Origin: a virus
Taxonomy: Duplodnaviria; Heunggongvirae; Uroviricota; Caudoviricetes
Reading direction: 5' to 3' (one strand)
Virus record (IMG/VR): IMGVR_UViG_3300003332_000015
Coordinates: 82,576 to 146,575 of that record
Length of the DNA stretch: 64,000 nt
The translations under genes were made by a program, and so were the position numbers. How positions within the stretch are numbered: position 1 is the first letter of the stretch; each line of letters opens with the position of its first letter. Under the pieces are notes generated by a model. That model saw nothing but the letters and a program-made list of their open reading frames with translations, was not told where the DNA came from and ran no database searches. Shown here piece by piece: positions 1 to 64,000 of this stretch.

Positions 1-1
1 A

Positions 2-433
2 GCGGATCCTGTAGGAGGGTATGGAATACAGAATCCTTTCGATGGGTTTACAGTTGCATTTGATAAGCATATTTATTGGGAAGGAAAAATAGTTAAAGGT
101 GGTTTTTATTCTTTTAATTTTAATCGTATAGAAGATCATCAGTATAATAACTTATTACAGATAAGAGATCAATTACATAGTATATGTATAATCAATTTAG
201 CAATCTGGCAATCAAGAAAATTCTTTTACTTTTTGTTATTTGATATTGAGCTTATAAAATATTTAAAAGATAAAAATAAAAATTCTTTTATTGGAAAGGA
301 ATTAAAACAATTTGTAGATAATAATTTATATTTAGAAGTTAAAAAAAAGGAGATAGTTAATATAGATGATTTTTTAAGTAAAATTATTTCTATAGATAGT
401 TATGAGGATATGGTAACAAAAAATGGAAACTAA
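2..433 (+). CDS. hypothetical protein, 5'-truncated at window edge (same frame as the 233..433 ORF, open to position 2)
   Basis: Frame 2 stays open from the window start into the 233..433 ORF; no stop upstream. Confidence 0.45.
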   Translation, partial: ADPVGGYGIQNPFDGFTVAFDKHIYWEGKIVKGGFYSFNFNRIEDHQYNNLLQIRDQLHSICIINLAIWQSRKFFYFLLFDIELIKYLKDKNKNSFIGKELKQFVDNNLYLEVKKKEIVNIDDFLSKIISIDSYEDMVTKNGN

Positions 434-1268
434 AATTAAAACTGACTTAAGAATTGTTAATAAAAAACATAAGACAGAAAAAGGAGTTGTCTACTCTAGG
501 ACATGTGTTTACTGTGGAAATATTGTATCCTTTCTACATACAAAAAAACCAACTGAGTGTCCTTTCTGTAATCAATCAGACTATGTAAAACCATATACAG
601 AAACACAATTATTTTTATTACAAACAAGATATTTAGAAACTAGGGAACAAGATTTATTAGCTGATATGTATATAATACTTATTGATTATTCTAAATCTAT
701 AATTAAAAAGTTATTACCAAATAGTTTTTCTTATCACTATGATGCTGTTAATGAAAAAGCACAGGATGTAACAAATATAATAATTGAATTGTATCTAACA
801 AAAAATGCTTTTAAGATAGAAAAATCTTTTGCAGGATATCTTGACTGGAAAGCAAAAGAAGTACTATGGAATAAAAAAACTCAACGTGAGGAAGATCATT
901 TAAGTCTTGAGACATTAGTACATGACGGTGAAGGTAACTCTTCAGAGTTAAATGATTTGATAGATACAACAGACGATAATCCATTCTTTAATGATTATAA
1001 TGAGTATGAAAAAAGAGAACTTATTAAGGCTGACCTAGTACAAGGTATTACTAAAATAATAAATAGAATTTTACAAACAGTACAAGTAGAATATACTTAT
1101 AAAGATACACTATTACTTCTAATAGGTGTTTGGATAGAAATAAATAATACATCGAACTTAGAGGATAGAAATAGTTTTTATGAACTGTATCATTCTAATA
1201 TAAAAAAGTTTGTAGATAAATCATTATTATTTATCTATGAATATATAAAGGATAGCCAAAGGCATTAA
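423..1268 (+). CDS. hypothetical protein with N-terminal Cys4 zinc ribbon (CVYCG...CPFC)
   Basis: Long ORF with start overlapping the upstream stop (ATGA); CxxC...CxxC motif near the N-terminus. Confidence 0.5.
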   Translation: METKIKTDLRIVNKKHKTEKGVVYSRTCVYCGNIVSFLHTKKPTECPFCNQSDYVKPYTETQLFLLQTRYLETREQDLLADMYIILIDYSKSIIKKLLPNSFSYHYDAVNEKAQDVTNIIIELYLTKNAFKIEKSFAGYLDWKAKEVLWNKKTQREEDHLSLETLVHDGEGNSSELNDLIDTTDDNPFFNDYNEYEKRELIKADLVQGITKIINRILQTVQVEYTYKDTLLLLIGVWIEINNTSNLEDRNSFYELYHSNIKKFVDKSLLFIYEYIKDSQRH

Positions 1269-1270
1269 TT

Positions 1271-1732
1271 ATGAATTTTGAAAGTGAATACGCAGATGTT
1301 TGGGAACAACGAATAAAAGAAGCATTTAAAAATAAAGGTAATAAACAAAAAACAGTTACAGATGTTCTTTGGAATATTGTAAATTTAATTTTGTTTGAGA
1401 ATGCAGGAGAAACCTTATTAAATGAGGTTTATGAATTGTTTGAAGATAAATCAGATTTTGTTAGACTAATAACTTTACTTGATGGTAGAGTTTTAAAAAG
1501 TCCTACTAAAAAAGAATTAGAGGAAACTCTTCTTTTAGCTCTTTTATATTATGAAAAAGAAATAGAAAAGAAAGAGTGGAGAGACATAGAAAAATCTTAT
1601 GATTTTAAAATACCAACTGTTAAGTATGGTATAAGAATTCGTAATTTAGATAATTGGATTAAACAAAGAACTTATGAAATTTTAAGTAAGCAAGAACAAG
1701 ATAAAAAAAGAAAGGAAGAAGATGATGGGTGA
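1271..1732 (+). CDS. hypothetical protein
   Basis: ORF tightly packed with its neighbours on the + strand. Confidence 0.45.
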   Translation: MNFESEYADVWEQRIKEAFKNKGNKQKTVTDVLWNIVNLILFENAGETLLNEVYELFEDKSDFVRLITLLDGRVLKSPTKKELEETLLLALLYYEKEIEKKEWRDIEKSYDFKIPTVKYGIRIRNLDNWIKQRTYEILSKQEQDKKRKEEDDG

Positions 1733-2192
1733 GAAAGACGAGTTTTTAGACACTGTTAGAGACTTTAAAAATAAAGAGCTTATTGATGGTGTATATAATA
1801 TTAAGGAAGCAAATCCATTAGATAGTTTAAAAGCAACTCTATTTAGTTTTTTTGAAACAAGACTTTCTAATTTACAACAAGAGGAAACTTTTAAGACTAC
1901 TATTAAAAATGCTTTACTAGATAAGATAGAACTAGGTGAAGTAAGTTTTAATCAGTTAATGCAATTGTATAAAGAAATTCAAATGGCTAATACTAAAGCA
2001 GTTGATTCAATATTAGATATTTTAAAACCAGCTCCAGCAGGAACAGTTTCTTTATTGGTTAGTTCTCCTAAGGTTGAAGAGGAACACGATGATCGTTTTA
2101 ATTCTTTAAATCCTGAAGAAAGAGATTTACTTACAAAATTATCAAGTTTTGTAAATAGAATTTCTGAAGAGAAAGTAGTCCCAGATGAATAA
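1722..2192 (+). CDS. hypothetical protein
   Basis: ORF overlapping the previous stop. Confidence 0.45.
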   Translation: MMGEKDEFLDTVRDFKNKELIDGVYNIKEANPLDSLKATLFSFFETRLSNLQQEETFKTTIKNALLDKIELGEVSFNQLMQLYKEIQMANTKAVDSILDILKPAPAGTVSLLVSSPKVEEEHDDRFNSLNPEERDLLTKLSSFVNRISEEKVVPDE

Positions 2193-2703
2193 AGGTAAAT
2201 TAACATTTGATAGTTTTGTTGAATTTTATGAAAAATATGGTAAGACACCTAATCAAATTAATAAACCTAAAAATAAGTTTAATGAACAACAATTACGTTC
2301 TAAGTATGTATCATATTCAAAAACATACGATAAAAAAATAGAAAAATTAAATAAAGTTGATGAAAGGATGGAAGAAGTTTTTTCCTTAGTTGATGTTCGT
2401 GATAATTTTTCTTGTCGTCTTTTAATTAAATTAAGTACACAAGAATTATTTTATATAAGTCGTACAGTAGGAAACTACTTTTTAAAACCTATAGATCATG
2501 CACACATCTTTCCTAGGAGCACTCATCCTCACTTAAAATATGATGTTGATAATATTGTTTTATTATCTCGATTATTCCATTCTCGATTAGATGAATTTAG
2601 AGATCCTATAACAGGAGAGTACATAGGAAAAGTTATGGCAGGAAAATGGTGGTGCTTCATATTGGGTAGTCCTCAATTCAATTCTTTAATTAAAAAAACT
2701 TAA
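2185..2703 (+). CDS. HNH-endonuclease-like protein
   Basis: C-terminal DHAHIFPRS...NIVLLSRLFH pattern resembles the HNH His-Asn-His motif. Confidence 0.45.
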   Translation: MNKGKLTFDSFVEFYEKYGKTPNQINKPKNKFNEQQLRSKYVSYSKTYDKKIEKLNKVDERMEEVFSLVDVRDNFSCRLLIKLSTQELFYISRTVGNYFLKPIDHAHIFPRSTHPHLKYDVDNIVLLSRLFHSRLDEFRDPITGEYIGKVMAGKWWCFILGSPQFNSLIKKT

Positions 2704-2732
2704 ATAAATATTATTATAATAGTATAGAGGTT
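2703..2732 (+). promoter_or_regulatory. phage promoter motif (AT-rich TTATTATTATA box)
   Basis: aatattattataatagtatagagg upstream of recA. Confidence 0.45.
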
Positions 2733-2740
2733 ATAAATAC

Positions 2741-3826
2741 ATGGCGAAAACAAAAGTAAAAAATAATGAAAATGAATATCAAGACGAACTACAAAAATTA
2801 GATGAATTACTTAAAAATATGGGTAAAAAATATGGACAAGGGGCTGCTCTTAGAGCTGATAAAATGGATGAAGCTTCACGTAAGATTTCTCGATGGCCTA
2901 CAAGTTCCCCTCAATTAAATTATGTTTTAGGTGGAGGAATTCCTAAAGGAAGAATTATTGAAGCTTTCGGTCCTGAAAGTGGTGGTAAAACAACTATAGG
3001 AACTTTCATGGGAGCAGAGATTCAAAAGCAAGGTGGTAGAATAGCTATTGTTGATGCTGAGAATTCTTTTGATTTAACTTATGCAGAGACACTAGGATTA
3101 GACATTACAAAAACAGTTTTTTCACAACCATCTTCAGGAGAGGAAGGCTTAGGACTTGTTGAAGATTATTGTCGTTCAGGTTTATTTAGTTTTGTTATTG
3201 TAGACTCAGTAGCAGCTCTTACTCCACAAGCTGAAATAGATGGTGAAATGGGTGATCAGCAAATGGGTTTACAAGCTAGACTAATGGGTAAAGCTCTTCG
3301 TAAGATTACTTCTATATCTGCTAAAACAGAAACAACAGTTTTTTTTATAAATCAATTAAGAATGAAAATTGGGGTTATGTTTGGAAATCCTGAAACTACA
3401 CCAGGCGGAAAAGCATTACCTTTTTATAGTTCTATTAGACTTGATGTTAGAAAGGCTGAATATATTAAAGAGGATGAAGATAATGTTTTAGGTATTATTA
3501 TTAAAGTAAATGCTAAGAAAAATAAAACAGCACCTCCTTTTAGAAAGGCTGAAATAGAAGTTGTTTTTGGTAAAGGTGTACAGTATGAAAAAGAATACTT
3601 AGCTTTTGCAGTCGACTTTGGTTTTGTAATAAAAGCTGGTAGTTGGTATTCTTATAAAGAAGAAAGAATAGGTCAAGGTAAAGTAAATGTTACTTCTTTC
3701 TTTAAATCAAATCCTGAGTTTTTTCAAAAAATAAAAGATAGTGTTGATAAAGCACTATCAGGAGGGATTGTAGTTGAAGATGATGTAGTTGAAGATGTAG
3801 TAACTATTACAGAGACTAAGGAGTAA
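2741..3826 (+). CDS. recA: RecA recombinase (bacterial type)
   Basis: Walker A GPESGGKTT, the RecA-typical KMDEASRKISRWPTSS/ALGGGIPKGRIIE region and an L2-loop-like segment; preceded by a promoter motif and RBS. Confidence 0.9.
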   Translation: MAKTKVKNNENEYQDELQKLDELLKNMGKKYGQGAALRADKMDEASRKISRWPTSSPQLNYVLGGGIPKGRIIEAFGPESGGKTTIGTFMGAEIQKQGGRIAIVDAENSFDLTYAETLGLDITKTVFSQPSSGEEGLGLVEDYCRSGLFSFVIVDSVAALTPQAEIDGEMGDQQMGLQARLMGKALRKITSISAKTETTVFFINQLRMKIGVMFGNPETTPGGKALPFYSSIRLDVRKAEYIKEDEDNVLGIIIKVNAKKNKTAPPFRKAEIEVVFGKGVQYEKEYLAFAVDFGFVIKAGSWYSYKEERIGQGKVNVTSFFKSNPEFFQKIKDSVDKALSGGIVVEDDVVEDVVTITETKE

Positions 3827-3836
3827 ATATTTAATA

Positions 3837-6104
3837 ATGTTAAAATTTAAATTTATACAGAATATAAGTAATGAAATATTTGAACAAAAATACATGGGAC
3901 CAGATGATGAAAGTGTTGATTCAATTTTTAAAGAGGTTTCTACAGAGATAGCATCTGTAGAATCTAAACCTATTAAGGATTCTTTAACAGCACTTTTTCA
4001 TGAAGAGTTATCAACTACTAGGTTTATACCTGGTGGGCGTATATTTGCAAATGCACGTTCTAAAAAAAATGTACATAATTATATTAATTGTTTTACAATT
4101 AACATTGAAGATTCTATTGAAAGTATTGCAGATGCTATAAAAGAGTATATGTTAATATTAAAAAGTGGAGGGGGAGTAGGTTTTAATGCTTCCGCAATAC
4201 GACCTGAAGGAGCTGTTATATCTACTGGTGGTATAACTTCTGGTGTAATGTCTTTCTTAGAAATTTTTAATACTGCAAGTGCCCAAATATCTGTTGCTGG
4301 AAATAGAAGAGGTGCATCTATTGTTGTTCTTAATATTGATCACCCTGAAATAGAAAAATTTATTACTTATAAACAAGGTGATGAAAATGAAGTATTAAAA
4401 CAATTTAATATTAGTGTTGGTGTATCAGATGCTTTTATGGAAGCATTAAAAAATGATGGTGATTGGGATTTAGTATTTAATCAAAAAGTTTATAAAACAG
4501 TTAAAGCAAAATACTTGTATGATTTAATAACTAAAAATGCTTTCGAACATAATGAACCAGGTCTATTTAATTTAGACACTGTTAATAAAAATAGTAATTC
4601 AAGATATTTATATTATATACAAACTGTTAATCCTTGTGGTGAACAACCTTTACCTATATATGGTAGTTGTGATTTAGGTGCATTAAATCTTTCTAAATTT
4701 ATTTTACATCCTTTTACTTCTAAATCAGTAATTAATTGGAAACAGTTAAGAGAATCAATATCGTTAGCTGTTAGATTTTTAGATAATGTATTAGATACTA
4801 CAGAATATCCTTTAAAGAAAATTAAAAAAATTGCATTGTCCGAACGTAGAATTGGATTAGGATTTACTGCATATGGTGATATGCTTAGTATGCTACAAAT
4901 TATTTATGGTAGTGAAGAAGCAAATAAGTTAACTGAAAAGTTAGGTGCTTTCTTTAGAGATGTTAGTTATGAAACATCTATTGAGTTAGCAAAAGAAAAA
5001 GGTTCTTTTAATAAATTTGATTTTAGTGGTTATTCACAAAGTGAGTTTTATAAAAGATTACCAAAAAAGATACAAAAAGATATTGAAAAATATGGTATAA
5101 GAAATATTGCTATTAATACAGTAGCACCAACAGGAACTACAAGTTTTTCTTTAGGTCAAAATTGTAGCTCTGGTATTGAACCTATTTTTTCTTTACAGTA
5201 TGATAGAACAATTCGTTTTGGAAAGGGTGATGAAACTAAGGTAGAGACAGTTTATGATAATGCTTGGTTAGAATATTTAGAGTATTTAAAAAATAATAAT
5301 TTTGAGTTTAGTGGAATACCTCCTTATTTTATAATCTCTAGTGAAGTTGATCCTTATGATCATGTTAAAGTCCAAAGTATATGGCAAACCTATATTGATG
5401 CTAGTATTTCTAAAACAGTTAATTTACCAAAAAAGTATACATTAGAACAGTACCAAGATTTATATAAATATGCTTATGATTTAGGTTTAAAAGGAATAAC
5501 TAGTTTTAACCCTAGTGGATCTATGAAAGGTATATTAGAAGATTCTGAGACAAGTAATAATGAATTAAAAAGAACTTTAGAAGGAGTTATAATTCGCCCT
5601 AAAAAAGTTCCTTGTGATATTCATGAAGTAAAGTTAGATGGTAATAACTATCTTGTTTTAGTTGGTATTTTAGATGGAAGACCTTATGAAGTTTTTGTAA
5701 CAGCAAATATAGATAAGAAAGACTATCCTATGAAGGGGAAGAAAAAAGGAGTTATACACAAAGTAAAAAAAGGGTTATATAATTTAGTTATTCCAAATGG
5801 AGAAAATCAAATTTATATAGAAGATATAACAAATAAATTTGATCCTATATACCTTACCTTAGGTCGTTTTATCTCCATGAGTTTAAGGTCTAACCATCCA
5901 TTACAGTTTATAGCAGAACAACTGCTTAAAGATAAAAATTTTGTTGGATTTGAAAAGACAGTAGGAAGAGTTCTAAAGAAATATATATCACAAGATGAAA
6001 AAGTTAAATCTTCAACAATGTGTGAGAACTGTGGTAGTACTAATTTAGTTTATCGAGATGGATGTGTTACTTGCTTAGATTGTGCAAATTCAATATGTGG
6101 ATAA
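3837..6104 (+). CDS. nrdJ: ribonucleotide reductase, class II (B12-dependent, NrdJ-like) with C-terminal zinc ribbon
   Basis: NPCGEQPLPIYGSCDLGALNLSKF active-site motif typical of class II RNR; C-terminal CxxC...CxxC. Confidence 0.75.
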   Translation: MLKFKFIQNISNEIFEQKYMGPDDESVDSIFKEVSTEIASVESKPIKDSLTALFHEELSTTRFIPGGRIFANARSKKNVHNYINCFTINIEDSIESIADAIKEYMLILKSGGGVGFNASAIRPEGAVISTGGITSGVMSFLEIFNTASAQISVAGNRRGASIVVLNIDHPEIEKFITYKQGDENEVLKQFNISVGVSDAFMEALKNDGDWDLVFNQKVYKTVKAKYLYDLITKNAFEHNEPGLFNLDTVNKNSNSRYLYYIQTVNPCGEQPLPIYGSCDLGALNLSKFILHPFTSKSVINWKQLRESISLAVRFLDNVLDTTEYPLKKIKKIALSERRIGLGFTAYGDMLSMLQIIYGSEEANKLTEKLGAFFRDVSYETSIELAKEKGSFNKFDFSGYSQSEFYKRLPKKIQKDIEKYGIRNIAINTVAPTGTTSFSLGQNCSSGIEPIFSLQYDRTIRFGKGDETKVETVYDNAWLEYLEYLKNNNFEFSGIPPYFIISSEVDPYDHVKVQSIWQTYIDASISKTVNLPKKYTLEQYQDLYKYAYDLGLKGITSFNPSGSMKGILEDSETSNNELKRTLEGVIIRPKKVPCDIHEVKLDGNNYLVLVGILDGRPYEVFVTANIDKKDYPMKGKKKGVIHKVKKGLYNLVIPNGENQIYIEDITNKFDPIYLTLGRFISMSLRSNHPLQFIAEQLLKDKNFVGFEKTVGRVLKKYISQDEKVKSSTMCENCGSTNLVYRDGCVTCLDCANSICG

Positions 6105-6198
6105 TTTTTTAATATTTTTTTTAAAAAATTTAATTTTAATATTATTATGTTTATACGTACTATAAATCTGTCCTAAAAATGAAAAAAATAACTACTAA

Positions 6199-6897
6199 AT
6201 GTATATAGGAGTTTTTATGAATTACAAATTAAAGTATAATTTATCAATAGTAGCATTATTTATTGTTATTACATTATTCCGTATAGGAGTACAGTTTGAT
6301 AATAAAATAAAATTTTTAGAAGGTGAAAATACTATATTAATATCTAGTTTAACACGTACTATAATTACTATGGACTATATGCAACAGTTTAAAGAGTTAT
6401 ATAATAAACCACCTACTATGTTATGGCCTATGATGTTAGAAGACTATAAGTATATGAGTTCTTATAAAGGAATTAGAGATATTCCTAAGACATTATATAC
6501 TGGAGGTTCTTTAACAAGAGAACATGATGGAGTTGATATAGTAGGAGAAAAGATTAAAATTGATGGTATAGAAGGTGCAAGAATTATAAATGTTTATGAT
6601 GGTGTTGTTATAGATCATTATCTTCCTCCAGGTTGGCATAACGGTAAGTTATATACTGGAGATCCTGAGTTAGGTGGAAAAGTAGTAATACTACATGATA
6701 ATGGTTTTACTTCTGTATCAGGACATATGGACTGGACTAATGTACATATAGGACAAAGAATTCCTGCTGGATATGTTATTGGTAGACAAGGAAATAGTGG
6801 GATGAGTACAGGGCCACATTTACATTTTGAATTATATGATGAGAACATGAAATTATTACAACCACTGTTTTATATAAAGGATCCAAACGATGTCTAG
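6199..6897 (+). CDS. M23 family metallopeptidase with N-terminal transmembrane segment
   Basis: HxxxD...GxSxG...HLHFE (M23 HxH) motif; hydrophobic N-terminus. Confidence 0.75.
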   Translation: MYIGVFMNYKLKYNLSIVALFIVITLFRIGVQFDNKIKFLEGENTILISSLTRTIITMDYMQQFKELYNKPPTMLWPMMLEDYKYMSSYKGIRDIPKTLYTGGSLTREHDGVDIVGEKIKIDGIEGARIINVYDGVVIDHYLPPGWHNGKLYTGDPELGGKVVILHDNGFTSVSGHMDWTNVHIGQRIPAGYVIGRQGNSGMSTGPHLHFELYDENMKLLQPLFYIKDPNDV

Positions 6898-7099
6898 TTG
6901 TGTACTAATAGTTAAAGAGAGTTGCTTAAAAGACGTTTTTGACGAGCTACAAGAGCAAATAGTCGAGCATGGTCTACTAGTAAGAATCATGGAAGAAAGT
7001 GAATTTAATAGTATGATGAACATATTAAAAGAAGATGAATATAAGGAAGAAAATGATGGGCAAAAACTTCTCTATGGCAAACAAAGGTCAAAGGAATAA
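6890..7099 (+). CDS. small hypothetical protein
   Basis: 69-aa ORF overlapping neighbours; weak. Confidence 0.25.
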   Translation: MSSCVLIVKESCLKDVFDELQEQIVEHGLLVRIMEESEFNSMMNILKEDEYKEENDGQKLLYGKQRSKE

Positions 7100-7640
7100 A
7101 TCAGATTTTTACCAAACTCCCTATAGCTTAACTAGGGAATTATTAAATCATGAATTGTTTGATTTTAATTTATCTGTATTAGAACCAGCTTGTGGACAAG
7201 ATGCTATAGTAAAAGTATTAAATGAAAGATTTAATATAAATTGTGTAGTTAAAGGGGATATACAAAAAGGTGTAGATTTTCTTAAATTTGATGGTATAAC
7301 TTTTCCTTATTTAATAACAAATCCTCCTTTTTCTTTAGCTTATGAATTTATTGTAAAAGCAAAAGAAGTTACTGAAGATAAAATAGCGATGGTATTACCT
7401 CTAAATTATTTACATGGTCAAAAAAGATATGAAACATTGTGGAAGGATAAAGAATTCCCATTAAAAAAAGTTTATGTATTTAGTCGATATCCTATGTTAA
7501 CAGATAAAGTTAGGGAAGATGGACTGTTTAATACTGGTATGATGGTGTATATGTGGGCAGTCTGGGAAAGAAGTTATACTGGATTACCTTATATAGATTG
7601 GATTGATATTAATAAATATATAATTAAAAAGAAAAAATAA
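7053..7640 (+). CDS. N6-adenine DNA methyltransferase
   Basis: LITNPPF catalytic motif (NPPF/DPPY class); start moved to the ATG after AAGGAAG. Confidence 0.6.
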   Translation: MMGKNFSMANKGQRNKSDFYQTPYSLTRELLNHELFDFNLSVLEPACGQDAIVKVLNERFNINCVVKGDIQKGVDFLKFDGITFPYLITNPPFSLAYEFIVKAKEVTEDKIAMVLPLNYLHGQKRYETLWKDKEFPLKKVYVFSRYPMLTDKVREDGLFNTGMMVYMWAVWERSYTGLPYIDWIDINKYIIKKKK

Positions 7641-7706
7641 GTTTTTTTAAAAAAATGAAAATAAATATTATTGTATTAATACAAAGATACAATAGGAGAA
7701 AAACAA

Positions 7707-8051
7707 ATGAGTGACGAAGAGGTAGTTAACAATGGTGCTTTTTTAGATTCTTTGATTAGATCAAACTCAAAGATTAAGAAAGACAGGGCAACAGCGATTG
7801 GAGAAGATACTCAGGTTCTTTACAAAAGGAATATTGAGGATTTAGAGATTTCTGTTAAGAGAATGAAAAGAGAACAGGAGAATATGATGGATTTATCTCC
7901 TGAGAATGCTACAAGCTTAATGCTTGCAAGCGATTTTGACTCTTCCGCATATGTTGAAAAGGATGTTGATCTTGGTGTCAAGATTCATAATACAACTATT
8001 AAACTGGACATCGCAAAGAAAAGATATAAATATCTTTTTGGAGGTGTGTAA
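7707..8051 (+). CDS. hypothetical protein
   Basis: ORF with RBS (AGGAG) upstream. Confidence 0.45.
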   Translation: MSDEEVVNNGAFLDSLIRSNSKIKKDRATAIGEDTQVLYKRNIEDLEISVKRMKREQENMMDLSPENATSLMLASDFDSSAYVEKDVDLGVKIHNTTIKLDIAKKRYKYLFGGV

Positions 8052-8911
8052 TGGGTAGTGGAAGTTATTCTGTAGCTGATTCAATGATGAGGACAGCGAA
8101 TTTTTATTCTGCTGATGTCTCCCGTGATGAAATATTTGTACAGCGTAAAATCACAAATGATATGGATCCTGCAAATACTATTCGGGAATGTTGTGATTCT
8201 GAAGAACATCCAAATACAATTCCAATCATTGTAGCTCTTGATGTAACAGGTTCAATGGGGAGTATTCCTGACCAATTTATTAGAGAGTCAATGACAAAGA
8301 TGATGGACATTTTATATAGAAGTGGATTAAGAGATACTCAAGTATTGTTCCTTGGAATAGGTGATCACGAGTGTGATATTTCTCCTTTACAGGTTGGTCA
8401 GTTTGAAGCTGATGATGAACTTCTTGATAAGTGGTTGAAAGATATCTATCTTGAAGGTGGAGGAGGAGGTAATGCTGGTGAGAGTTATTTACTTGCTTGG
8501 TATTATGCAGCTCGAAATACTAAAATTGATTCTTTTGATAAAAGGAGTAAGAAAGGTTTTCTATTTACAATAGGAGACGAACCCTGTTTAAAACACTTAC
8601 CCGCTAATGCTCAAAAAAGTATTTTTGGTGATAATGGTATTTATAATGATATAACTGCTGATAAACTTCTTGAAGAAGCAAGTGAAAAATATAATGTATA
8701 TCATTTTAATGTAACCGATACTTATAGAGGTAGTCTTGTTAAAGACACTCAGGAAGGTTGGAAGCAAAGAATGGGAGATCGTTGTATAATTGGTCCTCAG
8801 ATAGAAATTGCTGAAAAGATTGCTAATATTGTAAAAGATAATGGGGTTGGAGTTCCTGCTAAAAAAGTAGACAATCCTATAGAGGACAAAGCTGAAGTTG
8901 AAATGATGTAA
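8051..8911 (+). CDS. von Willebrand factor A (vWA) domain protein
   Basis: MIDAS-like motif IIVALDVTGSMGS (DxSxS). Confidence 0.55.
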   Translation: MGSGSYSVADSMMRTANFYSADVSRDEIFVQRKITNDMDPANTIRECCDSEEHPNTIPIIVALDVTGSMGSIPDQFIRESMTKMMDILYRSGLRDTQVLFLGIGDHECDISPLQVGQFEADDELLDKWLKDIYLEGGGGGNAGESYLLAWYYAARNTKIDSFDKRSKKGFLFTIGDEPCLKHLPANAQKSIFGDNGIYNDITADKLLEEASEKYNVYHFNVTDTYRGSLVKDTQEGWKQRMGDRCIIGPQIEIAEKIANIVKDNGVGVPAKKVDNPIEDKAEVEMM

Positions 8912-8929
8912 AGTATTTAGGGAATTAAA

Positions 8930-9751
8930 ATGAAGAGATATGGTTATGTCTATATAACAATTAATTCAGTTAATAATAAAAAATATATTGGACAACATAT
9001 CTCTTCTGAATTTGATTGTTTATATAGAGGTTCAGGTTCCCTCATAGTAAAAGCAATAAAAAAATATAGAAAAAGAAACTTTAAAGTAACACTTTTGGAA
9101 TGGGCGTACTCTTTAGAAGAGCTTAACTCTTTAGAACAAAAGTATATTAGAAAGTATAATGCAGTACAGTTAGACGAATTCTATAATTTAGAGTCAGGAG
9201 ATAGAAACTGTCCTTGTTCTGAAGAGAGAATTCAAAAATATAAGAATACTGTTTACAATACTATTGAAAGTAATGGGTTAACTATTGCCCAAAATATTGG
9301 TCTTAAAGTTTCTAAATCACAGAATGAAATTCAAGAAAATGGAAAAACTAAAGTACAAAATTCTGGTAAAAAGTTTTCTAAGGCAGTAACAACTACTATA
9401 CAAGAAAATGGTTTAACTATAGCACAGAATATAGGAAGAAAGTCAATAGCATCACGTAAACGAATAGAAGATAATGGTTTAACCGTTGTACAAAATACTA
9501 ATATTAAATCAGCAAAAGTTAAAAAAAATACAATATTACCTAATGGTTTAAGTATTGCTCAAGACGCATCTATAAGAGCAGCTAAAACAATGAAAAAAAT
9601 TGAGAGTAATGGAAAAACAATAAAACAAAATAGATTAGAAAAAAGACAGAAAACAATGGCTAAGATAGGTGAAGATGGATTAAATGGATTCCAAAGATCT
9701 TCACTTAGATGTAAAGAAACAAAACTAAAAAATAAGAGGAATAAAAAATGA
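8930..9751 (+). CDS. GIY-YIG homing endonuclease with NUMOD3-like repeats
   Basis: N-terminal YGYVYITIN...YIGQ (GIY-YIG) and repeated NGLTIAQNIG... units. Confidence 0.75.
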   Translation: MKRYGYVYITINSVNNKKYIGQHISSEFDCLYRGSGSLIVKAIKKYRKRNFKVTLLEWAYSLEELNSLEQKYIRKYNAVQLDEFYNLESGDRNCPCSEERIQKYKNTVYNTIESNGLTIAQNIGLKVSKSQNEIQENGKTKVQNSGKKFSKAVTTTIQENGLTIAQNIGRKSIASRKRIEDNGLTVVQNTNIKSAKVKKNTILPNGLSIAQDASIRAAKTMKKIESNGKTIKQNRLEKRQKTMAKIGEDGLNGFQRSSLRCKETKLKNKRNKK

Positions 9752-10845
9752 GTCAATCAATTGTTTTGGGTTTAGGTTTTGGAGATGAAGGAAAAGGTTT
9801 AGTAACAGATTGGTTATGTTCTAAAGTATTTAAACCTGCTGTTATAAGATATTCAGGTGGACATCAAGTTGGACATTGTGTACGTACTGAAACAGACAAA
9901 CATATTTTTTCTAATTTTGGTTCTGGTACGTTAAGAGGTGTTCCTACATTTTGGAATGCAAAGACTGTTGATCCTGTAGGATTTTGTAAGGAGTATAAAG
10001 TACTTTCTTCTTTTGATCCTATTATACAGATCGATCCCTTGTGTCCAGTTACTACTCCTTATGAAAAAGAATTAAATCAAATAAATGAAATAACAAATAA
10101 TCATGGTAGTATCGGAGTTGGTTTTGGTACTACCATTGAAAGAGAAGAAAAAAATTATCATTTGTATTTTCAAGATTTATTTTATCCACCATTACTGCAA
10201 GCAAAATTAGATAGTATAAAAAAGTATTATAGAACTGAAAAAAATATAATGGTATACCCAAAGGTTATTACACAATTTCTTAATAGTTGTCAAGAAATGA
10301 CTAAATTAGTAAAAACTGATTTAGATGTATCAGATGGATATAATCATATTTATGAAAGTTCACAAGGTCTAATGATAGATATGGACTATGGTATTTTTCC
10401 TAATGTTACACGTTCCAAATTAGGAACACAAGAACTTGAAGTAAATGAATTTACAGACTACTTTTTAGTAACAAGAGCTTATCAAACAAGACATGGAAAT
10501 GGTTATTGTTCTGATAGATCATACACTCCTTCAGGTTTTACTGTAGATGAAACAAATTTTCAAAATAAATATCAAGGTGAGTTTAAAACAAGAATTCTTG
10601 ATTTAGATTTACTAAAGTATGTAATGACTATTGATAAAGGAATAAGAGAATCTAATAGAAAGAATTTAGTTATTACATGTTTAGATCATATGAAGACTTA
10701 TGAATTTATGTATAAAGGGAAAATTGTTGTTTTTGAAAATGAATATTATTTTATACAGGCTATTGGTAATATTTTACCAAAAGTAAATTACATATATTTA
10801 AGTCATGGACCAACAGCAGAAGACATAGATTTATTTATATCATGA
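9748..10845 (+). CDS. purA: adenylosuccinate synthetase-like protein
   Basis: N-terminal GLGFGDEGKGLVTDWL P-loop and GVGFGTT motif are characteristic of PurA; shorter than bacterial PurA. Confidence 0.65.
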   Translation: MSQSIVLGLGFGDEGKGLVTDWLCSKVFKPAVIRYSGGHQVGHCVRTETDKHIFSNFGSGTLRGVPTFWNAKTVDPVGFCKEYKVLSSFDPIIQIDPLCPVTTPYEKELNQINEITNNHGSIGVGFGTTIEREEKNYHLYFQDLFYPPLLQAKLDSIKKYYRTEKNIMVYPKVITQFLNSCQEMTKLVKTDLDVSDGYNHIYESSQGLMIDMDYGIFPNVTRSKLGTQELEVNEFTDYFLVTRAYQTRHGNGYCSDRSYTPSGFTVDETNFQNKYQGEFKTRILDLDLLKYVMTIDKGIRESNRKNLVITCLDHMKTYEFMYKGKIVVFENEYYFIQAIGNILPKVNYIYLSHGPTAEDIDLFIS

Positions 10846-11267
10846 AAAAAGTTGCAGTAGTTGGTTCTCGTACATTTAAAGATTTTAAACTCTTAGAAAA
10901 AGAAATTACTAATATAATTAAAATAAACGATATTAGTGAAATTGTTTCTGGTGGTGCTAAAGGAGCTGATAGAGTAGGTAGATCATTTGCTACTATACAT
11001 AAACTTTCTTTAAAAGAGTTTATTCCTAATTGGAAAGTAAATGGTGTTTATAACTCTCGTGCAGGATTTGAACGTAATAATCTTATTATTGAAAGAGCTG
11101 ATATTGTTTTTGCATTTTGGAATGGAGAAAGTAGAGGTACTAAAAATAGTATTGACTTAGCTAAAAAGTTAGGTAAAGAATTACATGTTATCTACTTTGA
11201 AGAAGTTTCTTATACAAAAGAAGAACTAGAAGTTTTCAAACAAAGAGATAAAATGATTGGTTTGTAA
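10842..11267 (+). CDS. DprA/SLOG-like Rossmann-fold protein
   Basis: VAVVGSRTF...SGGAKGADRVG resembles the DprA/DUF2493 nucleotide-binding motif. Confidence 0.45.
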   Translation: MKKVAVVGSRTFKDFKLLEKEITNIIKINDISEIVSGGAKGADRVGRSFATIHKLSLKEFIPNWKVNGVYNSRAGFERNNLIIERADIVFAFWNGESRGTKNSIDLAKKLGKELHVIYFEEVSYTKEELEVFKQRDKMIGL

Positions 11268-11269
11268 AT

Positions 11270-11310
11270 TTCTTTTAAAAAACTGTAAAAAAATATTATT
11301 ATATTAATAT
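11270..11310 (+). promoter_or_regulatory. phage promoter motif
   Basis: ttttaaaaaactgtaaaaaaatattattatattaat. Confidence 0.5.
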
Positions 11311-11491
11311 GGAAACTGTAACAATAGAGTTAGAAGAAAATATACTATTACAATTATGTTTATTAGCACATGAAAAAGACATTACTCTTAATGTACTTGT
11401 AAATAATATTTTAAGAGAGTATATTGAAAAACATGGGGATGATCAGGTTTCGACTAATGAGGTAAATAAAGACGACGATAATTGCATTTAA
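11309..11491 (+). CDS. small hypothetical protein
   Basis: 60-aa ORF after a promoter motif. Confidence 0.3.
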   Translation: METVTIELEENILLQLCLLAHEKDITLNVLVNNILREYIEKHGDDQVSTNEVNKDDDNCI

Positions 11492-11577
11492 ACCCGAAAG
11501 TCTTTGTAGATTAAAATCTTGTATCAAAAATTAGGACCTGGCTTCGATGCCAGCATCTCCACTAAAAGGATTATAGA

Positions 11578-11955
11578 ATGGACGAACCAAAAGTTTTACT
11601 AACATCAGCAGGAGATAGTTTTGCAATAATTAAGACATCAGCAGAAGATTTTCTTAATTCTTTTGAAACACAAGATTTAAAAGAAACTTATTTGTTTGAT
11701 AATTATTGTGCATTACTTTACTGTTATCAAAAAGATAAAGCTAGAAAATTAATGGGTGAAAAAGTTTCATATTTTGAAGAACTTGAAGAATCTGTTAATT
11801 TTTGGAGAAGTGAATTAAATAAAGCAAAAGGTAAAGTAAGTCTTTATGAAGCTGATGGTAAAGTTAAAATGATGTGGGATGATTTTGAGAAAAGGTTAAA
11901 AGGTAATGAAAGTAAAATCATTACAAAGAATTCTAGTAGTATAATTACAATTTAA
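11578..11955 (+). CDS. hypothetical protein
   Basis: ORF with RBS; ends immediately before a tRNA. Confidence 0.4.
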   Translation: MDEPKVLLTSAGDSFAIIKTSAEDFLNSFETQDLKETYLFDNYCALLYCYQKDKARKLMGEKVSYFEELEESVNFWRSELNKAKGKVSLYEADGKVKMMWDDFEKRLKGNESKIITKNSSSIITI

Positions 11956-12026
11956 GCCGTATTGGTGAAGTGGTATCATAAGAGATTTCCAATCTTCGGT
12001 CGCCAGTTCGATTCTGGCATACGGCT
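11956..12026 (+). tRNA. tRNA-Gly (UCC)
   Basis: Acceptor gccgtat/atacggc, T-arm gccag-TTCGATT-ctggc, anticodon loop uuUCCaa counted back from the T-stem; no encoded CCA. Confidence 0.75.
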
Positions 12027-12050
12027 ATATTTAAAATATAGGAGTACAAA

Positions 12051-12272
12051 ATGACAGAATGGAAAAAATATAAAAGAAGTGCAATTGCAGAAATGAGAAC
12101 ATATGAAGAGGGAGAAGTTTTAGAACATGTTTCTATTTCAGAACCTGATTTAGAGAATGGATCTCCTAAAGTAGGGGATATGATTGCACGTAATCCAAAG
12201 AATCATAATGATCAATGGCTTGTTGCAAAACAATATTTTATGGAGAATTTTGAGGACATTAAAAATGAGTAG
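12051..12272 (+). CDS. hypothetical protein
   Basis: 73-aa ORF. Confidence 0.35.
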   Translation: MTEWKKYKRSAIAEMRTYEEGEVLEHVSISEPDLENGSPKVGDMIARNPKNHNDQWLVAKQYFMENFEDIKNE

Positions 12273-12429
12273 AGCTGGTAAAAGTAAAAGTGAACATAAC
12301 AATAATGGAGAAAGAAGAAAAGGTAAAAATAATATGCCTTTAGCTCCTAGAAGTTTACGTCGAGTTGGCAAAAAGTATATGTCAGAGTGTACTGATGCAC
12401 AACTTAAAAAGGCTCAAGTAGAAAAATAA
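12265..12429 (+). CDS. small basic protein (Lys/Arg-rich)
   Basis: ATG at 12265 within the 12184..12429 ORF; highly basic. Confidence 0.3.
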   Translation: MSRAGKSKSEHNNNGERRKGKNNMPLAPRSLRRVGKKYMSECTDAQLKKAQVEK

Positions 12430-12435
12430 ATTTTA

Positions 12436-12541
12436 GCAGGTTAGTGTAAAGGTAACACGGGAGTCTCATTAATATTATATGGTGAGTAGTATTAATAAGC
12501 TCCTGCCGAAAGGCTTCAAGGTTCGAGTCCTTGGCCTGCTA
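12436..12541 (+). tRNA. type-II (long variable arm) tRNA-like gene with a ~27-nt insertion or extension in the anticodon loop
   Basis: Acceptor gcaggtt/ggcctgc, T-arm caagg-TTCGAGT-ccttg, variable-arm hairpin gccGAAAggc, anticodon stem ggagt/gctcc enclosing a 34-nt loop. Confidence 0.55.
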
Positions 12542-12797
12542 AAGACTCTTGCAGGATAGACTTAGGTTGTGATAAGCTTTTAGGAGTGTAAGCAATAAGT
12601 CCTAATTGTAACTACTGTTCAAGATCTTAATATGCACCCTCCCAGTGCTATCTATTAAGATAGTCTAGAAGAGAGGTAGGTGGATGTCCCAACAAAGTTT
12701 CAATCCACCAAAACCCGAAAGCTACGACAGGGTATAAAAAGTGTGAAAGAGATTAGCATATGACAATGATCTTTAGTAGTTTGACGTAGCACCACAT
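12542..12797 (+). other. 256-nt non-coding segment between two insertion-bearing tRNAs
   Basis: No ORF; several hairpins (ggtggat...atccacc). Contains GTAAGCAATAAGTCCTAATTG, resembling the start box of the 13.9-kb repeat family. Confidence 0.3.
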
Positions 12798-12913
12798 TGG
12801 GAAGTAGCTCAGTGGTAGAGCAGCGGAATAGTTTTACTTTTCGCTTATAGCATAAAAAGTTCCTAACACTTATTAGGATCCGCAGGTCGTTGGTTCGAAT
12901 CCAACTTTCCCAA
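12798..12913 (+). tRNA. type-I tRNA gene interrupted by a 44-nt insertion in the anticodon loop (identity undetermined)
   Basis: Canonical acceptor (tgggaag/tttccca), D-arm tagctcagtggtagagc, anticodon stem gcgga/tccgc, T-arm gttgg-TTCGAAT-ccaac. The loop is 51 nt and contains ACTTTTCGCTT-AT-AGCATAAAAAGTTCCTAA. Confidence 0.65.
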
Positions 12914-13008
12914 AGAGGTATTTATTACATGCCTGTAAAATTTGTTTAACGTAAACAAAAGTAATTATTAAGGTGAAAGTGTCACCGAACACAAGTAGCC
13001 TTTTATAT

Positions 13009-13083
13009 GCCACATTAGCTCAGTTGGTTTAGAGCGACGCACTTGTAATGCGTAGGTCCTCCGTTCGAGTCGGTGATGTGGCT
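13009..13083 (+). tRNA. tRNA-Thr (UGU)
   Basis: Perfect acceptor gccacat/atgtggc, loop cuUGUaa, T-arm ctccg-TTCGAGT-cggtg. Confidence 0.85.
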
Positions 13084-13281
13084 TTTTTAAATTACCTAAG
13101 TAAGTGTTGAGGTGTGTTATGACAAGCACTTACCCATTTATCTTGAGTACCTAAGTGGGATAATAAAGGTAATAATAATAAGAGTTATGGCTGAAGAATT
13201 ACCATTTTTGGATATTGTGTAAGAGGTTTTACCCAGCATTTTTGTTCCAAAAGATAACAATAATAGTTATCAATTCTTATT

Positions 13282-13371
13282 TGGGGGAGTAGCTCAGCGG
13301 GTAGAGTAGCTCTTGTAAGTCATGAAATTTTTGTGATGGAGTTGGTCGGTAGTTCAAATCTATCCTTCCCC
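13282..13371 (+). tRNA. type-I tRNA gene with a ~19-nt insertion in the anticodon loop
   Basis: Acceptor gggggag/cttcccc, D-arm tagctcagcgggtagagt, T-arm ggtag-TTCAAAT-ctatc. Loop ttgtaag...ttgtgat carries canonical heptamers at both ends (GUA at 5', GUG at 3'). Confidence 0.6.
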
Positions 13372-13373
13372 AC

Positions 13374-13445
13374 TGTGGATGTAGCTCAGCGGTAGAGCGG
13401 TGGATTGTGATTCCACATGTCGGGAGTTCAAATCTCCTCATTCAC
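13374..13445 (+). tRNA. tRNA-His (GUG) with extra 5' G(-1)
   Basis: 8-bp acceptor including G-1:C73, loop uuGUGau, T-arm gggag-TTCAAAT-ctcct. Confidence 0.85.
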
Positions 13446-13597
13446 CTTAACAGCGTTCGCCTACACTGTATAAATAAGAAAGGGTCGGGGGGAGCGATAC
13501 GACGAGCGTATGCGAGAGATATTTATAAAGTATGTTCACTTGAAGGGATAACCTTAACAAAGAAAACTTTATCTTTAAATCGTAAAAGGAATATAAA

Positions 13598-13840
13598 ATG
13601 AATTTAGGTAAAAAAGGAACAGATATAATAACTGGTTTTACTGGAACAGTTGTTGGTTATGTTGAATATTTAACAGGTTGTAACCAATATTTAATTGTTC
13701 CTGAATGTCGTAAGGGTGAAACTAATAAAAAACCAAGTGGAGAATGGATAGACGATAATAGAATTAAAATTGAAAAAGGAAAAACAATTGATCTATTTAG
13801 AACTAACTCTACTGGATCAGACATTTCACCACATACATAA
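13598..13840 (+). CDS. hypothetical protein
   Basis: 80-aa ORF with RBS. Confidence 0.4.
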   Translation: MNLGKKGTDIITGFTGTVVGYVEYLTGCNQYLIVPECRKGETNKKPSGEWIDDNRIKIEKGKTIDLFRTNSTGSDISPHT

Positions 13841-13849
13841 AAATAATTT

Positions 13850-13898
13850 ATTTTTTATTTAACAAACTGTAATAATTTATTATTATATTAATGTAAGT
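13850..13898 (+). promoter_or_regulatory. phage promoter motif (full consensus TTATTATTATATTAATGTAAGT)
   Basis: Its +1 region runs directly into repeat unit 1 of the array. Confidence 0.55.
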
Positions 13899-14306
13899 AA
13901 GCAAAGGAAGTTCCTAATAATATTCAATTGGTGGAAAAACTTACTTCCCGCTTACATAATTTATTTAGTGTAAGGAAGCATAGAAGGTTCCTAAACAAAG
14001 AATTTTAATCTAAACTACCTTCCGCTTCGCTTATTATATTGTTTATTAATTGGGCATAAAGGGTTCCTATAAAAAAAATACGGAAAACATTTGATTTACC
14101 CTTCGCCCTTATTTTGTTTATTAAGGCATTGAAAGTTCCTAAATAACCTGACTTAAAATCAGGCTCAGCCGAAAGGCTAAGCTATTTACTTTCCGCCTTT
14201 ATTATATTATATAAAATGGAGCATAGGAAGTTCCTATTAAACAATCCAATCGGGAAGTAACCCTAGTGGTGAAAACCCCGATTATCAGTGTATTACTTCC
14301 CGTTTC
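13897..14306 (+). repeat. tandem array of five structured-RNA-like units
   Basis: Units at ~13897-13955, 13974-14030, 14052-14108, 14123-14199 and 14218-14306. Each has 5' stemA-N3/4-stemB-GTTCCTA, a variable core, then 3' stemB'-(C)G-stemA'. Stems covary between units (gtaagc/gcttac, gaagc/gcttc, gggc/gccc, aaggc/gcctt, ggagc/gtttc with G·U pairs). AT-rich promoter-like linkers separate units. Confidence 0.7.
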
Positions 14307-14326
14307 TAATTTTTAAGGAGATGAAA

Positions 14327-16258
14327 ATGATATCTACATTAAGACTATTCAATGGTGTAATTGTTGACGACAAAACAACTAAAGGTCGAAATGATTATGT
14401 TGAAACTGAATTTCAAAAAGAAACTATGAAGAAAGGGTATATTATAGATGAAAAAATCTATAGTACTATGTCTTTCACCGATATTGATCGACTTCATAAT
14501 GTTATTGAAACAGAAGTATTAACTTCTTATGAAAATTGGAATAATGCTTTTTATAAATCTTGGAGTAAATTAGAAACACTTTCTGATCTTGAATTACGTG
14601 TTGATCAGTTACTACATTACTTTACTACATACGGTTTTGAAGCTCTTGGAATAAATAATTCTTTTGTTTATATACCAGAAGGTACAATTGATCTTCCTGA
14701 ACTTGATAAAGATCTTTCTTTCCTTTATATAAAAGCATTAAGCTGGGAAGAAGTAAAAGGTAGACTTGACAGTCTTATTGGTTCCGGTGTTGCTATGTCT
14801 GAACAAACTCAGTTAGACATTATGGAAGTTTATGAAGAGATTGGTTTTGATGCTTCTATTTTAGAAGTTTGTAAAAATAAAGAATTAAAAACTCGTTTTT
14901 ATGAGAAGTATGACTTAGTACCAAAAAATGCAACAGAGTTTTTAAGATATGTAATTATGAAGTCAACAGGAAATTCTCTTGTAATAAAAGATAAGGCAAC
15001 AATCGAGTCTATCAAAATTGGTGGTGGTAAAAAAGAAGTATTAGACACTTTTACTAAGTATGAAAACAGCTATGGTCTAACAGAACTTGCTTCCTCTTTT
15101 TATAGATATAAACCTTTATGGTTAGCTTTTAAAAGTTACACAGGTTTAAGTCCTATGATAAATAAAATTAGAAGATTAGCAGTTAATTACCATAAACCAA
15201 TGAAGGCTGATTTACTTAATGATTTAACAGGAATGTTAAATAGAAAAGAAAATATAAGTTATCCTGAATTAAATAGGGCTCTTGACAAAGCAAATAGTTT
15301 TAGAAAAATAAGATTACTATATGCTTTACAAAATAGAAAGAGTAAAAATACTGAAGTTGTTTATAGAATAAGAAACGGTAAGTCTTATGCAACAAATAGA
15401 GTTATAAATTCTAATCTTTTAGGTGTTGCTACTGTACGTAAGATTGTATACTCTTCTTTAGTTAAAGACTTAAAAGAAAAAGTGGAGAATAAACTTGTTT
15501 ATTTATCACCTAATATTAATTATGCTCTTCCTGCAACTGAAAAACAATTTGTAGGTAATTTTCCTACAGGAACATCTGTAGCAATAGATAAAGATAAAGA
15601 TGTAATCATGGGAGTACACTGGACTAATCAACAACAGAAAAGAGTTGATCTTGATTTATCACTTATTGATATTTCAGGTAACAAGTATGGTTGGGATGGA
15701 TCTTATAGAAATAGTAATAGATCTGTAATGTTTTCAGGAGATTTTACAAATGCACCATTACCAAAAGGAGCTACAGAATTATATTACTTTAAAGGTATAC
15801 AGGATGGAAGTTACTTAGTTAATATCAATTATTATAATAGTTTATATAGTGGTGATGGAGAAGATGTTCCTTTTGATATTGTAGTAGGTGGAAGTGTTGC
15901 TAATAAATCAAATAGAGGATTTATGATTAGTCCTAATGAAATAGTAGCACAAGTTCCTTCATTTATGGGGAACGACCAACAAGTAATTGGTCTTGTTATA
16001 ATTAAAGAAGGACAAGGAACCTTTTACTTTGCTGAAGCAAAAGTTGGTGTAGGACGTACTTCAAGAGGAACTGATACTGCAATGATACATCAAAAGTTCT
16101 TAGTTAATACATTGGAAGATACTATTGACTTTGAAAAGTTATTACTGGATGCAGGAGCTCTTACTACACGAGGTAAAGAGGATAATCCTCAGGATATAGA
16201 TTTTGATTTTTCAGTTGAGTCTATATCAAAAGACTCTATTTTAGAACTTTTTTATTAA
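14327..16258 (+). CDS. large hypothetical protein (~643 aa)
   Basis: Long ORF; ATG at 14327 six nt after AAGGAG. The track ORF begins upstream at a GTG that overlaps repeat unit 5. Confidence 0.6.
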   Translation: MISTLRLFNGVIVDDKTTKGRNDYVETEFQKETMKKGYIIDEKIYSTMSFTDIDRLHNVIETEVLTSYENWNNAFYKSWSKLETLSDLELRVDQLLHYFTTYGFEALGINNSFVYIPEGTIDLPELDKDLSFLYIKALSWEEVKGRLDSLIGSGVAMSEQTQLDIMEVYEEIGFDASILEVCKNKELKTRFYEKYDLVPKNATEFLRYVIMKSTGNSLVIKDKATIESIKIGGGKKEVLDTFTKYENSYGLTELASSFYRYKPLWLAFKSYTGLSPMINKIRRLAVNYHKPMKADLLNDLTGMLNRKENISYPELNRALDKANSFRKIRLLYALQNRKSKNTEVVYRIRNGKSYATNRVINSNLLGVATVRKIVYSSLVKDLKEKVENKLVYLSPNINYALPATEKQFVGNFPTGTSVAIDKDKDVIMGVHWTNQQQKRVDLDLSLIDISGNKYGWDGSYRNSNRSVMFSGDFTNAPLPKGATELYYFKGIQDGSYLVNINYYNSLYSGDGEDVPFDIVVGGSVANKSNRGFMISPNEIVAQVPSFMGNDQQVIGLVIIKEGQGTFYFAEAKVGVGRTSRGTDTAMIHQKFLVNTLEDTIDFEKLLLDAGALTTRGKEDNPQDIDFDFSVESISKDSILELFY

Positions 16259-16315
16259 ATAATAAAGCGTCCTGGGTAAGACGCCTCAACCCCTTTAAAC
16301 TGCCTGCGGAGGACA

Positions 16316-16426
16316 AATGACTGAGAAAGAAATGTTTGAAAAATCCTTTGAAAGACCAAGTAACTATTTTATATTAAATAGTAGGAAACAGTGGGAAATA
16401 GATTCTAAATTAGGAATACTTGATTA
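16316..16426 (+). CDS. possible 36-aa micro-ORF
   Basis: ATG preceded by GGAGG in a GC-richer intergenic region; speculative. Confidence 0.15.
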
Positions 16427-16496
16427 GGTAGGTGAAAATTTAAACAATGCAGAAAAACAAAGATTTAGAGACTATTATGATTTTCCTGATACTTCT

Positions 16497-16612
16497 TATT
16501 TAATGAGATAATAGTTTACATTAAATACGATAATGTAAATAATAGTTTACATTACGGGCCGGTAACCAAGTCCGGTAAGACATCACTCTTTACATAAACA
16601 GTTACTAATACA
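16497..16612 (+). promoter_or_regulatory. candidate operator/leader: three copies of TTTACAT(T/A)A plus ccgg hairpin, then AAACAGTTACTAATACAATATG at the start codon
   Basis: tagtttacatta / taatgtaaataatagtttacatta / ctctttacataa; the final 22-mer recurs at 50649-50672 fused to another ATG. Confidence 0.4.
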
Positions 16613-16614
16613 AT

Positions 16615-17274
16615 ATGAGTATAAAAATTAAAGAAGAATGGAAGAATCAAGAAGGATTATATATTTGTCCTGTATGTCAAAAAAGATATACTAAAAATGG
16701 AATAAGTACACACATTTGGAGAATGCACGGTGAAGGTAACAATCATAAACCTTTTAAAAATAAAATAACATGGAATAAAGGTTTAACTAAAGAAACCGAT
16801 GATCGTGTTAAACAACAAGGTATTAATTTTAGTAAAGCTTTTAAAGAAGGGAAAATAAAATCTAGAAAAGGAACAAAATTATCTAAAGAAATTTGTAAAA
16901 AAATTTCAATAGGTATGCAAAAAGTAGTTAGAGATAATCCAGAATCTTATAATTCTAAGAATGTATGTGGTAGAGTAAAAAATATAGATTATAATGGATT
17001 TACTCTTAAAGGTAATTGGGAACTTTTAGTTGCTAAGTTTTTAGATTCGAAAGGGATTAAATGGACTAATATAGTTGAACCTTTTACTTATATTTGGAAA
17101 GGTAGTAAACATTTATATTTTCCTGATTTTTATCTTTTAGAAAGAGATGAATATATTGAAGTTAAAGGATATGAAAGGCCTAAAGATGTAGAAAAATGGA
17201 AGGTAGTAAGTAATTTAAGAATTATTAAACTTAAAGAAATTAATAACATTAAAAACAATTTATATTGTATATAA
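16615..17274 (+). CDS. PD-(D/E)xK-nuclease-like protein with N-terminal C2H2-type zinc finger (possible homing endonuclease)
   Basis: CPVCQ...HIWRMH zinc finger; FPDFYLLERDEYIEVKG fits a PD-(D/E)xK motif. Confidence 0.45.
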   Translation: MSIKIKEEWKNQEGLYICPVCQKRYTKNGISTHIWRMHGEGNNHKPFKNKITWNKGLTKETDDRVKQQGINFSKAFKEGKIKSRKGTKLSKEICKKISIGMQKVVRDNPESYNSKNVCGRVKNIDYNGFTLKGNWELLVAKFLDSKGIKWTNIVEPFTYIWKGSKHLYFPDFYLLERDEYIEVKGYERPKDVEKWKVVSNLRIIKLKEINNIKNNLYCI

Positions 17275-17346
17275 GGGTTTATAACTCAGGGGTAGAGTGG
17301 GTTTCTCATAAAAACTTGGTCGGTAGTTCAAATCTATCTAAACCCA
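17275..17346 (+). tRNA. tRNA-Met/Ile2 (CAU), elongator-like
   Basis: Acceptor gggttta/taaaccc, loop cuCAUaa, T-arm ggtag-TTCAAAT-ctatc. Confidence 0.85.
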
Positions 17347-17587
17347 TTTTTAAAACCTTTTAAATAAGGTGTACTAACATAATAAAGGATTATAAAAGAA
17401 ATAATGAATATTTTGAAAAGTCAAAAACAGTTTAATTTATCTCAACTCTTAGCCATCGTTTCACCTGTATGGTTTAATGATTATAGAGTAATGAGGAGAT
17501 TGTATTGACAGTGTGATTCTACATGTTAATTTTGATATACAATCCCTTATAATTTATAAAGGATTTTTTTTATGATTATTTATCATA

Positions 17588-17631
17588 AAATTTAAAAAGT
17601 TTTAAAAAATTATTATTATATAAGTGTAAGG
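17588..17631 (+). promoter_or_regulatory. phage promoter motif upstream of the tRNA cluster
   Basis: tttaaaaagttttaaaaaattattattatataagtgtaagg. Confidence 0.55.
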
Positions 17632-17659
17632 AGTATATTTTGTTTAGTGACTTTAGAAT

Positions 17660-17733
17660 GTGAAGGTAGCGTAACAGGTAACGCGCTGGACTGAAAATCC
17701 AGTAATTAGTGAGTTCAAGTCTCACCCTTCACA
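17660..17733 (+). tRNA. tRNA-Phe (GAA)
   Basis: Acceptor gtgaagg/ccttcac, loop cuGAAaa. Confidence 0.85.
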
Positions 17734-17740
17734 ATAACAT

Positions 17741-17820
17741 GCGATAGGCGCTGTCAGGGAACACAAGGAGTCTGTAAAACTCTTGCTTCGGCTTGGAAGG
17801 TTCGAGTCCTTCATGTCGCA
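17741..17820 (+). tRNA. tRNA-Tyr (GUA), type II
   Basis: Loop cuGUAaa, variable-arm hairpin gcTTCGgc, T-arm gaagg-TTCGAGT-ccttc. Confidence 0.8.
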
Positions 17821-17833
17821 TATATTAAATAAT

Positions 17834-17906
17834 GTGAGTGTACGCAAGCGGCTATGCGACTTCGTTTGGGGCGAAGGAGTCGGGTGTTCGAATCACCCCA
17901 CTCGCA
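17834..17906 (+). tRNA. tRNA-Pro (UGG)
   Basis: Acceptor gtgagtg/cactcgc, stem cttcg/cgaag, loop uuUGGgg. Confidence 0.8.
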
Positions 17907-17910
17907 TCTT

Positions 17911-17992
17911 GCCAGGGTGCTGAAATTGGTAGACAATCGGGTTTTAGAAACCCGAGCCTTCGGGTGTAAGGGTTCGAGTCCCTTTCCTGGTA
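17911..17992 (+). tRNA. tRNA-Leu (UAG), type II
   Basis: D-arm tgaaattggtagac, loop uuUAGaa, long variable arm, T-arm aaggg-TTCGAGT-ccctt. Confidence 0.85.
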
Positions 17993-18077
17993 CTACAAAA
18001 ATTTTAAAAGGAGTAATAGTATGAAGAATATAATTTATGGTCTTTAAGTAATTTAATTTATTAAGGAGACATATTTT

Positions 18078-18668
18078 ATGTATTACATTCACAATTATAT
18101 TGAAGACACTTGGAGATCTACAAAAACTTGGTGGGATTTAGTAGAGTATTTTTATAGACCTAAAGTAGATTATTTTGGATTTAAATATTTCTTTGATGAT
18201 GGTTTTGACAATATTGCTCATAGCAAGAATGATACAAAGCTTAGTTATGTTCCAATATCTGAAGGTTCATATGCTACGAAAGCTGTTTATGTACCAAGAT
18301 CGGAAATCATTTATAATGATGATATGGTAATTGTAAATATTGCTGACATTAAAAGGGCTTTAAAAGTTTTCAAACCAAGAGAAGAATCTTATCCTTATAA
18401 AAGTACATGGATGAGAAGAGGTAGATACTTCCAGTTTGAATTTCGTGTAGACCCTGTTCCTTATGTTGGAACTGGAAGAGGAGGAGGAAGTAGTTACAGA
18501 AAACCTAAAAGGAATAAAAACTACTTTGCTAAATTACAAGAGTTTGAAGAGTTTGATTCAAGAGTTAGAAAAGGTATTTTTGATGTCAGTCTTTGGTGGG
18601 ATGACTTTCCATATAGAGGTACTGTAAAATCTTGGAAGAATAAAAAGAAAAAGAAACAATGGATGTAA
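18078..18668 (+). CDS. hypothetical protein (RGG/basic C-terminal region)
   Basis: 196-aa ORF with RBS GGAG. Confidence 0.5.
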   Translation: MYYIHNYIEDTWRSTKTWWDLVEYFYRPKVDYFGFKYFFDDGFDNIAHSKNDTKLSYVPISEGSYATKAVYVPRSEIIYNDDMVIVNIADIKRALKVFKPREESYPYKSTWMRRGRYFQFEFRVDPVPYVGTGRGGGSSYRKPKRNKNYFAKLQEFEEFDSRVRKGIFDVSLWWDDFPYRGTVKSWKNKKKKKQWM

Positions 18669-18679
18669 ATTCATTACGA

Positions 18680-18752
18680 TCCTCTATAGCTCAATTGGTA
18701 GAGCGTCCGGCTGTTAACCGGAAGGTTGGTGGTTCAAGTCCATCTAGGGGAG
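18680..18752 (+). tRNA. tRNA-Asn (GUU)
   Basis: Loop cuGUUaa, T-arm ggtgg-TTCAAGT-ccatc. Confidence 0.85.
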
Positions 18753-18764
18753 CTAGGAGTTATT

Positions 18765-18920
18765 ATGAAATGTAATGGTAACATTCATGACAGAATTGCT
18801 AAAGAACTTGAAAGAATAAAAAATATGGATATAAAAGAACATCCTATGTCTCCTCCAAAAGATGAGATTTATTATGTGAAATTAGTTGAAAAAGAAAAAG
18901 ATTTAAACTTGCCTCTTTAG
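18765..18920 (+). CDS. small hypothetical protein
   Basis: ATG after AGGAG, downstream of tRNA-Asn. Confidence 0.3.
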   Translation: MKCNGNIHDRIAKELERIKNMDIKEHPMSPPKDEIYYVKLVEKEKDLNLPL

Positions 18921-18983
18921 TACAGTGGATTAGTGCATAGGATTTCGGATCCTAGAACACCGGTTCGAGTCCGGTAGGAGGTT
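18911..18983 (+). tRNA. tRNA-Arg (UCG)
   Basis: Stem tagga/tccta, loop uuUCGga, T-arm accgg-TTCGAGT-ccggt. Confidence 0.75.
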
Positions 18984-18985
18984 TA

Positions 18986-19171
18986 ATGAAAGAAGGAGAT
19001 TTTGTAAAAGTTGTTCACTGTAAAAGATCAAAGTATATGAACAGTGAATTTTTGAAATGGGTAGACGGACATAAAGATATAAAGTATTATGTTCTTTCAG
19101 CAGTAGGTAATAGAGTAAGACTTTCAAAAGTTGGTTTCCTTATTACAACTGAATTTTTAGAAAAAGTTTAA
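18986..19171 (+). CDS. small hypothetical protein
   Basis: 61-aa ORF between tRNAs. Confidence 0.3.
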   Translation: MKEGDFVKVVHCKRSKYMNSEFLKWVDGHKDIKYYVLSAVGNRVRLSKVGFLITTEFLEKV

Positions 19172-19176
19172 ATTAA

Positions 19177-19249
19177 GGGCCATTAGCTCAGTTGGTAGAG
19201 CGCCGGTTTTGCAAATCGGATGTCGAGAGTTCGAGCCTCTCATGTGTCC
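19177..19249 (+). tRNA. tRNA-Ala (UGC)-like gene with a defective acceptor stem (possible pseudogene)
   Basis: Canonical D-arm, stem ccggt/atcgg, loop uuUGCaa, T-arm gagag-TTCGAGC-ctctc. Acceptor gggccat vs atgtgtc pairs at only 5 of 7 positions. Confidence 0.5.
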
Positions 19250-19325
19250 ATCGGGAATAGTCCCTTACAGTAAATCATATACTTAACCGGTCAATGGATA
19301 TATGGTGGATAGTTGGTGGCGATAC

Positions 19326-19378
19326 TGGACAGAGATAAGGCCTTATCTCTTAATGGTGGTTCGATTCCATCTTTCTGA
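19326..19378 (+). ncRNA. tRNA-like minihelix element (acceptor-like stem + GGCC-loop hairpin + canonical T-arm); not a full tRNA
   Basis: cagaga...tttctg stem, hairpin agagataaGGCCttatctct, T-arm ggtgg-TTCGATT-ccatc. Homologous to the 21485-21633 element. Confidence 0.4.
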
Positions 19379-19442
19379 ATTTGAGATTCTTAACTGTTCT
19401 TCCTCTTGTAAGAAACAGTCAGTGAGGTGAAATGCCAAGCCA

Positions 19443-19513
19443 GGCCTTATAGTATAATGGTAGTGCGGGAGATTGTCTATCTTCAAGTCAGGGTTCGACT
19501 CCCTGTAGGGTCG
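19443..19513 (+). tRNA. tRNA-Asp (GUC)
   Basis: Acceptor ggcctta/tagggtc, loop uuGUCua, T-arm caggg-TTCGACT-ccctg. Confidence 0.8.
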
Positions 19514-19637
19514 CTAAGGATAATTAAAAATGGAGAATTGGTTTCAAGACATAGAATTTTTCCTAGATGAGAAAGGGGATATTCAACCTAAAAAAAATAT
19601 TAAAAAGGATACAATTGATATTTTGGAGTTGTATAAG

Positions 19638-19770
19638 TATGAAAGACAAATTTGTTTGCAAGAAATGCAAAAATAAATATCTTTGGGTATTAAAAGCAGA
19701 AGAACATCTTTGTGTTTATTGTAAAGGAGAATATCCTGATGGAACAGAGTGTAAAGGTGGTAAAAAATAA
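19638..19770 (+). CDS. small zinc-ribbon protein
   Basis: CKKCKNK...CVYCKGE motif. Confidence 0.3.
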
Positions 19771-19773
19771 CAT

Positions 19774-19846
19774 GCGGGTATAGTTCAACTGGATAGAGCA
19801 TAGGCCTTCTAAGCCTACAATAGGGGTTCGAGTCCTCTTACCCGTA
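19774..19846 (+). tRNA. tRNA-Arg (UCU)
   Basis: Stem taggc/gccta, loop cuUCUaa. Confidence 0.85.
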
Positions 19847-19980
19847 ATAAGTTCTTGTATCAATTTAATAACGTTTAAGGGATTGGTTGCTAGATATTCG
19901 TGACATGTTCACTGAGGCATTAGTGTCCTAGACGATATCATGGAAGTTGGCTCGAAAGGCTTTCTGAAAGAACTTTTTAT

Positions 19981-20052
19981 AGCTTCTTGGTGTAACGGTT
20001 AGCACAGTGGGATTTGGCCCCGCCAGTGAGGGTTCGAATCCTTCAGGAGCTG
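19981..20052 (+). tRNA. tRNA-Gln (UUG)
   Basis: Stem gtggg/cccgc, loop auUUGgc (G37 unusual), T-arm gaggg-TTCGAAT-ccttc. Confidence 0.65.
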
Positions 20053-20066
20053 ATAGGAGATAAAAA

Positions 20067-20252
20067 ATGAGTATTAAAGAACAAAAATTAGTTGATATTT
20101 GTTTTCAAATTGGTTTAGTAATACATAATCAATCGGATTACTTTAAAGATTTATCTTCAGATGAAACAGCTGATTGGATTGCTAACCAATTAAGATGGTG
20201 TGGTTTTCCTACAGAACCAGTAGGTTGTTCACATGGAGTTTTGATTAAATAA
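20067..20252 (+). CDS. small hypothetical protein
   Basis: 61-aa ORF with RBS. Confidence 0.3.
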   Translation: MSIKEQKLVDICFQIGLVIHNQSDYFKDLSSDETADWIANQLRWCGFPTEPVGCSHGVLIK

Positions 20253-20258
20253 AATTTA

Positions 20259-20332
20259 GAACCATTAGCTCAACCTGGTAGAGCATCCGGCTTTTAACCG
20301 GAATGTTAAAGGTTCAAATCCTTTATGGTTCA
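20259..20332 (+). tRNA. tRNA-Lys (UUU)
   Basis: Perfect acceptor gaaccat/atggttc, loop cuUUUaa. Confidence 0.9.
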
Positions 20333-20344
20333 TAATATATGATT

Positions 20345-20431
20345 GGAGGGGCAAGCCAATAGGTGGTGGCCGCAGTTTTGAAAACTGTTAGGAGTGAAAG
20401 TCTCGTGTGGGTTCGATTCCCACTCCCTCCG
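20345..20431 (+). tRNA. tRNA-Ser (UGA), type II
   Basis: Acceptor ggagggg/tccctcc, loop uuUGAaa, long variable arm. Confidence 0.8.
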
Positions 20432-20436
20432 TACTT

Positions 20437-20520
20437 GGAAGGGTGCCCGAATGGTAAGGGAGCAGATTGCTAATCTGTGGCCGAGTAATCGGTCTGGAGG
20501 TTCGAGTCCTCTCCCTTCCG
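20437..20520 (+). tRNA. tRNA-Ser (GCU), type II
   Basis: Acceptor ggaaggg/cccttcc, loop uuGCUaa, long variable arm. Confidence 0.8.
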
Positions 20521-20529
20521 TAAAAGTTT

Positions 20530-20580
20530 TTAAAATTTATTTAAAAAAACTTAAATTTTTATTATTATATTAATGTAAGT
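20530..20580 (+). promoter_or_regulatory. phage promoter motif
   Basis: ttaaaaaaacttaaatttttattattatattaatgtaagt. Confidence 0.55.
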
Positions 20581-20592
20581 AAAAGAAATTAA

Positions 20593-20904
20593 ATGGAGAA
20601 TAAAATGGATGTTCCAAAAGAATTAAAAGCGGAAGTACTTGCTGAACTATATAATAATAGTCAACCATTGGGTATGGGTTTTTTACATTTTACACCTGCA
20701 CCAATGTCAGTAGACCAAGCTGATGAATTATTAATACATGTTGATCATAATGGAGATGTTTATTTTGATTATCTTCAAGGACGTGTAATGAAAATAAATT
20801 TTCGTTCTGATACTGATGAAGTTGAAACGTGGTTATATAATAGAGATAACGGTGATAATGCAGCTGAAAGATGTCTTGAAACTGTATTAGACCGTCACAA
20901 ATAA
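20593..20904 (+). CDS. hypothetical protein
   Basis: ORF after a promoter motif. Confidence 0.5.
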   Translation: MENKMDVPKELKAEVLAELYNNSQPLGMGFLHFTPAPMSVDQADELLIHVDHNGDVYFDYLQGRVMKINFRSDTDEVETWLYNRDNGDNAAERCLETVLDRHK

Positions 20905-20918
20905 AAGCATAGAAGGAG

Positions 20919-21218
20919 ATGATTATTATGCTGATTAAGTATGTGAGAAATGGAGAGGGTAACAGAGTGGGAGTCGTAGTGGCTACTGGTGCTTCTAAGG
21001 TTGGTTGGAGTCTTTGTAATAAGAAAGATAAATGGGACCGAAAGAAAGGACTTATGATAGCTAGTAATCGAGCAGAAAGAGGATTTCATTCTGTAATTCC
21101 AACAATGTATGTTAAGGAACATGATTGTGAAACTGGAAAAGTTATTCAGAGAGAAGTAATGGTAAGTGCTTTCAACCACATGGAAGAAAGAGCTTTAAGT
21201 TATTACAAAGAAGTATAA
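20919..21218 (+). CDS. hypothetical protein
   Basis: ORF with RBS GGAG. Confidence 0.5.
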   Translation: MIIMLIKYVRNGEGNRVGVVVATGASKVGWSLCNKKDKWDRKKGLMIASNRAERGFHSVIPTMYVKEHDCETGKVIQREVMVSAFNHMEERALSYYKEV

Positions 21219-21237
21219 TACCCCAAAAATTAAAAAG

Positions 21238-21270
21238 CGGGACAGGATAAAAACTGTCTCGATTTTATTT
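21238..21270 (+). terminator. rho-independent terminator
   Basis: cgggacag-gataaaaa-ctgtctcg stem followed by attttattt. Confidence 0.5.
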
Positions 21271-21273
21271 CAT

Positions 21274-21347
21274 GCTTCTTTAACTCAGTTGGTTAGAGTG
21301 TCGGTTTTACATACCGGAAGTCCTTGGTTCAAATCCAAGAAGAAGTA
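21274..21347 (+). tRNA. tRNA-Val (UAC)
   Basis: Loop uuUACau, T-arm cttgg-TTCAAAT-ccaag. Confidence 0.85.
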
Positions 21348-21356
21348 TATTATTTT

Positions 21357-21477
21357 GGCCGAATGGCGGAACTGGTAGACGCGCCGGACTTAGAGCAGCT
21401 TCGGATTGGAAACAATGGAGCTCCTCTAAAATCCGGTTCCTGTAATGGGAGTGAGGGTTCGAGTCCCTCTTCGGCTA
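21357..21477 (+). tRNA. type-II tRNA-Leu-like gene with a ~36-nt insertion in the anticodon loop
   Basis: Acceptor ggccgaa/ttcggct, Leu-type D-arm ggaactggtagac, stem ccgga/tccgg around a 43-nt loop beginning cuUAGag (UAG at canonical position, A37), long variable arm, T-arm gaggg-TTCGAGT-ccctc. Confidence 0.6.
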
Positions 21478-21484
21478 ATATTAT

Positions 21485-21633
21485 GGCAGAATAAGCCTTA
21501 TTTTTGAGATGTTATAACGAAAAGTACTTAGTAGTTATAGTGTGTTAATTATACTGTACTGATATTGGAAAGATGATTTATTTGTTGCAACATTTAGAAA
21601 GTCTTAATGGAGGTTCGATTCCTTCTTCTGTCC
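21485..21633 (+). ncRNA. tRNA-like element: 7-bp acceptor-like stem + canonical T-arm with ~100-nt internal insertion
   Basis: ggcagaa...ttctgtc pairing; T-arm ggagg-TTCGATT-ccttc; flanks taagcctta and cttaatgg collinear with the 19326-19378 element. Confidence 0.4.
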
Positions 21634-21660
21634 CTATAAATTTTAAAAGGAGAAAAAAAA

Positions 21661-21933
21661 ATGAATGATGATATGGGTAAGGAACCTGTTAAAAGTACAA
21701 TGACAAGTAATATATTAAATCATATGTATAATCTAATGGAGATGTCTTTAGATTTAGAGTTAGTAACTAATCAAGTAACTAGAACATTTTTTGGTGATCA
21801 ACCTCCATCAGATGAAAAAGATAGTGTAAGAGTTGAAAATAATGAGCCTGGTTTTGAAACTTCTATAAATAGAGCAATAGATGTTTTATACTATAGAATA
21901 CAGGAAGCAATTCTTTTACTAAAAAAATTATAA
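21661..21933 (+). CDS. hypothetical protein
   Basis: 90-aa ORF with strong RBS. Confidence 0.45.
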   Translation: MNDDMGKEPVKSTMTSNILNHMYNLMEMSLDLELVTNQVTRTFFGDQPPSDEKDSVRVENNEPGFETSINRAIDVLYYRIQEAILLLKKL

Positions 21934-21958
21934 ATATGTTACTAATACAGTAACTATT

Positions 21959-22032
21959 TTGGTTCTATAGTCTAATCGGTTAGGACACCAGGTTTTCATC
22001 CTGGCAACCGTGGGTTCGAATCCCCGTAGAAC
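21959..22032 (+). tRNA. tRNA-Glu (UUC)
   Basis: Acceptor ggttcta/tagaact, stem ccagg/cctgg, loop uuUUCau; T-stem has one bulge. Confidence 0.75.
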
Positions 22033-22156
22033 TATTTTAAATTTACACCAAAAAGGAGTCCTATTATGAGAAAATAGATACATCCACCTTAACCTTTATA
22101 TTGTCATATTAAAAGTTGAAAACTAATAATTACATACAATATACAAGGGAAAAATA

Positions 22157-22471
22157 ATGAAATATATAAAGAATGATTTAACAGAATTAAGAAAGAAAAT
22201 TAAGGAAACGAGAGAAATAAGTAAGACAGCAAAAGATATGTGGGATAGATCATCCGCACAATGTAAGTTACATAGTTTAAAACAACAATACAGAAATAAA
22301 CATGTATTGTATTGTTTATGTAAAGGTCGTACTTATAAAGAAATTGAAGCTAAAGTACGTGAAGATAATGAATTACATATTCCAAGTTTAAAAAGATTAT
22401 GTATAGGATATGAAACATTATCTTTTAATGAAATTAGTGAGGAACAGTTAGAAGGATTATTAAAATGGTAA
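22157..22471 (+). CDS. hypothetical protein
   Basis: 104-aa ORF. Confidence 0.45.
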   Translation: MKYIKNDLTELRKKIKETREISKTAKDMWDRSSAQCKLHSLKQQYRNKHVLYCLCKGRTYKEIEAKVREDNELHIPSLKRLCIGYETLSFNEISEEQLEGLLKW

Positions 22472-22833
22472 AGCAAGTAATAATTGTTAGAACTGATTTG
22501 GATATGCCTCTTGGAAGAATTTCGGCACAAGCAGCACATGCTTCAATTGCAGTTTTTCTTGATATGGGAAAATGGAACAAAGATAGTTTTACATTAAATA
22601 ATGTTCCAGAGGATATTCAGTATTGGATGAAAGAATCTTTTACTAAAGTAATATTAAAAGTTCATAGTGAAGAAGAATTAAATGCTTTAGCAGAATATGC
22701 TGAATTAACAAACTTACCTTACGCAATGATATCTGACGATATTAAAAAGAAAATGCACAAGATGGCTTTAGCCATTGGTCCTGCAACAAACGATAAATTA
22801 GATGTTATTACAAAAGGTTTAAAACTTTTATGA
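22465..22833 (+). CDS. peptidyl-tRNA hydrolase, PTH2 family
   Basis: N-terminal VIIVRTDLDMPLGRISAQAAHA matches the PTH2 signature. Confidence 0.65.
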   Translation: MVKQVIIVRTDLDMPLGRISAQAAHASIAVFLDMGKWNKDSFTLNNVPEDIQYWMKESFTKVILKVHSEEELNALAEYAELTNLPYAMISDDIKKKMHKMALAIGPATNDKLDVITKGLKLL

Positions 22834-22881
22834 TTTAGAAATTACATAGTGGTGAGGGTACCAAGTAACTTCACCACACTT

Positions 22882-22954
22882 GCCCTTATCGTATAATGGT
22901 TAGTACAACACCCTCTAAAAGTGTTTGGTTTGGGTTCGACTCCCAATAAGCGGC
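22882..22954 (+). tRNA. tRNA-like gene with anticodon CUA (putative amber suppressor); acceptor stem imperfect
   Basis: D-arm gtataatggttagtac, stem acacc/agtgt (C31·A39), loop cuCUAaa, T-arm ttggg-TTCGACT-cccaa. Acceptor gccctta vs taagcgg pairs at 5 of 7. Confidence 0.45.
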
Positions 22955-22958
22955 ATTT

Positions 22959-23031
22959 GGGAGAGTAACTCAGTGGTTAGAGTTCGGAGCTGATATCTCC
23001 GCGGTCGATGGTTCGACTCCATCTTTTCCCA
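22959..23031 (+). tRNA. tRNA-Ile (GAU)
   Basis: Stem cggag/ctccg, loop cuGAUau, T-arm gatgg-TTCGACT-ccatc. Confidence 0.85.
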
Positions 23032-23120
23032 TATTTATGTAGGTGTCGAAAGACTTTAAGGATACGCAGAAGGGCAACGTTTGTTCACCCTTTACCTATT
23101 ATTAAATAAGGAGACTTAAA

Positions 23121-23687
23121 ATGAATGAAGAAATAGAAGTTAGTGAATTATTATCTATTATTGGTAATTGGTTAAAAAGAAATAAGAAAATTGTTTTAAT
23201 TACCTTTGGTATAATACTTAGTGTATTAGCAATTGTAATGTTTTTTGTAAAAGTTATTGAACTACCCATTAAAGAAGGAAGAGTAGTTGAAAGAACATAT
23301 GATGAAGAACATGTTGCTTATTTAGAAGATAGAAAATCTGTAAAACGTACAGAAGTTTATACCACAACTAATTCGAAAGGTAATATAGTTGTAAGGATTA
23401 GACAAGTACATGACTATTATATGTATTGTGTTGATAAGCATTTAGATAGAGAAGACTATATTGTAAGAATAGAACAACCATCTAAGAAACATGAAGGAAA
23501 AATTCTTGGACGTTATATATATGTTTCTAAAGAAATATATGATAAGTTAGAAATTAAAGATTATTTTGTAGCAGATTTTAAAGAAAGAAAAGAATCTACT
23601 AGAGATAAAAATAATAGTATAAGTCAAGTTACTGATTGGTCACGATTACATGTTAATATGGAACCTTGGCTTACTAAACAGTATTAA
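23121..23687 (+). CDS. membrane-anchored hypothetical protein
   Basis: N-terminal hydrophobic helix after a short charged segment. Confidence 0.5.
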   Translation: MNEEIEVSELLSIIGNWLKRNKKIVLITFGIILSVLAIVMFFVKVIELPIKEGRVVERTYDEEHVAYLEDRKSVKRTEVYTTTNSKGNIVVRIRQVHDYYMYCVDKHLDREDYIVRIEQPSKKHEGKILGRYIYVSKEIYDKLEIKDYFVADFKERKESTRDKNNSISQVTDWSRLHVNMEPWLTKQY

Positions 23688-23692
23688 AAAAT

Positions 23693-23767
23693 GTCCTCTT
23701 AGCCAAGTGGTCAAAGGCGGGGGATTGCAAATCCCCTAGTTCCTCAGTTCGAATCTGAGAGAGGACT
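23693..23767 (+). tRNA. tRNA-Cys (GCA)
   Basis: Perfect acceptor gtcctct/agaggac, loop uuGCAaa. Confidence 0.85.
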
Positions 23768-23783
23768 TATAATTTTTAGGAGT

Positions 23784-24098
23784 ATGAAAATGAAAGATGC
23801 TTTAGGTTTTGAAATGGAAATTGGAAAATTATATGGTTATTCTAATAGGACTAATGGTTGGGTTAAAGTTGTAATAGGAATTTGTACTAAAATAAACGAA
23901 TCTAGTGTTACATTACAAGTTATAAAACGTGGTTCAACAATTTACAATGATAATATTAAACAAGAAGATTTAAAAAGAAGAAGTACTATTAGTCCAAATA
24001 GTAATTCTTTATTTCCATTACCAAATTCAGATACTGATTGGGATTATGATGTTGTATCAAAACCTAAAGGATTAAGAAATCATAGGGAGATTAATTAA
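23784..24098 (+). CDS. hypothetical protein
   Basis: ORF with RBS AGGAG. Confidence 0.45.
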   Translation: MKMKDALGFEMEIGKLYGYSNRTNGWVKVVIGICTKINESSVTLQVIKRGSTIYNDNIKQEDLKRRSTISPNSNSLFPLPNSDTDWDYDVVSKPKGLRNHREIN

Positions 24099-24099
24099 A

Positions 24100-24348
24100 A
24101 TGCATGAAAAATTACACTCTATAAAATTTATGTTAATGGCAATTGGAAAAGTACTATTACCAATATTTATTGTTTTACTTGTTTTGATAATGTTATCAAC
24201 TGCTATTACTGTTAATATAACAAAATGTACAATTGAAGTATTTAAGGAATTACAAGAACAAAATTCTTCAATTTCACAGGAATTTGGTAAAGCTATTGGT
24301 GCAATAGTTAACGAATTTGAAAAAGGATTAGATGAAAGTAGAAAATGA
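24100..24348 (+). CDS. small membrane protein
   Basis: Single strong TM helix. Confidence 0.4.
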   Translation: MHEKLHSIKFMLMAIGKVLLPIFIVLLVLIMLSTAITVNITKCTIEVFKELQEQNSSISQEFGKAIGAIVNEFEKGLDESRK

Positions 24349-24516
24349 AAACACATGAAATTTCTATTTTTATAGACGATAAAAATTATGTAGATAGTTT
24401 AATTATCAGTCTTGTACGAATGGGGTATGAAGCTTATTTATCTTATGATAAAGATGCTGTATGTTTTACTACTTGTGGAGATGAAGTAAAAGAAATAACT
24501 AAAGGAAATAAACAAA

Positions 24517-25233
24517 GTGAGTAGAATATTTGTAACAGGCGATACACATGGTGGAGCTGTTGGTGATTTGGATAAATTAACATCAGACAGCTTTAAAGAA
24601 GGAAAAACACTTACTAAAGATGATTATGTCATTATATGTGGTGATTTCGGTTTGATTTGGGATGTTAAAAAAAGTAGTAAAAGAGAACAGTATTATTTAG
24701 ACTGGTTAGACGAAAAACCTTGGACCACTTTATTCCTTGATGGTAACCATGAAAATCATAAAAGATTAGATGCTTTACCAACTGAAATTAAGTTTAATAA
24801 TCCTGTAGGTAAAGTAAATAATTCAATTTACCATTTAAGAAGAGGATACATTTATACTATAAATAAACAATATTTTTTTGTTTTTGGTGGTGGATTTTCT
24901 ATAGACAAAGCAAGACGAACTACTGATATCTCTTGGTGGGAAAGAGAAATGCCTAATCAAGAAGAATACCAAAGAGGTTTTGATCAATTAGCTTTTCATG
25001 ATAATAAAGTAGACTATATACTAACTCATTCTTGTAGTAATAAAATGTTTAAAGAACTATCTTATCATCAAAACATGGATCATAAAATATCTGGAGAAGA
25101 TGATTTAAGAAATTATTTTGATACAGTTGAGGAAACAGTTAAGTACAAAAGATGGTATTATGGCCACTTTCATTATGATTATCTTTTTGATAAATCACAA
25201 ATATTATATAATTTAGTTGTAGAATTGATTTAA
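24517..25233 (+). CDS. sbcD: SbcD/Mre11-like nuclease (T4 gp47-like metallophosphoesterase)
   Basis: GDTHGG and GDF...GNHE phosphoesterase motifs; immediately upstream of the SbcC-like gene, as in T4 47-46. Confidence 0.7.
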   Translation: MSRIFVTGDTHGGAVGDLDKLTSDSFKEGKTLTKDDYVIICGDFGLIWDVKKSSKREQYYLDWLDEKPWTTLFLDGNHENHKRLDALPTEIKFNNPVGKVNNSIYHLRRGYIYTINKQYFFVFGGGFSIDKARRTTDISWWEREMPNQEEYQRGFDQLAFHDNKVDYILTHSCSNKMFKELSYHQNMDHKISGEDDLRNYFDTVEETVKYKRWYYGHFHYDYLFDKSQILYNLVVELI

Positions 25234-25269
25234 AAAATGTAAATAATTTATTATTATAGTAGTATAAGG
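25232..25269 (+). promoter_or_regulatory. phage promoter motif upstream of sbcC
   Basis: taaaaaatgtaaataatttattattatagtagtataagg. Confidence 0.45.
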
Positions 25270-25282
25270 AAAATAAAAATAA

Positions 25283-27304
25283 ATGATTATACACTCACTA
25301 GATTTAGAAAACTATGGAATTATTAAAAAAGCAAACTTAATTTTTAATGAAAAAGGGTTTAATGTATTCTCTGGTAGTACAGGACAAGGTAAATCACATA
25401 CTATTAGAGCTTTAAATTATTTACTATTTAATTATACATATGGTAAAATTGAAGATGATTGTAATTGGGATTCCAATTTCTTTTCTGCTGAAGTTAAGTT
25501 AAGTCACAATTCAAATAATTTTAAAATCTCTACTTTTTATGATAGGGATAATGGTGCAAGTAAAGAACTTGTTATTAATAATAAGAGTATAACAGGAAAT
25601 AATGAAGTTAAGGATACTCTTGCTAAATATTTTGATCCGTCTATAACAAAAGCATCTATGGTATCTTTGCAAGGTAGTATGGACATTGTTGAAGCAGGTG
25701 ATGCTGAAAGACGTGAATATTTAAAAAAAATATATGACTTAGATTTTAAAACACAAATTGATTCTATAAAAGAAGACATAGAAAATGTTAGTGATAAAAT
25801 TATTAAAATTGAAAAAGATATTTATCTGTATGAAAATAAAGAATATATACCTACTGATGAAAAAGATTCTAATGTAACAGAAGAAGAATATATTAAATGT
25901 GGACTTGAGAGAGAAGTATTAATAGTTAAAAAAGATAATTTACAACAATTACTTGATAAGGTAGATGATCTTTTACTACGAATTACAAAAGAAGAAAATA
26001 ATATTAAAACTTTACAAGAAAAAAAAGAAACTCTAGAAAATAGAACAACAGAAGTACAGAGTTCCTTAGACAAGGTAACAAAGGAAAGTAAAAATTCTCT
26101 TATTAAATATTATGCTGATCTTTTAAAACTTAATAAAGAGAAAGATGATATTGTATTAAAAAGAGTTCCTGCTTTTGATGAAGATAACTTAAACATAAAA
26201 GAAAAAGAATATGCTGATAATTTAATTTCTTTTCATAGTGCTAAAAAAGAATATGAATTAACTCAATTAGGATTATGTCCTACTTGTAAAAAACCTTTTG
26301 AAGTAACTGAAATTGAAACATATAAAAACGAATATGAAACTTCTTTAGAAAGGAAAGAAAGTAGTCTTACTGTAGTAAACAGTTTACGAAATCAAAAAAA
26401 AGATATCGATAATTTACAAAAAAAACAAAATGAACTCAAAGAAAAAAAGAATAGTCTAATAAAAGATATTAACTCATTAGACCTATTACAAAAGTCTTCA
26501 GTTACATACTCCGATGCACAAGTGTTAGATAAAACGACTATACTACAAGAAAAATTTAAAGAGATACAATTAATTTCTCTTGAAATAATATCTAAAGAAA
26601 AAGATAAAGAATTATTAATTTCTGAAAAAACCTCTATAGTAAATAAAACTACCGACCAAACTGATAACACAGATAGAATTAATGAGTTAAGATTGGTTAC
26701 TGATACTTATGAATCAATACAAATAGAAAATGATTTAATAATAAAAGCTAATATTAAATTAGCACAACAACAAATAGATGATGTTAAAAAATTACAAGAG
26801 TATACAAAAGAAAAAGTTAAATTAATAAAGACAAAAGATGAGTATGAAGTTATTAAAGAAATATTAAGAGTTGACTTTCCAAAGTTTGTTATTAACTCAA
26901 TGGTTTCAGATATTGAAAATGGTATGAATAAACTTTTAGATTTATCATACGATGGAAGATACAACTGTAGTATATCAGAATCAAAAAAAGGTTTACAAAT
27001 ACTATATGGAGATAAACAAAAAGATATTAAATTAAGCTCAGGTGGTGAACAAAATCTTTTTAATTTAGGATTTAAAAATGCTCTTACACAAATTGCAAAA
27101 CTTAAGATTTTAATACTTGATGAAGCTGATAACTTTTTAAGTGGTGACATTGCAAAAAGAGCTTTTGAAAGTTTAAACCAACTAATTGAGAACGGTGATA
27201 TCGATCAGATATTTTTAATATCACATAAAGAAGAAATTCGTGATATGATTGAAACAGATTTTAATGGAAAAATTTTCCATTTTGAAGAAGGAGAAGTATA
27301 TTAA
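25283..27304 (+). CDS. sbcC: SbcC/Rad50-like ATPase (T4 gp46-like)
   Basis: Walker A FSGSTGQGKSHT, long coiled coil with CPTC zinc hook, C-terminal ILILDEADNFL Walker B/D-loop. Confidence 0.8.
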   Translation: MIIHSLDLENYGIIKKANLIFNEKGFNVFSGSTGQGKSHTIRALNYLLFNYTYGKIEDDCNWDSNFFSAEVKLSHNSNNFKISTFYDRDNGASKELVINNKSITGNNEVKDTLAKYFDPSITKASMVSLQGSMDIVEAGDAERREYLKKIYDLDFKTQIDSIKEDIENVSDKIIKIEKDIYLYENKEYIPTDEKDSNVTEEEYIKCGLEREVLIVKKDNLQQLLDKVDDLLLRITKEENNIKTLQEKKETLENRTTEVQSSLDKVTKESKNSLIKYYADLLKLNKEKDDIVLKRVPAFDEDNLNIKEKEYADNLISFHSAKKEYELTQLGLCPTCKKPFEVTEIETYKNEYETSLERKESSLTVVNSLRNQKKDIDNLQKKQNELKEKKNSLIKDINSLDLLQKSSVTYSDAQVLDKTTILQEKFKEIQLISLEIISKEKDKELLISEKTSIVNKTTDQTDNTDRINELRLVTDTYESIQIENDLIIKANIKLAQQQIDDVKKLQEYTKEKVKLIKTKDEYEVIKEILRVDFPKFVINSMVSDIENGMNKLLDLSYDGRYNCSISESKKGLQILYGDKQKDIKLSSGGEQNLFNLGFKNALTQIAKLKILILDEADNFLSGDIAKRAFESLNQLIENGDIDQIFLISHKEEIRDMIETDFNGKIFHFEEGEVY

Positions 27305-27669
27305 TGACATTAGATGATTATCAAAAAAAGACTGCTGAAACAGCAATCTACTTAAATAAAGCAAAGGCTTTAAAACCAACACCAGAACAAATGTTTAAAA
27401 TGATTGAATTAGGTTACTTAGGAAATGGACTTGGAGAAGCAGGTGAAATACAAGGTAAACTAAAGAAAATAATTAGAGACAAGGGTGGTAATTTTGATTC
27501 AACCGATGCTAAAGAAATTGAAAAAGAAATTGGTGATGTACTTTGGTATTTAGCTCGTCTTTGTGATGTACTTGGTATTAGTTTACAAAGTGCTATGGAA
27601 GGAAATATTGAAAAACTTTTCAGTCGTAAAGAAAGAGGAGTTTTAGAAGGTAACGGTGATAACAGATGA
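27304..27669 (+). CDS. mazG: MazG-like nucleoside triphosphate pyrophosphohydrolase
   Basis: EAGEIQGKLKK...EIGDVLWYLARL motif. Confidence 0.75.
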   Translation: MTLDDYQKKTAETAIYLNKAKALKPTPEQMFKMIELGYLGNGLGEAGEIQGKLKKIIRDKGGNFDSTDAKEIEKEIGDVLWYLARLCDVLGISLQSAMEGNIEKLFSRKERGVLEGNGDNR

Positions 27670-28268
27670 TTATAATAATTTCAGGGCATAAACAAACAGG
27701 AAAAAATACAGTAACAGATTTTATTATAAGTGAATTTAATTTTACTGAGTATGCTTTTGCAGGTCCTATAAAACAAATTTGTAAAGTTGCATTTGGGTGG
27801 GATGAATCTTATTTTAAAAGTACAGATAAAAAAGAAACTATTGACCTTGAATGGGGTATTTCACCTCGTCAAGCATTACAATGGATTGGAACAGAAGGTT
27901 TTCAATTTGGATTATGTAAAGCTTTTCCTACTTTTGAAAAGAAAACAGGAAGACATATTTGGGTTGATAAATTTATACAAGATTTTAAAAATGGTGAATT
28001 TAATTGGAATCAGAATAATGTAATTATTTCAGATAATAGATTTCCTCATGAATCAAAAGTAATTAAAGACAAGTTAATCCATATACCAATATTACTTGTA
28101 AAAATAGTTAAGAAAGATACTGTAAAAAATGATATGCACTTTTCAGAAATTGCAATTGATGATTTACCTTATGATGTTATAATTAATAATGATGGTACTT
28201 TAGATGACTTACTACAAGAAACTATTACTAAAATATCACCTTATATAAACGGAAGGAGCAGTAAATGA
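27666..28268 (+). CDS. deoxynucleoside monophosphate kinase (T4 gp1-like)
   Basis: N-terminus IIIISGHKQTGKNTVTDFII, FAGPIKQICKVAFGW and C-terminal VIINNDGTLDDL parallel T4 gp1. Confidence 0.85.
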   Translation: MIIIISGHKQTGKNTVTDFIISEFNFTEYAFAGPIKQICKVAFGWDESYFKSTDKKETIDLEWGISPRQALQWIGTEGFQFGLCKAFPTFEKKTGRHIWVDKFIQDFKNGEFNWNQNNVIISDNRFPHESKVIKDKLIHIPILLVKIVKKDTVKNDMHFSEIAIDDLPYDVIINNDGTLDDLLQETITKISPYINGRSSK

Positions 28269-29200
28269 TTATTGTACAACCAACATTTGTAGATATGCTA
28301 AAAGATGTTGATACTCATATCTATAAAGTTATTGAAAGGGCAGGAAGAACTGCTTATAAGTCAGAAGATAAAATTACAGATAATTCATCAGAAAGTTTTA
28401 TTAAAAAGATAATTAAATTAGAGCATGAAGCTGTACTTGAGCATGGTACTATATATCTACATGTAAGTAGTGAAATATTTAATTTAATATTTGAACACGA
28501 ATCTTTTATATTTTTTAATTGGGTGAAAGAGGACAGAGAAAAGCATAATTATATTATATCAGCTAGTGTAAGATCATGGAGAAATTTATTAAGGGAACTA
28601 TACAGTAATTATTCAAAGTATGCTGGTCAGATAATCTATTCAAAATTAAATGGTGAATATCCTTTATTGTTTTCAGATATAACTAATTATGATGATATAC
28701 CTAATATAGATAAATACTGTGAAATAATGGATCCTATTACTATATTAGATTTTTTTCCACAGTTATATAGATTTTCAATTAAATTTATTACTGATAGAGG
28801 TGTTAGTCATGAATTAGTTAGACATCGTAGATGTTCTTATTTACAAGAAAGTACCAGATACTGTAACTATAGTAAAGATAAATTTAATAATCAAATATCA
28901 GTTATTGAACCACTTGCATTTAAAGATAATAATGTTTTATTACAAACTTGGAAAGAAAGTGTTGAATGTGCAGAAAAAAGTTATTTTAAATTACTTGAGC
29001 AAGGAGCTTTACCACAAGAAGCTAGGGCAGTTTTACCTATTGACTTAAAAACAGAAATTATTGTAACTACTTCTTTAAAAGAATGGGAATACATTTTTTC
29101 TTTAAGAACTTCACCAAAAGCACATCCTCATATAAGATCTTTAATGTTACAAGTTAATAAATACTTTCATGAACAGTACGGAGACCTAATAGATGATTAA
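28265..29200 (+). CDS. thyX: flavin-dependent thymidylate synthase ThyX
   Basis: ThyX signature RHRRCSYLQES (RHRx7S). Confidence 0.85.
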   Translation: MIIVQPTFVDMLKDVDTHIYKVIERAGRTAYKSEDKITDNSSESFIKKIIKLEHEAVLEHGTIYLHVSSEIFNLIFEHESFIFFNWVKEDREKHNYIISASVRSWRNLLRELYSNYSKYAGQIIYSKLNGEYPLLFSDITNYDDIPNIDKYCEIMDPITILDFFPQLYRFSIKFITDRGVSHELVRHRRCSYLQESTRYCNYSKDKFNNQISVIEPLAFKDNNVLLQTWKESVECAEKSYFKLLEQGALPQEARAVLPIDLKTEIIVTTSLKEWEYIFSLRTSPKAHPHIRSLMLQVNKYFHEQYGDLIDD

Positions 29201-30008
29201 TACACTTGATACAAAAGTTTTAACTCTTCCTCTTGTTAGAGAATTAATAGAAGAATGTAAAAGTGAAGATGATAACTATATTAAAATAAACTCTAAATAT
29301 GATGTTGACCTACATATAAAGTATGTAAAAGATCAAAAAAGATTATTTATAATTTTTCAAGGTAGTTCCTCATGGAAAGACTGGTTATTAGATTTTAGTT
29401 TTATTAAAAAACCTTATAAAAGAATGGATAAACTATTTTTTGCACATTCAGGATTTTTAAATGCTTATCATTCTATTAGACAATTTATACATAGTCAATT
29501 ACCAAGATACGAAGATGTTCAATATATAAGTATTAGAGGACATAGTTTAGGTGGTGCTTTAGCTGAGTTATGCTATGAAGATTTAAAATGGCATAAAGAA
29601 CATAATAGTGATGTATACAATTTTGAGATAGACGGAGCTACTACTGGAGCACCAAGAGTATGGTCTATACTTTGGGGTTATAAAGAAATAAAAAATAGAA
29701 TGAAAAATTTTATTAGAATCGAAAATAAAAATGATATAGTAACTCGTTTACCTTTTTCTTTTTTACTATTTAAACATATAGGTAGAAAGTTTCGTTTAGG
29801 TAAAAGATTTTGGTATCCTTTACTAGCTAGTGCAATTTATAATCACTCACATTCCTCTTACGTAGGAAGAGCGGGTGACATAGAGAATTATGTAGATACC
29901 GAAGATAATAATCCATACTATACAACTTCTGTTTTAAGTGTATATGTATATTTTTATCCAATTCTGTTTTGCATAATCTTTTTACTTTTCACTTTAAAAA
30001 TTACATAA
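29193..30008 (+). CDS. class-3-lipase-like alpha/beta hydrolase with C-terminal TM segment
   Basis: GHSLGGA nucleophile-elbow motif; hydrophobic C-terminus. Confidence 0.45.
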   Translation: MINTLDTKVLTLPLVRELIEECKSEDDNYIKINSKYDVDLHIKYVKDQKRLFIIFQGSSSWKDWLLDFSFIKKPYKRMDKLFFAHSGFLNAYHSIRQFIHSQLPRYEDVQYISIRGHSLGGALAELCYEDLKWHKEHNSDVYNFEIDGATTGAPRVWSILWGYKEIKNRMKNFIRIENKNDIVTRLPFSFLLFKHIGRKFRLGKRFWYPLLASAIYNHSHSSYVGRAGDIENYVDTEDNNPYYTTSVLSVYVYFYPILFCIIFLLFTLKIT

Positions 30009-30060
30009 TAAATATTATTATAATAGTAACAAATAAATTTAATAAGGAGAATAATATTCA

Positions 30061-30381
30061 GTGTTTGTAGAATTAAAAGATGGTATTGAAATAGACAATA
30101 TAACATGGACAGGGTCTTTCACTCCAATATGCACTATTGGTAAATTGCCTTTTATGGCTGATATAACAATTGAGTTTTCACCAAAGACACAATTGTTAGA
30201 GTACATTGCTTTTGAGAAAGCTATGAAAGAAAGACTAAATGGAAAAGATATGATTATAGAAGAGATTCCTTCTATAATACTCAATGATGTAATAAAAGAT
30301 TTTGATGTATATGAAATCTCAATTACAGTAAAAGCGGAAACTACTGTCCATAATAAGATAGAAGTTTCTTTATTAAGATAA
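30061..30381 (+). CDS. QueF-like (T-fold, 7-cyano-7-deazaguanine reductase-like) protein
   Basis: FTPICTIGKLPFMADITIEF parallels the QueF catalytic-Cys region; placed directly upstream of a YhhQ-family transporter. Confidence 0.45.
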   Translation: MFVELKDGIEIDNITWTGSFTPICTIGKLPFMADITIEFSPKTQLLEYIAFEKAMKERLNGKDMIIEEIPSIILNDVIKDFDVYEISITVKAETTVHNKIEVSLLR

Positions 30382-30390
30382 GGGAAAAGG

Positions 30391-31011
30391 ATGACTTTAA
30401 ATTTTAAGAAAACATTTTTAATTGCATTGTTTATGACATCACTTGTTATAGCAAATGTAATTTCAAGTAAGATTGTACAATTAGGAAGCTTTATTGTACC
30501 AGGAGCATTTATACTATATGCTATCACATTTTTAGCGACCGATTTAATAAGTGAGCTTTACGGTAAAGCCTCAGCAAAGATGGTTGTTAATGTTGGATTT
30601 TTTGTTTCACTGTATGCGGTAGGGATGATTTATTTAACTAAATTGATGCCAGTACCAATATTTGGTATTGATGTATCAAATGCTTATGACATACTACTTG
30701 GTAATAGTTGGAGAATTGTACTTGGTTCAATGATTGCATACTATGTATCACAAACATTAGATGTATGGTTGTTTCATAAGATTCGTACTAAAACAAAAGG
30801 TAAGTATAAATGGCTTAGAAATAACTTATCAACTATGACAAGTCAAATGGTTGATACAGTAATTTTTATTACTATTGCTTTTGCAGGTGTTATACCAGGT
30901 ATCGGTTGGATGATTGTATCACAGTATATAGTTAAGATTATAGTAGCGGCTTTTGATACACCAATTTTTTACTTATTGACACACAATAACAAAATTATTT
31001 TAGAACAGTAG
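30391..31011 (+). CDS. yhhQ: YhhQ/QueT-family (DUF165) queuosine-precursor transporter
   Basis: Multi-pass membrane protein with the IANVISSKIV...ATDLISELYG start typical of the family. Confidence 0.7.
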   Translation: MTLNFKKTFLIALFMTSLVIANVISSKIVQLGSFIVPGAFILYAITFLATDLISELYGKASAKMVVNVGFFVSLYAVGMIYLTKLMPVPIFGIDVSNAYDILLGNSWRIVLGSMIAYYVSQTLDVWLFHKIRTKTKGKYKWLRNNLSTMTSQMVDTVIFITIAFAGVIPGIGWMIVSQYIVKIIVAAFDTPIFYLLTHNNKIILEQ

Positions 31012-31020
31012 ATATATTAA

Positions 31021-31053
31021 AACCGTCTTTCTTTATGTTAGACGGTTTTTTTA
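31021..31053 (+). terminator. rho-independent terminator after the transporter gene
   Basis: aaccgtct...agacggtt stem followed by T7. Confidence 0.7.
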
Positions 31054-31059
31054 TGATTT

Positions 31060-31113
31060 TTTTTAAATTCTTTTTAAAAAGTTTTAAAAAAATATTATTA
31101 TATAAGTGTAAGG
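31060..31113 (+). promoter_or_regulatory. phage promoter motif upstream of pnk
   Basis: tttaaaaagttttaaaaaaatattattatataagtgtaagg. Confidence 0.55.
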
Positions 31114-31121
31114 AGATTGGA

Positions 31122-32003
31122 ATGCAAACAGTTTATATAATGAAAGGACTTCCTGCATCAGGTAAGTCAACAAAAGCAAAACAGATGGTAGAAATGTCTA
31201 GTGGTAATCTTAAAAGAATTAATAAAGATGATTTAAGAGCTATGATGGATACTAAGTGGAGTAGAGAAAGAGAGAAACTTGTAATTGCTACAAGAGATTC
31301 TATTATTAGAACTTGGCTTTTTGAAGGGTTTGATGTAGTTGTTGATGATACAAATCTGGCAAAAAAACATATTACAAGAATTGAATCAATTGTGAACGAA
31401 TATAATAAAAAGTATAACAAAGAAGCAATAACAAAAATTATTGATTTCTCTTATACTGTAAGTGTTCACGAGTGTTTACGTCGAGATCGTAAAAGAGAAA
31501 ATCCTGTTGGTGATGATACTATATGGAGAATGTATAGTCAATTTATTGAATGGACAAAACCTGAAGTAAAAAAAGATAATAGTAAAGAAGATGTTTATCT
31601 TTGTGACTTAGATGGAACTATTGCTTTACATAATGGTAGAAATCCTTACTTATATGAAGAGTGTATACATGACTTACCTAATATGCCGGTTGTTAATGTT
31701 ATAAGGGCACTTATTAAATCTGATTTTAAAGTTGTATTTGTTACAGCAAGAGAAGATATTGGTAACTCAAAATCATTAACAATACAGTGGATTGAAGAAT
31801 ATATTGGTTTAAAAGATCCTATAGTTATTACAAGGGAATTAGGTGATAACAGAAATGATGGTATTACTAAAAGAGAAATGTATAACAAATATATTTTTCC
31901 TAAGTATAATGTTATTGGTGTATTTGATGATCGTAAAAGAGTTATTGATATGTGGCGTGATATGGACATCATGGTTTTTGATGTTGCAGGTCATACGTTT
32001 TAA
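31122..32003 (+). CDS. pnk: polynucleotide 5'-kinase/3'-phosphatase (T4 Pnk-like)
   Basis: N-terminal P-loop GLPASGKST plus C-terminal HAD motif LCDLDGTIA; start at ATG 31122 after AGGAG. Confidence 0.85.
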   Translation: MQTVYIMKGLPASGKSTKAKQMVEMSSGNLKRINKDDLRAMMDTKWSREREKLVIATRDSIIRTWLFEGFDVVVDDTNLAKKHITRIESIVNEYNKKYNKEAITKIIDFSYTVSVHECLRRDRKRENPVGDDTIWRMYSQFIEWTKPEVKKDNSKEDVYLCDLDGTIALHNGRNPYLYEECIHDLPNMPVVNVIRALIKSDFKVVFVTAREDIGNSKSLTIQWIEEYIGLKDPIVITRELGDNRNDGITKREMYNKYIFPKYNVIGVFDDRKRVIDMWRDMDIMVFDVAGHTF

Positions 32004-32014
32004 AGGAGATATAC

Positions 32015-33013
32015 ATGTTAGAAAAAACTATGAAACAAATTATAACAAAAAAAATAAATAAATGGACAGATACTATAACTGATGACACAGTTATAAAAGC
32101 TATTCAAAAAGATTTAATTATAACTGGAGGTTGTTTTACAAGTTTTATTCAAAATGAAGAACCAAAAGATTATGATTGCTATTTTCGTACTAAAGAGACA
32201 GTTTTAAAAGTAGCTGACTACTATGTTAATATATGGAATGAAAATCATAAAGGACAAAAAAATAAGATTGGTGAGACCACTAAAGTATTTGTTTTAGAAG
32301 GTGGTAAACCTTCAGCTGATTTTTTAAAGTACTATCAAATTGATAAGTTGGAAGAATCAGCTTCACGTATGATAGCAAACACACCATCTGACAGAGTTAA
32401 AATAATTTTTCCTTCTGATGGTATTGTTGGAGACCCTGCAGAAGTTAGGGCAAATGAGGAATTAGGAACTGTTATAGCAAATATTGAAGAAATAGATGAA
32501 GTAAAAGCTGATGAAATTCTTGATAAAGAAAGAACATCTTATTTTCCAGTGTTTATGTCTACTAATGCAGTTACTCTAAGTGACGGTATTCAACTTATTG
32601 TACGATTTTATGGTGAGCCTGATGAAATACATTCTACTTACGATTTTGAACATACAAAAGCGTATTATGATATTAAAGATAAAGAAATAGTAATACCAAG
32701 AATAGTATACGAAATGGTAGTTAATAAAACATTAAGATATACTGGTAGTAAATATCCTGTAGCTTCTTTATTCCGTCTTCGAAAATTTATTAATAGAGGG
32801 TGGACAATAAACGCTGGACAAATATTAAAGATTTCAATGCAAGTTTCTGATTTAGATCTTATGGACATTGATGTTTTAGAAGATCAATTAGTAGGTGTTG
32901 ATAGTGTATACTTTATGAATTTAATAGAACAGTTTCGGAAACAAAAAGAAAGTGACGGTAACTTTGAATTAAGTACCGGTTATGTAATGTCGATTGTTGA
33001 TAAAATATTTTAA
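32015..33013 (+). CDS. putative Pol-beta-superfamily nucleotidyltransferase
   Basis: ITGGCFTSF...DYDCYF fits a G[GS]x9-13DxD pattern; weak. Confidence 0.35.
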   Translation: MLEKTMKQIITKKINKWTDTITDDTVIKAIQKDLIITGGCFTSFIQNEEPKDYDCYFRTKETVLKVADYYVNIWNENHKGQKNKIGETTKVFVLEGGKPSADFLKYYQIDKLEESASRMIANTPSDRVKIIFPSDGIVGDPAEVRANEELGTVIANIEEIDEVKADEILDKERTSYFPVFMSTNAVTLSDGIQLIVRFYGEPDEIHSTYDFEHTKAYYDIKDKEIVIPRIVYEMVVNKTLRYTGSKYPVASLFRLRKFINRGWTINAGQILKISMQVSDLDLMDIDVLEDQLVGVDSVYFMNLIEQFRKQKESDGNFELSTGYVMSIVDKIF

Positions 33014-33022
33014 GGAGTTTAA

Positions 33023-33544
33023 ATGCTTGATTATAATACTGTAGATGTTTTAAATGGTCAATTGATGAATAAAGTAATAAGTGAAAGACCTAATATACTT
33101 AATACTGAATGTCTTACTTATCCTATTAAAGGACAAGAAATACAAATTAAAGTTACACATGGTCAAATTACATTTTTTAACATGGAAGAATATGATAAGG
33201 ATATTTTAAAAGTTTCCAAATTATTTTCTGAAGATGCTTTTACTTTATTTCGTTATCTTCCAGTAGATGTTTTATACATTATTGGTTTTTATAAAGATAA
33301 TAAATATTATATAGTAGACATCGCCGGTGATAGTAAAAGACTTGGTTTTAGATATTATCTACCTACAATGATTAGTAAAGTTTTTAATATAATACATATT
33401 AAGAATCATGTTCCTATATCAGATAAACCTAAACTACTTTCTAATATTATTAACTCAGATAAATTTACTAACTGTATTATAAAACCATGTGACTATAACA
33501 TTATGTTAGATGAAGAAGAAAAATTAACATTTCGAAAGGGGTAG
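33023..33544 (+). CDS. hypothetical protein
   Basis: ORF with RBS GGAG. Confidence 0.45.
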   Translation: MLDYNTVDVLNGQLMNKVISERPNILNTECLTYPIKGQEIQIKVTHGQITFFNMEEYDKDILKVSKLFSEDAFTLFRYLPVDVLYIIGFYKDNKYYIVDIAGDSKRLGFRYYLPTMISKVFNIIHIKNHVPISDKPKLLSNIINSDKFTNCIIKPCDYNIMLDEEEKLTFRKG

Positions 33545-33547
33545 AAA

Positions 33548-34681
33548 ATGCTTAAGCTACAAGAGTTTATTAAAGAACATCCTCTTAATTTTCAAGAGTT
33601 TCTTTCAGAGAAACCTTATTGTATTAAGATGCAGGAAGACAAACATTTTATGTTATTTAAATATTCCCAAATCGATAGTGATTTCACTAATCAGCTTGTA
33701 AGAGAATGTCGAGGTATTATACTTGATAAAAATGATTGGTCTATTGCTTGTCACCCCTTTCACAAGTTTGGTAATTATGGTGAATCGTATGTTCCTGAAA
33801 TTGATTGGGATTCAGCTAAAGTACAGGAAAAACTTGATGGTTCTTTAATTAAATGTTGGTATAATAAATATGAAGATAATTTTCAATGGTCCACTAATGG
33901 AACTATTTATGCAAGCTCAGCAAATTTACAAGTACCATTAAATGGATTTGACAATTTTGATCAACTCATAAGTTATACATTAATGTCTATAGGGAAGACA
34001 ACAGTTACATCTATGATGATGAAAGAGTATACTTATTTATTTGAACTATGTACTCCTCATAATAGAGTAGTAGTACCACATAAAGATTTTGAATTATATC
34101 ATTTATCAACTAAACATAATGAAACAGGAAAAGAAATAATTCAAATATTAATGATGCCTGTCCCTAAAGTTTACTCTTTATTAACATTGGAAGAATGTAT
34201 TGAAACAGCAAATGAGTTACCTTTTAATGAAGAAGGTTATGTAGTAGTTGATGATAAATTAAATAGAGTTAAAATTAAGTCACCAGCTTATTTAGCTATA
34301 CACCATTTAAAAGGTGAAGGTATTGTTTCTGAAAAAAGAGCATTAGATTTAATAAGAATGAACGAGCATAAAGAATTTCTTTACTACTATGATGAGTATA
34401 CAGATTTTTTTGATGATTTAGAAAAAAGATATAATCAATTTATGGAAATTATAGACTATGATTTAGATGAAGCAAAGAGTTTTATACATACAAAAAGAAA
34501 AGTATTTGCACATTGGGCAAATACTTATTCTGTATTACCTTCTGCATGTTTTCAGTTTTATGATGGTAAAATTAAAACAGCAAAAGAGGCTATAACTAAT
34601 ATGACTAGTGAAAGGATGCTACCTCATTTAAAGAATGTACTCATTTTAAATATGGAAGGTGAGATTGGTAAAGGGTTATAA
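33548..34681 (+). CDS. rnl: RNA ligase (T4 Rnl1-like)
   Basis: Motif I EKLDGSLIK (KxDGS) at ~residue 95; co-located with pnk. Confidence 0.6.
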   Translation: MLKLQEFIKEHPLNFQEFLSEKPYCIKMQEDKHFMLFKYSQIDSDFTNQLVRECRGIILDKNDWSIACHPFHKFGNYGESYVPEIDWDSAKVQEKLDGSLIKCWYNKYEDNFQWSTNGTIYASSANLQVPLNGFDNFDQLISYTLMSIGKTTVTSMMMKEYTYLFELCTPHNRVVVPHKDFELYHLSTKHNETGKEIIQILMMPVPKVYSLLTLEECIETANELPFNEEGYVVVDDKLNRVKIKSPAYLAIHHLKGEGIVSEKRALDLIRMNEHKEFLYYYDEYTDFFDDLEKRYNQFMEIIDYDLDEAKSFIHTKRKVFAHWANTYSVLPSACFQFYDGKIKTAKEAITNMTSERMLPHLKNVLILNMEGEIGKGL

Positions 34682-34838
34682 GTGTTAGATAAAAGAATAG
34701 GAACAAAAATGATACATCCTATGTTTGGTAATATAGAAATAAAAGATGTTCGTCAAATTGAAGGTTATACTTTAGCATATTTTAATAAGACGCTATGTAA
34801 TATGAATATACTAAAGGAAATATCAAAAGAGGTAGAAA

Positions 34839-35660
34839 ATGCACAAAATAATTCATAGTGAAGAAGAACTTAAATGGTTTTTTGATAATATCATTGTTAA
34901 TTTAAAACAGAGTGAATCACACTTTTTAAGTCTCTCAGCAAGAAATAAATATTTAAATGAATCTGAACGTAAAGAATTTGGTTTAGGTAGAACAGAAATG
35001 TTTTCACTATCCTTAGTAAGATATAATAGTTGGGAAAAATTTTTAAGTACAGTTAAAAAATATGAAACAAATGAAGGATCTTATTTAACTAAAAATGGAA
35101 GTAATATTCCTAGTAAAGCAATGGTTTGTTATTTTAATATAAATCCTAGTGATTGTTTAAAAGCCTATAGAGATTTTTCAAAAGTTATGAATGAATATTT
35201 TTATGAATTAGCTCAGTGTTCAGTTACAGGACATAGTACAGAAAATATTATGAAGAGAATAAATAAACAACCTACTTTATTAATGAACTGCTATCAAAAA
35301 GCTACTGGGACAAGACATTGGTTGGATTTTGATTTTGATGTTGATAAGGATTTTTTACCTTATGTTGAAAAGATTGTTGAACAAGTAGAGGCATTTAGTG
35401 GAACAGCTTTTATAATAGATACAAAATCAGGATTTCATTTACTTGTAAGTAAAAATACAGAGTTTTATAGTAAATTTAATCCAAAGACTATTGTTGATGT
35501 TGCTATGGAAGATTTATTCGAATTTTATGTAAAGGTCTATCAAGGGGAAGAAATAACTAAAAGACTTGCAGAGTCAGAAATCATCCATAATAAAAATCAG
35601 ATGTGCCCACTCCCTGGTACTTATCAAGGAAATTACCCAGTAACGGTTTTAAATAAATGA
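34839..35660 (+). CDS. hypothetical protein
   Basis: 273-aa ORF. Confidence 0.45.
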   Translation: MHKIIHSEEELKWFFDNIIVNLKQSESHFLSLSARNKYLNESERKEFGLGRTEMFSLSLVRYNSWEKFLSTVKKYETNEGSYLTKNGSNIPSKAMVCYFNINPSDCLKAYRDFSKVMNEYFYELAQCSVTGHSTENIMKRINKQPTLLMNCYQKATGTRHWLDFDFDVDKDFLPYVEKIVEQVEAFSGTAFIIDTKSGFHLLVSKNTEFYSKFNPKTIVDVAMEDLFEFYVKVYQGEEITKRLAESEIIHNKNQMCPLPGTYQGNYPVTVLNK

Positions 35661-35719
35661 TTACTCATATAATTGATAAGGACAGTCAATTGTCGTTGAT
35701 TGAAAATAGGAGAATAAAA

Positions 35720-36385
35720 ATGAATTGTCCAATATGTGATAGTGGTTTAGAGAAAGGTGAAATGTTAAGATTTGAAACTTTATGTGATCATATTGAAGAC
35801 CCTAATAATGAAAGAGGATTACCTTTAAGACCTACTTATATATGTAAAAAAAGGACTTGTCCTCTTTCAGGTCAGATGCTTTTTTGGGATGAGTTTGGTG
35901 AAGTTTATATTAATAAATATGAAATATATATGGAACTTGAAAAACAGTTTAAGCATATAAGTAGTCAAAATATTTTAGAAGCACAAAACTCACCTGGAAG
36001 AAAATGGGCAATGGAAGGAACATACAGTGGTACTAAGTATAAGTTGTTTAGAATAGGAAATTATAAATGGGAAATACATAGACAACATACTTGTAATGAA
36101 AAAGGTCAAGTTGTAAAGTATAAATTTTTTATACAAACTTTTAAACATGATAGTCCTGGTTGGATTTATTATTCTGGTTTTTGGCATATACTTATACTCT
36201 GTATTAAACAGTTTAATAGAACTTTAAAAAATTGGAAAGAAGATCATAATGATCATGAGAAAAGAGAATTACTTTCAAACTTTAAAGATCTAACCGAAAG
36301 AGATAAAGAAGATAATTATAGAATAGTTTTTCATTGGTATGTAAATACATTTTATGAAGAACTAAAAGAGGAACTTTCAAAATGA
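35720..36385 (+). CDS. zinc-ribbon protein (hypothetical)
   Basis: Start MNCPICDSG...CDH after GGAG; track ORF begins further upstream. Confidence 0.45.
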   Translation: MNCPICDSGLEKGEMLRFETLCDHIEDPNNERGLPLRPTYICKKRTCPLSGQMLFWDEFGEVYINKYEIYMELEKQFKHISSQNILEAQNSPGRKWAMEGTYSGTKYKLFRIGNYKWEIHRQHTCNEKGQVVKYKFFIQTFKHDSPGWIYYSGFWHILILCIKQFNRTLKNWKEDHNDHEKRELLSNFKDLTERDKEDNYRIVFHWYVNTFYEELKEELSK

Positions 36386-37182
36386 TGACTAATATAATTG
36401 AGAAGGACAGTTGGTTGCCACCAATTGAGGATATCAATAACTCCGGTATTTTTCTAACTTCTCAATTTCTTTCTACTAATATAATACACAGACTTGGCAA
36501 AGTCTTAAAAGTTAAAACACTTCAGGAGTACAAAATGGAAAAGTATACATACCCTAATTTCCCTAAAGATTTAATAAAATCTCAATTACATTTAGATCGA
36601 TATATAAATTTTATTGATTCAAGACCAATAAGAATAAAAAAGTCAAAAGATCTTTATACAGAAAACCACCATAAAGTTCCAAGAGCTTTAAGAGGTTCAA
36701 ATTTAAAAGAAAATATGGTTTTACTTACTGGAAGAGAATACTTCATAGCTCATTTAATTCTATGGAAGGCTTATGGTGGTAAGATGGCTAATGCTTTTTG
36801 GATGATGAGTATTAGCCAAAACTATAATAAATTAACCTCAAAACAATATGCTTCTATAAAATATATAGTATCAGAAAAAATGCGAAAAATGAATCTAAAG
36901 AGAGATCATTCTCCAATGTTGGGAAGAAAACATTCAAAAGAAACTATTAAAAAATTATCTGAGTCTCACATTGGACAATCTCCAGGAAATAAAGGTCTAA
37001 AGTGTTCACAAGAGACTAAAAATAAAATATCAATTGCTCAAACAGGAAAAAAGTATTCAGAAGAAACTAAATTAAAAAAATCTAAATCAATGACTGGTAA
37101 AAAATGGACAGAGAAACAAAAGGAAGCACAAAGTAAAAGATTTAAAATTTGGTACGAAAAGAGGAAATTAAATGAACAATAA
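36382..37182 (+). CDS. HNH homing endonuclease with NUMOD3-like repeats
   Basis: ENHHKVPRAL...NMVLLTGREYFIAH HNH core followed by repeated GxKHSxETxxK units. Confidence 0.65.
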   Translation: MMTNIIEKDSWLPPIEDINNSGIFLTSQFLSTNIIHRLGKVLKVKTLQEYKMEKYTYPNFPKDLIKSQLHLDRYINFIDSRPIRIKKSKDLYTENHHKVPRALRGSNLKENMVLLTGREYFIAHLILWKAYGGKMANAFWMMSISQNYNKLTSKQYASIKYIVSEKMRKMNLKRDHSPMLGRKHSKETIKKLSESHIGQSPGNKGLKCSQETKNKISIAQTGKKYSEETKLKKSKSMTGKKWTEKQKEAQSKRFKIWYEKRKLNEQ

Positions 37183-37756
37183 TTGGTGGTTTTGTAGTGA
37201 TTTACATTTATCACATACATCTATTCTTAGAGGGTTTAGAGGAACAATTTTTAAAACTGTAGAAGATCATAATGAAACTATAGTAAATAATTTATTATCC
37301 ATTCCCAAAGGAAGTAATTTAGTCATAGCAGGTGACTTATTTTGGAAGTTTAATTCTAAACAAGTTGAAGAATTTTTTACTAAGTTCAAAAAAGCTGGTA
37401 TATCTATTTTTATAGTCTACGGAAATCATGATAAATTATCTTGGTTTAAATACTCAATAATTCGTTCACATGGTCATAGAAAAATTATGGCAGTGGAAGG
37501 TCAAAGCATTACTGTTGATCATTATCCTTTAGTAGTATATAATCAATCACATTACAATGCTTGGAATTTGTATGGTCATATTCATTATGAAGATGCTACT
37601 TGGACAAAAGCAAAAAAAGATCCATTAGGATTACGATTCTCTGGAAAGAAATTAAATATAAATATTGAGTTACATGATTTTAAACCTTTAAGTTTCGAAG
37701 AGATAAAAACTTATATGGATTCCAGAGAAAATAATTGGGATTTTATAAAAAAATAA
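37172..37756 (+). CDS. calcineurin-like metallophosphoesterase
   Basis: CSDLHLSH...GDLF...GNHD motifs. Confidence 0.65.
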   Translation: MNNNWWFCSDLHLSHTSILRGFRGTIFKTVEDHNETIVNNLLSIPKGSNLVIAGDLFWKFNSKQVEEFFTKFKKAGISIFIVYGNHDKLSWFKYSIIRSHGHRKIMAVEGQSITVDHYPLVVYNQSHYNAWNLYGHIHYEDATWTKAKKDPLGLRFSGKKLNINIELHDFKPLSFEEIKTYMDSRENNWDFIKK

Positions 37757-37768
37757 GGAAGGAAAAAG

Positions 37769-37984
37769 ATGACGGAAAAGAAAGAAGAAGAGAAAGGTAT
37801 GGTTGCTTCTATAGTAGAAGTGTTTAGAGATCAAATGAAAGAACTGGAACCTAAAGAGGCAACTGTTGCATTTGTAGTATTATCTATTATAGGAACTTTT
37901 GGTCTTATTGGATTTACTTCAGCAATTGCCAGTGGACTAGTAAAATTAGTTCAAGTAATCGGTACAGTAGCTTCTTCTATGTAG
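37769..37984 (+). CDS. small membrane protein
   Basis: 71 aa with a hydrophobic C-terminal half. Confidence 0.4.
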   Translation: MTEKKEEEKGMVASIVEVFRDQMKELEPKEATVAFVVLSIIGTFGLIGFTSAIASGLVKLVQVIGTVASSM

Positions 37985-37999
37985 AAATTTAAAATATTT

Positions 38000-38050
38000 T
38001 AAAAAATTATTTAAAAAAAGTTAAAAAGATATTATTATATTAATAAGTAA
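38000..38050 (+). promoter_or_regulatory. phage promoter motif
   Basis: ttttaaaaaattatttaaaaaaagttaaaaagatattattatattaataagtaa. Confidence 0.5.
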
Positions 38051-38194
38051 ACAGAAGGAGTCTAAAATGGGACTTGAAATGATTGTATTTATTATAGTTT
38101 TTGGTAGCATTACTTTAGGTAGTTTAATATCTATAGTATATATTATTATTAATAGTATTAGACAAAAGATAATATTTAAAAAAGGGGTTTTTAA

Positions 38195-38749
38195 ATGAGT
38201 GTATACCCTATATATTCTATAGATGAAAAAGAAACTCTAAGCACTATGTTTAACCTTTTTCCTAAAGTAGGAAAAGAATTTACTGTCCCTGAAACTAAAG
38301 AAAAATATATCATTAGAGAAAATAATATAAATGAAGTTACTGTTAATATAAGATCTTGGGTTGGTAATGGTGGTGATCATTTAAACTGTTCTATAGATTA
38401 CTCCCCAGTTTATGTAAGTAGTGCAGATAACAAATATAGTAGAATTTCTGGTTATCTTGGGGGTCTTGATATAAATACTTCTTTACAAATAAATTTAGAA
38501 AGATTAGTTACACAAAAAGATTTAGATAATAGATATCAAAATTGGGGTAGTTATCATATAGGGAGTACAACTACTAGATATAATTCTATTGATGATTTAG
38601 CTTATGATCTAGAGGTTGTATTAATAAAATATTTTCCTAAAAATATAATAATTAATTATAGAGGTAATGAAACTCATACTGTTAAGTCTGTTTTAAAATT
38701 AAGAAATATAATATTAAAAGATTGGGAGCCTTATGATGAAGAAGAATAA
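38195..38749 (+). CDS. hypothetical protein
   Basis: ORF after a promoter motif. Confidence 0.45.
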   Translation: MSVYPIYSIDEKETLSTMFNLFPKVGKEFTVPETKEKYIIRENNINEVTVNIRSWVGNGGDHLNCSIDYSPVYVSSADNKYSRISGYLGGLDINTSLQINLERLVTQKDLDNRYQNWGSYHIGSTTTRYNSIDDLAYDLEVVLIKYFPKNIIINYRGNETHTVKSVLKLRNIILKDWEPYDEEE

Positions 38750-39206
38750 AAAACCCATTGAACTAGATCGTTGGGAATCACAATTAATATGGTATGCTAA
38801 AGGTTGGTTGGAGGATGATGAAAAAAATCCAATTGATATAACAATGGAAAAAGCTCTTAAAAATCTTTGGGGTAATCGTTGTGGTTTACTTTCAGAACAT
38901 GTACATATAAGTTATGTAGCTCGCCCTCTTTTAAAATTGTTAATAAAATTAAACTTATTTAGTAATTTAGATCATGCTTTATCAGAAATGATAGAAGGAA
39001 TGGACCCTCAAAATAAATGGAGTAGAGATCCTAATTATACAGATAGTGATAGTTACTATCTTCGTATATGTTGGGTTTGTTTATATACTTTTTTAAGTAA
39101 TATACAAGTATATAATAGTACTGATCAAACAGATCCAAGATTCATTATGTTACCTTTTGAACCACACCTTTTTATGAAAGCTGAATATGATAAAGAAGAA
39201 AATTAA
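38733..39206 (+). CDS. hypothetical protein
   Basis: ORF overlapping the previous stop. Confidence 0.45.
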   Translation: MMKKNKKPIELDRWESQLIWYAKGWLEDDEKNPIDITMEKALKNLWGNRCGLLSEHVHISYVARPLLKLLIKLNLFSNLDHALSEMIEGMDPQNKWSRDPNYTDSDSYYLRICWVCLYTFLSNIQVYNSTDQTDPRFIMLPFEPHLFMKAEYDKEEN

Positions 39207-39257
39207 AATAAAAAAATTTAAAAAAACTTAAATTTTTATTATTATATTAATGTAAGT
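39205..39257 (+). promoter_or_regulatory. phage promoter motif
   Basis: aaaaaaatttaaaaaaacttaaatttttattattatattaatgtaagt; near-identical to the 20530 copy. Confidence 0.55.
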
Positions 39258-39275
39258 TGAACGGGAGGAAATAAA

Positions 39276-39494
39276 ATGACTTGGAAGTTCATAGCAATAG
39301 TCGCCTTTATTATTATAGCTTGGAAAGTAGTAAGATGGGGTATTCGAGAATGGAGAAAGGAGGATCAAAAAGAATTAGATGAGAAGCTAAAAGATTTTGA
39401 TACAGAAAGTGAAATGGTAATAAAGTCATCGTATGTTGACTTAGACGAGGTTAAAGAAAACAAAGAACGCCTAGAAAAAATAAAAAATAGCTAA
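39276..39494 (+). CDS. small membrane protein
   Basis: N-terminal TM helix. Confidence 0.4.
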   Translation: MTWKFIAIVAFIIIAWKVVRWGIREWRKEDQKELDEKLKDFDTESEMVIKSSYVDLDEVKENKERLEKIKNS

Positions 39495-39506
39495 TAGGAG
39501 AAATGA

Positions 39507-40736
39507 ATGAAGATTCGTAAAATGGGAATCATTATATTTGTTGGGCTGATACTTATTGTATTGGCGATGATGATGGGAAACATTGTAGAAACTGTTGATG
39601 GTGGTGAAATACATGTTAAGCAGGGTGCTGTTTCTGGAGACTTTACAGTAATTGTAGATGAAGGTTTATATATGCAGATGTTTGGTAAGATAACTACTTA
39701 TCAAAGAATGTATAGAACATATTTATCTGATGACGATCTTGACGGTGGTAAAGGTGCTGAAACCAGTAGTATTAATGTAAGATTTGGTGATGGTGGAACA
39801 GCAGATATATCTTCAGTAACAGAATGGAGACTTCCTTTAACAACTGAGGCTATGGTTAAAATTAAAAGAAATTATACTTCTTCAGCAATGATAGCTGATC
39901 AAGCTAGACAGTGGGTTATTGAAGTTGAAAAGCAAGTTGCTTCAACGTTTAAAGCTGATGAAACTTATAGCACAAGACGTGGAGAATTTTCACAGTTAAT
40001 AACTGAACAGATTATTAATGGTTTATATAAAACTGAAGCTGTACAAATTGAAATGCCAACCAATGAAGTTGATGATGATGGTAATCCTATTATGGGAACG
40101 TCTACTATTGTAAGAGTAAAACTTGATGATGATGGAGAACCAATTATTGTAAAAATTGGAACATTCCGTGAGTATGGTTTAACACTTGTAGATCATAAGT
40201 TAAAAGACATTGATTATGATGATACTATTGATAAGTTAATATCTCAGAAAAAAGAAGCTGAACAGCAAAGAGTTGTAGCTATTACAAATGCTGAAAAAGC
40301 AAAACAGGATGCTATAACAGCTGAAGAAACTGGAAAGGCAAGAGTTGCACAAGCACGTGCTGATGAAGAAGTTGCAAAGATTACTGCTGTAACAAGAGCT
40401 GAAAAAGATAAAGCTGTAGCTGAACTTAAAGGTAATCAGGAACTTGAAGTTGCAAGACTTGATAAGTTAGCAGCAGGGGAAGCTGCTTCTGCTAGGCTTA
40501 TTACTGAGAAAGCTGAAGCAGACGCAAATAAGTTAAAAGTATCTGCTGGTCTTACACCACAGCAAGCAGCTGAATGGGACTATAAGATTGCAGATGTTGT
40601 ATCAAAGAACCTTGCAAGTGTTGATCTTCCTGACATGATGATATTTGGTGGAGGAGAAGGGTCTCCTATGAATCCTTGGGATGCAGTTGGACTTGAGTCT
40701 TTTATGAATATTGCAGATCAAATTACAAATAAATAA
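39507..40736 (+). CDS. SPFH/band-7-like membrane protein with Ala/Glu/Lys-rich coiled-coil tail
   Basis: N-terminal TM then a VDGGEIHVKQG...GLY region like SPFH domains; long charged coiled coil. Confidence 0.5.
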   Translation: MKIRKMGIIIFVGLILIVLAMMMGNIVETVDGGEIHVKQGAVSGDFTVIVDEGLYMQMFGKITTYQRMYRTYLSDDDLDGGKGAETSSINVRFGDGGTADISSVTEWRLPLTTEAMVKIKRNYTSSAMIADQARQWVIEVEKQVASTFKADETYSTRRGEFSQLITEQIINGLYKTEAVQIEMPTNEVDDDGNPIMGTSTIVRVKLDDDGEPIIVKIGTFREYGLTLVDHKLKDIDYDDTIDKLISQKKEAEQQRVVAITNAEKAKQDAITAEETGKARVAQARADEEVAKITAVTRAEKDKAVAELKGNQELEVARLDKLAAGEAASARLITEKAEADANKLKVSAGLTPQQAAEWDYKIADVVSKNLASVDLPDMMIFGGGEGSPMNPWDAVGLESFMNIADQITNK

Positions 40737-40752
40737 GTATATATAGAACATA

Positions 40753-40787
40753 AAGGCAGGAGGATTGTCTTCCTGCCTCTTTTTTAA
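40753..40787 (+). terminator. rho-independent terminator after the SPFH gene
   Basis: aggcagga...tcctgcct stem followed by cttttttaa. Confidence 0.7.
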
Positions 40788-40869
40788 TACTGTTTTTATT
40801 AAGGACAGTAGTAATGAAGAAGTTACTAATTTTATAACAGACATTATTTTTTAAAGGAGTTTTTTATCA

Positions 40870-41604
40870 ATGGGTAGAGAAGAAAAAAAAGCTTTTAGAA
40901 ATGAGTACGACAAAAATCTTATAGCAAAATATAATAGACTACAAGAAGTTAGAAGTCTAATTTATGCTTTAGGGTGGGAAACATTAGATGTTCCTATACG
41001 TTATGGGTATGAAAGTTATTTTGTTTTAAGAGCTGATTTTCAAAAAAGTAAAAAAGCTAAATTTTATCAATCTTTACTTGATACAGTTAATAAAACAATT
41101 ACATGTCGTAATAGTTCTTTTACTTATGTTCCTTGTACTAATAAACATGTTAATCTACCTATGGAACATGAATTAGGTTACTGTAGTATAAAAACTTTTG
41201 AGACATTAAATGAAGACCAACAAAAATACTATTATACTTATTACAGAAGAACATGGAAAGGACTTCTTTACATTGCTGGGTATAGACTTATTGATACTTA
41301 TATGTTTGTTCCTAAAGTCTTCCCACATTATATATATAAGGTAAAAATTACAGACGAAACATTAGAAAAGGAAAGAGATGAAATAGATCATTACATTGAA
41401 AGTAATAATCTTTGGCCACGTATTTGGAGATATTTTGGTACAAAAGCAGGTTATAAACACGATCCTTGGTATCGAGAATCAAAAGCACAAAGAATAAAAG
41501 GTGTTATAGAGGAATACGAAAAAGAAAAACAAGAAGAAAATGAATATTGGGAAATTTATTTTTCTATGTTTGACGATGATTACGATTGTAATTGGGAGAT
41601 ATAA
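40870..41604 (+). CDS. hypothetical protein
   Basis: 244-aa ORF. Confidence 0.45.
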   Translation: MGREEKKAFRNEYDKNLIAKYNRLQEVRSLIYALGWETLDVPIRYGYESYFVLRADFQKSKKAKFYQSLLDTVNKTITCRNSSFTYVPCTNKHVNLPMEHELGYCSIKTFETLNEDQQKYYYTYYRRTWKGLLYIAGYRLIDTYMFVPKVFPHYIYKVKITDETLEKERDEIDHYIESNNLWPRIWRYFGTKAGYKHDPWYRESKAQRIKGVIEEYEKEKQEENEYWEIYFSMFDDDYDCNWEI

Positions 41605-41797
41605 TATGTTTGTATGTTCAAATTGTTCAAATTCAGAAAATCTTTTTTTAGTTATTGATGAAGAAAAAAGAATTGAGACTACAATTGTAGAAGAAATATT
41701 ACTTTGTCCTAAGTGTCTTGAAGAAATGAATAATAATGTACAGGATATGTATGAAAATAATCAGGATATGTATGAAAATAATCAGGAGATGTTATAA
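41605..41797 (+). CDS. small zinc-ribbon protein
   Basis: CSNC...CPKC. Confidence 0.35.
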
Positions 41798-42388
41798 ATG
41801 AAAATTACACAAGAGATGACAGAACATTTTAATACTAGAACTAACTTACATATTAATTTAGTTAAGAAATGGTATGAAAAAATATATCAATATTACAAGA
41901 ATACATTGTATAAAGATGGTACTTTAAAACGTATTCATATAAATAATCATGATTTCTGTAAATTTGAGTTACCTGAATATACACCTTATGTTTATCTTAC
42001 ATGGAAATATTATTGCAAAGATAATAATATAGAGTTAAACTTATCTGAAGAAATAGAAAATTCTATACATAAAGCAACATTACACCATATACAAAATAAT
42101 GCACATCATCCTGAATATTGGGATTTAGAATTTGATAATAATAAATTAAGTAAAAAGGATAGAGACGAAATACCTGAAGTAATGGTTAATGCAACAGAGA
42201 TGTCATTAAGTCATTTAGCAGAAATGCTAGCTGACTGGCTTGCAATGTCTGAGGAAAAAGAAACAGATGTTATTGAATGGGCTGATAAAAATGTTAATAA
42301 AAGATGGAAGTTTACTCAGGGACAAGTGGACTTTATATATAAAACTCTAAACAAAGTAAGTAAGGGACCAACACTATGGTCAAGATAA
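41798..42388 (+). CDS. hypothetical protein (His-rich, possible HD-like)
   Basis: ATLHHIQNNAHHPEY; weak. Confidence 0.4.
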   Translation: MKITQEMTEHFNTRTNLHINLVKKWYEKIYQYYKNTLYKDGTLKRIHINNHDFCKFELPEYTPYVYLTWKYYCKDNNIELNLSEEIENSIHKATLHHIQNNAHHPEYWDLEFDNNKLSKKDRDEIPEVMVNATEMSLSHLAEMLADWLAMSEEKETDVIEWADKNVNKRWKFTQGQVDFIYKTLNKVSKGPTLWSR

Positions 42389-42924
42389 TATTTTTAGACA
42401 TTGATGGTGTTCTTAATTCAGAAGAGTTTCATAAATCTGAAATAGGAGATCATATAAGAATGGTTGCTCATGCAAACTATATTAATAAAGAGTCACAAGG
42501 GAATGTATTATCCGATAAAGACATTTATATTGACCATATTGACCCAAGAGCGGTAAAACATTTACAGGAGATTATAGATAAAACAGATGCTAAAATAGTT
42601 TTATCTTCTACTTGGAGAAAAGGTCGAACATATACAGCATTACTTGAAATATTAAAAGAGTTAAATTTTACAGGTAAAATAATAGATGTAACAGGTACAG
42701 GGTGTAATGAATGTTACAGAGGAAATGAAATATATACTTGGATTAAAAATAATGAAAAACTTCTTGGTTATAATTATTCAGATTATAAAAACTATGTAAT
42801 TATTGATGGTGATGGTGATATGCTATGGTGGCAAAGAAATAATTTTATAAAAACAAGTTGGAAAACTGGTTTGGAAAGGAAACATATAGTTCAGTCAATT
42901 AAGATTCTTAATCAAGGAGACTAA
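42376..42924 (+). CDS. HAD-superfamily hydrolase-like protein
   Basis: N-terminal IIFLDIDGVLNS (DxDG motif I). Confidence 0.5.
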   Translation: MVKIIFLDIDGVLNSEEFHKSEIGDHIRMVAHANYINKESQGNVLSDKDIYIDHIDPRAVKHLQEIIDKTDAKIVLSSTWRKGRTYTALLEILKELNFTGKIIDVTGTGCNECYRGNEIYTWIKNNEKLLGYNYSDYKNYVIIDGDGDMLWWQRNNFIKTSWKTGLERKHIVQSIKILNQGD

Positions 42925-42925
42925 A

Positions 42926-43108
42926 ATGGGAGACATTTATAATCCATACTATGCTGATGATGAAACAGGTTATTTTTCTTCAGTAACAGATTATATAAGA
43001 ATACCTATACATAAACCTAGAAAAATAAAGGTGGGTTCACGTATTCTACTACATAAGAAACGGTCTAAGAAGAAATATTATTGTAATTGTAACTCAACAA
43101 TATTATGA
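42926..43108 (+). CDS. small hypothetical protein
   Basis: 60 aa. Confidence 0.3.
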   Translation: MGDIYNPYYADDETGYFSSVTDYIRIPIHKPRKIKVGSRILLHKKRSKKKYYCNCNSTIL

Positions 43109-43347
43109 GATGCCCGTGGTTAAATGGAAAGGAAAAAATAAAGATGACAAAAGAACAAATTGATTTAATAGTAGCAAATGCTGAGTATAACAGAATACAG
43201 TATCCTCATTGGAGACAAGGCCAAGCTATTTTTAATTCAGCATTTAACCTTTTTCCTTATGAAGCAAATCAATTACGTGCAACTCCTCATGATTGTTTTT
43301 ATGATAATGATTTAATAGATGAGTTTTTAAGTAACTTAGGGAGATAA
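43105..43347 (+). CDS. small hypothetical protein
   Basis: 80 aa. Confidence 0.35.
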   Translation: MRCPWLNGKEKIKMTKEQIDLIVANAEYNRIQYPHWRQGQAIFNSAFNLFPYEANQLRATPHDCFYDNDLIDEFLSNLGR

Positions 43348-43351
43348 AATA

Positions 43352-43675
43352 ATGAATAAGGAAAATTTTGTTAAAATAATAAATGCTATAAAAGAACAAA
43401 GAGAAATTGATCGTAAAGCTACTGAAGCTTTAGACTCCATATTTATAGATGTGATTGGAGGTTTCTACGATAATGAAACTTTATTTTCAGTTATTGAAAA
43501 TTATTTAGTAGAGCATTTTAAAGATGAGAGTGGTTGGATAGAATATTTTATTTATGATCTTGATTTCGGGAAAGATTGGAAAGAGGATAGTTGTTCTGAA
43601 GAGGATGGAACAATAATTGATATATCAACAATAGAAAAACTGTATGATTTTTTGGTATTAAACAATGGAAGATAA
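43352..43675 (+). CDS. hypothetical protein
   Basis: 107 aa. Confidence 0.4.
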   Translation: MNKENFVKIINAIKEQREIDRKATEALDSIFIDVIGGFYDNETLFSVIENYLVEHFKDESGWIEYFIYDLDFGKDWKEDSCSEEDGTIIDISTIEKLYDFLVLNNGR

Positions 43676-43892
43676 AATAATTGAATTACAAACAGAAAGG
43701 TTAATAGGAGAAAACTTATCTTCTATAGCTGTTGAATATTTACATGAGATTGATAAACCAAGTAAACCAATGCTTGCATATGGTGTTATAGAAGAAACTA
43801 CAGAAACATTAATTGTAGTAGTTAAAAAACCAGCTATTCCAATTGTTATGCAATTTATAAATACATTAAACCAACAAGGAATTCCAACATGA
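43665..43892 (+). CDS. small hypothetical protein
   Basis: 75 aa. Confidence 0.35.
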   Translation: MEDKIIELQTERLIGENLSSIAVEYLHEIDKPSKPMLAYGVIEETTETLIVVVKKPAIPIVMQFINTLNQQGIPT

Positions 43893-44140
43893 TGACAGAA
43901 ATAACTTGGGAAGAATTTAGGAAATCAGGATTACTTTTATTAGTAAATCAATTCTTACATATTTTTGGATTAGCGATTGTAGTTTATATGGAGTATGACA
44001 AAGTTATTCGTACATACCCCGCTAGAGTGAAATTCAGAGGATTTGCTGGGAAATCTTTAGATAAGGCTTATATAAATATTTCTAAATATATGAAAGAACA
44101 TGGTAAAGAACTGTATGATGAGGTGATAGAAAATGAGTGA
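43889..44140 (+). CDS. small membrane protein
   Basis: 83 aa with a hydrophobic segment. Confidence 0.35.
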   Translation: MMTEITWEEFRKSGLLLLVNQFLHIFGLAIVVYMEYDKVIRTYPARVKFRGFAGKSLDKAYINISKYMKEHGKELYDEVIENE

Positions 44141-45269
44141 TAGAAAATTAGCAAGCATTGAAAAAATAATATCTTTAGAACCAATTAAAGGTAAAGATAG
44201 GATTGAATTGGCAACAATATTAGGTTGGCACTGTATAGTAGGTAAAGAGGAATTTAAAGTAGGAGATTATGTTGTTTATTGTCAATATGACACCTTACTT
44301 CCAATCAAACCTGAGTTTGAGTTTCTTAGAAATAGGTGTTATAGTAAGAAATTTGATGGAATGAGAATTCGGAATATGAAAATGGCTGGAGTTTATTCGG
44401 AAGGAATTGTATTTAAAGTTAAAGATATTAAAGATTTAGATGCTTTAAGCGAAAAACAGTTATATGAAGGAAAAGATGTATCTGAAATCATAGGTGTACA
44501 AAAATATGACATCGAATCTCTAGAGGAAGTGGAAAAAGCTAAGGTAAGTAGGAATCCTATAATTAAGTATCTAATGAGATATAAATGGTTTAGAAAATGG
44601 ATAGGTAATAGAAAACCAAAATATGGATATCCTGAAGGTGTTCATAAAGCTAATGAAACAAATATTCAAGTAATATTTAATCGTTTAAAGGATAAAGATT
44701 TACTTTATTATAAATCCGAAAAACTTGAAGGTCAAGCTTGTACTTATCTTGTAACGAATAAAGGTAGATTTATGGTGTTTTCCCATAATGTAGGACTACC
44801 CAAATCAAATAATAATTGGTGGAGAATAGCTGAAAAGTTCAATATTGAAAGAAAAATTAAAAACTTTATGAAACTATATGATGTAAATGAAATGTATATA
44901 GGTGGTGAGATTATAGGACCAGGAATTCAAAGAAATATTTATGGTTTAAATGACTTAGATATGTATATTTATAATATTATATCTTTAGATAATAATAGAG
45001 TAGAAAATAAAATATTTGGTTTAAATGATATGAGATTATTCTGTAATGTTACAGGATTAAAAATGGTTCCTGTACTTGAAGAAAATGTTAAATTACTTGA
45101 ATCATCAGACGCTATACTAGAGGATTGTGAAGGTGAATCTATTTTTAATTCTTCTGTTAAAGGTTTAAGAGAAGGAATTATCTGGCGATCAAATTGTGGT
45201 AAATATGGTTTTAAAGCAAAATCTAAAAAATATCAAGATTTGTGGAATAAAAAGGAGAAAACAGAATGA
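44133..45269 (+). CDS. ATP-dependent polynucleotide ligase-like protein (KxDGxR motif)
   Basis: SKKFDGMRIR (KxDGxR) and SEGIVFK (EGxVxK-like); family assignment uncertain. Confidence 0.4.
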   Translation: MSDRKLASIEKIISLEPIKGKDRIELATILGWHCIVGKEEFKVGDYVVYCQYDTLLPIKPEFEFLRNRCYSKKFDGMRIRNMKMAGVYSEGIVFKVKDIKDLDALSEKQLYEGKDVSEIIGVQKYDIESLEEVEKAKVSRNPIIKYLMRYKWFRKWIGNRKPKYGYPEGVHKANETNIQVIFNRLKDKDLLYYKSEKLEGQACTYLVTNKGRFMVFSHNVGLPKSNNNWWRIAEKFNIERKIKNFMKLYDVNEMYIGGEIIGPGIQRNIYGLNDLDMYIYNIISLDNNRVENKIFGLNDMRLFCNVTGLKMVPVLEENVKLLESSDAILEDCEGESIFNSSVKGLREGIIWRSNCGKYGFKAKSKKYQDLWNKKEKTE

Positions 45270-45430
45270 GTAATGTTTATTGTACAGTATGTGGAAGTGA
45301 CTTTGTAAGATATAGATCAGATGGAAAAGTAGTATGTATGGATTGTCACTTTCACGGAAAACCGTCAAGATTTAAATGGATTGCTGAATTATTCTTTATG
45401 TTAAAGATTGGTAAGAAGAATGAAAATTAA
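45266..45430 (+). CDS. small zinc-ribbon protein (54 aa)
   Basis: CTVCGS...CMDCHFHG; ATGA overlap with the upstream stop; not in the track (<60 aa). Confidence 0.3.
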   Translation: MSNVYCTVCGSDFVRYRSDGKVVCMDCHFHGKPSRFKWIAELFFMLKIGKKNEN

Positions 45431-45596
45431 AATATTGGAATCTCAATCTTTTTATAATACTACGAATGCTTCCTCTGTATTGGAAACCGATATAAATAAA
45501 TGGTTATAGTATCATAGTGAAATTACTGTCTTTAAGATTGAGTCGACAACAATAAATAGTCATATTATAACAAGAGTTTGGTATGAGGAGTAAATT

Positions 45597-45857
45597 ATGA
45601 ATGTTAAAATTAAAGTTAGAATTGAAACAGATAAAATTAATGTTGAGTTAACTGAAGAGGAAGCACGATCATTATATAATCAATTGAAAGAATTCTTTGA
45701 ACAGGAGAAAACAGTTTATGTTCCCTATCAAATTCCTCTTTTCCCACTTGAACATATAATTAATCCTCCTTTATATATAAATGATTCTCCACCATATAAA
45801 ACAGGACATATTCCTAATGTAGTAATTACCTGTTCTTCAAGTAAAGAGGGTGAATAA
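45597..45857 (+). CDS. hypothetical protein
   Basis: 86 aa with RBS GGAG. Confidence 0.4.
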   Translation: MNVKIKVRIETDKINVELTEEEARSLYNQLKEFFEQEKTVYVPYQIPLFPLEHIINPPLYINDSPPYKTGHIPNVVITCSSSKEGE

Positions 45858-45862
45858 ACAAA

Positions 45863-46186
45863 ATGAAAGAACTACTATTTTCAATTACCAAAAAAGACTT
45901 TACTGTAACCTGGTTCTCAGGGACTGGGGCAGGAGGTCAACATAGAAATAAGCACCAAAACTGTTGCAGAATTAAACATAATGAATCAGGTGTTATCGGA
46001 ACAGGGCAGTCTAATCGAACAAGAATAGCAAATCAAAAAGAAGCTTTCAACAGTTTAACAAAGAATTTTAAATTTAAGTTATGGCTTAATAAGAAAATAT
46101 TTGAAATAGACTTAGATGTACAAGCAATTCAGGACAGAGTTGACAAGCAAATGCAACCAGAAAACATAAAAATCGAATATTTTTAA
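45863..46186 (+). CDS. GGQ-domain peptidyl-tRNA hydrolase (ArfB/RF-1-domain-like)
   Basis: FSGTGAGGQHRNKHQN...IGTGQSNRTRIANQKEA matches the release-factor/ArfB GGQ catalytic domain. Confidence 0.7.
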   Translation: MKELLFSITKKDFTVTWFSGTGAGGQHRNKHQNCCRIKHNESGVIGTGQSNRTRIANQKEAFNSLTKNFKFKLWLNKKIFEIDLDVQAIQDRVDKQMQPENIKIEYF

Positions 46187-46265
46187 AAAAATTTAAAAAA
46201 AACCTTGTGTTTCTATTCTTTCGGTACTATAATATAAGTATAAACAATTAGAAAGGAGAAACAGA

Positions 46266-46571
46266 ATGGAAAAATACATGTTAATGGAACACAATAATTT
46301 AACAGAACTTATACAAGTATACAAAGGTGATATTACTAAAAAAGAAGATTTAATTGTTGGTGTTTATAGTTATAGTGTTTTATATGGACATACTGACTTT
46401 AATGAGATGGATGTTGATCAGGACCTAATAAAAGAACACAATATTAAGTTTAAACCAATTACTACTATCTTAGCAAATTTAATATTAGAAAAAATGAAAA
46501 AATTAACTATTTCTAATACTGCTGTAATTGATGTAACTGATCTTAATAATCCAGTAGTAAAGGAACTTTAA
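46266..46571 (+). CDS. hypothetical protein
   Basis: 101 aa. Confidence 0.4.
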   Translation: MEKYMLMEHNNLTELIQVYKGDITKKEDLIVGVYSYSVLYGHTDFNEMDVDQDLIKEHNIKFKPITTILANLILEKMKKLTISNTAVIDVTDLNNPVVKEL

Positions 46572-46572
46572 A

Positions 46573-46839
46573 ATGACAAAAATTGAAGAACTTCGTAAAC
46601 AGTTATTAATACTTACTAATCCTGCTGAACGTAAAATAGTTATAATGGCAATACAAAAAGAGCATAATCGTTCAGTTGTTGAACGTGGTAACAAACAAGC
46701 TTTTATTGAAAATGAAGTTCGTAAAACACGTAAAAAAGAATTAGTACAGTTTAATCAAAAAGTAATAAAAAGTATAGTTGAATTTATAGACGAAGAATAC
46801 TATAAAAGACAAGCATTAATTTTAAAGGAGATAATATGA
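46573..46839 (+). CDS. hypothetical protein
   Basis: 88 aa. Confidence 0.4.
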   Translation: MTKIEELRKQLLILTNPAERKIVIMAIQKEHNRSVVERGNKQAFIENEVRKTRKKELVQFNQKVIKSIVEFIDEEYYKRQALILKEII

Positions 46840-47222
46840 AACAGAAAATTACATGGAAAATGTTAAAAGAACAGAAAGAATTTGCTAAGCAATACCCTAA
46901 ATGGAAGCATTTCTATTTAGACACACGTAAAAGGTTTTTGAATCAACTTACAGTTGTTCGTGCTTATAAAAAAACAAAATGGTTTTTATCAGAGTTGATT
47001 GGTATATGTTCAGCTGGTGGTGATGGTGATTGTGATGGACATTCTGAACGATATGTACTTAGATTTTTATTTGTAGAGTGTTATCTTGGAAGTACTTTTT
47101 CAAGATCCTTTACAGCACCTTCTAATGTATCATATAACTGTTCACATGGACTGGAATGGAAATTAAAAGATCTTCTCCAAAGTTGGAGATGGGGATTTAA
47201 CTCAATGTGGAAGGTAATATAA
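46836..47222 (+). CDS. hypothetical Cys-rich protein
   Basis: 128 aa, CSAGGDGDCDGH. Confidence 0.4.
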   Translation: MKQKITWKMLKEQKEFAKQYPKWKHFYLDTRKRFLNQLTVVRAYKKTKWFLSELIGICSAGGDGDCDGHSERYVLRFLFVECYLGSTFSRSFTAPSNVSYNCSHGLEWKLKDLLQSWRWGFNSMWKVI

Positions 47223-47295
47223 ATGAACTATTTATCATCTTTGTACTTACTGTTACTAGTAATAGTTATGTTTACCATCGGTTGTATAAAAGACG

Positions 47296-47532
47296 GTGGT
47301 ATTAAACATTTTACAAGAAACTTTTTTGGAGATAATGATGAAAAAGAAAATAGTTCTTGGTAGTATGGTTTTACAATCTTTTGTTGTACACTTGAAAAAC
47401 AATAAAGATTTAAAAGTCTCCAGAAGTAAAACTTGGAAAAGTTATGTAGATGGAAAGTCTGTTAGTGAAGATATGGATGCACATAAATATATGATGGATC
47501 TTTGGGATGAATTTATAAAAGGAAGGAGTTAG
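47296..47532 (+). CDS. small hypothetical protein
   Basis: 78 aa; start uncertain (internal MMKKK). Confidence 0.3.
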   Translation: MVLNILQETFLEIMMKKKIVLGSMVLQSFVVHLKNNKDLKVSRSKTWKSYVDGKSVSEDMDAHKYMMDLWDEFIKGRS

Positions 47533-47535
47533 AAA

Positions 47536-48066
47536 ATGAATGATTTTGAACTATTGAAAAAGAGGATTAAAGATTTTGAAAATACTCAAAGGTATTATTC
47601 AGATACAGGGGCATTTGATACAGAGCCTTGTTATTTATTTCATATCAAGTTACATGACATTTTTACTAATGAAGTTTATACAGATTCGACAGTAGAAGAA
47701 TGGGATTTATATAAACCCAATTATAAACATGAAAAGATAAAAGTTTCTTTTGCTGTTAATAAAATGAATGCCATTATAAGAGATATATTTCTAATAATGG
47801 GTCGTATTAACGATAGAGAAAAACTTCGTTTATACCTTAAAGATTTTGCTTGGAGAGTTTCATGGGAAACAGAAGAACTTGATAAAGAAGAGCAAGCTAT
47901 AGAAGTTCTTGAAAATAGAGTTGAGGAGTTAACTTGTTACATGAGAACATTAGACTCTTATGCAAATATAACTAAACAATGTCCTAACTGTAAAAAGTAT
48001 ATGATGCTTGAAGGTTATGTTTGTTTCGGTTGTGGTTATGATGATTCAGATAATGAAGGAGAATAA
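47536..48066 (+). CDS. hypothetical protein with C-terminal zinc ribbon
   Basis: CPNC...CFGC. Confidence 0.45.
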   Translation: MNDFELLKKRIKDFENTQRYYSDTGAFDTEPCYLFHIKLHDIFTNEVYTDSTVEEWDLYKPNYKHEKIKVSFAVNKMNAIIRDIFLIMGRINDREKLRLYLKDFAWRVSWETEELDKEEQAIEVLENRVEELTCYMRTLDSYANITKQCPNCKKYMMLEGYVCFGCGYDDSDNEGE

Positions 48067-48067
48067 A

Positions 48068-48328
48068 ATGAAAGTATTTGGTTATAGTGTAATAATTACA
48101 AAAACACCTCCAAATGGAGATGGTAGTACAATGTTAATAAATAAAAAGTTTGCAAAAGAATATTGCAGACGGTTTAAAAAAGAACAGTATACACAAAACC
48201 GTTTACCTTACATTAAACAACTCATAACAGCTCATAGGTCAGCTTTTGGTAGACCAAGTGGTTTACAGTCAACAAAGAGGTTTTTAGACGAATATTTCAA
48301 TTATGACCATATAATGACCTCAGTATAA
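48068..48328 (+). CDS. hypothetical protein
   Basis: ATG at 48068 after GGAG; the track ORF starts earlier in an overlapping frame. Confidence 0.4.
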   Translation: MKVFGYSVIITKTPPNGDGSTMLINKKFAKEYCRRFKKEQYTQNRLPYIKQLITAHRSAFGRPSGLQSTKRFLDEYFNYDHIMTSV

Positions 48329-48329
48329 A

Positions 48330-48372
48330 ATTATTTAAAAAAGTTTAAAAAATTATTATTATATTAATGAGG
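48330..48372 (+). promoter_or_regulatory. phage promoter motif upstream of the SLT lysozyme
   Basis: ttatttaaaaaagtttaaaaaattattattatattaatgagg. Confidence 0.5.
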
Positions 48373-48882
48373 AAAAAAATGAAAAACGAAACTAAAATTG
48401 GAATAGTATTTATATTAACAATAATATTCTTTTTTATTGTACCGTCTTTAATGAATTCAGAAATAATCGACTCACCTTATCTTAATTGGTTTATTGATAG
48501 ATGTGCTGTTCATGATGTTGATTTAGAGGTAGTACTTGCAGTTGCCATTGTTGAATCTAATATAGAAATGGTAATTTCACATCCTAATAGTAATAACAGT
48601 TTTGATATTGGAATAATGCAGTTAAACAGTAAATATTTAAATTATCATACTGAACAATTTTGGTATAAAAATAGAATTTTTGATGTTAATGATCCTGAAG
48701 ATAATATTGAGATGGGAATACTTATACTGAAGAATCTTTATATTCAAACAGGTAGTTGGGATTTAGCAGTACAAGCATATAATATTGGTTGCTCAAAACT
48801 TAAACAAGATCCTGATTCGGGAAAATCTTATTTAGTTAAAGTTATAAATGTATTAAATACACTTGAATTAAGGAAAATGTAG
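48367..48882 (+). CDS. lytic transglycosylase (SLT-domain) with N-terminal signal/TM
   Basis: AIVESN...FDIGIMQLN SLT catalytic region. Confidence 0.7.
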   Translation: MRKKMKNETKIGIVFILTIIFFFIVPSLMNSEIIDSPYLNWFIDRCAVHDVDLEVVLAVAIVESNIEMVISHPNSNNSFDIGIMQLNSKYLNYHTEQFWYKNRIFDVNDPEDNIEMGILILKNLYIQTGSWDLAVQAYNIGCSKLKQDPDSGKSYLVKVINVLNTLELRKM

Positions 48883-49206
48883 ATGAAAGATACAGAAGAG
48901 ATAATAGATGATATGAGTATTTTAGAAGAATTCAATAATATTCCTTTAAATTTAGAAATACTCGCTGAAGAATGTGCTGAGATTATTAAAATAAAATCGA
49001 AGATTATAAGGTTCGGTTTAGAGGAAACTCATCCTAATGATGATACAGTAACAAATAAAGATAAATTAGAAAAAGAAATTGGTCATTTTCTTTTAATAAT
49101 GGAAATACTTATTAGTAATGGGGTAGTAACAAAAAAAGGAATTGATGCTGGAATGGATCATAAATTAGATAAACTACCTAAATGGTATACATACAAAGGA
49201 GAATAA
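48883..49206 (+). CDS. hypothetical protein (possible MazG-like all-alpha NTP-PPase fold)
   Basis: EECAEII...EIGHFLLIME; weak. Confidence 0.35.
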   Translation: MKDTEEIIDDMSILEEFNNIPLNLEILAEECAEIIKIKSKIIRFGLEETHPNDDTVTNKDKLEKEIGHFLLIMEILISNGVVTKKGIDAGMDHKLDKLPKWYTYKGE

Positions 49207-49207
49207 G

Positions 49208-49399
49208 ATGAAGAAAATGTTAATCATATTAGTTATATTTTTATTATTGGGTTCTTGTACTACTGTTCAGTGGGACAATATGTCACAAAACGATAAGAGA
49301 GCAACTATCATCTATACTGCTGTAGGTGTTCTTTATGCTGGTGGAATGACTTATTGGGTAATGAATCCTATGGAAACACAGGTAGATTGGCCACAATAA
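49208..49399 (+). CDS. small lipoprotein (lipobox LLGSC)
   Basis: Signal peptide with LGSC lipobox; possibly lysis-associated (o-spanin-like position near the lysozyme). Confidence 0.45.
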   Translation: MKKMLIILVIFLLLGSCTTVQWDNMSQNDKRATIIYTAVGVLYAGGMTYWVMNPMETQVDWPQ

Positions 49400-49632
49400 A
49401 AATAAATAAATCACATGTAAGGAGAAATAAAAAATGGGTATGCAGGAAACAGGAATTACTAACACAGAGGAAGAGAAAATTTTAGATTTTGATACATTTG
49501 TTGCTGAAGTAATTATGAAAGATGACGAAAAGAAAAAGTACTTTCAGTGGTATCTCGATAAGTGGAATGGTTTAGTAAAGAAGAATTAAATGGTGGAGTA
49601 ATGAAGAGAAGAAAGAGAACGTAAAGTGATGA

Positions 49633-49869
49633 ATGAAGAAATGTATGGAGGATGGTAAAGTGTACTACTATACAAATATACATTTTTATATTGACCCTAA
49701 AAGAATACCTAAAAATGTAGTAGTAATTATTTCTGATGCTCGGTCTAATGGGTTAGCTTTATATGCTGATAATAAAAAATGTTTTGATAAGTTAAGTAAA
49801 TGTCCTGTACAGTTACCTTTACCAAAACAGGAATGTGAACAGTATTTTTTATATGAAAAACTTAAATGA
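49633..49869 (+). CDS. small hypothetical protein
   Basis: 78 aa. Confidence 0.3.
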   Translation: MKKCMEDGKVYYYTNIHFYIDPKRIPKNVVVIISDARSNGLALYADNKKCFDKLSKCPVQLPLPKQECEQYFLYEKLK

Positions 49870-50194
49870 TTATCGTCTAAGGATGGTTATAAAAAATCAA
49901 ACAGTTATGAATTTGATTATTGGGTAGAAGAATACCCAAAGGAGATGTATATAGATGAATGTTGAAACAGGTGAGATAAAAAGGTATACTAATGAAGAAC
50001 TAAAAGAATCTTTGAAGTCTGAACCTTTAGTTTCAGTTGAGGAAAAGGATATGACTAAGAAGTAAAAGATAACTGGGGTAGTCAGTAAATTTGATAATAA
50101 GTCAAAGCTTGGTAAAAAATTTACAACTGCAAGAGCAGAAAGAAAGTGGAAAGCAAAACAAATAAGGAATCAAAATAAAAAAAATTAAAACTCT

Positions 50195-50236
50195 TCTTAA
50201 AAAAATTTAAAAAAGTGTCATTATATAAATGTAAGT
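50195..50236 (+). promoter_or_regulatory. phage promoter motif (variant)
   Basis: ttaaaaaaatttaaaaaagtgtcattatataaatgtaagt. Confidence 0.45.
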
Positions 50237-50257
50237 AAATAATAAGTAGGAGGAAAA

Positions 50258-50569
50258 ATGAGAAATAGAAGACAGATACGACACTTAGATGATAAGAAGA
50301 ATGCTCAGTCAGCTCATTTCAAAAAAAGAGTTAGAGAAAGATATAATATATTTTTTAATAATGAAGATAAAAGAATAGCTCTAGAGGACATAAGATCGAG
50401 TAGACAGAATGCTAGTTTTATATCAGCAGAAAGTAGAACTAGAGAAACTTGGGTGATTGTACTTAAAGGAGTAAAACTTCCAGTAGTGTACGATCGTAAA
50501 AGACATAATCTAGTTACTTGCTTAGATTGGGAATGGGTAACACCAGAAGAAATTGAAAAAAGGAGATAA
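50258..50569 (+). CDS. hypothetical protein
   Basis: 103 aa after a promoter motif. Confidence 0.45.
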   Translation: MRNRRQIRHLDDKKNAQSAHFKKRVRERYNIFFNNEDKRIALEDIRSSRQNASFISAESRTRETWVIVLKGVKLPVVYDRKRHNLVTCLDWEWVTPEEIEKRR

Positions 50570-50603
50570 TCAGTAATTTAAAATATTTATTTTTTATTCT
50601 TAA

Positions 50604-50638
50604 ACCCTCTATTAAACAGTAGTAGAGGGTTTTTTTTA
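50604..50638 (+). terminator. rho-independent terminator
   Basis: ccctcta...tagaggg stem followed by T8. Confidence 0.75.
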
Positions 50639-50648
50639 ATTTTTATTA

Positions 50649-50672
50649 AAAAACAGTTACTAATATAATATG
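50649..50672 (+). promoter_or_regulatory. AAACAGTTACTAATATAATATG start-codon-fused motif (second copy)
   Basis: Near-identical to 16592-16617; sits between a rho-independent terminator and the terminase-like gene. Confidence 0.4.
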
Positions 50673-52736
50673 AATGAAATTGAAAACACTAAATATATAC
50701 TTAAAGATATGTTGTATGGAAATACAAATACTCAAAAAAAAGATGATATAAGTTTAACAGGACAAGAACTACAAGAAGCGTTAAAATTAATTCTTAATAA
50801 TGAAAAACTTAATGATTCAGAAAAAAAATATTTTATAGAAAATACTTGGAGAATACATTATAATGTTCGTCCACCAACAGTAGACGAATTTTTAACACCT
50901 AAATGGATAGGTGCTATAGCAGATGGTTTATATCCACAAGTAAGAGAAACATTTAAAGCATTCTTTCATCCATACTCTGGTAAAAGGGTTCTTGCTTTAT
51001 CAACAGCCATAGGTTGGGGCAAGAGCAGTTTGGCGACTTTAATAGTTGTCTACATAATAGTACATTTACAGTACATGAAGAATCCTAAAGAATTTTTTAA
51101 TTTAAATGAAATGGGTTCTATAGTAATTGCATTATTATCTTTTACAATGAAAAAAGTTAATCAAATTTTATTAACACCGTTTACTAATGTACTAAGATCA
51201 TCTCCTATGTTTGAAAGAGTGAGACATGAAGATAGACTACTTCTAAAACAGGAAGAAATTGGTAAATATAAAATTGCATATACTTCAGCAGGGAGAATGG
51301 GAGCTTTTCAATTCTCTAAAGATATACATATTGCAGTTATGTCTGATAGATCAGCTCTACTTGGTATGAATATAATTGCAGGAGTTGCTAGTGAGATTTC
51401 TTTTTGGATTGAAAAAGGAGTAAGTGTAGAAGAAATATGGGGAACATTCAGTGATTTAAGAGAACGTATAAACTCAAGATTTCATCATAGATATTTAACA
51501 GCAACAATACTTGATTCATCTCCTTTAGATTTATCTTTATCACCTATAGATAAATGGTTGTATACTCCTGGTGAAGCTGATGCTGATCCTGAAGTAATGT
51601 TTGTTAATGAAAAGCATTGGGAAGTATTCCCAGAAAAATACCCTATATGGAGTAAAACAAAAGAAACATTTCCAGTATACAGAGGATCGGCAGCAAAGCC
51701 TCCTAAAGTAATTAGTAAAAAAGAAATAAACAATTATGGAAAAGAGGAAGTATTTGCTGTTCCTATAGATCTTGAATTAGCTTTTCAAAATAATACTAAA
51801 AAAATGGTTGCTGATTATGCCGCTTGGCCTGCAGGTGGAATAGCAAAATTAATTGATAACTTTGATTATATAGATGGTATATTTGATGATAGACTACAAA
51901 ATATTTATACTTATATAACTGCTTCTTCGATAAAGGATCCTGAAAGACTTATATGGGATCAAATAAAAGATTTATTCTTTATTAAAGCAGGTGAAACTTA
52001 TAATTTTTATAGAGCACCTAAAGCTAGGAGAGCAATACATATTGACCTTGCAGAGAGTGGAGATATGGCATCACTTTCCATGACGCATTTAGAAACAGGA
52101 GTACCTTCCGGTAAATTATTTTTAGTTAATGACTTTACTTTAGCGATATCACCAGAAAAGTCAAAAATTAATTTAGATGCAGTAGCTTCATTTATAACAG
52201 ATTTAAAAGTTCTTGGTAGAATAACACTTTATAAAGTAACTGCTGATCAATATCAGAGTTCAGCAATGTTACAAAGGTTAGATAGACTAGGTATTAATGT
52301 TGGTAAATTGTCTGTTGACAGAGAGACTTCACCATATAGAACAGTATCATCTTGGATGTTCAGTGAGAAAGTTAAAGTTGGTAGAAATATATTTTTAAAG
52401 AATAATTTTAAAAGTTTAGTTGAAACACGTACTGATTCAGGAAAGACTAAAATAGATCATAGTAAAGGTAAAATTGTTTATGAAGATGGTGCAGACTGGG
52501 TAAAATCTTTTATGGGAGTTAATGCAAAGGATATATCAGATTCTTTTACAGGGTCTGCTTATACACTTATAACTGAACTAAATAAAAAGATTCCTTTTTA
52601 TACATGGGATGAACTGTATGATCCTAACGATTTTAAAGATGTTAGCTATCAAACAAAGAAACATATAAAGAAGAAATTTATTGGAGCAACACTAAACAAA
52701 GATGAATCATCAAATTTACAAGATATAATGTTTTAA
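50670..52736 (+). CDS. large terminase-like ATPase-nuclease (tentative)
   Basis: Walker-A-like ALSTAIGWGKSS near the N-terminal third and a C-terminal acidic IDLAESGD nuclease-like motif; size fits TerL. Confidence 0.45.
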   Translation: MNEIENTKYILKDMLYGNTNTQKKDDISLTGQELQEALKLILNNEKLNDSEKKYFIENTWRIHYNVRPPTVDEFLTPKWIGAIADGLYPQVRETFKAFFHPYSGKRVLALSTAIGWGKSSLATLIVVYIIVHLQYMKNPKEFFNLNEMGSIVIALLSFTMKKVNQILLTPFTNVLRSSPMFERVRHEDRLLLKQEEIGKYKIAYTSAGRMGAFQFSKDIHIAVMSDRSALLGMNIIAGVASEISFWIEKGVSVEEIWGTFSDLRERINSRFHHRYLTATILDSSPLDLSLSPIDKWLYTPGEADADPEVMFVNEKHWEVFPEKYPIWSKTKETFPVYRGSAAKPPKVISKKEINNYGKEEVFAVPIDLELAFQNNTKKMVADYAAWPAGGIAKLIDNFDYIDGIFDDRLQNIYTYITASSIKDPERLIWDQIKDLFFIKAGETYNFYRAPKARRAIHIDLAESGDMASLSMTHLETGVPSGKLFLVNDFTLAISPEKSKINLDAVASFITDLKVLGRITLYKVTADQYQSSAMLQRLDRLGINVGKLSVDRETSPYRTVSSWMFSEKVKVGRNIFLKNNFKSLVETRTDSGKTKIDHSKGKIVYEDGADWVKSFMGVNAKDISDSFTGSAYTLITELNKKIPFYTWDELYDPNDFKDVSYQTKKHIKKKFIGATLNKDESSNLQDIMF

Positions 52737-52739
52737 TTA

Positions 52740-52776
52740 AAAAAGATGATTTTTTTATTATTATAATAGTATAGGA
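52740..52776 (+). promoter_or_regulatory. phage promoter motif
   Basis: aaaaagatgatttttttattattataatagtatagg. Confidence 0.45.
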
Positions 52777-52946
52777 GAACAACAATGAGTAAGGAAACAG
52801 AAAAATTAGTTGAAGTAAATGGTAAAAAAGTAAACAACGAAGAACTTAAAAAGAAAAAAGAAGAAGTTAAAGAAATGCCACAAGCAGACTTAGTAGAGAC
52901 TCAACCAAATGTGTATAAAACTAGACTTCGAGATTAGGAGAACTGT

Positions 52947-53291
52947 TTGAAACTAACTAATAAAGGTCGTGAGACTATAGAGAAAATGCACTTGATAAGT
53001 GGTTTAAAAAAAGCTGACATACGTACTTTCTTTGAGTCAATGTTTACTTTGTCAGTATTAGATTATTTAGAAAAAGAAAATACTCATTTACCGTTTATAG
53101 GATCTTTAAGTATTGAGTATATAAAAGAAAAATATGATAACAATTTAAAATCTGCTCAATTAAAAGTAATAGTAGAACCTGATGATGACCTTGAAAGAAA
53201 CATAGGTCAAATAGTAGATGGAGATACAACGGATATTGAACAGATATTCGAAAAGAGAATTCAAGCATCATTAGATTTATACTTAGAATAA
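52947..53291 (+). CDS. hypothetical protein
   Basis: 114 aa. Confidence 0.35.
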   Translation: MKLTNKGRETIEKMHLISGLKKADIRTFFESMFTLSVLDYLEKENTHLPFIGSLSIEYIKEKYDNNLKSAQLKVIVEPDDDLERNIGQIVDGDTTDIEQIFEKRIQASLDLYLE

Positions 53292-53303
53292 AGGCTTAAT
53301 AAA

Positions 53304-54032
53304 ATGGATAAATATATACCTTGTAGTAAATGTGATAATGGTTGGATAATAATATTAAATGAATATGGAGTAGATGAAGCTAAAAAATGTTCTTGTTTAG
53401 AGAAATATCAAAAAGATAATACTCTTGAGATTAGTTTAAAAAAAAGTAATATACCTATGGAAGCTTTAGACTATACTATAAGAAGTTATATAGGAAAGCA
53501 ATCTTTATCTTCTGTAAAGAAATTACAAAAATATATCAAAAAATATAAACAAACTTTTTATAATAAACATATATATTTATATGGTAGTAAAGGAACTCAA
53601 AAAACTACTTTGTCATGGTGGGTTGGTAGAGAGCTACTTAAAAAAGGTGTGACAGTTAAATATATTTTAATGAATGATTTAATTAAGGAATTACAGGATG
53701 ATAATTTTAAAGATGAATCATCTATTGATCAATACTATAACGTTGACTGTTTAATTATTGACAGATCTTTTTCTAAAGAACAAATAACACTATATAAAAG
53801 TGGTTATCAATTACCGTTTTTAGATAACTTTTTAAGAAAAAGAATTGATCAATTACAAAAGTCAATAATATTTATAAGTAATATAAACATTTATGAAATA
53901 GCTGAAAATGGTTTTACTAAAGATATTGAAGATTTAATAGTTAGAAAGATAAAAGTTTTTAATTCTGATTTTCTGTTTGAAGATCATTACTCAATCAAAG
54001 ATGACTTTGATACTATAGATTTATGGAGCTAG
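53304..54032 (+). CDS. DnaC/IstB-like AAA+ helicase loader with N-terminal Cys cluster
   Basis: Walker A LYGSKGTQKTT and Walker-B-like LIIDRSF. Confidence 0.5.
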   Translation: MDKYIPCSKCDNGWIIILNEYGVDEAKKCSCLEKYQKDNTLEISLKKSNIPMEALDYTIRSYIGKQSLSSVKKLQKYIKKYKQTFYNKHIYLYGSKGTQKTTLSWWVGRELLKKGVTVKYILMNDLIKELQDDNFKDESSIDQYYNVDCLIIDRSFSKEQITLYKSGYQLPFLDNFLRKRIDQLQKSIIFISNINIYEIAENGFTKDIEDLIVRKIKVFNSDFLFEDHYSIKDDFDTIDLWS

Positions 54033-54033
54033 A

Positions 54034-55434
54034 ATGTCGATTGAAAATAATTTTATTATTCAGGAACAGAATCTTATAAGATTAATTATATCACAACCTT
54101 CTTTTTTAGGGATACTAAATACAGATTATTTAATAACTGATTCAGCAAAAAATATAGTTAAAGGTATGAAGGACTGTATACACGAAAGTCAAACTATTAG
54201 TGTTCGTAATGTGACAGCTAGATCTAACAATTATATGGACATTAGTGAAGGTCAAATACAAACATTATTTGATATCACTTTACCAGAAGACTCTTTTGAC
54301 ATACTATATAATACAGTTAAAAAAGAATGGGCAAAGGAAAATTTAAGAATAGAAGTTTTTGGTAAACTACTAAATGAAGTTTCTTCAAAAGGTCCATTTG
54401 ATCTTGAAACATTTGAAAATATTAGAAATGAAATAAATAATAACATTCAAATAATACAAGGAGTGGACGACCGTGTATATAATTTATCACAGATGTTGGA
54501 TACTTATGAGGAAGAGCTACATAGACGTAATTCTGGTTCTTCTTTTTATGATACAGGATGTAGTCATTTAAATAAACATTTAGTAGAAGGGTTTGCTCCT
54601 CAAAAAATAACTATTATATTTGGTGCTTCAGGTGTTGGTAAAAGTACATATGCTTTATACTTAATAAATAAACATATTAACAAACAAATACCTTGTATTT
54701 ATTTTTCTCCTGAAATGCCATTGATCTCAACAATGGATAGACTAATAGCACAAAGAAATAAAATACCTATATCAGAATTTTATCCTCATTTACGAGAAGA
54801 TAATAACAATGTTATTGAAGATTATGTTTTTCAAGTATTACAGAAGGAAAAAGAAAAATTAAGTAGTAATGAATTGTTTCAATTTGTTGAGCAAGAATCT
54901 ATTACTCTTGCTTATATAGAAAAAGTTATTAAAGAGTTTCTTCAAAAACAGGGTTTAAATTATGCTGTTATATTTGTTGACTTACTAACAATGATTAAAG
55001 AATTTAATATAGGTAATAAAAGTAAAGCAGACAAGTATGAAGATGCTATGAATATACTACATGAAATTGCAAGAAGACTTAATATACATATAGTAGGAGT
55101 CGTTCAAGCAAAGAGACCTCAAAATAAAGTACACATAACATCTATAGAAGATTTAGATAGATTAAGACCTGGTCCTGAAGAAATTAAAAATGCTGGAGCT
55201 ATTGAAGAAAGAGCACGTATTATAATAGGTACATTTAGAAAGAAGTTCTTTGCTGATAAATATTTACGTGATGATCCTGAAGTTGAACTTATGGATGACA
55301 TTATGGATATAAGTATACTTAAACAAAACATGGGAAAGCTCCCTATGCTACATTATTTATATAGAGGAGACATAGCTCATCTTATAAAGTACGAGTCTGT
55401 ACCGGACGAAGAAGGACAGGACACACTAGAATAA
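54034..55434 (+). CDS. dnaB: DnaB-family replicative helicase
   Basis: RecA-like C-terminal domain with Walker A IIFGASGVGKST and Walker-B-like VIFVDLLTM. Confidence 0.7.
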   Translation: MSIENNFIIQEQNLIRLIISQPSFLGILNTDYLITDSAKNIVKGMKDCIHESQTISVRNVTARSNNYMDISEGQIQTLFDITLPEDSFDILYNTVKKEWAKENLRIEVFGKLLNEVSSKGPFDLETFENIRNEINNNIQIIQGVDDRVYNLSQMLDTYEEELHRRNSGSSFYDTGCSHLNKHLVEGFAPQKITIIFGASGVGKSTYALYLINKHINKQIPCIYFSPEMPLISTMDRLIAQRNKIPISEFYPHLREDNNNVIEDYVFQVLQKEKEKLSSNELFQFVEQESITLAYIEKVIKEFLQKQGLNYAVIFVDLLTMIKEFNIGNKSKADKYEDAMNILHEIARRLNIHIVGVVQAKRPQNKVHITSIEDLDRLRPGPEEIKNAGAIEERARIIIGTFRKKFFADKYLRDDPEVELMDDIMDISILKQNMGKLPMLHYLYRGDIAHLIKYESVPDEEGQDTLE

Positions 55435-55440
55435 ACTAAA

Positions 55441-55499
55441 TTTAAAAAAATTTAAAAAAACTCTTTACAAATATTATTATATTAATGTATAATTAATGT
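55441..55499 (+). promoter_or_regulatory. phage promoter motif (duplicated core) upstream of the GHKL ATPase
   Basis: tttaaaaaaatttaaaaaaactctttacaaatattattatattaatgtataattaatgtaag. Confidence 0.5.
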
Positions 55500-55524
55500 A
55501 AGAACTAATAAATAAGGAGCGAAA

Positions 55525-57780
55525 ATGATACTAACACAAACCAAAAAAAAGATAACATCTAACTTACCTGGAGAAAAGAGTTTTCAAATATCCACTACTG
55601 CAAAAGCTTTTGAAATACTTTCCAGTGGACTATACAATAATAAGGAAGCGGCTGTTATACGAGAGTTAGCTTGTAATGCTTATGATGCACATCTTGATGC
55701 AAGTAACCCAGAACCTTTTGAAGTATTTTTCCCAACAGAATTAGATCCTACTCTTGTCGTAAAAGATTATGGAACTGGCATGTCTGAAAAGAATATATAT
55801 GAACTGTACACTACATATTTCGGAAGTGATAAAACAGAAAGTAACATATTCACAGGAGCTTTAGGCCTTGGGTCAAAAAGTCCTTTTGCTATTGCTGATC
55901 AATTTACAGTTAAAAATAGATACAAAGGTACCAAAAGTACATTTATCTGTTTTATATCAGAAGATGGTGTTCCAACAATAAGTAAACTAAACGAAGAAAA
56001 AACAGATGAAAAAAATGGAATGTCAATTGTTGTTCCTGTACCAGAAAAAAGAGTTATTAACCTCCTTAAACAAGAAGCTCCAAAATTACTTTCAGTTTTT
56101 AAACGTCCTCCTATATGTCATAACATAAGTGAGATTAAATCTGTATTTAATAAAACTGTTATAAAAGGAAAAGGTTGGACACTTATAAGTAGTAATAGTT
56201 ATAACAAAACTAGTTTTCTTCAAGCGAATGTTCGTTATCAAATAGAAAACGATAAAATATTAGAACTTGTTAAAGAAGTATACACTGAAGATTCTCCTGA
56301 ATTTTATAAAGTATACTTAATGAAAGATGCTTTGTATAATGCAGATACTGAATTCTTAATTGAAACATCCAATGGTGATTTAAACTTTACAGCATCTAGA
56401 GAAGAACTTGCTCTTAATGCTAAAACTAAAAAAGTTATAGTAGATAGACTTCTTGCTTCTATTAATGATTATATAGAAGTAACACAAAAAGAGATTGATT
56501 CAAAAACGACAATACAAGAAGTACTTGACATTGCACAAGATAAACAATTCTTTATACTGAAATTACATATTAATAAAATAAAACAAAATTATTATTATAA
56601 TTATGTAAGTGGTTCATATAATCCTGATTGTGAAAAAATGAGTAAATTTTTACAAGTTCTATTTACATTCAAAAATAAAAATATAGTTAACTACATTATG
56701 TTTGATATCCCTTCTGAGGAATGTAGTAAAATATATAAATATGAAATTGCTAAAATACATGTAAAAAAAATTAAGTATACTTATGGAGTAAAAAAGTATA
56801 TTAACAATTATATGAAATTCTTTTTTGTTCGACCTGATGATAACTTCAATAAAAACAATTCAATACTTCGAGCACATGTACTTAAACACGATTGGAAAGC
56901 TTATGTAATAATAGACAGGACAATGAAACAATATTTTCCTGATACTGTTATATTTGAAGATATAAGTAAACTTGAAGATATAAGGGAAAAGAGAATAAGG
57001 GGATCAGCTAAATATTTTACAAGGGAAATGTCCTTAGTTGCTAATACCCATATTGACATTCCAAGTAAATTTTCTTACAATACACTGTATGACCTACAAG
57101 AAGAGTATGAGGGTCGTTCAATTGTATATACTATTCGAGACAGTAGTGATAGAAAAAGTGTTTTAGTAAACAACTATTCTATAACTAGAAATGAAATATA
57201 TAGCAATGAGATAATTAGAAAATTAAGGAACAGTCCTGCATTTTCTAAGTATGTAAACACTAACTTTTTCCCATGTGTAATATCAGTTAATAAAGCAGAA
57301 TCAAAAAGTAAAAAGTTTCTTGCTCTTAAAAATATGATTTCTTTAGAAACTGTATTACAATATATTGCTAATAAATCAAAACATAAATTGGAAGAAGCAA
57401 TGTATAATAAAAGTGTATATAAAAAAATGGAGGCAAGTGTAGATAGCAATAATTTTACTTATAAGGTTTCAACATACCTTGAAAATAATAATATTGCTGA
57501 TTTCATAACAAAGCATTACCCTTTAATAAATGACTTTGTAGAAATAATGTCTAATCATAGTGATACAAGAAATGATTTAGACAATTTTTCATTATTCATT
57601 ACATATAAGTTTTTAGTAAGTCCTACAGTTACATCAAAAGTAGATACTAAGGTAAAAGGTATTGTTGATGAAATGAATAAGATAGTAACTGATTATCCAT
57701 TACTTCCAATGTTAGAAACATACGGTCATAATAATAAGGTAAAGGAGGCAATTTTAGATTATTTTGAAAATAAAATTTAA
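55525..57780 (+). CDS. GHKL-superfamily ATPase (Hsp90/MORC-like N-terminal Bergerat fold) with long C-terminal extension
   Basis: N-box RELACNAYDA, G1 box DYGTGMS, G2 box GALGLGSKS. Confidence 0.55.
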   Translation: MILTQTKKKITSNLPGEKSFQISTTAKAFEILSSGLYNNKEAAVIRELACNAYDAHLDASNPEPFEVFFPTELDPTLVVKDYGTGMSEKNIYELYTTYFGSDKTESNIFTGALGLGSKSPFAIADQFTVKNRYKGTKSTFICFISEDGVPTISKLNEEKTDEKNGMSIVVPVPEKRVINLLKQEAPKLLSVFKRPPICHNISEIKSVFNKTVIKGKGWTLISSNSYNKTSFLQANVRYQIENDKILELVKEVYTEDSPEFYKVYLMKDALYNADTEFLIETSNGDLNFTASREELALNAKTKKVIVDRLLASINDYIEVTQKEIDSKTTIQEVLDIAQDKQFFILKLHINKIKQNYYYNYVSGSYNPDCEKMSKFLQVLFTFKNKNIVNYIMFDIPSEECSKIYKYEIAKIHVKKIKYTYGVKKYINNYMKFFFVRPDDNFNKNNSILRAHVLKHDWKAYVIIDRTMKQYFPDTVIFEDISKLEDIREKRIRGSAKYFTREMSLVANTHIDIPSKFSYNTLYDLQEEYEGRSIVYTIRDSSDRKSVLVNNYSITRNEIYSNEIIRKLRNSPAFSKYVNTNFFPCVISVNKAESKSKKFLALKNMISLETVLQYIANKSKHKLEEAMYNKSVYKKMEASVDSNNFTYKVSTYLENNNIADFITKHYPLINDFVEIMSNHSDTRNDLDNFSLFITYKFLVSPTVTSKVDTKVKGIVDEMNKIVTDYPLLPMLETYGHNNKVKEAILDYFENKI

Positions 57781-57813
57781 AAAGTTTTAAAAATTTATTA
57801 TTATATTAATAGG
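57780..57813 (+). promoter_or_regulatory. phage promoter motif
   Basis: aaaagttttaaaaatttattattatattaatagg. Confidence 0.5.
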
Positions 57814-57826
57814 AAGGAGAAAGAAA

Positions 57827-59155
57827 ATGAGATATTTTTTAATTACTAATTCAGGAATAACAGTATGTAAGGATTCTGGGGATACACTTGTTATTCCAAC
57901 ATCACATATTAATTACGATAAGATAAAAGAACTTGTCATGGATACTGATAATGAGATAGATGATGAGACTATCTTTAAACTCGCTCAGGTTATGAAAAAC
58001 ATAATAAAGTTTTCAAAAGGGTTTATTACTATTGGAGAAAATGGTAATGGATTAAACATTGCTTATAAAGGGAATCCTATTGCAGGAGCTTTATCAACAC
58101 GTATCTTAGAACTGTATAAGAAGGATGGAAAGTTTGAACACTTTTTGGACTTTTATACAAACATGATGTCCAACCCCAGACCGGAAGCTGTTGAAGAATT
58201 GTATGACTTTCTTAATACAAGTGACTTACCTATTACTGAAGACGGTTGCTTTCTTGCATATAAGTTGGTTGACAAAGACTTTAAGGACATTTATACACAC
58301 AAGATGGATAACTCAGTTGGGTCACTTGTTAAAATGGAAAGAAAAGATGTTGACAATAATCGTAGAAATCAATGTTCACAGGGTTTACACTTTGCCGCTT
58401 ATGGTTATTTAACATCTTATGGATCTGGTAATACAGAAAATAATGTAATTATTGTTAAAATTAATCCAAGAGATGTTGTTGCAATACCAGAAGATTATAA
58501 TCATATGAAAGGTCGCTGTTGTGAATACACTGTAATAGGTGCAATTGAAAATCATGGACAGTTTATAAAACCAAATTATGTTAACACAAAAGATGAAGAT
58601 ATCACCACAAGTGTTAATTCTTGGGATGAACTAGAAATGGATGAAAATGAAGAATTTAGTGAACCTGACATTTACGAAGACATGGAGGATATGGGAGATT
58701 TTGTAGACCATCAAGAAAATGTTTTTGAAAATGAAGATGAAGATTTTGATAACGACATTTTTGAAGAAGATGAGAAAGAGGAAGAACTTTCTTTAGATTC
58801 CAAAATTGATGTTATACTTGATGAAGCAAAAGAAAACAATTACCATGAATTCAAAGCAGTTCTTATTGAAAGTAACGGAGCTATTAAAGCTGGTATAAGA
58901 ATTGATGATGTAACTCCTGGTTCATCTGTTACAGATGTTGTACAGTCTTATATTTTCCGAAGAGGTTCAATATCAGAAACACTTGGTGCTGAACTTTATG
59001 AAAATGGTTTTTCACTTAAACCAATTCGTCCTACTCGAAGAATTAATACTTCAGATAAGAATAGACCTTGTGTACTTGTTTCCTCAATAGATGGAATACA
59101 ATTAAACAAGCTTACCGTTTATACACCAAAAGAAAATACTATAGAGGTTGTTTAA
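57827..59155 (+). CDS. hypothetical protein with acidic D/E-rich central region
   Basis: 442 aa. Confidence 0.5.
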   Translation: MRYFLITNSGITVCKDSGDTLVIPTSHINYDKIKELVMDTDNEIDDETIFKLAQVMKNIIKFSKGFITIGENGNGLNIAYKGNPIAGALSTRILELYKKDGKFEHFLDFYTNMMSNPRPEAVEELYDFLNTSDLPITEDGCFLAYKLVDKDFKDIYTHKMDNSVGSLVKMERKDVDNNRRNQCSQGLHFAAYGYLTSYGSGNTENNVIIVKINPRDVVAIPEDYNHMKGRCCEYTVIGAIENHGQFIKPNYVNTKDEDITTSVNSWDELEMDENEEFSEPDIYEDMEDMGDFVDHQENVFENEDEDFDNDIFEEDEKEEELSLDSKIDVILDEAKENNYHEFKAVLIESNGAIKAGIRIDDVTPGSSVTDVVQSYIFRRGSISETLGAELYENGFSLKPIRPTRRINTSDKNRPCVLVSSIDGIQLNKLTVYTPKENTIEVV

Positions 59156-59707
59156 TTGAAGTGGTTACAAATTATAAAAAGTAATGGAAAGAAAGATTAT
59201 ATCCTGATCGAGTCAGTCAAATGGTTCGGTCAGGAAGTAAAAGAAGTACTAGATAAGAAGGGTAATTTTAAAACTTTTCAAAAAAAGTTATGGGTTAAAA
59301 ATGATAAGAAACATTATTTGGATTCCAAATATCTTCTTAAAGATATAAGAAAATTGTTTCCTAATTATGATGTGCAGATAAGAGAACATCGTAAATCAAG
59401 AAATGGAAAATTGAGAAAGGCTATTAGTAGAGTATATGAAGTTTTAATTGAAGGTGTAACTAAAGTATATAGTGATGATCATGATATGATTGTTACAAGT
59501 ATAGACAAAAAAACATTGTTCACTTTAAAAGGTGAAACATACTATTGTATATTTGATTGTTTTTTTAGACAAACTGATAGTGATGAATATGTATACTATC
59601 AAGCAGAAAAACAATTTTTGTATAATACAGGAATACTAATAAGTCCTGATACAAAGAAAGAACATTTAATAGACTTTAAAAATAAAGTCGTAGGAGAAAT
59701 AAAATGA
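59156..59707 (+). CDS. hypothetical protein
   Basis: 183 aa; start may be the TTG/ATG near 59156. Confidence 0.4.
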   Translation: MKWLQIIKSNGKKDYILIESVKWFGQEVKEVLDKKGNFKTFQKKLWVKNDKKHYLDSKYLLKDIRKLFPNYDVQIREHRKSRNGKLRKAISRVYEVLIEGVTKVYSDDHDMIVTSIDKKTLFTLKGETYYCIFDCFFRQTDSDEYVYYQAEKQFLYNTGILISPDTKKEHLIDFKNKVVGEIK

Positions 59708-60558
59708 TTACTTTTCAAGATGTAGAAGCATTAGATTATGATGTAGTACAAAATCTAATTGACTATCCAGTAAGGAGAGTTGAATTAGTTAGAGAAGATG
59801 ATGTAACAAAACACGTTAATCGTGAAGCAGTATTAGAATTTCATACTGACAGAAGACTTGGTATTGTAAACTCTAATAGAATGAATATTGAATACCCTGA
59901 ACTGATGAACTGGACATGGGGTGAAATGCAGAAAACAGGAGTTCCTTTTAAACTAAAAGATTCTTTGATAACTCAATCAGGTGATTTATATCAGGAGTAT
60001 ATTTTTGATTATGTAATTGACACACCTGATAATGAAGGAATGGCTCCTCTTGTAATTCTTAAAGGATCACATGTAAGAAAACCTTTGGAACTTTTCTTTG
60101 GTACTTATCGGTTTGTTTGTAGTAATGGTGTTATGGTAGGTGAAACAATTCGCAAGATAAGTATTAATTCAAACATTAAAGATTTAATTAAAACATCTAT
60201 TACAGATGATATAAGAATTAAGTTTGGTGAGTTTGCAAAAGTGTCACAGTTATATACAGGACTTGAAGCAAGACCATTTACAGACTACTTATATACAATG
60301 ATTGCTGATCAGTATCTTGGTACAAAGATTAAAAAAGAAGTATTGAATCTACTTGTAAGTGATGGAGACATTACAGTAACAAAAGAAAAGATTCGTTCAA
60401 GTGATCTTGCAAGACCAGATCATCTTATTAATATTGTAAATGAAATAAATGCTTGGGCATTTTACAATGTAGTTACAAGTGTAGCAACATTTCAAAGTAA
60501 GTCAGTTCATACACGTACAAAGAACTTTGAAAGAGTATCAAATATTTTCGGAGTATAA
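59704..60558 (+). CDS. hypothetical protein
   Basis: 284 aa. Confidence 0.5.
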   Translation: MITFQDVEALDYDVVQNLIDYPVRRVELVREDDVTKHVNREAVLEFHTDRRLGIVNSNRMNIEYPELMNWTWGEMQKTGVPFKLKDSLITQSGDLYQEYIFDYVIDTPDNEGMAPLVILKGSHVRKPLELFFGTYRFVCSNGVMVGETIRKISINSNIKDLIKTSITDDIRIKFGEFAKVSQLYTGLEARPFTDYLYTMIADQYLGTKIKKEVLNLLVSDGDITVTKEKIRSSDLARPDHLINIVNEINAWAFYNVVTSVATFQSKSVHTRTKNFERVSNIFGV

Positions 60559-60559
60559 A

Positions 60560-60961
60560 ATGATTAAATGTATATTATGTAAATACTATTTTGAAACAAC
60601 AATTGAAAAAACTAAAATGGAGTATAGTAGTCTAGCAAAAAAAGAAGTTAGTGTTCCATATAAAGTTAAAAGTCATCGTTGTGGTTTTAATCCTCAGTCT
60701 GTACAGTTAGAAGAAGGTCAACCACAATGTCACCATTATGAAAGTATTCGTACAGACGAAGGTACTATAATAAATTCTGGTGTTAAAAATATAAATGGAA
60801 ATTCCTATCTTATATTTGATGGTAATGAAGGCCCTGGTTGTTGGAATAAAGGAGACTTCCATTTTAGTAATATAGGTAATTTTGAACAAGTTGATGACAG
60901 TTGGGATATGGAAGATTTAAGACAAGGTGAAATTATATATCGCCCTATAGAAGAAAGATAG
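60560..60961 (+). CDS. hypothetical Cys-containing protein
   Basis: ATG after the previous stop. Confidence 0.4.
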   Translation: MIKCILCKYYFETTIEKTKMEYSSLAKKEVSVPYKVKSHRCGFNPQSVQLEEGQPQCHHYESIRTDEGTIINSGVKNINGNSYLIFDGNEGPGCWNKGDFHFSNIGNFEQVDDSWDMEDLRQGEIIYRPIEER

Positions 60962-61106
60962 TATGTTAAGTTTAAAAGAATGGCTTAAAGAAAATAATTA
61001 TCCTGAATGTGTTGATGCTCAGTTTATACAGAGTTATCAAATAAGTTATTTAGCGTATTGTGTTAAATATTTAAATGAAGAATTAATTAAAATAAAGGAA
61101 TAAATA

Positions 61107-61475
61107 ATGAGAGTATCAAGTAAAGATTTAAAAGAATTTAAAGAAGATCCTCCAGGTATTAACTATGACAGGATGCAAGTATTATACTTGGAAAAGAAGT
61201 TAACAAACTTCGTAAAAATCATACAAGCTCGTGAAGGCTCTATGGCATCACTCTATGTATGGAAACAACTAATGAAGTTCTACGCAAAGCTAGTACGTCA
61301 AATTCAGGACATAGAAGAGGAAATACTTTCTGAGCATACGCCTACTACAAAACCTTTTCTATTCCCTAAGGATAATGAAAAGATTATTATCACAAAGGAT
61401 AAAGAGATTGTATTTATAGACTCTTTAACAGAACGTGAATGGAGAAGAGCTTACAGGGAAAATGTTAAGGAGTAA
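61107..61475 (+). CDS. hypothetical protein
   Basis: 122 aa. Confidence 0.45.
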   Translation: MRVSSKDLKEFKEDPPGINYDRMQVLYLEKKLTNFVKIIQAREGSMASLYVWKQLMKFYAKLVRQIQDIEEEILSEHTPTTKPFLFPKDNEKIIITKDKEIVFIDSLTEREWRRAYRENVKE

Positions 61476-61673
61476 ATGATGTGGGGAATTAGTTATGTTA
61501 TTAAAGGTTTTTTTGGTTTATTGTTTGCTTTTTCAGCAATAATAATTTTTACTGTAGGTCCTATTATTGTTTCTATAGTATTACAAAATCCATTTTATCT
61601 TTTTACTTATTTAATATCCTGGATTCCAACATTACTCTTTTGGTTAATTGCATACCTTATAATGGAGTTTTGA
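61476..61673 (+). CDS. small membrane protein (two TM helices)
   Basis: Highly hydrophobic 65 aa. Confidence 0.4.
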   Translation: MMWGISYVIKGFFGLLFAFSAIIIFTVGPIIVSIVLQNPFYLFTYLISWIPTLLFWLIAYLIMEF

Positions 61674-61674
61674 A

Positions 61675-61869
61675 ATGAAGATTATACAGGCTAATGAAAT
61701 AAATACTAAAGAAAAGCTTCTTATAGAATTACCCTTAATTTCTTTAGATTATTTAGACCTTGCTATTTTTGAAGCAGCTCTTTATAATTATTCACATAGT
61801 TCTTGTCTTGTTACAAAAAAAATAGAAAGAATAAATAAAATATTAAATCAATTAAGTGAGTTAACATAA
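61675..61869 (+). CDS. small hypothetical protein
   Basis: 64 aa. Confidence 0.3.
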   Translation: MKIIQANEINTKEKLLIELPLISLDYLDLAIFEAALYNYSHSSCLVTKKIERINKILNQLSELT

Positions 61870-61964
61870 TGGAAATAGAATTTGTTAAATGGATGGTAGG
61901 ATATGCGTATGGATTTGAAGTAAAAAATGATAATTCTATTACTATACCAATAAAAAATACATGA

Positions 61965-62189
61965 TTGGAATGGAAATATAAACATTTTGAAACGGATAAT
62001 TGGAAGCAAGCATACTATCCATTACTTTTACAAAGAACTATAGAAGGAATAAATACTTTAAAAGATTTTGAAATAATTCAAACAAGATCTAATGTTGTTG
62101 TCTATTCAGAATATCCTGTACAGGAATTTGAGATAGAACCTAAAAATGAGGATGAAGCTAAAGAACAAGCTTTAAAATATATTTATTAA
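61965..62189 (+). CDS. small hypothetical protein
   Basis: 74 aa. Confidence 0.3.
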   Translation: MEWKYKHFETDNWKQAYYPLLLQRTIEGINTLKDFEIIQTRSNVVVYSEYPVQEFEIEPKNEDEAKEQALKYIY

Positions 62190-62984
62190 ATGTGTAAAGG
62201 AGCCTAAAAATGGATGGATGGAAATGCGGTTCTAAATTTGGAAAATTTATAAAAAATTTAAACTCTAAAATATATTGGTCATCTTACAAATTACGCAAAA
62301 GAAAATATTATAATCAGTATATTAAAGATACACATCAAAGATTCCAATTTATTCAAGAATTTATTAATTACTGGCTTTAGGGCTCATAGTAAACTAAATT
62401 TTGTTAAATGTGATTCTTGTATGGATGCAATTGGTATTGATTACCAATCTGAAAAGCATGGATGGAACTATGAAGGATATCATTATTGGGCATGTCCTGA
62501 CTGTTTAAAAAAAAAGAAAAATAATGTTTGATGATATACCTGAAGATAAAGAAGAAAGTTATCCATGGCCTAATTGTGAAAATGGAAATGTTACATTAGA
62601 TGAATCTAGTGGAATATGGAGATGTGATATTTGTGAGTTTGGAGAACTTAATTAATAAATGGAGTAAAATATGCTTGAAAAAATAAAAGAAAAAATAAGA
62701 ATTAAAAGACTTGTTAATCAAAAGTGTGTTACCTATAATTATATTAAACATTTTGTCGGACCCGAACTACTATCAGAAATGGTTATGGTTATGGATTTGT
62801 ATCAGATGAGTTTATTTATGACAATGGATATTTAGAATTAGGTTTTGGTAAAATAAGAAGTGGTTATGGAGATTAGGGTGGAGGATTCTCACACTCACTC
62901 ACTTAACCTCTAAAAGTTATTATTGATAAAGATTTTAATATTATTGAATGTAAAACTGACTCTTTCTATAATGTTAAACACCAA

Positions 62985-63197
62985 GTGGAACATGAAGCTA
63001 AACGAATTATAGAAATGTTAGGTTGTAAACTCGATTTAAATAATGATTTTTTATACTGTATAATAGTTCGAACATTTACAATACAAAAATTAAAATCACC
63101 TTTATCTATAAATTTTATTGATACAGATGATATAGATGAAGTTCTAAGAATACTTGGGTTTGCTGAACTTAATTTTGTAAGAGTAAAGAATGATTAA
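62985..63197 (+). CDS. small hypothetical protein
   Basis: 70 aa. Confidence 0.3.
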   Translation: MEHEAKRIIEMLGCKLDLNNDFLYCIIVRTFTIQKLKSPLSINFIDTDDIDEVLRILGFAELNFVRVKND

Positions 63198-63436
63198 AAA
63201 AAGGTTCAAATTAGAAATAAATTATATTGTATACTATGGTTAATAAGTCATGGATTTGTTCCTATGAAATATTTTTGGATTTAACATCATAATTTATTAA
63301 AGACTTCACATAAATATTTTTCATATGATAAATTTAAGATGTGTGGTAATAGTTATAAAGGTGAAAACTTTTTAAATAGGGAAACTTGGATAGTGAATGA
63401 AGTATGGGATTTCCCAAAAGGACTTTTAAAAATTAA

Positions 63437-63916
63437 ATGAAAACAAAAAATGAAAAAAATTGGAAGTTTAAAAAAGAACCACCTATTACAAGACATACTC
63501 ATCCTAATGATTGGTCTTCATATATGAATGCAAAAAGAAGATGCTATTATAAAAGTCATGATAGTTACCCATGGTATGGAGCAAAAGGTATTAAGTTATC
63601 ATATAGATGGTATAAAAGTTTTCCTCGATTTGTACTTGACATGGGACCTAAACCAAGTAAGGAGCATGTACTACATCGTAAAAATAGTAAGAAAAACTAT
63701 TCACTAAGAAATTGTGTCTATATGGAAAAGCATGAACATACTCTTTTTCATATACTTGAGAAAAAAGAAATTATGAATAAAAAATTAGCAAAGAATTTAA
63801 GAAAATATGTTTTGTGTAATAATAAAACTGTAAATGAATTATGTACAGAATTTCTTTTTTCTTATTCAGTTATGTATAAAATATTAAAAGATTTAACATG
63901 GAAAGAAACTATTTAA
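63437..63916 (+). CDS. HNH-endonuclease-like protein
   Basis: HVLHRKNSKKNYSLRNCVYMEKHEH (H-N-H spacing). Confidence 0.45.
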   Translation: MKTKNEKNWKFKKEPPITRHTHPNDWSSYMNAKRRCYYKSHDSYPWYGAKGIKLSYRWYKSFPRFVLDMGPKPSKEHVLHRKNSKKNYSLRNCVYMEKHEHTLFHILEKKEIMNKKLAKNLRKYVLCNNKTVNELCTEFLFSYSVMYKILKDLTWKETI

Positions 63917-63924
63917 AAAACTCC

Positions 63925-63970
63925 CAAAAAATATTATTATATTAATAACAGAAGGATTTACTTTAGTAAG
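63925..63970 (+). promoter_or_regulatory. phage promoter motif
   Basis: tttaaaaaactcccaaaaaatattattatattaataacag. Confidence 0.5.
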
Positions 63971-64000
63971 AGTAAATAAAAACTAAAGGAGTGTATAGTG

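What the first reader, a model, noticed from the sequence alone, without database searches (positions are those of the whole stretch)
22882..22954. Candidate amber-suppressor tRNA (anticodon CUA)
D-arm and T-arm are canonical. The anticodon stem acacc/agtgt (C31·A39) encloses cuCUAaa, with U33 and A37 in place, giving anticodon CUA, which reads UAG. The acceptor stem is imperfect (5/7), so function is uncertain. The long ORFs in this window terminate normally, so any recoding would be elsewhere in the genome (e.g. late genes). Alternatively it is a decoy or pseudogene.
Basis: seen in the sequence. Interest (0 to 1): 0.6.

Follow-up and report, generated by a model that had tools for sequence, protein, structure and literature searches.

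The report
Conserved phage tRNA reading the UAG stop
A real transfer RNA gene whose anticodon reads the UAG stop codon sits in a large tRNA cluster of an uncultured hydrothermal-vent phage and recurs beside the same enzyme gene in two other phage lineages, yet I found no gene that needs it, so it is a known kind of phage oddity whose purpose is still open.

Summary
Window 22882-22955 (+) is a tRNA gene with anticodon CUA, found by ARAGORN and by Rfam (46.6 bits, threshold 29). It lies in an array of about 25 tRNA genes in a low-GC phage from a hydrothermal-vent metagenome.

It is not tRNA-Pyl, and it does not look like a long-decayed pseudogene. The cassette ORF-X / PTH2 peptidyl-tRNA hydrolase / tRNA(CUA) recurs in two other phage lineages. 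Across the three copies, 11 of 21 stem pairs changed on both sides and stayed paired. U33-C34-U35-A36-A37 is invariant, and pair 31-39 is non-Watson-Crick in all three.

The "5/7 acceptor stem" is better read as a perfect 7-bp stem with one inserted C (22951). That insertion is unique to this phage.

I found no sign of TAG recoding. TAG ends 9 of 93 ORFs in the window and 11 of 68 in 48.7 kb of the 201-kb relative. That relative's capsid, sheath and lysin-like genes are intact under the standard code. This phage's own late genes, outside the window, could not be retrieved.

Best reading: an amber-suppressor-type tRNA kept in a standard-code phage, as in Xanthomonas phage XacN1. It probably gives partial UAG read-through. 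Target and amino acid are unknown.

The parts
22882..22955 (+). tRNA gene with anticodon CUA (22915-22917), U33 at 22914 and A37 at 22918. Includes a C31.A39 mismatch, a bulged or inserted C at 22951 in the 3' acceptor strand, and discriminator A22955. No CCA is encoded.
   Evidence: ARAGORN; Rfam RF00005 46.6 bits and its alignment; covariation with two homologues.
22465..22833 (+). PTH2-family peptidyl-tRNA hydrolase gene (122 aa). It ends 48 nt upstream of the tRNA and is linked to a tRNA(CUA) in all three lineages.
   Evidence: Pfam PF01981, 97.6 bits against a cut-off of 23; homologues at 66% (L052) and 70% (L067) identity, each followed by a tRNA(CUA).
22157..22471 (+). ORF-X (104 aa), of unknown function. 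It overlaps the PTH2 start by 7 nt and is conserved upstream of PTH2 in all three lineages.
   Evidence: blastp 38% to L052 9636-9998; three-sequence alignment A8; no Pfam or PHROG hit; AlphaFold2 model unusable, pLDDT 47.
22958..23032 (+). tRNA-Ile(GAU), starting 2-3 nt after the tRNA(CUA). The spacing implies that both come from one precursor (inference).
   Evidence: ARAGORN; Rfam 61 bits; sequence.
11955..23767 (+). tRNA island. ARAGORN tRNA genes and Rfam adds two long tRNA-like hits. It covers all amino acids except Trp, all on the + strand, interspersed with small ORFs.

Best explanation
This is a genuine tRNA gene, kept by selection, with anticodon CUA. It is an amber-suppressor-type tRNA carried by a virulent-looking, low-GC phage of at least 135-147 kb from a hydrothermal vent. 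It forms the 3' end of a conserved three-part cassette (ORF-X, PTH2 peptidyl-tRNA hydrolase, tRNA-CUA) inside the phage's tRNA island.

Inferred mechanism: it is transcribed with the neighbouring tRNA-Ile and cut out by RNase P and 3' trimming. CCA is added after transcription, and a host synthetase charges it. Synthetases that read U35 are the likeliest, with Gln favoured by precedent. The charged tRNA then competes with release factor 1 at UAG codons.

As far as it can be read, the phage uses the standard code with TAG as a true stop. The most likely effect is therefore partial read-through of UAG, not a wholesale codon reassignment. Possible benefits are insurance against amber mutations, extended isoforms of some TAG-terminated proteins, or disturbance of host termination.

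Shown here: the gene, its fold, its conservation and its linkage to PTH2, and the absence of recoding in the sequence read. Inferred only: expression, charging, the amino acid inserted and the benefit.
For: Two detectors call the tRNA. The cassette recurs in the 201-kb IMG/VR contig 3300033146_004404 (PTH2 66% identical, tRNA-CUA 51 bits). It also recurs in Logan contigs from at least five sequencing runs (PTH2 70% identical, tRNA-CUA 46 bits). On the three-sequence alignment, 90.5% of cells pair and 11 of 21 pairs changed on both sides. Slid controls give 35-46% paired and 0-3 such pairs. U33, C34, U35, A36 and A37 are invariant. Between the window copy and the 201-kb relative's copy, unpaired positions are more conserved (23/31) than paired ones (22/42). 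The standard code fits the data. Window coding cover is 85.6%, rising only to 88.2% with TAG as sense, against 86.1% for TGA and 91.3% for TAA. Stops are TAA 65, TGA 19, TAG 9. In the relative the figures are 85.8 / 89.0 / 85.1 / 90.1%, with TAG ending 11 of 68 ORFs, two of them inside the late module. The relative's capsid protein (337 aa, full length against P0042), tail sheath (649 aa), 815-aa adaptor-like protein and M23 lysin-like protein are all intact. Precedent: jumbo phage XacN1 has two tRNA(CUA) genes in a standard-code genome, and no targets were found for them (PMC5852040).
Against: No target for the tRNA was found, so its decoding role is untested. The window copy carries a 1-nt insertion (C22951) in the acceptor stem that both homologues lack, and this could impair processing or charging. 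All three copies have weak anticodon stems: pair 31-39 never pairs, and 27-43 is unpaired in two. An efficient suppressor would extend the 10-16% of phage proteins that end in TAG, and there is no sign that TAG stops are avoided. More than half of this phage's genome, including its late genes, was not seen.
Confidence: 0.5

Rival explanations
1. This is a code-15-type recoding tool. The unsampled half of the genome (structural and lysis genes) contains in-frame TAG codons, and this tRNA decodes them late in infection, as in crAss-like, Lak and other TAG-recoded phages.
For: The phage is low in GC (26-33%), TAA dominates its stops, and it carries its own tRNA(CUA). These are the preconditions described by Borges et al. 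(10.1101/2021.08.26.457843). In recoded phages the replication genes stay in the standard code, so a clean early region does not exclude recoding. The late genes of this genome were not retrieved.
Against: The relative carrying the orthologous cassette has intact capsid, sheath, adaptor-like and M23 genes, and TAG-terminated genes inside its late module. TAG is not depleted as a stop (about 10% in the window, 16% in the relative). No release factor or aminoacyl-tRNA synthetase gene appeared among the annotated ORFs (gene tables).
Confidence: 0.12
2. The tRNA has a non-decoding role in the translation-protection island. It could act as a decoy or competitor for a host tRNA-targeting defence (anticodon nuclease, acetyltransferase toxin) or as a ligand of the PTH2/ORF-X pair. 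Under this reading the CUA anticodon matters for recognition, not for reading codons.
For: The tRNA is strictly linked to PTH2 and ORF-X in three lineages. The same genomes carry RNA repair genes: Rnl1, PNKP and an Rnl2-like ligase in the window, and RtcB, a Ro-like protein and tmRNA in the relative. The 31-39 pair is non-Watson-Crick in all three copies, giving an unusually open anticodon arm. No coding target was found.
Against: The invariant U33-CUA-A37 and a fully canonical cloverleaf, with selection on every stem including the acceptor stem, are what a decoding tRNA needs. No known defence is reported to target a CUA tRNA (my own knowledge). The idea is speculative.
Confidence: 0.18
3. 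In this particular phage the copy is recently inactivated. The inserted C22951 distorts the acceptor helix, so the gene is a young pseudogene of a family that functions elsewhere.
For: The insertion is absent from both homologues, which have perfect 7-bp stems. Without a bulge the stem has only 5 of 7 pairs. The cloverleaf energy falls from -19.5 to -15.7 kcal/mol with the bulge.
Against: Every other feature is intact and the Rfam score (46.6 bits) equals that of the Logan homologue (46.0 bits). No second lesion is present. A single-nucleotide bulge may be tolerated.
Confidence: 0.2

Closest known systems
tRNA(CUA) genes of Xanthomonas jumbo phage XacN1 (PMC5852040)
   Same: These are tRNA genes with anticodon CUA inside a very large phage tRNA set, in a genome that otherwise uses the standard code. 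In-silico read-through of its amber stops revealed no target genes. That phage also encodes a peptidyl-tRNA hydrolase, a CCA-adding enzyme and PNKP.
   Different: No sequence relationship was tested. XacN1's hydrolase is not reported to sit next to the suppressor genes. Here the tRNA is in a fixed ORF-X/PTH2/tRNA cassette seen in three lineages.
Suppressor tRNA(CUA) of TAG-recoded (code 15) phages: crAss-like, Lak and others (10.1101/2021.08.26.457843; PMC9523058; PMC10879173)
   Same: A phage-encoded tRNA with anticodon CUA in a low-GC phage with TAA-dominated stops. The best database match of this tRNA is a tRNA-Gln(CUG) of a 642-kb uncultured phage, LR756502 (78% over 59 nt, E 4e-3).
   Different: Those phages have many genes with in-frame TAG, especially structural and lysis genes. 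None was seen here or in the relative. No release factor gene and no ribozyme next to the tRNA were found.
Laboratory amber suppressors (E. coli supE/supF, Su7; phage T4 psu mutants)
   Same: The anticodon loop CUCUAAA is, from my own recollection, the same as in supF and Su7. The T4 precedent for phage-coded UAG suppressors is cited in PMC8386662.
   Different: Those arise by single anticodon mutations of resident tRNAs. This tRNA has no close paralogue in either array (at most 68% identity to any other tRNA) and is conserved as a CUA tRNA across lineages.
tRNA-Pyl (the label ARAGORN gives)
   Same: Only the anticodon CUA.
   Different: This tRNA has an 8-nt D loop with G18G19, a UUCGA T loop, a 5-nt variable loop, two bases between the acceptor and D stems, and a 5-position anticodon stem. 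tRNA-Pyl has none of these (tRNA-Pyl features from my own knowledge).

Membership tests
tRNA (Rfam RF00005) | Cloverleaf that scores above the family gathering score. | tested here: met
   46.6 bits against 29; ARAGORN also calls it.
tRNA (Rfam RF00005) | Stems maintained by compensatory change among homologues. | tested here: met
   11 of 21 pairs changed on both sides and 90.5% of cells are paired, against 35-46% in slid controls. Only three sequences were available.
Amber suppressor tRNA | Anticodon CUA in a 7-nt loop with U33 and a purine at 37. | tested here: met
   Loop C-U-CUA-A-A. These positions are invariant in all three homologues.
Amber suppressor tRNA | The tRNA is aminoacylated and inserts an amino acid at UAG in vivo. 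| not testable with these tools
   This needs tRNA sequencing, an acylation assay, a reporter or proteomics.
TAG-recoded (genetic code 15) phage system | Genes interrupted by in-frame TAG, with better gene models when TAG is read as sense. | tested here: not met
   In the window, coding cover is 85.6% under the standard code and 88.2% with TAG as sense, no more than the gain from removing any stop codon. The same holds for 48.7 kb of the relative, including its late genes. The late genes of this genome itself were not available.
TAG-recoded (genetic code 15) phage system | Accessory code-change genes in some members: release factor 2, a synthetase, or a theta ribozyme after the tRNA. | tested here: not met
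   None appears in the gene tables or family scans of the window. Rfam finds only tRNA-type hits in the window. tRNA-Ile follows the tRNA(CUA) after 2-3 nt. These genes are optional features of the family.
tRNA-Pyl | Compact tRNA: short D loop without G18G19, 3-nt variable loop, 6-bp anticodon stem, one base between the acceptor and D stems. | tested here: not met
   The alignment shows a canonical elongator-type tRNA. The defining features are from my own knowledge.
tRNA-Gln-derived suppressor (supE type) | Glutamine acceptor identity as in E. coli: U1-A72, G2-C71, G3-C70, G73 (my own knowledge). | tested here: not met
   The window copy has G1-C72, C2-G71, C3-G70 and A73. The relative has G73 but G1-C72 and U2-A71. 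Identity rules in the unknown host may differ, so glutamine charging is not excluded.

The most novel reading that the evidence does not exclude
ORF-X / PTH2 / tRNA(CUA) is a mobile three-part cassette that gives standard-code phages a regulated way to read through UAG, or to handle the peptidyl-tRNA products of doing so. The conserved unpaired 31-39 position would tune decoding. This would be a functional stage on the road to stop-codon reassignment, or a new anti-defence device, rather than a leftover.
Probability: 0.15. Interest if true: 0.65.

Novelty: new member of a known kind. Interest (0 to 1): 0.35.

Why it matters
Phage-encoded suppressor tRNAs are the proposed first step toward stop-codon reassignment, but standard-code phages that carry one are poorly documented. 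Here a tRNA(CUA) is conserved, with covariation, across three phage lineages and is always welded to a peptidyl-tRNA hydrolase gene. That shows selection keeps such tRNAs even where no recoded gene is visible. It also offers a small cassette whose effect on UAG read-through could be tested directly. For annotation, it warns that a 'tRNA-Pyl' or 'tRNA-Sup' call in a phage does not by itself mean an alternative genetic code.

Tried and rejected
1. Retrieving the rest of this phage's genome failed. The window matches ENA contig ERZ940666 k127_22563 (135,084 bp) at 99.97% over 13 kb, and its PTH2 is also on a 146,575-bp contig. Seven look-ups with proteins from the first 8 kb of the window returned 'not on record', although at least two of them are identical to proteins called on Logan contig L051.

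2. A homologue search with the relative's capsid and sheath proteins joined together found 47 proteins, none on a 135-kb or 146-kb contig. This phage's own late genes therefore stay unseen.

3. Searches for relatives mostly found nothing useful. Megablast of the region against cultured phages gave no match. The exact tRNA is absent from IMG/VR. SbcD relatives in IMG/VR (about 40% identity) carry no tRNAs nearby. The 188-aa downstream protein has no relatives. The JGI metagenome scans with PTH2 and with a degenerate tRNA pattern found nothing. The GTDB genome scan found only archaeal PTH2 at 35% identity.

4. Amino-acid identity by similarity is inconclusive. The best hits are tRNA-Gln(CUG), tRNA-Gly(UCC), tRNA-Glu and tRNA-Thr at 74-87% over parts of the sequence. 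No close paralogue exists in either array.

5. The promoter and terminator scan around the tRNA was not above shuffled controls.

6. The minimum-free-energy fold of the single sequence is not a cloverleaf and is not better than shuffles (z = -0.6). This is usual for tRNAs and was not used as evidence.

7. ORF-X structure prediction gave pLDDT 47, so no fold search was run.

8. I suspected that the relative's 337-aa capsid ORF was a truncated, TAG-interrupted gene. This was rejected. It aligns end to end with the 563-aa homologue P0042, which only has an extra internal domain, and the upstream frame is full of stops.

9. The relative's split CCA-adding enzyme is not split at a TAG: the first ORF ends in TAA and the second is in another frame.

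Full report
**The observation**

The sequence at 22882-22954 is a tRNA gene. ARAGORN calls it at exactly those coordinates with anticodon CTA. The Rfam tRNA model matches 22882-22955 at 46.6 bits against a gathering score of 29. That score lies inside the 41.5-73.4 bit range of the other tRNAs in the same array.

- D stem GUAU/GUAC with a G18G19 loop.
- T arm UUGGG-UUCGACU-CCCAA.
- Anticodon stem ACACC/AGUGU with a C31.A39 mismatch.
- Anticodon loop C-U-CUA-A-A.

The one correction concerns the acceptor stem. Read without gaps it has 5 of 7 pairs. Infernal instead aligns a perfect stem GCCCUUA/UAAG-GGC with a single bulged C at 22951 and discriminator A22955. The extra C is also present in an independent Logan assembly of the same sample.

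**Setting**

The window is phage DNA with 26-33% GC, and almost all genes are on the + strand. Identified genes include:
- rIIA and rIIB.
- Class II ribonucleotide reductase.
- RecA/UvsX-like recombinase.
- SbcC/SbcD-like nuclease.
- DnaB-type helicase.
- ThyX.
- T4-type RNA ligase 1, a PNKP-like kinase/phosphatase and a second RNA ligase.

No structural gene was recognised in the window.

The tRNA lies in an island (11955-23767) of 23 ARAGORN tRNA genes plus two long tRNA-like Rfam hits. The island covers all amino acids except Trp.

The window is 99.97% identical over 13 kb to a 135,084-bp contig from a hydrothermal-vent metagenome, ENA ERZ940666. Its PTH2 protein is also recorded on a 146,575-bp contig. 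The window is therefore less than half of the genome. Cultured phages are only distant relatives, at 30-37% protein identity.

**Conservation**

The ORF just upstream (22465-22833) is a PTH2-family peptidyl-tRNA hydrolase, at 97.6 bits against a cut-off of 23.

A 66%-identical PTH2 lies on a 201-kb IMG/VR contig. It is followed directly by a tRNA(CUA) (51 bits) inside another tRNA array. A 70%-identical PTH2 lies on Logan contigs from at least five runs and is again followed by a tRNA(CUA) (46 bits). In all three lineages a small conserved ORF of unknown function, ORF-X, precedes PTH2.

I aligned the three tRNAs after removing C22951 from the window copy and counted pairs on the cloverleaf:
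- 90.5% of cells pair, against 35-46% when the 3' partners are slid.
- 11 of 21 pairs changed on both sides and stayed paired.
- No shuffle out of 500 reached the observed values for cells paired, pairs changed on both sides, or the covariation score.
- U33, C34, U35, A36 and A37 are invariant.
- Pair 31-39 is non-Watson-Crick in all three copies (C.A, C.A, C.C).
- Pair 27-43 is unpaired in two copies.

Both homologues have perfect 7-bp acceptor stems. The inserted C is therefore a change specific to the window phage. With only three sequences the statistics are thin, but the pattern is that of an RNA under selection for the tRNA fold and for this anticodon.

**Is TAG recoded?**

In the window, non-overlapping ORFs of at least 60 aa cover 85.6% of the sequence under the standard code. 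Reading TAG as sense raises that only to 88.2%. The corresponding figures are 86.1% for TGA and 91.3% for TAA. TAG ends 9 of 93 ORFs. No adjacent ORFs look like halves of one gene.

I could not fetch this phage's own late genes, so I walked along the 201-kb relative, covering contig positions 1-65,769. The findings there:
- Major head protein, 337 aa. It is full length against the 563-aa homologue P0042, which only has an extra internal domain.
- Tail sheath, 649 aa.
- An 815-aa head-tail adaptor-like protein.
- An M23 lysin-like protein.
- All four are uninterrupted.
- Coding cover over 48.7 kb is 85.8% standard, 89.0% TAG-sense, 85.1% TGA-sense and 90.1% TAA-sense.
- TAG ends 11 of 68 ORFs, two of them inside the late module.

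There is therefore no evidence of code-15 recoding. It is unlikely but not excluded for the unseen part of this genome.

**What it is not**

It is not tRNA-Pyl, because its D loop, T loop, variable loop and stem lengths are those of an ordinary elongator tRNA.

It has no close paralogue in either array, with at most 68% identity to any other tRNA. It is therefore not a fresh anticodon mutant of a resident tRNA.

Its best database matches do not settle the amino acid. They are a tRNA-Gln(CUG) of a 642-kb uncultured phage (78% over 59 nt, E 4e-3) and tRNA-Gly(UCC), Glu and Thr of other phages. The acceptor stem lacks the E. coli glutamine identity set, which I cite from my own knowledge.

**Most likely mechanism**

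These steps are inferred:
- The tRNA is transcribed with tRNA-Ile, which starts 2-3 nt downstream.
- It is processed, and CCA is added, since none is encoded.
- A host synthetase charges it.
- It competes with release factor 1 at UAG.

In a genome that still uses TAG as a stop, this means partial read-through rather than reassignment.

This is the situation reported for jumbo phage XacN1, which has two tRNA(CUA) genes, uses the standard code and has no identifiable targets. That phage also carries a peptidyl-tRNA hydrolase and tRNA repair genes (PMC5852040). It also fits the 'suppressor acquired before recoding' stage proposed by Borges et al. for low-GC phages.

The fixed linkage to PTH2 and ORF-X and the conserved open 31-39 position are the new details. 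They could point to a more specific role.

Three rivals remain:
- True late-gene recoding.
- A non-decoding anti-defence role.
- Recent inactivation of this copy by the C22951 insertion.

**Verdict**

The finding is real and well supported as a conserved phage tRNA with an amber-reading anticodon. It is a new member of a known kind, of moderate interest. The proposed link to recoded late genes is unsupported, and the function remains unresolved.

Noticed in passing
window 12798-12913, 13283-13372, 21357-21477: Three tRNA-like genes score 47-56 bits on the Rfam tRNA model but carry insertions where the 7-nt anticodon loop should be: 51 nt and 24 nt in place of the 7-nt loop in the first two, and about 36 extra nt in the third. 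In the third, a Leu-type gene with a long variable arm, the insert pairs with the putative anticodon (UUAGAG/CUCUAA). They are far too short for group I introns, and I saw no canonical bulge-helix-bulge motif. The phage encodes Rnl1, PNKP and a second RNA ligase. The array otherwise lacks Trp(CCA) and Leu(UAA). The relative's arrays showed no such insertions.
   Followed up: partly
window 33548-34681, 31035-32003, 44133-45269; L052 3524-4816; L056 11361-12833; L052 15484-15771: Both phages carry RNA repair and quality-control genes around their tRNA islands. The window has T4-type RNA ligase 1, a PNKP-like protein and an Rnl2-like ligase. The relative has RtcB, a 490-aa protein of the PHROG 'RNA-binding protein' family (DUF2828/DUF7788), an RNA ligase and a tmRNA gene (72.9 bits).
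   Followed up: partly
window 33023-33544, 47296-47532, 48367-48882: Three of the nine TAG-terminated ORFs are in frame with the next gene (twice as TAG-AAA-ATG). Read-through would fuse them; for example a 173-aa protein would fuse to RNA ligase 1. Three of nine is what chance predicts for frame.
   Followed up: partly
window 20345-20430: The Rfam 'tRNA-Sec' hit (47.2 bits against a gathering score of 47) is the tRNA-Ser(UGA) that ARAGORN calls at 20344-20432. It is a borderline label, not a selenocysteine tRNA.
   Followed up: partly
L052 84-740 and 802-1473: The relative's CCA-adding enzyme is split into two ORFs that match the N-terminal and C-terminal halves of the PHROG profile. A TAA stop and a frame change separate them. 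It may be a split gene, a frameshift or an assembly error.
   Followed up: partly
window 22157-22471: ORF-X (104 aa) has a conserved HxxYCLxxGxxY...ExKV...QLEGL pattern. It is always translationally coupled to PTH2 and matches no known family. The single-sequence AlphaFold2 model was unusable.
   Followed up: partly
window 1-8000, locus L051: The contig look-up by exact protein failed for seven proteins from the first 8 kb of the window, although the same genes (two checked as identical) are listed on Logan contig SRR3223410_5400. This is a limit of the index, not of the biology.
   Followed up: yes

Follow-up and report, generated by a model that had tools for sequence, protein, structure and literature searches.

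Phages known to carry 7-deazaguanines in their DNA acquire them through DpdA, which exchanges bases on the DNA itself and does not involve the nucleotide pool (PMC6884629, PMC10516641); DpdA is now viewed as the signature of such DNA (PMC10516641). Two T-fold enzymes each form a stable cysteine thioimide with preQ0 (PMC5485725): QueF, the NADPH-dependent preQ0 reductase known in unimodular form from Bacillus subtilis (PDB 4f8b) and phages Dp-1, phiSM and HVTV-1, and QueF-L, the archaeosine synthase of Crenarchaeota (Pyrobaculum calidifontis, PDB 5jyx and 5k0p), whose substrate is preQ0 already in tRNA. All phage QueF proteins examined by Cui et al. retain the NADPH motif (PMC10516641), and we also read it in the phiSM and Dp-1 sequences. 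Transporters of the YhhQ/QPTR family salvage precursors for bacterial tRNA queuosine: Escherichia coli YhhQ carries preQ0 and preQ1, but substrates vary within the family, and a Chlamydia member imports queuine only (PMC11130926).

We analyzed a 64-kb stretch (the window) from a hydrothermal vent phage, more than half of whose genome lies beyond it. The region of interest and its downstream neighbors contain the following genes:

27304..27669, + strand: MazG-like nucleoside triphosphate pyrophosphohydrolase, 121 aa (PF03819, phrog_229)
27666..28268, + strand: dNMP kinase of the T4 gp1/T5 type, 200 aa (PF21448 DNMK, phrog_139)
28265..29200, + strand: ThyX, flavin-dependent thymidylate synthase, 311 aa (PF02511, TIGR02170)
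29193..30008, + strand: class-3 lipase/esterase with a hydrophobic C-terminus, 271 aa (PF01764, E = 1.5e-19; phrog_21992)
30061..30381, + strand: mini T-fold protein, 106 aa, pI 4.6, first gene of the cassette (profile, AF2 model, Foldseek)
30391..31011, + strand: YhhQ/QPTR-family queuosine-precursor transporter, 206 aa, second gene of the cassette (PF02592, TIGR00697)
31035..32003, + strand: polynucleotide kinase-phosphatase of the T4 Pnkp type (PF25109 HAD_PNKP, E = 9e-35, and AAA_33; phrog_505, E = 4e-68)
33548..34681, + strand: RNA ligase 1 of the T4 RnlA type (PF09511, E = 1.4e-13; phrog_562, E = 1.8e-50)

The first-pass annotation had read MazG, the gp1-like kinase, ThyX, a QueF-like protein and YhhQ as one operon hinting at a modified nucleotide pool. 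All five genes are present at these coordinates on the + strand, and the MazG, gp1/T5-type kinase, ThyX and YhhQ/QPTR identities each score above the curated family cut-off. MazG, the kinase and ThyX each overlap the start of the gene that follows (stop/start codons at 27666/27669, 28265/28268 and 29193/29200), and gaps of 52 and 9 nt separate lipase, T-fold gene and YhhQ, making a single operon from MazG through YhhQ plausible; in DNA of 28% GC, scanning for promoters and terminators tells nothing (90 promoter-like sites against 86 expected). The lipase, left out of the annotation, which placed the later genes 'two genes on', sits between ThyX and the cassette without an evident tie to either. 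Downstream, YhhQ directly adjoins Pnkp, which together with RNA ligase 1 provides an RNA-repair context. We consider it probable that the two genes at 30061-31011 form a conserved phage cassette salvaging a 7-deazaguanine base and that 27304-29200 is a separate, canonical dNTP supply, the two being unrelated units placed end to end.

The T-fold gene has a GTG start and an AAGGAG ribosome-binding site 11 nt upstream. Of the gene identifications, QueF-like was the least secure: alone, the product matches nothing in Pfam, reaches 22 bits with NCBIfam QueF-II (cut-off 86.9) and finds QueF-L in the PDB at E = 0.12. The profile of its family, about 75 members (75 remote homologues), matches QueF-L at 2.5e-9, QueF at 1e-5 and GTP cyclohydrolase I at 1.4e-5, and Pfam QueF is reached by 45 of 73 members (E of 0.01 or better). 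Some sources label family members QueF. The AlphaFold model (pLDDT 92.9) predicts a confident T-fold that appears closest in structure to archaeosine synthase: the best Foldseek match is QueF-L in its covalent preQ0-thioimide form (5jyx), with TM 0.85/0.87 and an rmsd of 1.9 Å over both whole proteins. Nearly invariant are Cys24 (72/73), Glu67 (73/73) and His97 (72/73), and in hhalign alignments Cys24 falls on the catalytic cysteine of QueF and Glu67 on QueF Glu97. The catalytic Asp common to QueF and QueF-L is Phe or Tyr in 71 of 73 members, however, and the QueF His is Ile or Val in 69 of 73, so thioimide chemistry is not guaranteed. Both NADPH-motif lysines are also replaced, mostly by acidic residues (the second by Glu or Asp in 68/73).

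With QueF-L the phage protein shares a minimal single T-fold (106 versus 109 aa) that superposes end to end, an aligned nucleophilic cysteine, a Glu after the second helix and the absence of the QueF NADPH motif. The two are only about 20% identical, and the phage family differs in having Phe/Tyr for the general acid/base Asp (Cys+7), Ile-Glu for the His-Glu pair and, in the last strand, an invariant His97 of its own; its constant genetic partner is a transporter gene, not arcTGT. It is also strongly acidic: of 57 core members, 53 have a pI under 6 and not one is basic, a profile like that of QueF and different from the QueF-L core (pI 7.8), which argues for a free-base substrate. Unimodular QueF shares with it the T-fold, the catalytic Cys, the motif Glu (E78 equivalent), the anchoring Glu and an acidic, free-base-type character, and is found in phage 7-deazaguanine islands beside DpdA and a transporter. 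Unlike QueF, the mini protein has neither the N-terminal extension nor Asp62, His96 or either lysine of E(S/L)K(S/A)hK(L/Y)(Y/F/W). The C-terminal T-fold of GTP cyclohydrolase I (FolE) aligns without gaps over a C-x-x-x-x-x-P-F-x-G...I-x-Y-x-P stretch and the anchoring Glu, with Foldseek TM scores of 0.75-0.83, Pfam GTP_cyclohydroI matches in 24 of 73 members, and His97 one residue past the position of zinc ligand Cys181. The phage protein is half the size, however, and has no N-terminal helical domain; it lacks His112/His113, His179 and Cys181 and hence the zinc site. The QueF-like assignment therefore stands at the level of fold and profile, whereas the name QueF fails on the NADPH motif, Asp and His. 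We rejected both QueF and QueF-L as identities, given the loss of Asp, His and both lysines and the family's own His97; this is an uncharacterized family, kin of QueF-L, QueF and GTP cyclohydrolase I.

YhhQ begins 9 nt past the T-fold gene. It matches PF02592 at E = 1.4e-51 and TIGR00697 at 151 bits (equivalog cut-off 51), but the E. coli-type model NF008406 at merely 46 against 252, which leaves its substrate undefined by the family model. Its nearest homologue in an isolated phage is that of Fusobacterium phage phiFN37 (48.5% identity). As in bacterial salvage, a transporter of this family would import a base for a transglycosylase; unlike there, it is phage-encoded, operonically joined to a T-fold enzyme and free of any preQ1 riboswitch found at the cassette. 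We know of no pairing of YhhQ with a mini T-fold enzyme in bacteria.

The two genes adjoin each other in all 11 independent, non-redundant loci (GC 28-61%), although the YhhQ proteins are just 22-25% identical across loci. In six of the nine loci long enough to judge (L003, L005, L007, L009, L012 and L020), a DpdA-type DNA transglycosylase is encoded no more than 3 kb away, often accompanied by QueC and ParB-like genes. Together, the adjacency and the DpdA linkage indicate that the pair is a real 7-deazaguanine salvage module, which bears out the 7-deazaguanine part of the original suggestion. QueC adjoins the cassette in three loci (L006, L007 and L020), which is odd if preQ0 is the imported base. 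L008 has a neighboring QueD-like gene, and class-I methyltransferases flank the cassette in L012 and L003. The related loci resemble the DpdA islands of phages 9g, CAjan, Dp-1, phiSM, iggy and phiFN37 in grouping genes for a ParB-like protein, DpdA, a precursor transporter and in some cases QueC in one block near terminase genes. Here, by contrast, the cassette stands alone in the window, without DpdA, ParB or preQ0-synthesis genes and between nucleotide-supply and RNA-repair genes, and the modifying enzyme is the mini T-fold protein rather than QueF, Gat-QueC or ArcS2.

For substrate, chemistry and destination we infer the following route. YhhQ would bring a precursor of queuosine across the host membrane, its family pointing to preQ0 and/or preQ1 as the likeliest cargo, and the free base would be the substrate of the acidic T-fold protein, which probably assembles into a homo-oligomeric ring as QueF and QueF-L do. 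Glu67 may anchor the 2-aminopyrimidinone face while Cys24, in the manner of QueF and QueF-L, forms a covalent thioimide by attacking the nitrile, and His97 could stand in for the lost Asp/His as acid/base. Because both NADPH-motif lysines are replaced, the follow-up chemistry is most likely NADPH-independent, giving an amidine- or amide-type product or plain preQ0 capture rather than reduction to preQ1. The product would then pass to a transglycosylase; with DpdA 0-3 kb away in most related phages, the base presumably ends up in phage DNA there.

The upstream genes call for no such chemistry. MazG matches PF03819 (E = 2.6e-8, 34.5 bits, cut-off 22) and phrog_229 (E = 2.3e-33), and its single match in the PDB sequence search is B. 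subtilis YpjD (E = 1.5e-3), with none to MazZ; it lies outside the T-fold/YhhQ cassette. The kinase matches PF21448 (E = 7.9e-21, 75 bits, cut-off 27) and phrog_139 (E = 9.2e-42), and ThyX matches PF02511 (E = 5.2e-33) and TIGR02170 (95.7 bits, cut-off 87.9). The RHRxxS...SxRY motif of ThyX is legible in the translation as RHRRCSYLQESTRY, and this canonical form argues for ordinary dTMP synthesis. Two further genes had been cited upstream, and both are confirmed:

3837..6104, + strand: ribonucleotide reductase, one large chain, 755 aa (PF02867, E = 2.4e-114)
9748..10845, + strand: short PurA-like adenylosuccinate-synthetase paralogue, 365 aa (PF00709, E = 2.2e-31)

MazG, the kinase, ThyX and the reductase are generic phage nucleotide-supply genes and so do not testify to a modified pool; 27304-29200 would be an ordinary dNTP-supply block with canonical precursors as its output. 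The proposed non-canonical pool is also unsupported by the known biology of 7-deazaguanine DNA, in which DpdA exchanges bases (PMC6884629, PMC10516641).

Where the salvaged base goes in this phage is less clear-cut than in its relatives. As first reported, there is no DpdA/TGT homologue in the window, a result that held through five tests: custom HMMs of 6 and 129 sequences gave a best E of 4, the window contains no DSGA[FY]/S.DSSSW motif, PHROGs gave no DpdA signal on its large unknown ORFs, and Pfam TGT, an insensitive test, was negative. QueC, QueD, QueE, FolE and every other preQ0-synthesis gene are likewise absent from the 64 kb, as is a ParB-like partner. A DpdA outside the window (in the other 70-80 kb) or too divergent to detect could nonetheless insert the base into DNA, a destination to which we give slightly less than an even prospect; the fuller version, in which 7-deazaguanine replaces or modifies guanine while kinase, MazG and ThyX tune the pool, is held just as tentatively. 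The linkage in six of nine informative loci favors it, as do the isolated phages phiFN37 (ParB-DpdA-x-YhhQ) and Dp-1 (QueF-QueC-QueD-QueE-FolE-QueT-DpdA), the unseen part of the genome and seven window ORFs of 240-690 aa without a family match; DpdA subfamilies were missed in modified phages before DpdA3 and DpdA4 were defined (PMC10516641). Against it, the DpdA-free 64 kb carry the phage's nucleotide-metabolism and replication genes, and the pool element is at odds with base exchange on DNA and leans on generic genes and a PurA-like protein that is no PurZ. Alternatively, the cassette may raise precursor supply so that the Tgt of the host places it at position 34 of GUN-anticodon tRNAs, those of the phage as well as the host's own, improving the decoding of very U-rich NAY codons or hardening tRNAs against anticodon nucleases beside the Pnkp/Rnl1 tRNA repair genes. 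The window encodes all four potential queuosine substrates:

13375..13446, + strand: tRNA-His (GTG) (ARAGORN; Rfam tRNA 66.7 bits)
17740..17821, + strand: tRNA-Tyr (GTA) (ARAGORN)
18680..18753, + strand: tRNA-Asn (GTT) (ARAGORN; Rfam 70.8 bits)
19443..19514, + strand: tRNA-Asp (GTC) (ARAGORN; Rfam 53.1 bits)

They belong to an array of 23-25 tRNAs 6 kb from the cassette; Pnkp, a Gad2-family protein and Rnl1 directly follow the cassette, and the window further encodes PTH2, a second RNA ligase, HAD_SAK_2 and an RF-1-domain protein. NAY makes up 19.7% of all codons, 82-85% of them NAU, and DpdA is missing here while relatives hold it within 3 kb. For the 48 phages that have preQ0 genes but no DpdA, Hutinet et al. 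proposed a boost to the Q content of host tRNA (PMC6884629). Four GUN tRNAs, however, are expected in a near-complete set and so represent no enrichment, and tRNA genes are absent from the other two cassette loci without DpdA, L013 and L006. Bacterial Tgt requires preQ1, and a T-fold protein without the NADPH motif is a doubtful reductase; no preQ1 riboswitch, queA, queG or tgt was found nearby, and we know of no experimental demonstration that a phage raises Q. We regard the tRNA destination as a serious contender though rather unlikely, and a fate other than DNA or tRNA as somewhat less likely again.

The T-fold protein might instead be a divergent but working preQ0 reductase, with another reductant or binding mode, supplying a preQ1-specific DpdA or Tgt. 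Beyond the 45 of 73 members that reach Pfam QueF, and the QueF names given to some, Cellulophaga phage phiSM QueF (133 aa) can be aligned with a family member along 98% of its length (29% identity) and complements an E. coli queF deletion (PMC10516641), and the methyltransferases in L012 and L003 could act on an aminomethyl group. But phiSM QueF retains Asp and a perfect ELKSLKYY motif, whereas the mini family has lost Asp, His and the second lysine as described, lacks the roughly 30-45-residue N-terminal extension and stays at 22 bits with QueF-II, and we judge this reading unlikely. Far more improbable is a 2-aminoadenine (Z) genome, or some other rewiring of the purine pool, brought about by the PurA-like enzyme, MazG and the kinase. 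A short PurA homologue in a phage with MazG and a dNMP kinase would suit it, and some RefSeq records give homologues a PurZ-type name. Its P-loop, however, reads GDEGKG and keeps an Asp where 147 phage PurZ/PurZ0 sequences have Ser in 100% of cases (PMC12884076), a test by which this idea already appears close to refuted. Its best PDB matches are bacterial PurA alone (E about 1e-18), with no PurZ chain below 1e-3; no DatZ, MazZ or DpoZ partner (HD-domain DatZ, DUF550, family-A polymerase) adjoins the gene, and MazG is 17 kb off without a MazZ match. These features rule it out as PurZ, and with the Asp retained it no longer points to a non-canonical pool. Its neighbors encode a GIY-YIG protein and a SLOG protein, and its phage homologues come from large Vibrio, Rhizobium and Mycobacterium phages.

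A reading of the genes at window positions 27304–31011 as a modified-nucleotide operon had been put forward in the first-pass annotation. Its gene coordinates and labels were right: MazG, the dNMP kinase, ThyX, the lipase and YhhQ all score above their Pfam gathering scores, and ThyX and YhhQ also pass the NCBIfam equivalog cut-offs. The starts and stops of the six genes overlap or lie close together on the + strand, which carries all genes of this 28% GC window:

27304–27669, + strand: MazG; Pfam gathering score passed
27666–28268, + strand: dNMP kinase of the T4 gp1 type; PF21448, 75 bits against a cut-off of 27; phrog_139, E = 9e-42
28265–29200, + strand: ThyX; RHRRCS...STRY motif read; TIGR02170, 95.7 bits against 87.9; Pfam gathering score passed
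29193–30008, + strand: class-3 lipase/esterase with a hydrophobic tail; Pfam gathering score passed
30061–30381, + strand: mini T-fold ORF of 106 aa; GTG start with a good Shine–Dalgarno sequence
30391–31011, + strand: YhhQ/QPTR queuosine-precursor transporter (COG1738), full-length match; PF02592, 175 bits against 27; TIGR00697, 151 bits against 51

The lipase gene, which lies between the ThyX and T-fold genes, overlaps the ThyX stop codon. Promoter and terminator consensus scans gave what shuffled sequence would give in such AT-rich DNA and do not define the limits of a putative operon. The window matches an uncultured phage of a hydrothermal-vent metagenome (SRR3223410/PRJNA312413), whose assemblies measure 135,084 bp (ENA) and 146,575 bp (JGI), with ~70–80 kb of genome beyond the window. 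A megablast search with 27304–32003 against 50,697 phage records returned zero matches. Exact-protein look-ups with the window ORFs 423–1268, 1271–1732, 2741–3826 and 6199–6897 gave no match, an exact 37-mer was absent from IMG/VR, and scanning metagenomes with the three closest homologues yielded a single contig of 1.6 kb.

The 106-aa ORF had been called QueF-like, a label that is correct for the fold and incorrect for membership of QueF or of the archaeosine synthase QueF-L, an amidinotransferase. Taken alone, the ORF had no match in Pfam (Pfam QueF included) or in PHROGs; it scored 22 bits with NCBIfam QueF-II (TIGR03139) against a curated cut-off of 86.9 and reached E = 0.12 against QueF-L in the PDB. 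A tblastn search of the 50,697 phage records gave no match at E ≤ 1, and a word-index protein search retrieved only the query itself. Word-index searching being insufficient, the family was found because an exhaustive HMMER search was used, which yielded 75 relatives, mostly of 100–120 aa. The family profile matched QueF-L best among PDB entries (E = 2.5e-9), then Bacillus subtilis QueF (1e-5) and GTP cyclohydrolase I (GCH-I; 1.4e-5), and Pfam QueF and GTP_cyclohydroI were matched by 45/73 and 24/73 family members, respectively. An AlphaFold model built with 34 homologues as input has a pLDDT of 92.9. Its best PDB match by Foldseek is 5jyx, the preQ0-thioimide form of QueF-L (TM 0.85/0.87, RMSD of 1.9 Å over 102 columns), in a superposition that spans both proteins end to end. 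Profile, model and Foldseek agree, and the T-fold assignment stands.

We set residue equivalences by hhalign profile alignments to Dp-1 QueF, phiSM QueF and Dp-1 FolE and measured conservation as column counts over 73 family sequences. Cys24 aligns with the nucleophilic cysteine of QueF and is retained in 72 of the 73; the anchoring glutamate is retained in all 73. The last-strand His97, also present in 72/73, lies one residue past the position of the GCH-I zinc ligand Cys181. The mini T-fold shares with QueF the fold and an aligned counterpart of the catalytic cysteine that forms the preQ0 thioimide but lacks the NADPH motif, the catalytic aspartate and the QueF histidine. The aspartate position (Asp62 in B. 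subtilis QueF; Asp28 in QueF-L, seven residues past the cysteine) holds F or Y in 71/73 sequences and Phe31 in the window protein, and the histidine position ahead of the anchoring glutamate (QueF His96-Glu97) holds I or V in 69/73. The NADPH motif E(S/L)K(S/A)hK(L/Y)(Y/F/W) fails: the window protein reads E-Y-I-A-F-E-K-A, and across the family the first lysine is replaced by E, I or V and the second by E or D (68/73). The QueFs of Dp-1 and phiSM, by contrast, have both the motif (ESKSLKLY and ELKSLKYY, respectively) and the aspartate.

With QueF-L, the mini T-fold has in common a minimal T-fold (~109 aa in QueF-L), an aligned cysteine and the lack of the NADPH motif, but its family replaces the Asp28 general acid/base by F or Y. 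This aspartate is the general acid/base common to QueF and QueF-L (PMC5485725). In the analysis of Cui et al., every phage QueF had the NADPH motif and no phage QueF aligned with QueF-L (PMC10516641). Because the motif and the aspartate occur in the Dp-1 and phiSM QueFs and not here, the mini T-fold is, on sequence criteria, a separate uncharacterised T-fold family, neither QueF nor QueF-L. We considered the experimentally validated phiSM QueF as a member and excluded it as a canonical short QueF. The predicted pI of core members is below 6 in 53 of 57 cases and above 8 in none (median of 4.9), compared with 7.8 for the aligned QueF-L core. The family is thus acidic, like the free-base enzyme QueF and unlike the tRNA-acting QueF-L, whose preQ0 substrate is already inserted in the nucleic acid, and this predicted acidity argues, if only indirectly, against nucleic-acid binding.

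The strongest functional evidence at hand is the linkage between the T-fold gene and YhhQ. The two genes directly adjoin each other in 11/11 non-redundant loci, namely the window and ten related loci with T-fold homologues (L003, L005, L006, L007, L008, L009, L012, L013, L016 and L020), in which the partner is a YhhQ/Vut_1 gene. These loci range from 28% to 61% GC, and their YhhQ proteins share identities of just 22–25%. This consistent adjacency suggests that the enzyme acts on the cargo of the transporter. The window YhhQ scores 46 bits with the E. coli-type transporter model NF008406 against a cut-off of 252, and substrate specificity differs among QPTR members (PMC11130926).

For the DNA transglycosylase DpdA, Pfam TGT (PF01702) was dropped as a detector after it failed to pick up the DpdA-like proteins in L007 and in L012. 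Because it is blind to such phage DpdAs, we built our own HMMs of 6 and 129 sequences, seeded with Dp-1 DpdA and DSGA[FY] / S-x-DSSSW look-alikes; these recover the annotated DpdAs of Dp-1, phiSM and the Fusobacterium phage phiFN37. None of the best 120 of 1520 DpdA-profile matches in 5.8 billion proteins carries a precomputed Pfam domain, so Pfam-based screens under-report DpdA. Among the same 120 listed matches, none comes from a contig of 135,084 or 146,575 bp, the assembly lengths of this phage.

In six of the nine loci of sufficient length (L003, L005, L007, L009, L012 and L020), a DpdA gene is found no more than 3 kb from the cassette. The cassette is adjoined by QueC in L006, L007 and L020 and by a QueD-like gene in L008; ParB-like genes stand beside it in L007, L012 and L013, and terminase genes usually come next. 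The T-fold/YhhQ cassette is normally part of phage 7-deazaguanine DNA-modification islands, and the initial intuition of 7-deazaguanine DNA modification was a good one for these related loci, where the cassette keeps company with DpdA, QueC and ParB-like genes. The metagenomic phage islands at L007 9324–12407, L012 7294–10926 and L020 8175–10979 are compact, comprising ParB-like, DpdA, QueC or class-I methyltransferase, mini T-fold and YhhQ genes without FolE, QueD or QueE. Where QueC stands beside the importer, the imported base is perhaps not preQ0, and in such islands it could be CDG or ADG. In the isolated phage phiFN37, the gene between DpdA and YhhQ (L017 6568–7002) was tried as a mini T-fold and proved to encode an unrelated 144-aa protein, which may be a non-homologous alternative partner of the transporter.

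The window itself had been described as free of DpdA and TGT homologues, which holds across its 64 kb by Pfam, custom HMMs, motif scan and PHROGs. Pfam searches of nearly all + strand ORFs of at least 90 aa found no TGT, FolE, QueC, QueD or QueE; the best window E-values with the 6- and 129-sequence DpdA HMMs were ~4–6; and a DpdA motif scan of the window was empty. PHROGs searches with 13 unannotated ORFs of at least 200 aa identified a DNA methyltransferase, RIIA/RIIB and a DnaC-like loader, and no DpdA. This negative result covers the 64-kb window, with HMM seeds other than DpdA2–4; ~70–80 kb of the genome lie beyond it, and seven window ORFs of 240–690 aa match no family. The transporter is the one candidate base source in the window. 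Two of the related loci, L013 and L006, have no DpdA over ~20 kb. The window alone does not show that the DNA is modified. The DNA methyltransferase (phrog_799), encoded at 7035–7640, gives this phage at least one DNA-modification gene of conventional type; the RIIA/RIIB homologues lie at 55525–59155.

We found no evidence for the non-canonical dNTP pool that the neighbouring genes had suggested: the kinase, MazG, ThyX and RNR are ordinary, the ThyX motif is canonical and the PurA-like protein is not PurZ. Many phages carry gp1-type kinases, MazG, ThyX and RNR for nucleotide supply, and the gp1-type dNMP kinase family occurs widely among phages whose DNA is canonical, such as T5; membership of this family alone would not imply specificity for a modified dNMP. 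The known 7-deazaguanine DNA modification is a base exchange on DNA and does not proceed via dNTPs (PMC6884629, PMC10516641).

A PurZ-dependent 2-aminoadenine (Z) genome was likewise rejected. The P-loop of the PurA-like protein, GLGFGDEGKG, keeps the aspartate that is replaced by serine in 100% of phage PurZ/PurZ0 (PMC12884076), and partners are missing: for the Z-pathway companions DatZ, MazZ/DUF550, DutZ/DmtZ and DpoZ, the window has no HD, DUF550 or PolA match. The nearest matches of the PurA-like protein are bacterial PurA enzymes; it has homologues in ~190-kb Vibrio, ~200-kb Rhizobium and mycobacterial phages, and neighbours a GIY-YIG protein and a SLOG/YspA-like gene (10842–11267). At 365 aa, this PurA paralogue (9748–11267 region) seems short of the usual C-terminal part, and its gene overlaps the SLOG/YspA-like gene. 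Because that part is apparently missing, its nucleotide specificity may differ from the usual.

What survives of the original interpretation is the 7-deazaguanine link of the cassette, while the kinase, MazG, ThyX, RNR and PurA-like genes drop out as ordinary. The T-fold/YhhQ pair within 27304–31011 is probably a 7-deazaguanine salvage cassette. Fold, residues and gene linkages are what we observe, and from them we infer substrate, chemistry and destination. YhhQ would import preQ0 and/or preQ1, and an acidic T-fold oligomer would hold the free base via Glu67. Cys24, helped by His97, would attack the nitrile to form a thioimide, which would then be resolved without NADPH, and the product would be taken up by a transglycosylase.

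We put the chance that the base is destined for DNA in this phage, through an unseen DpdA, at slightly below even. A reasonable competing destination is tRNA, with host Tgt loading the imported base as queuosine (Q). Directly 3′ of the cassette lie genes for a T4-type Pnkp, a Gad2-family protein, a protein without an assigned role and Rnl1, and the window also encodes PTH2, a second RNA ligase, a HAD_SAK_2 ‘Swiss-army-knife’ RNA-repair phosphatase and an RF-1-domain protein. Its 23–25 tRNA genes include all four of the Q family (His-GTG, Tyr-GTA, Asn-GTT and Asp-GTC), although a near-complete set would be expected to contain these anyway. NAY codons make up one fifth of all codons, and the NAU share of 82–85% among them fits the tRNA destination, which also echoes a proposal for DpdA-less phages (PMC6884629). 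However, the T-fold enzyme is unlike a reductase, and the other DpdA-less loci, L013 and L006, have no tRNA genes. We searched the cassette for a preQ1 riboswitch or other RNA element and found none, the sole match being a meaningless miRNA (E = 0.42). On this balance, we consider loading of tRNA rather unlikely, and a destination other than these two unlikely.

A further, distinctly improbable scenario joins several of these elements. Mini T-folds, with their conserved cysteine, glutamate and histidine, would be a new class of 7-deazaguanine enzymes, NADPH-independent and taking the free base directly from the YhhQ importer. Their product would not be preQ1 but perhaps an amidine, an amide or a base unseen before, which DpdA puts in DNA, and this tRNA-rich vent phage, without DpdA in the window, would re-use the cassette for tRNA modification or protection beside Pnkp and Rnl1. 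Such tRNA re-use, if true, would be the first phage module devoted to anticodon-loop queuosine chemistry.

Phage 7-deazaguanine DNA modifications comprise eight known derivatives and four DpdA subfamilies and protect against restriction enzymes and Cas9. To our knowledge, all known post-preQ0 tailoring enzymes (QueF, Gat-QueC, ArcS2, DpdL, DpdM and DpdN) are tied to a specific base. The mini T-fold family could provide a missing step or make a new base, because it has a distinct residue set, always occurs with the importer (from 28% to 61% GC) and is usually near DpdA. The window offers a natural contrast, a cassette without DpdA among tRNA-repair genes, which touches a long-standing hypothesis in which certain phages alter the queuosine of host tRNAs. 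What appears new here is the uncharacterised T-fold family; the 7-deazaguanine system is already known, and the context of the cassette here, a DpdA-less window with RNA-repair genes, is atypical.

The RNA-repair and translation-rescue genes form an unusually dense set at 22465–22833, 31035–34681 and 41798–46186, comprising PTH2, Pnkp, the Gad2-family protein (PF26128), Rnl1, DUF5662, HAD_SAK_2, the second RNA ligase, with a PHA02142 OB domain and an RNA_ligase domain, and the RF-1-domain (ArfB-like) protein. A 656-aa ORF without a Pfam or PHROG match lies inside the tRNA array (14288–16258). Rfam tRNA matches at 12798–12913 (116 nt) and 21357–21477 (121 nt), both uncalled by ARAGORN, and at 13283–13373 (90 nt, with an odd anticodon loop) may represent phage tRNAs with introns or other unusual features. 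At 22882–22954 lies an amber-suppressor tRNA (anticodon CTA), called ‘Pyl’ by ARAGORN; stop usage over 51 ORFs is TAA 36, TGA 10 and TAG 5, and this tRNA could serve partial stop-codon read-through or late-gene recoding.
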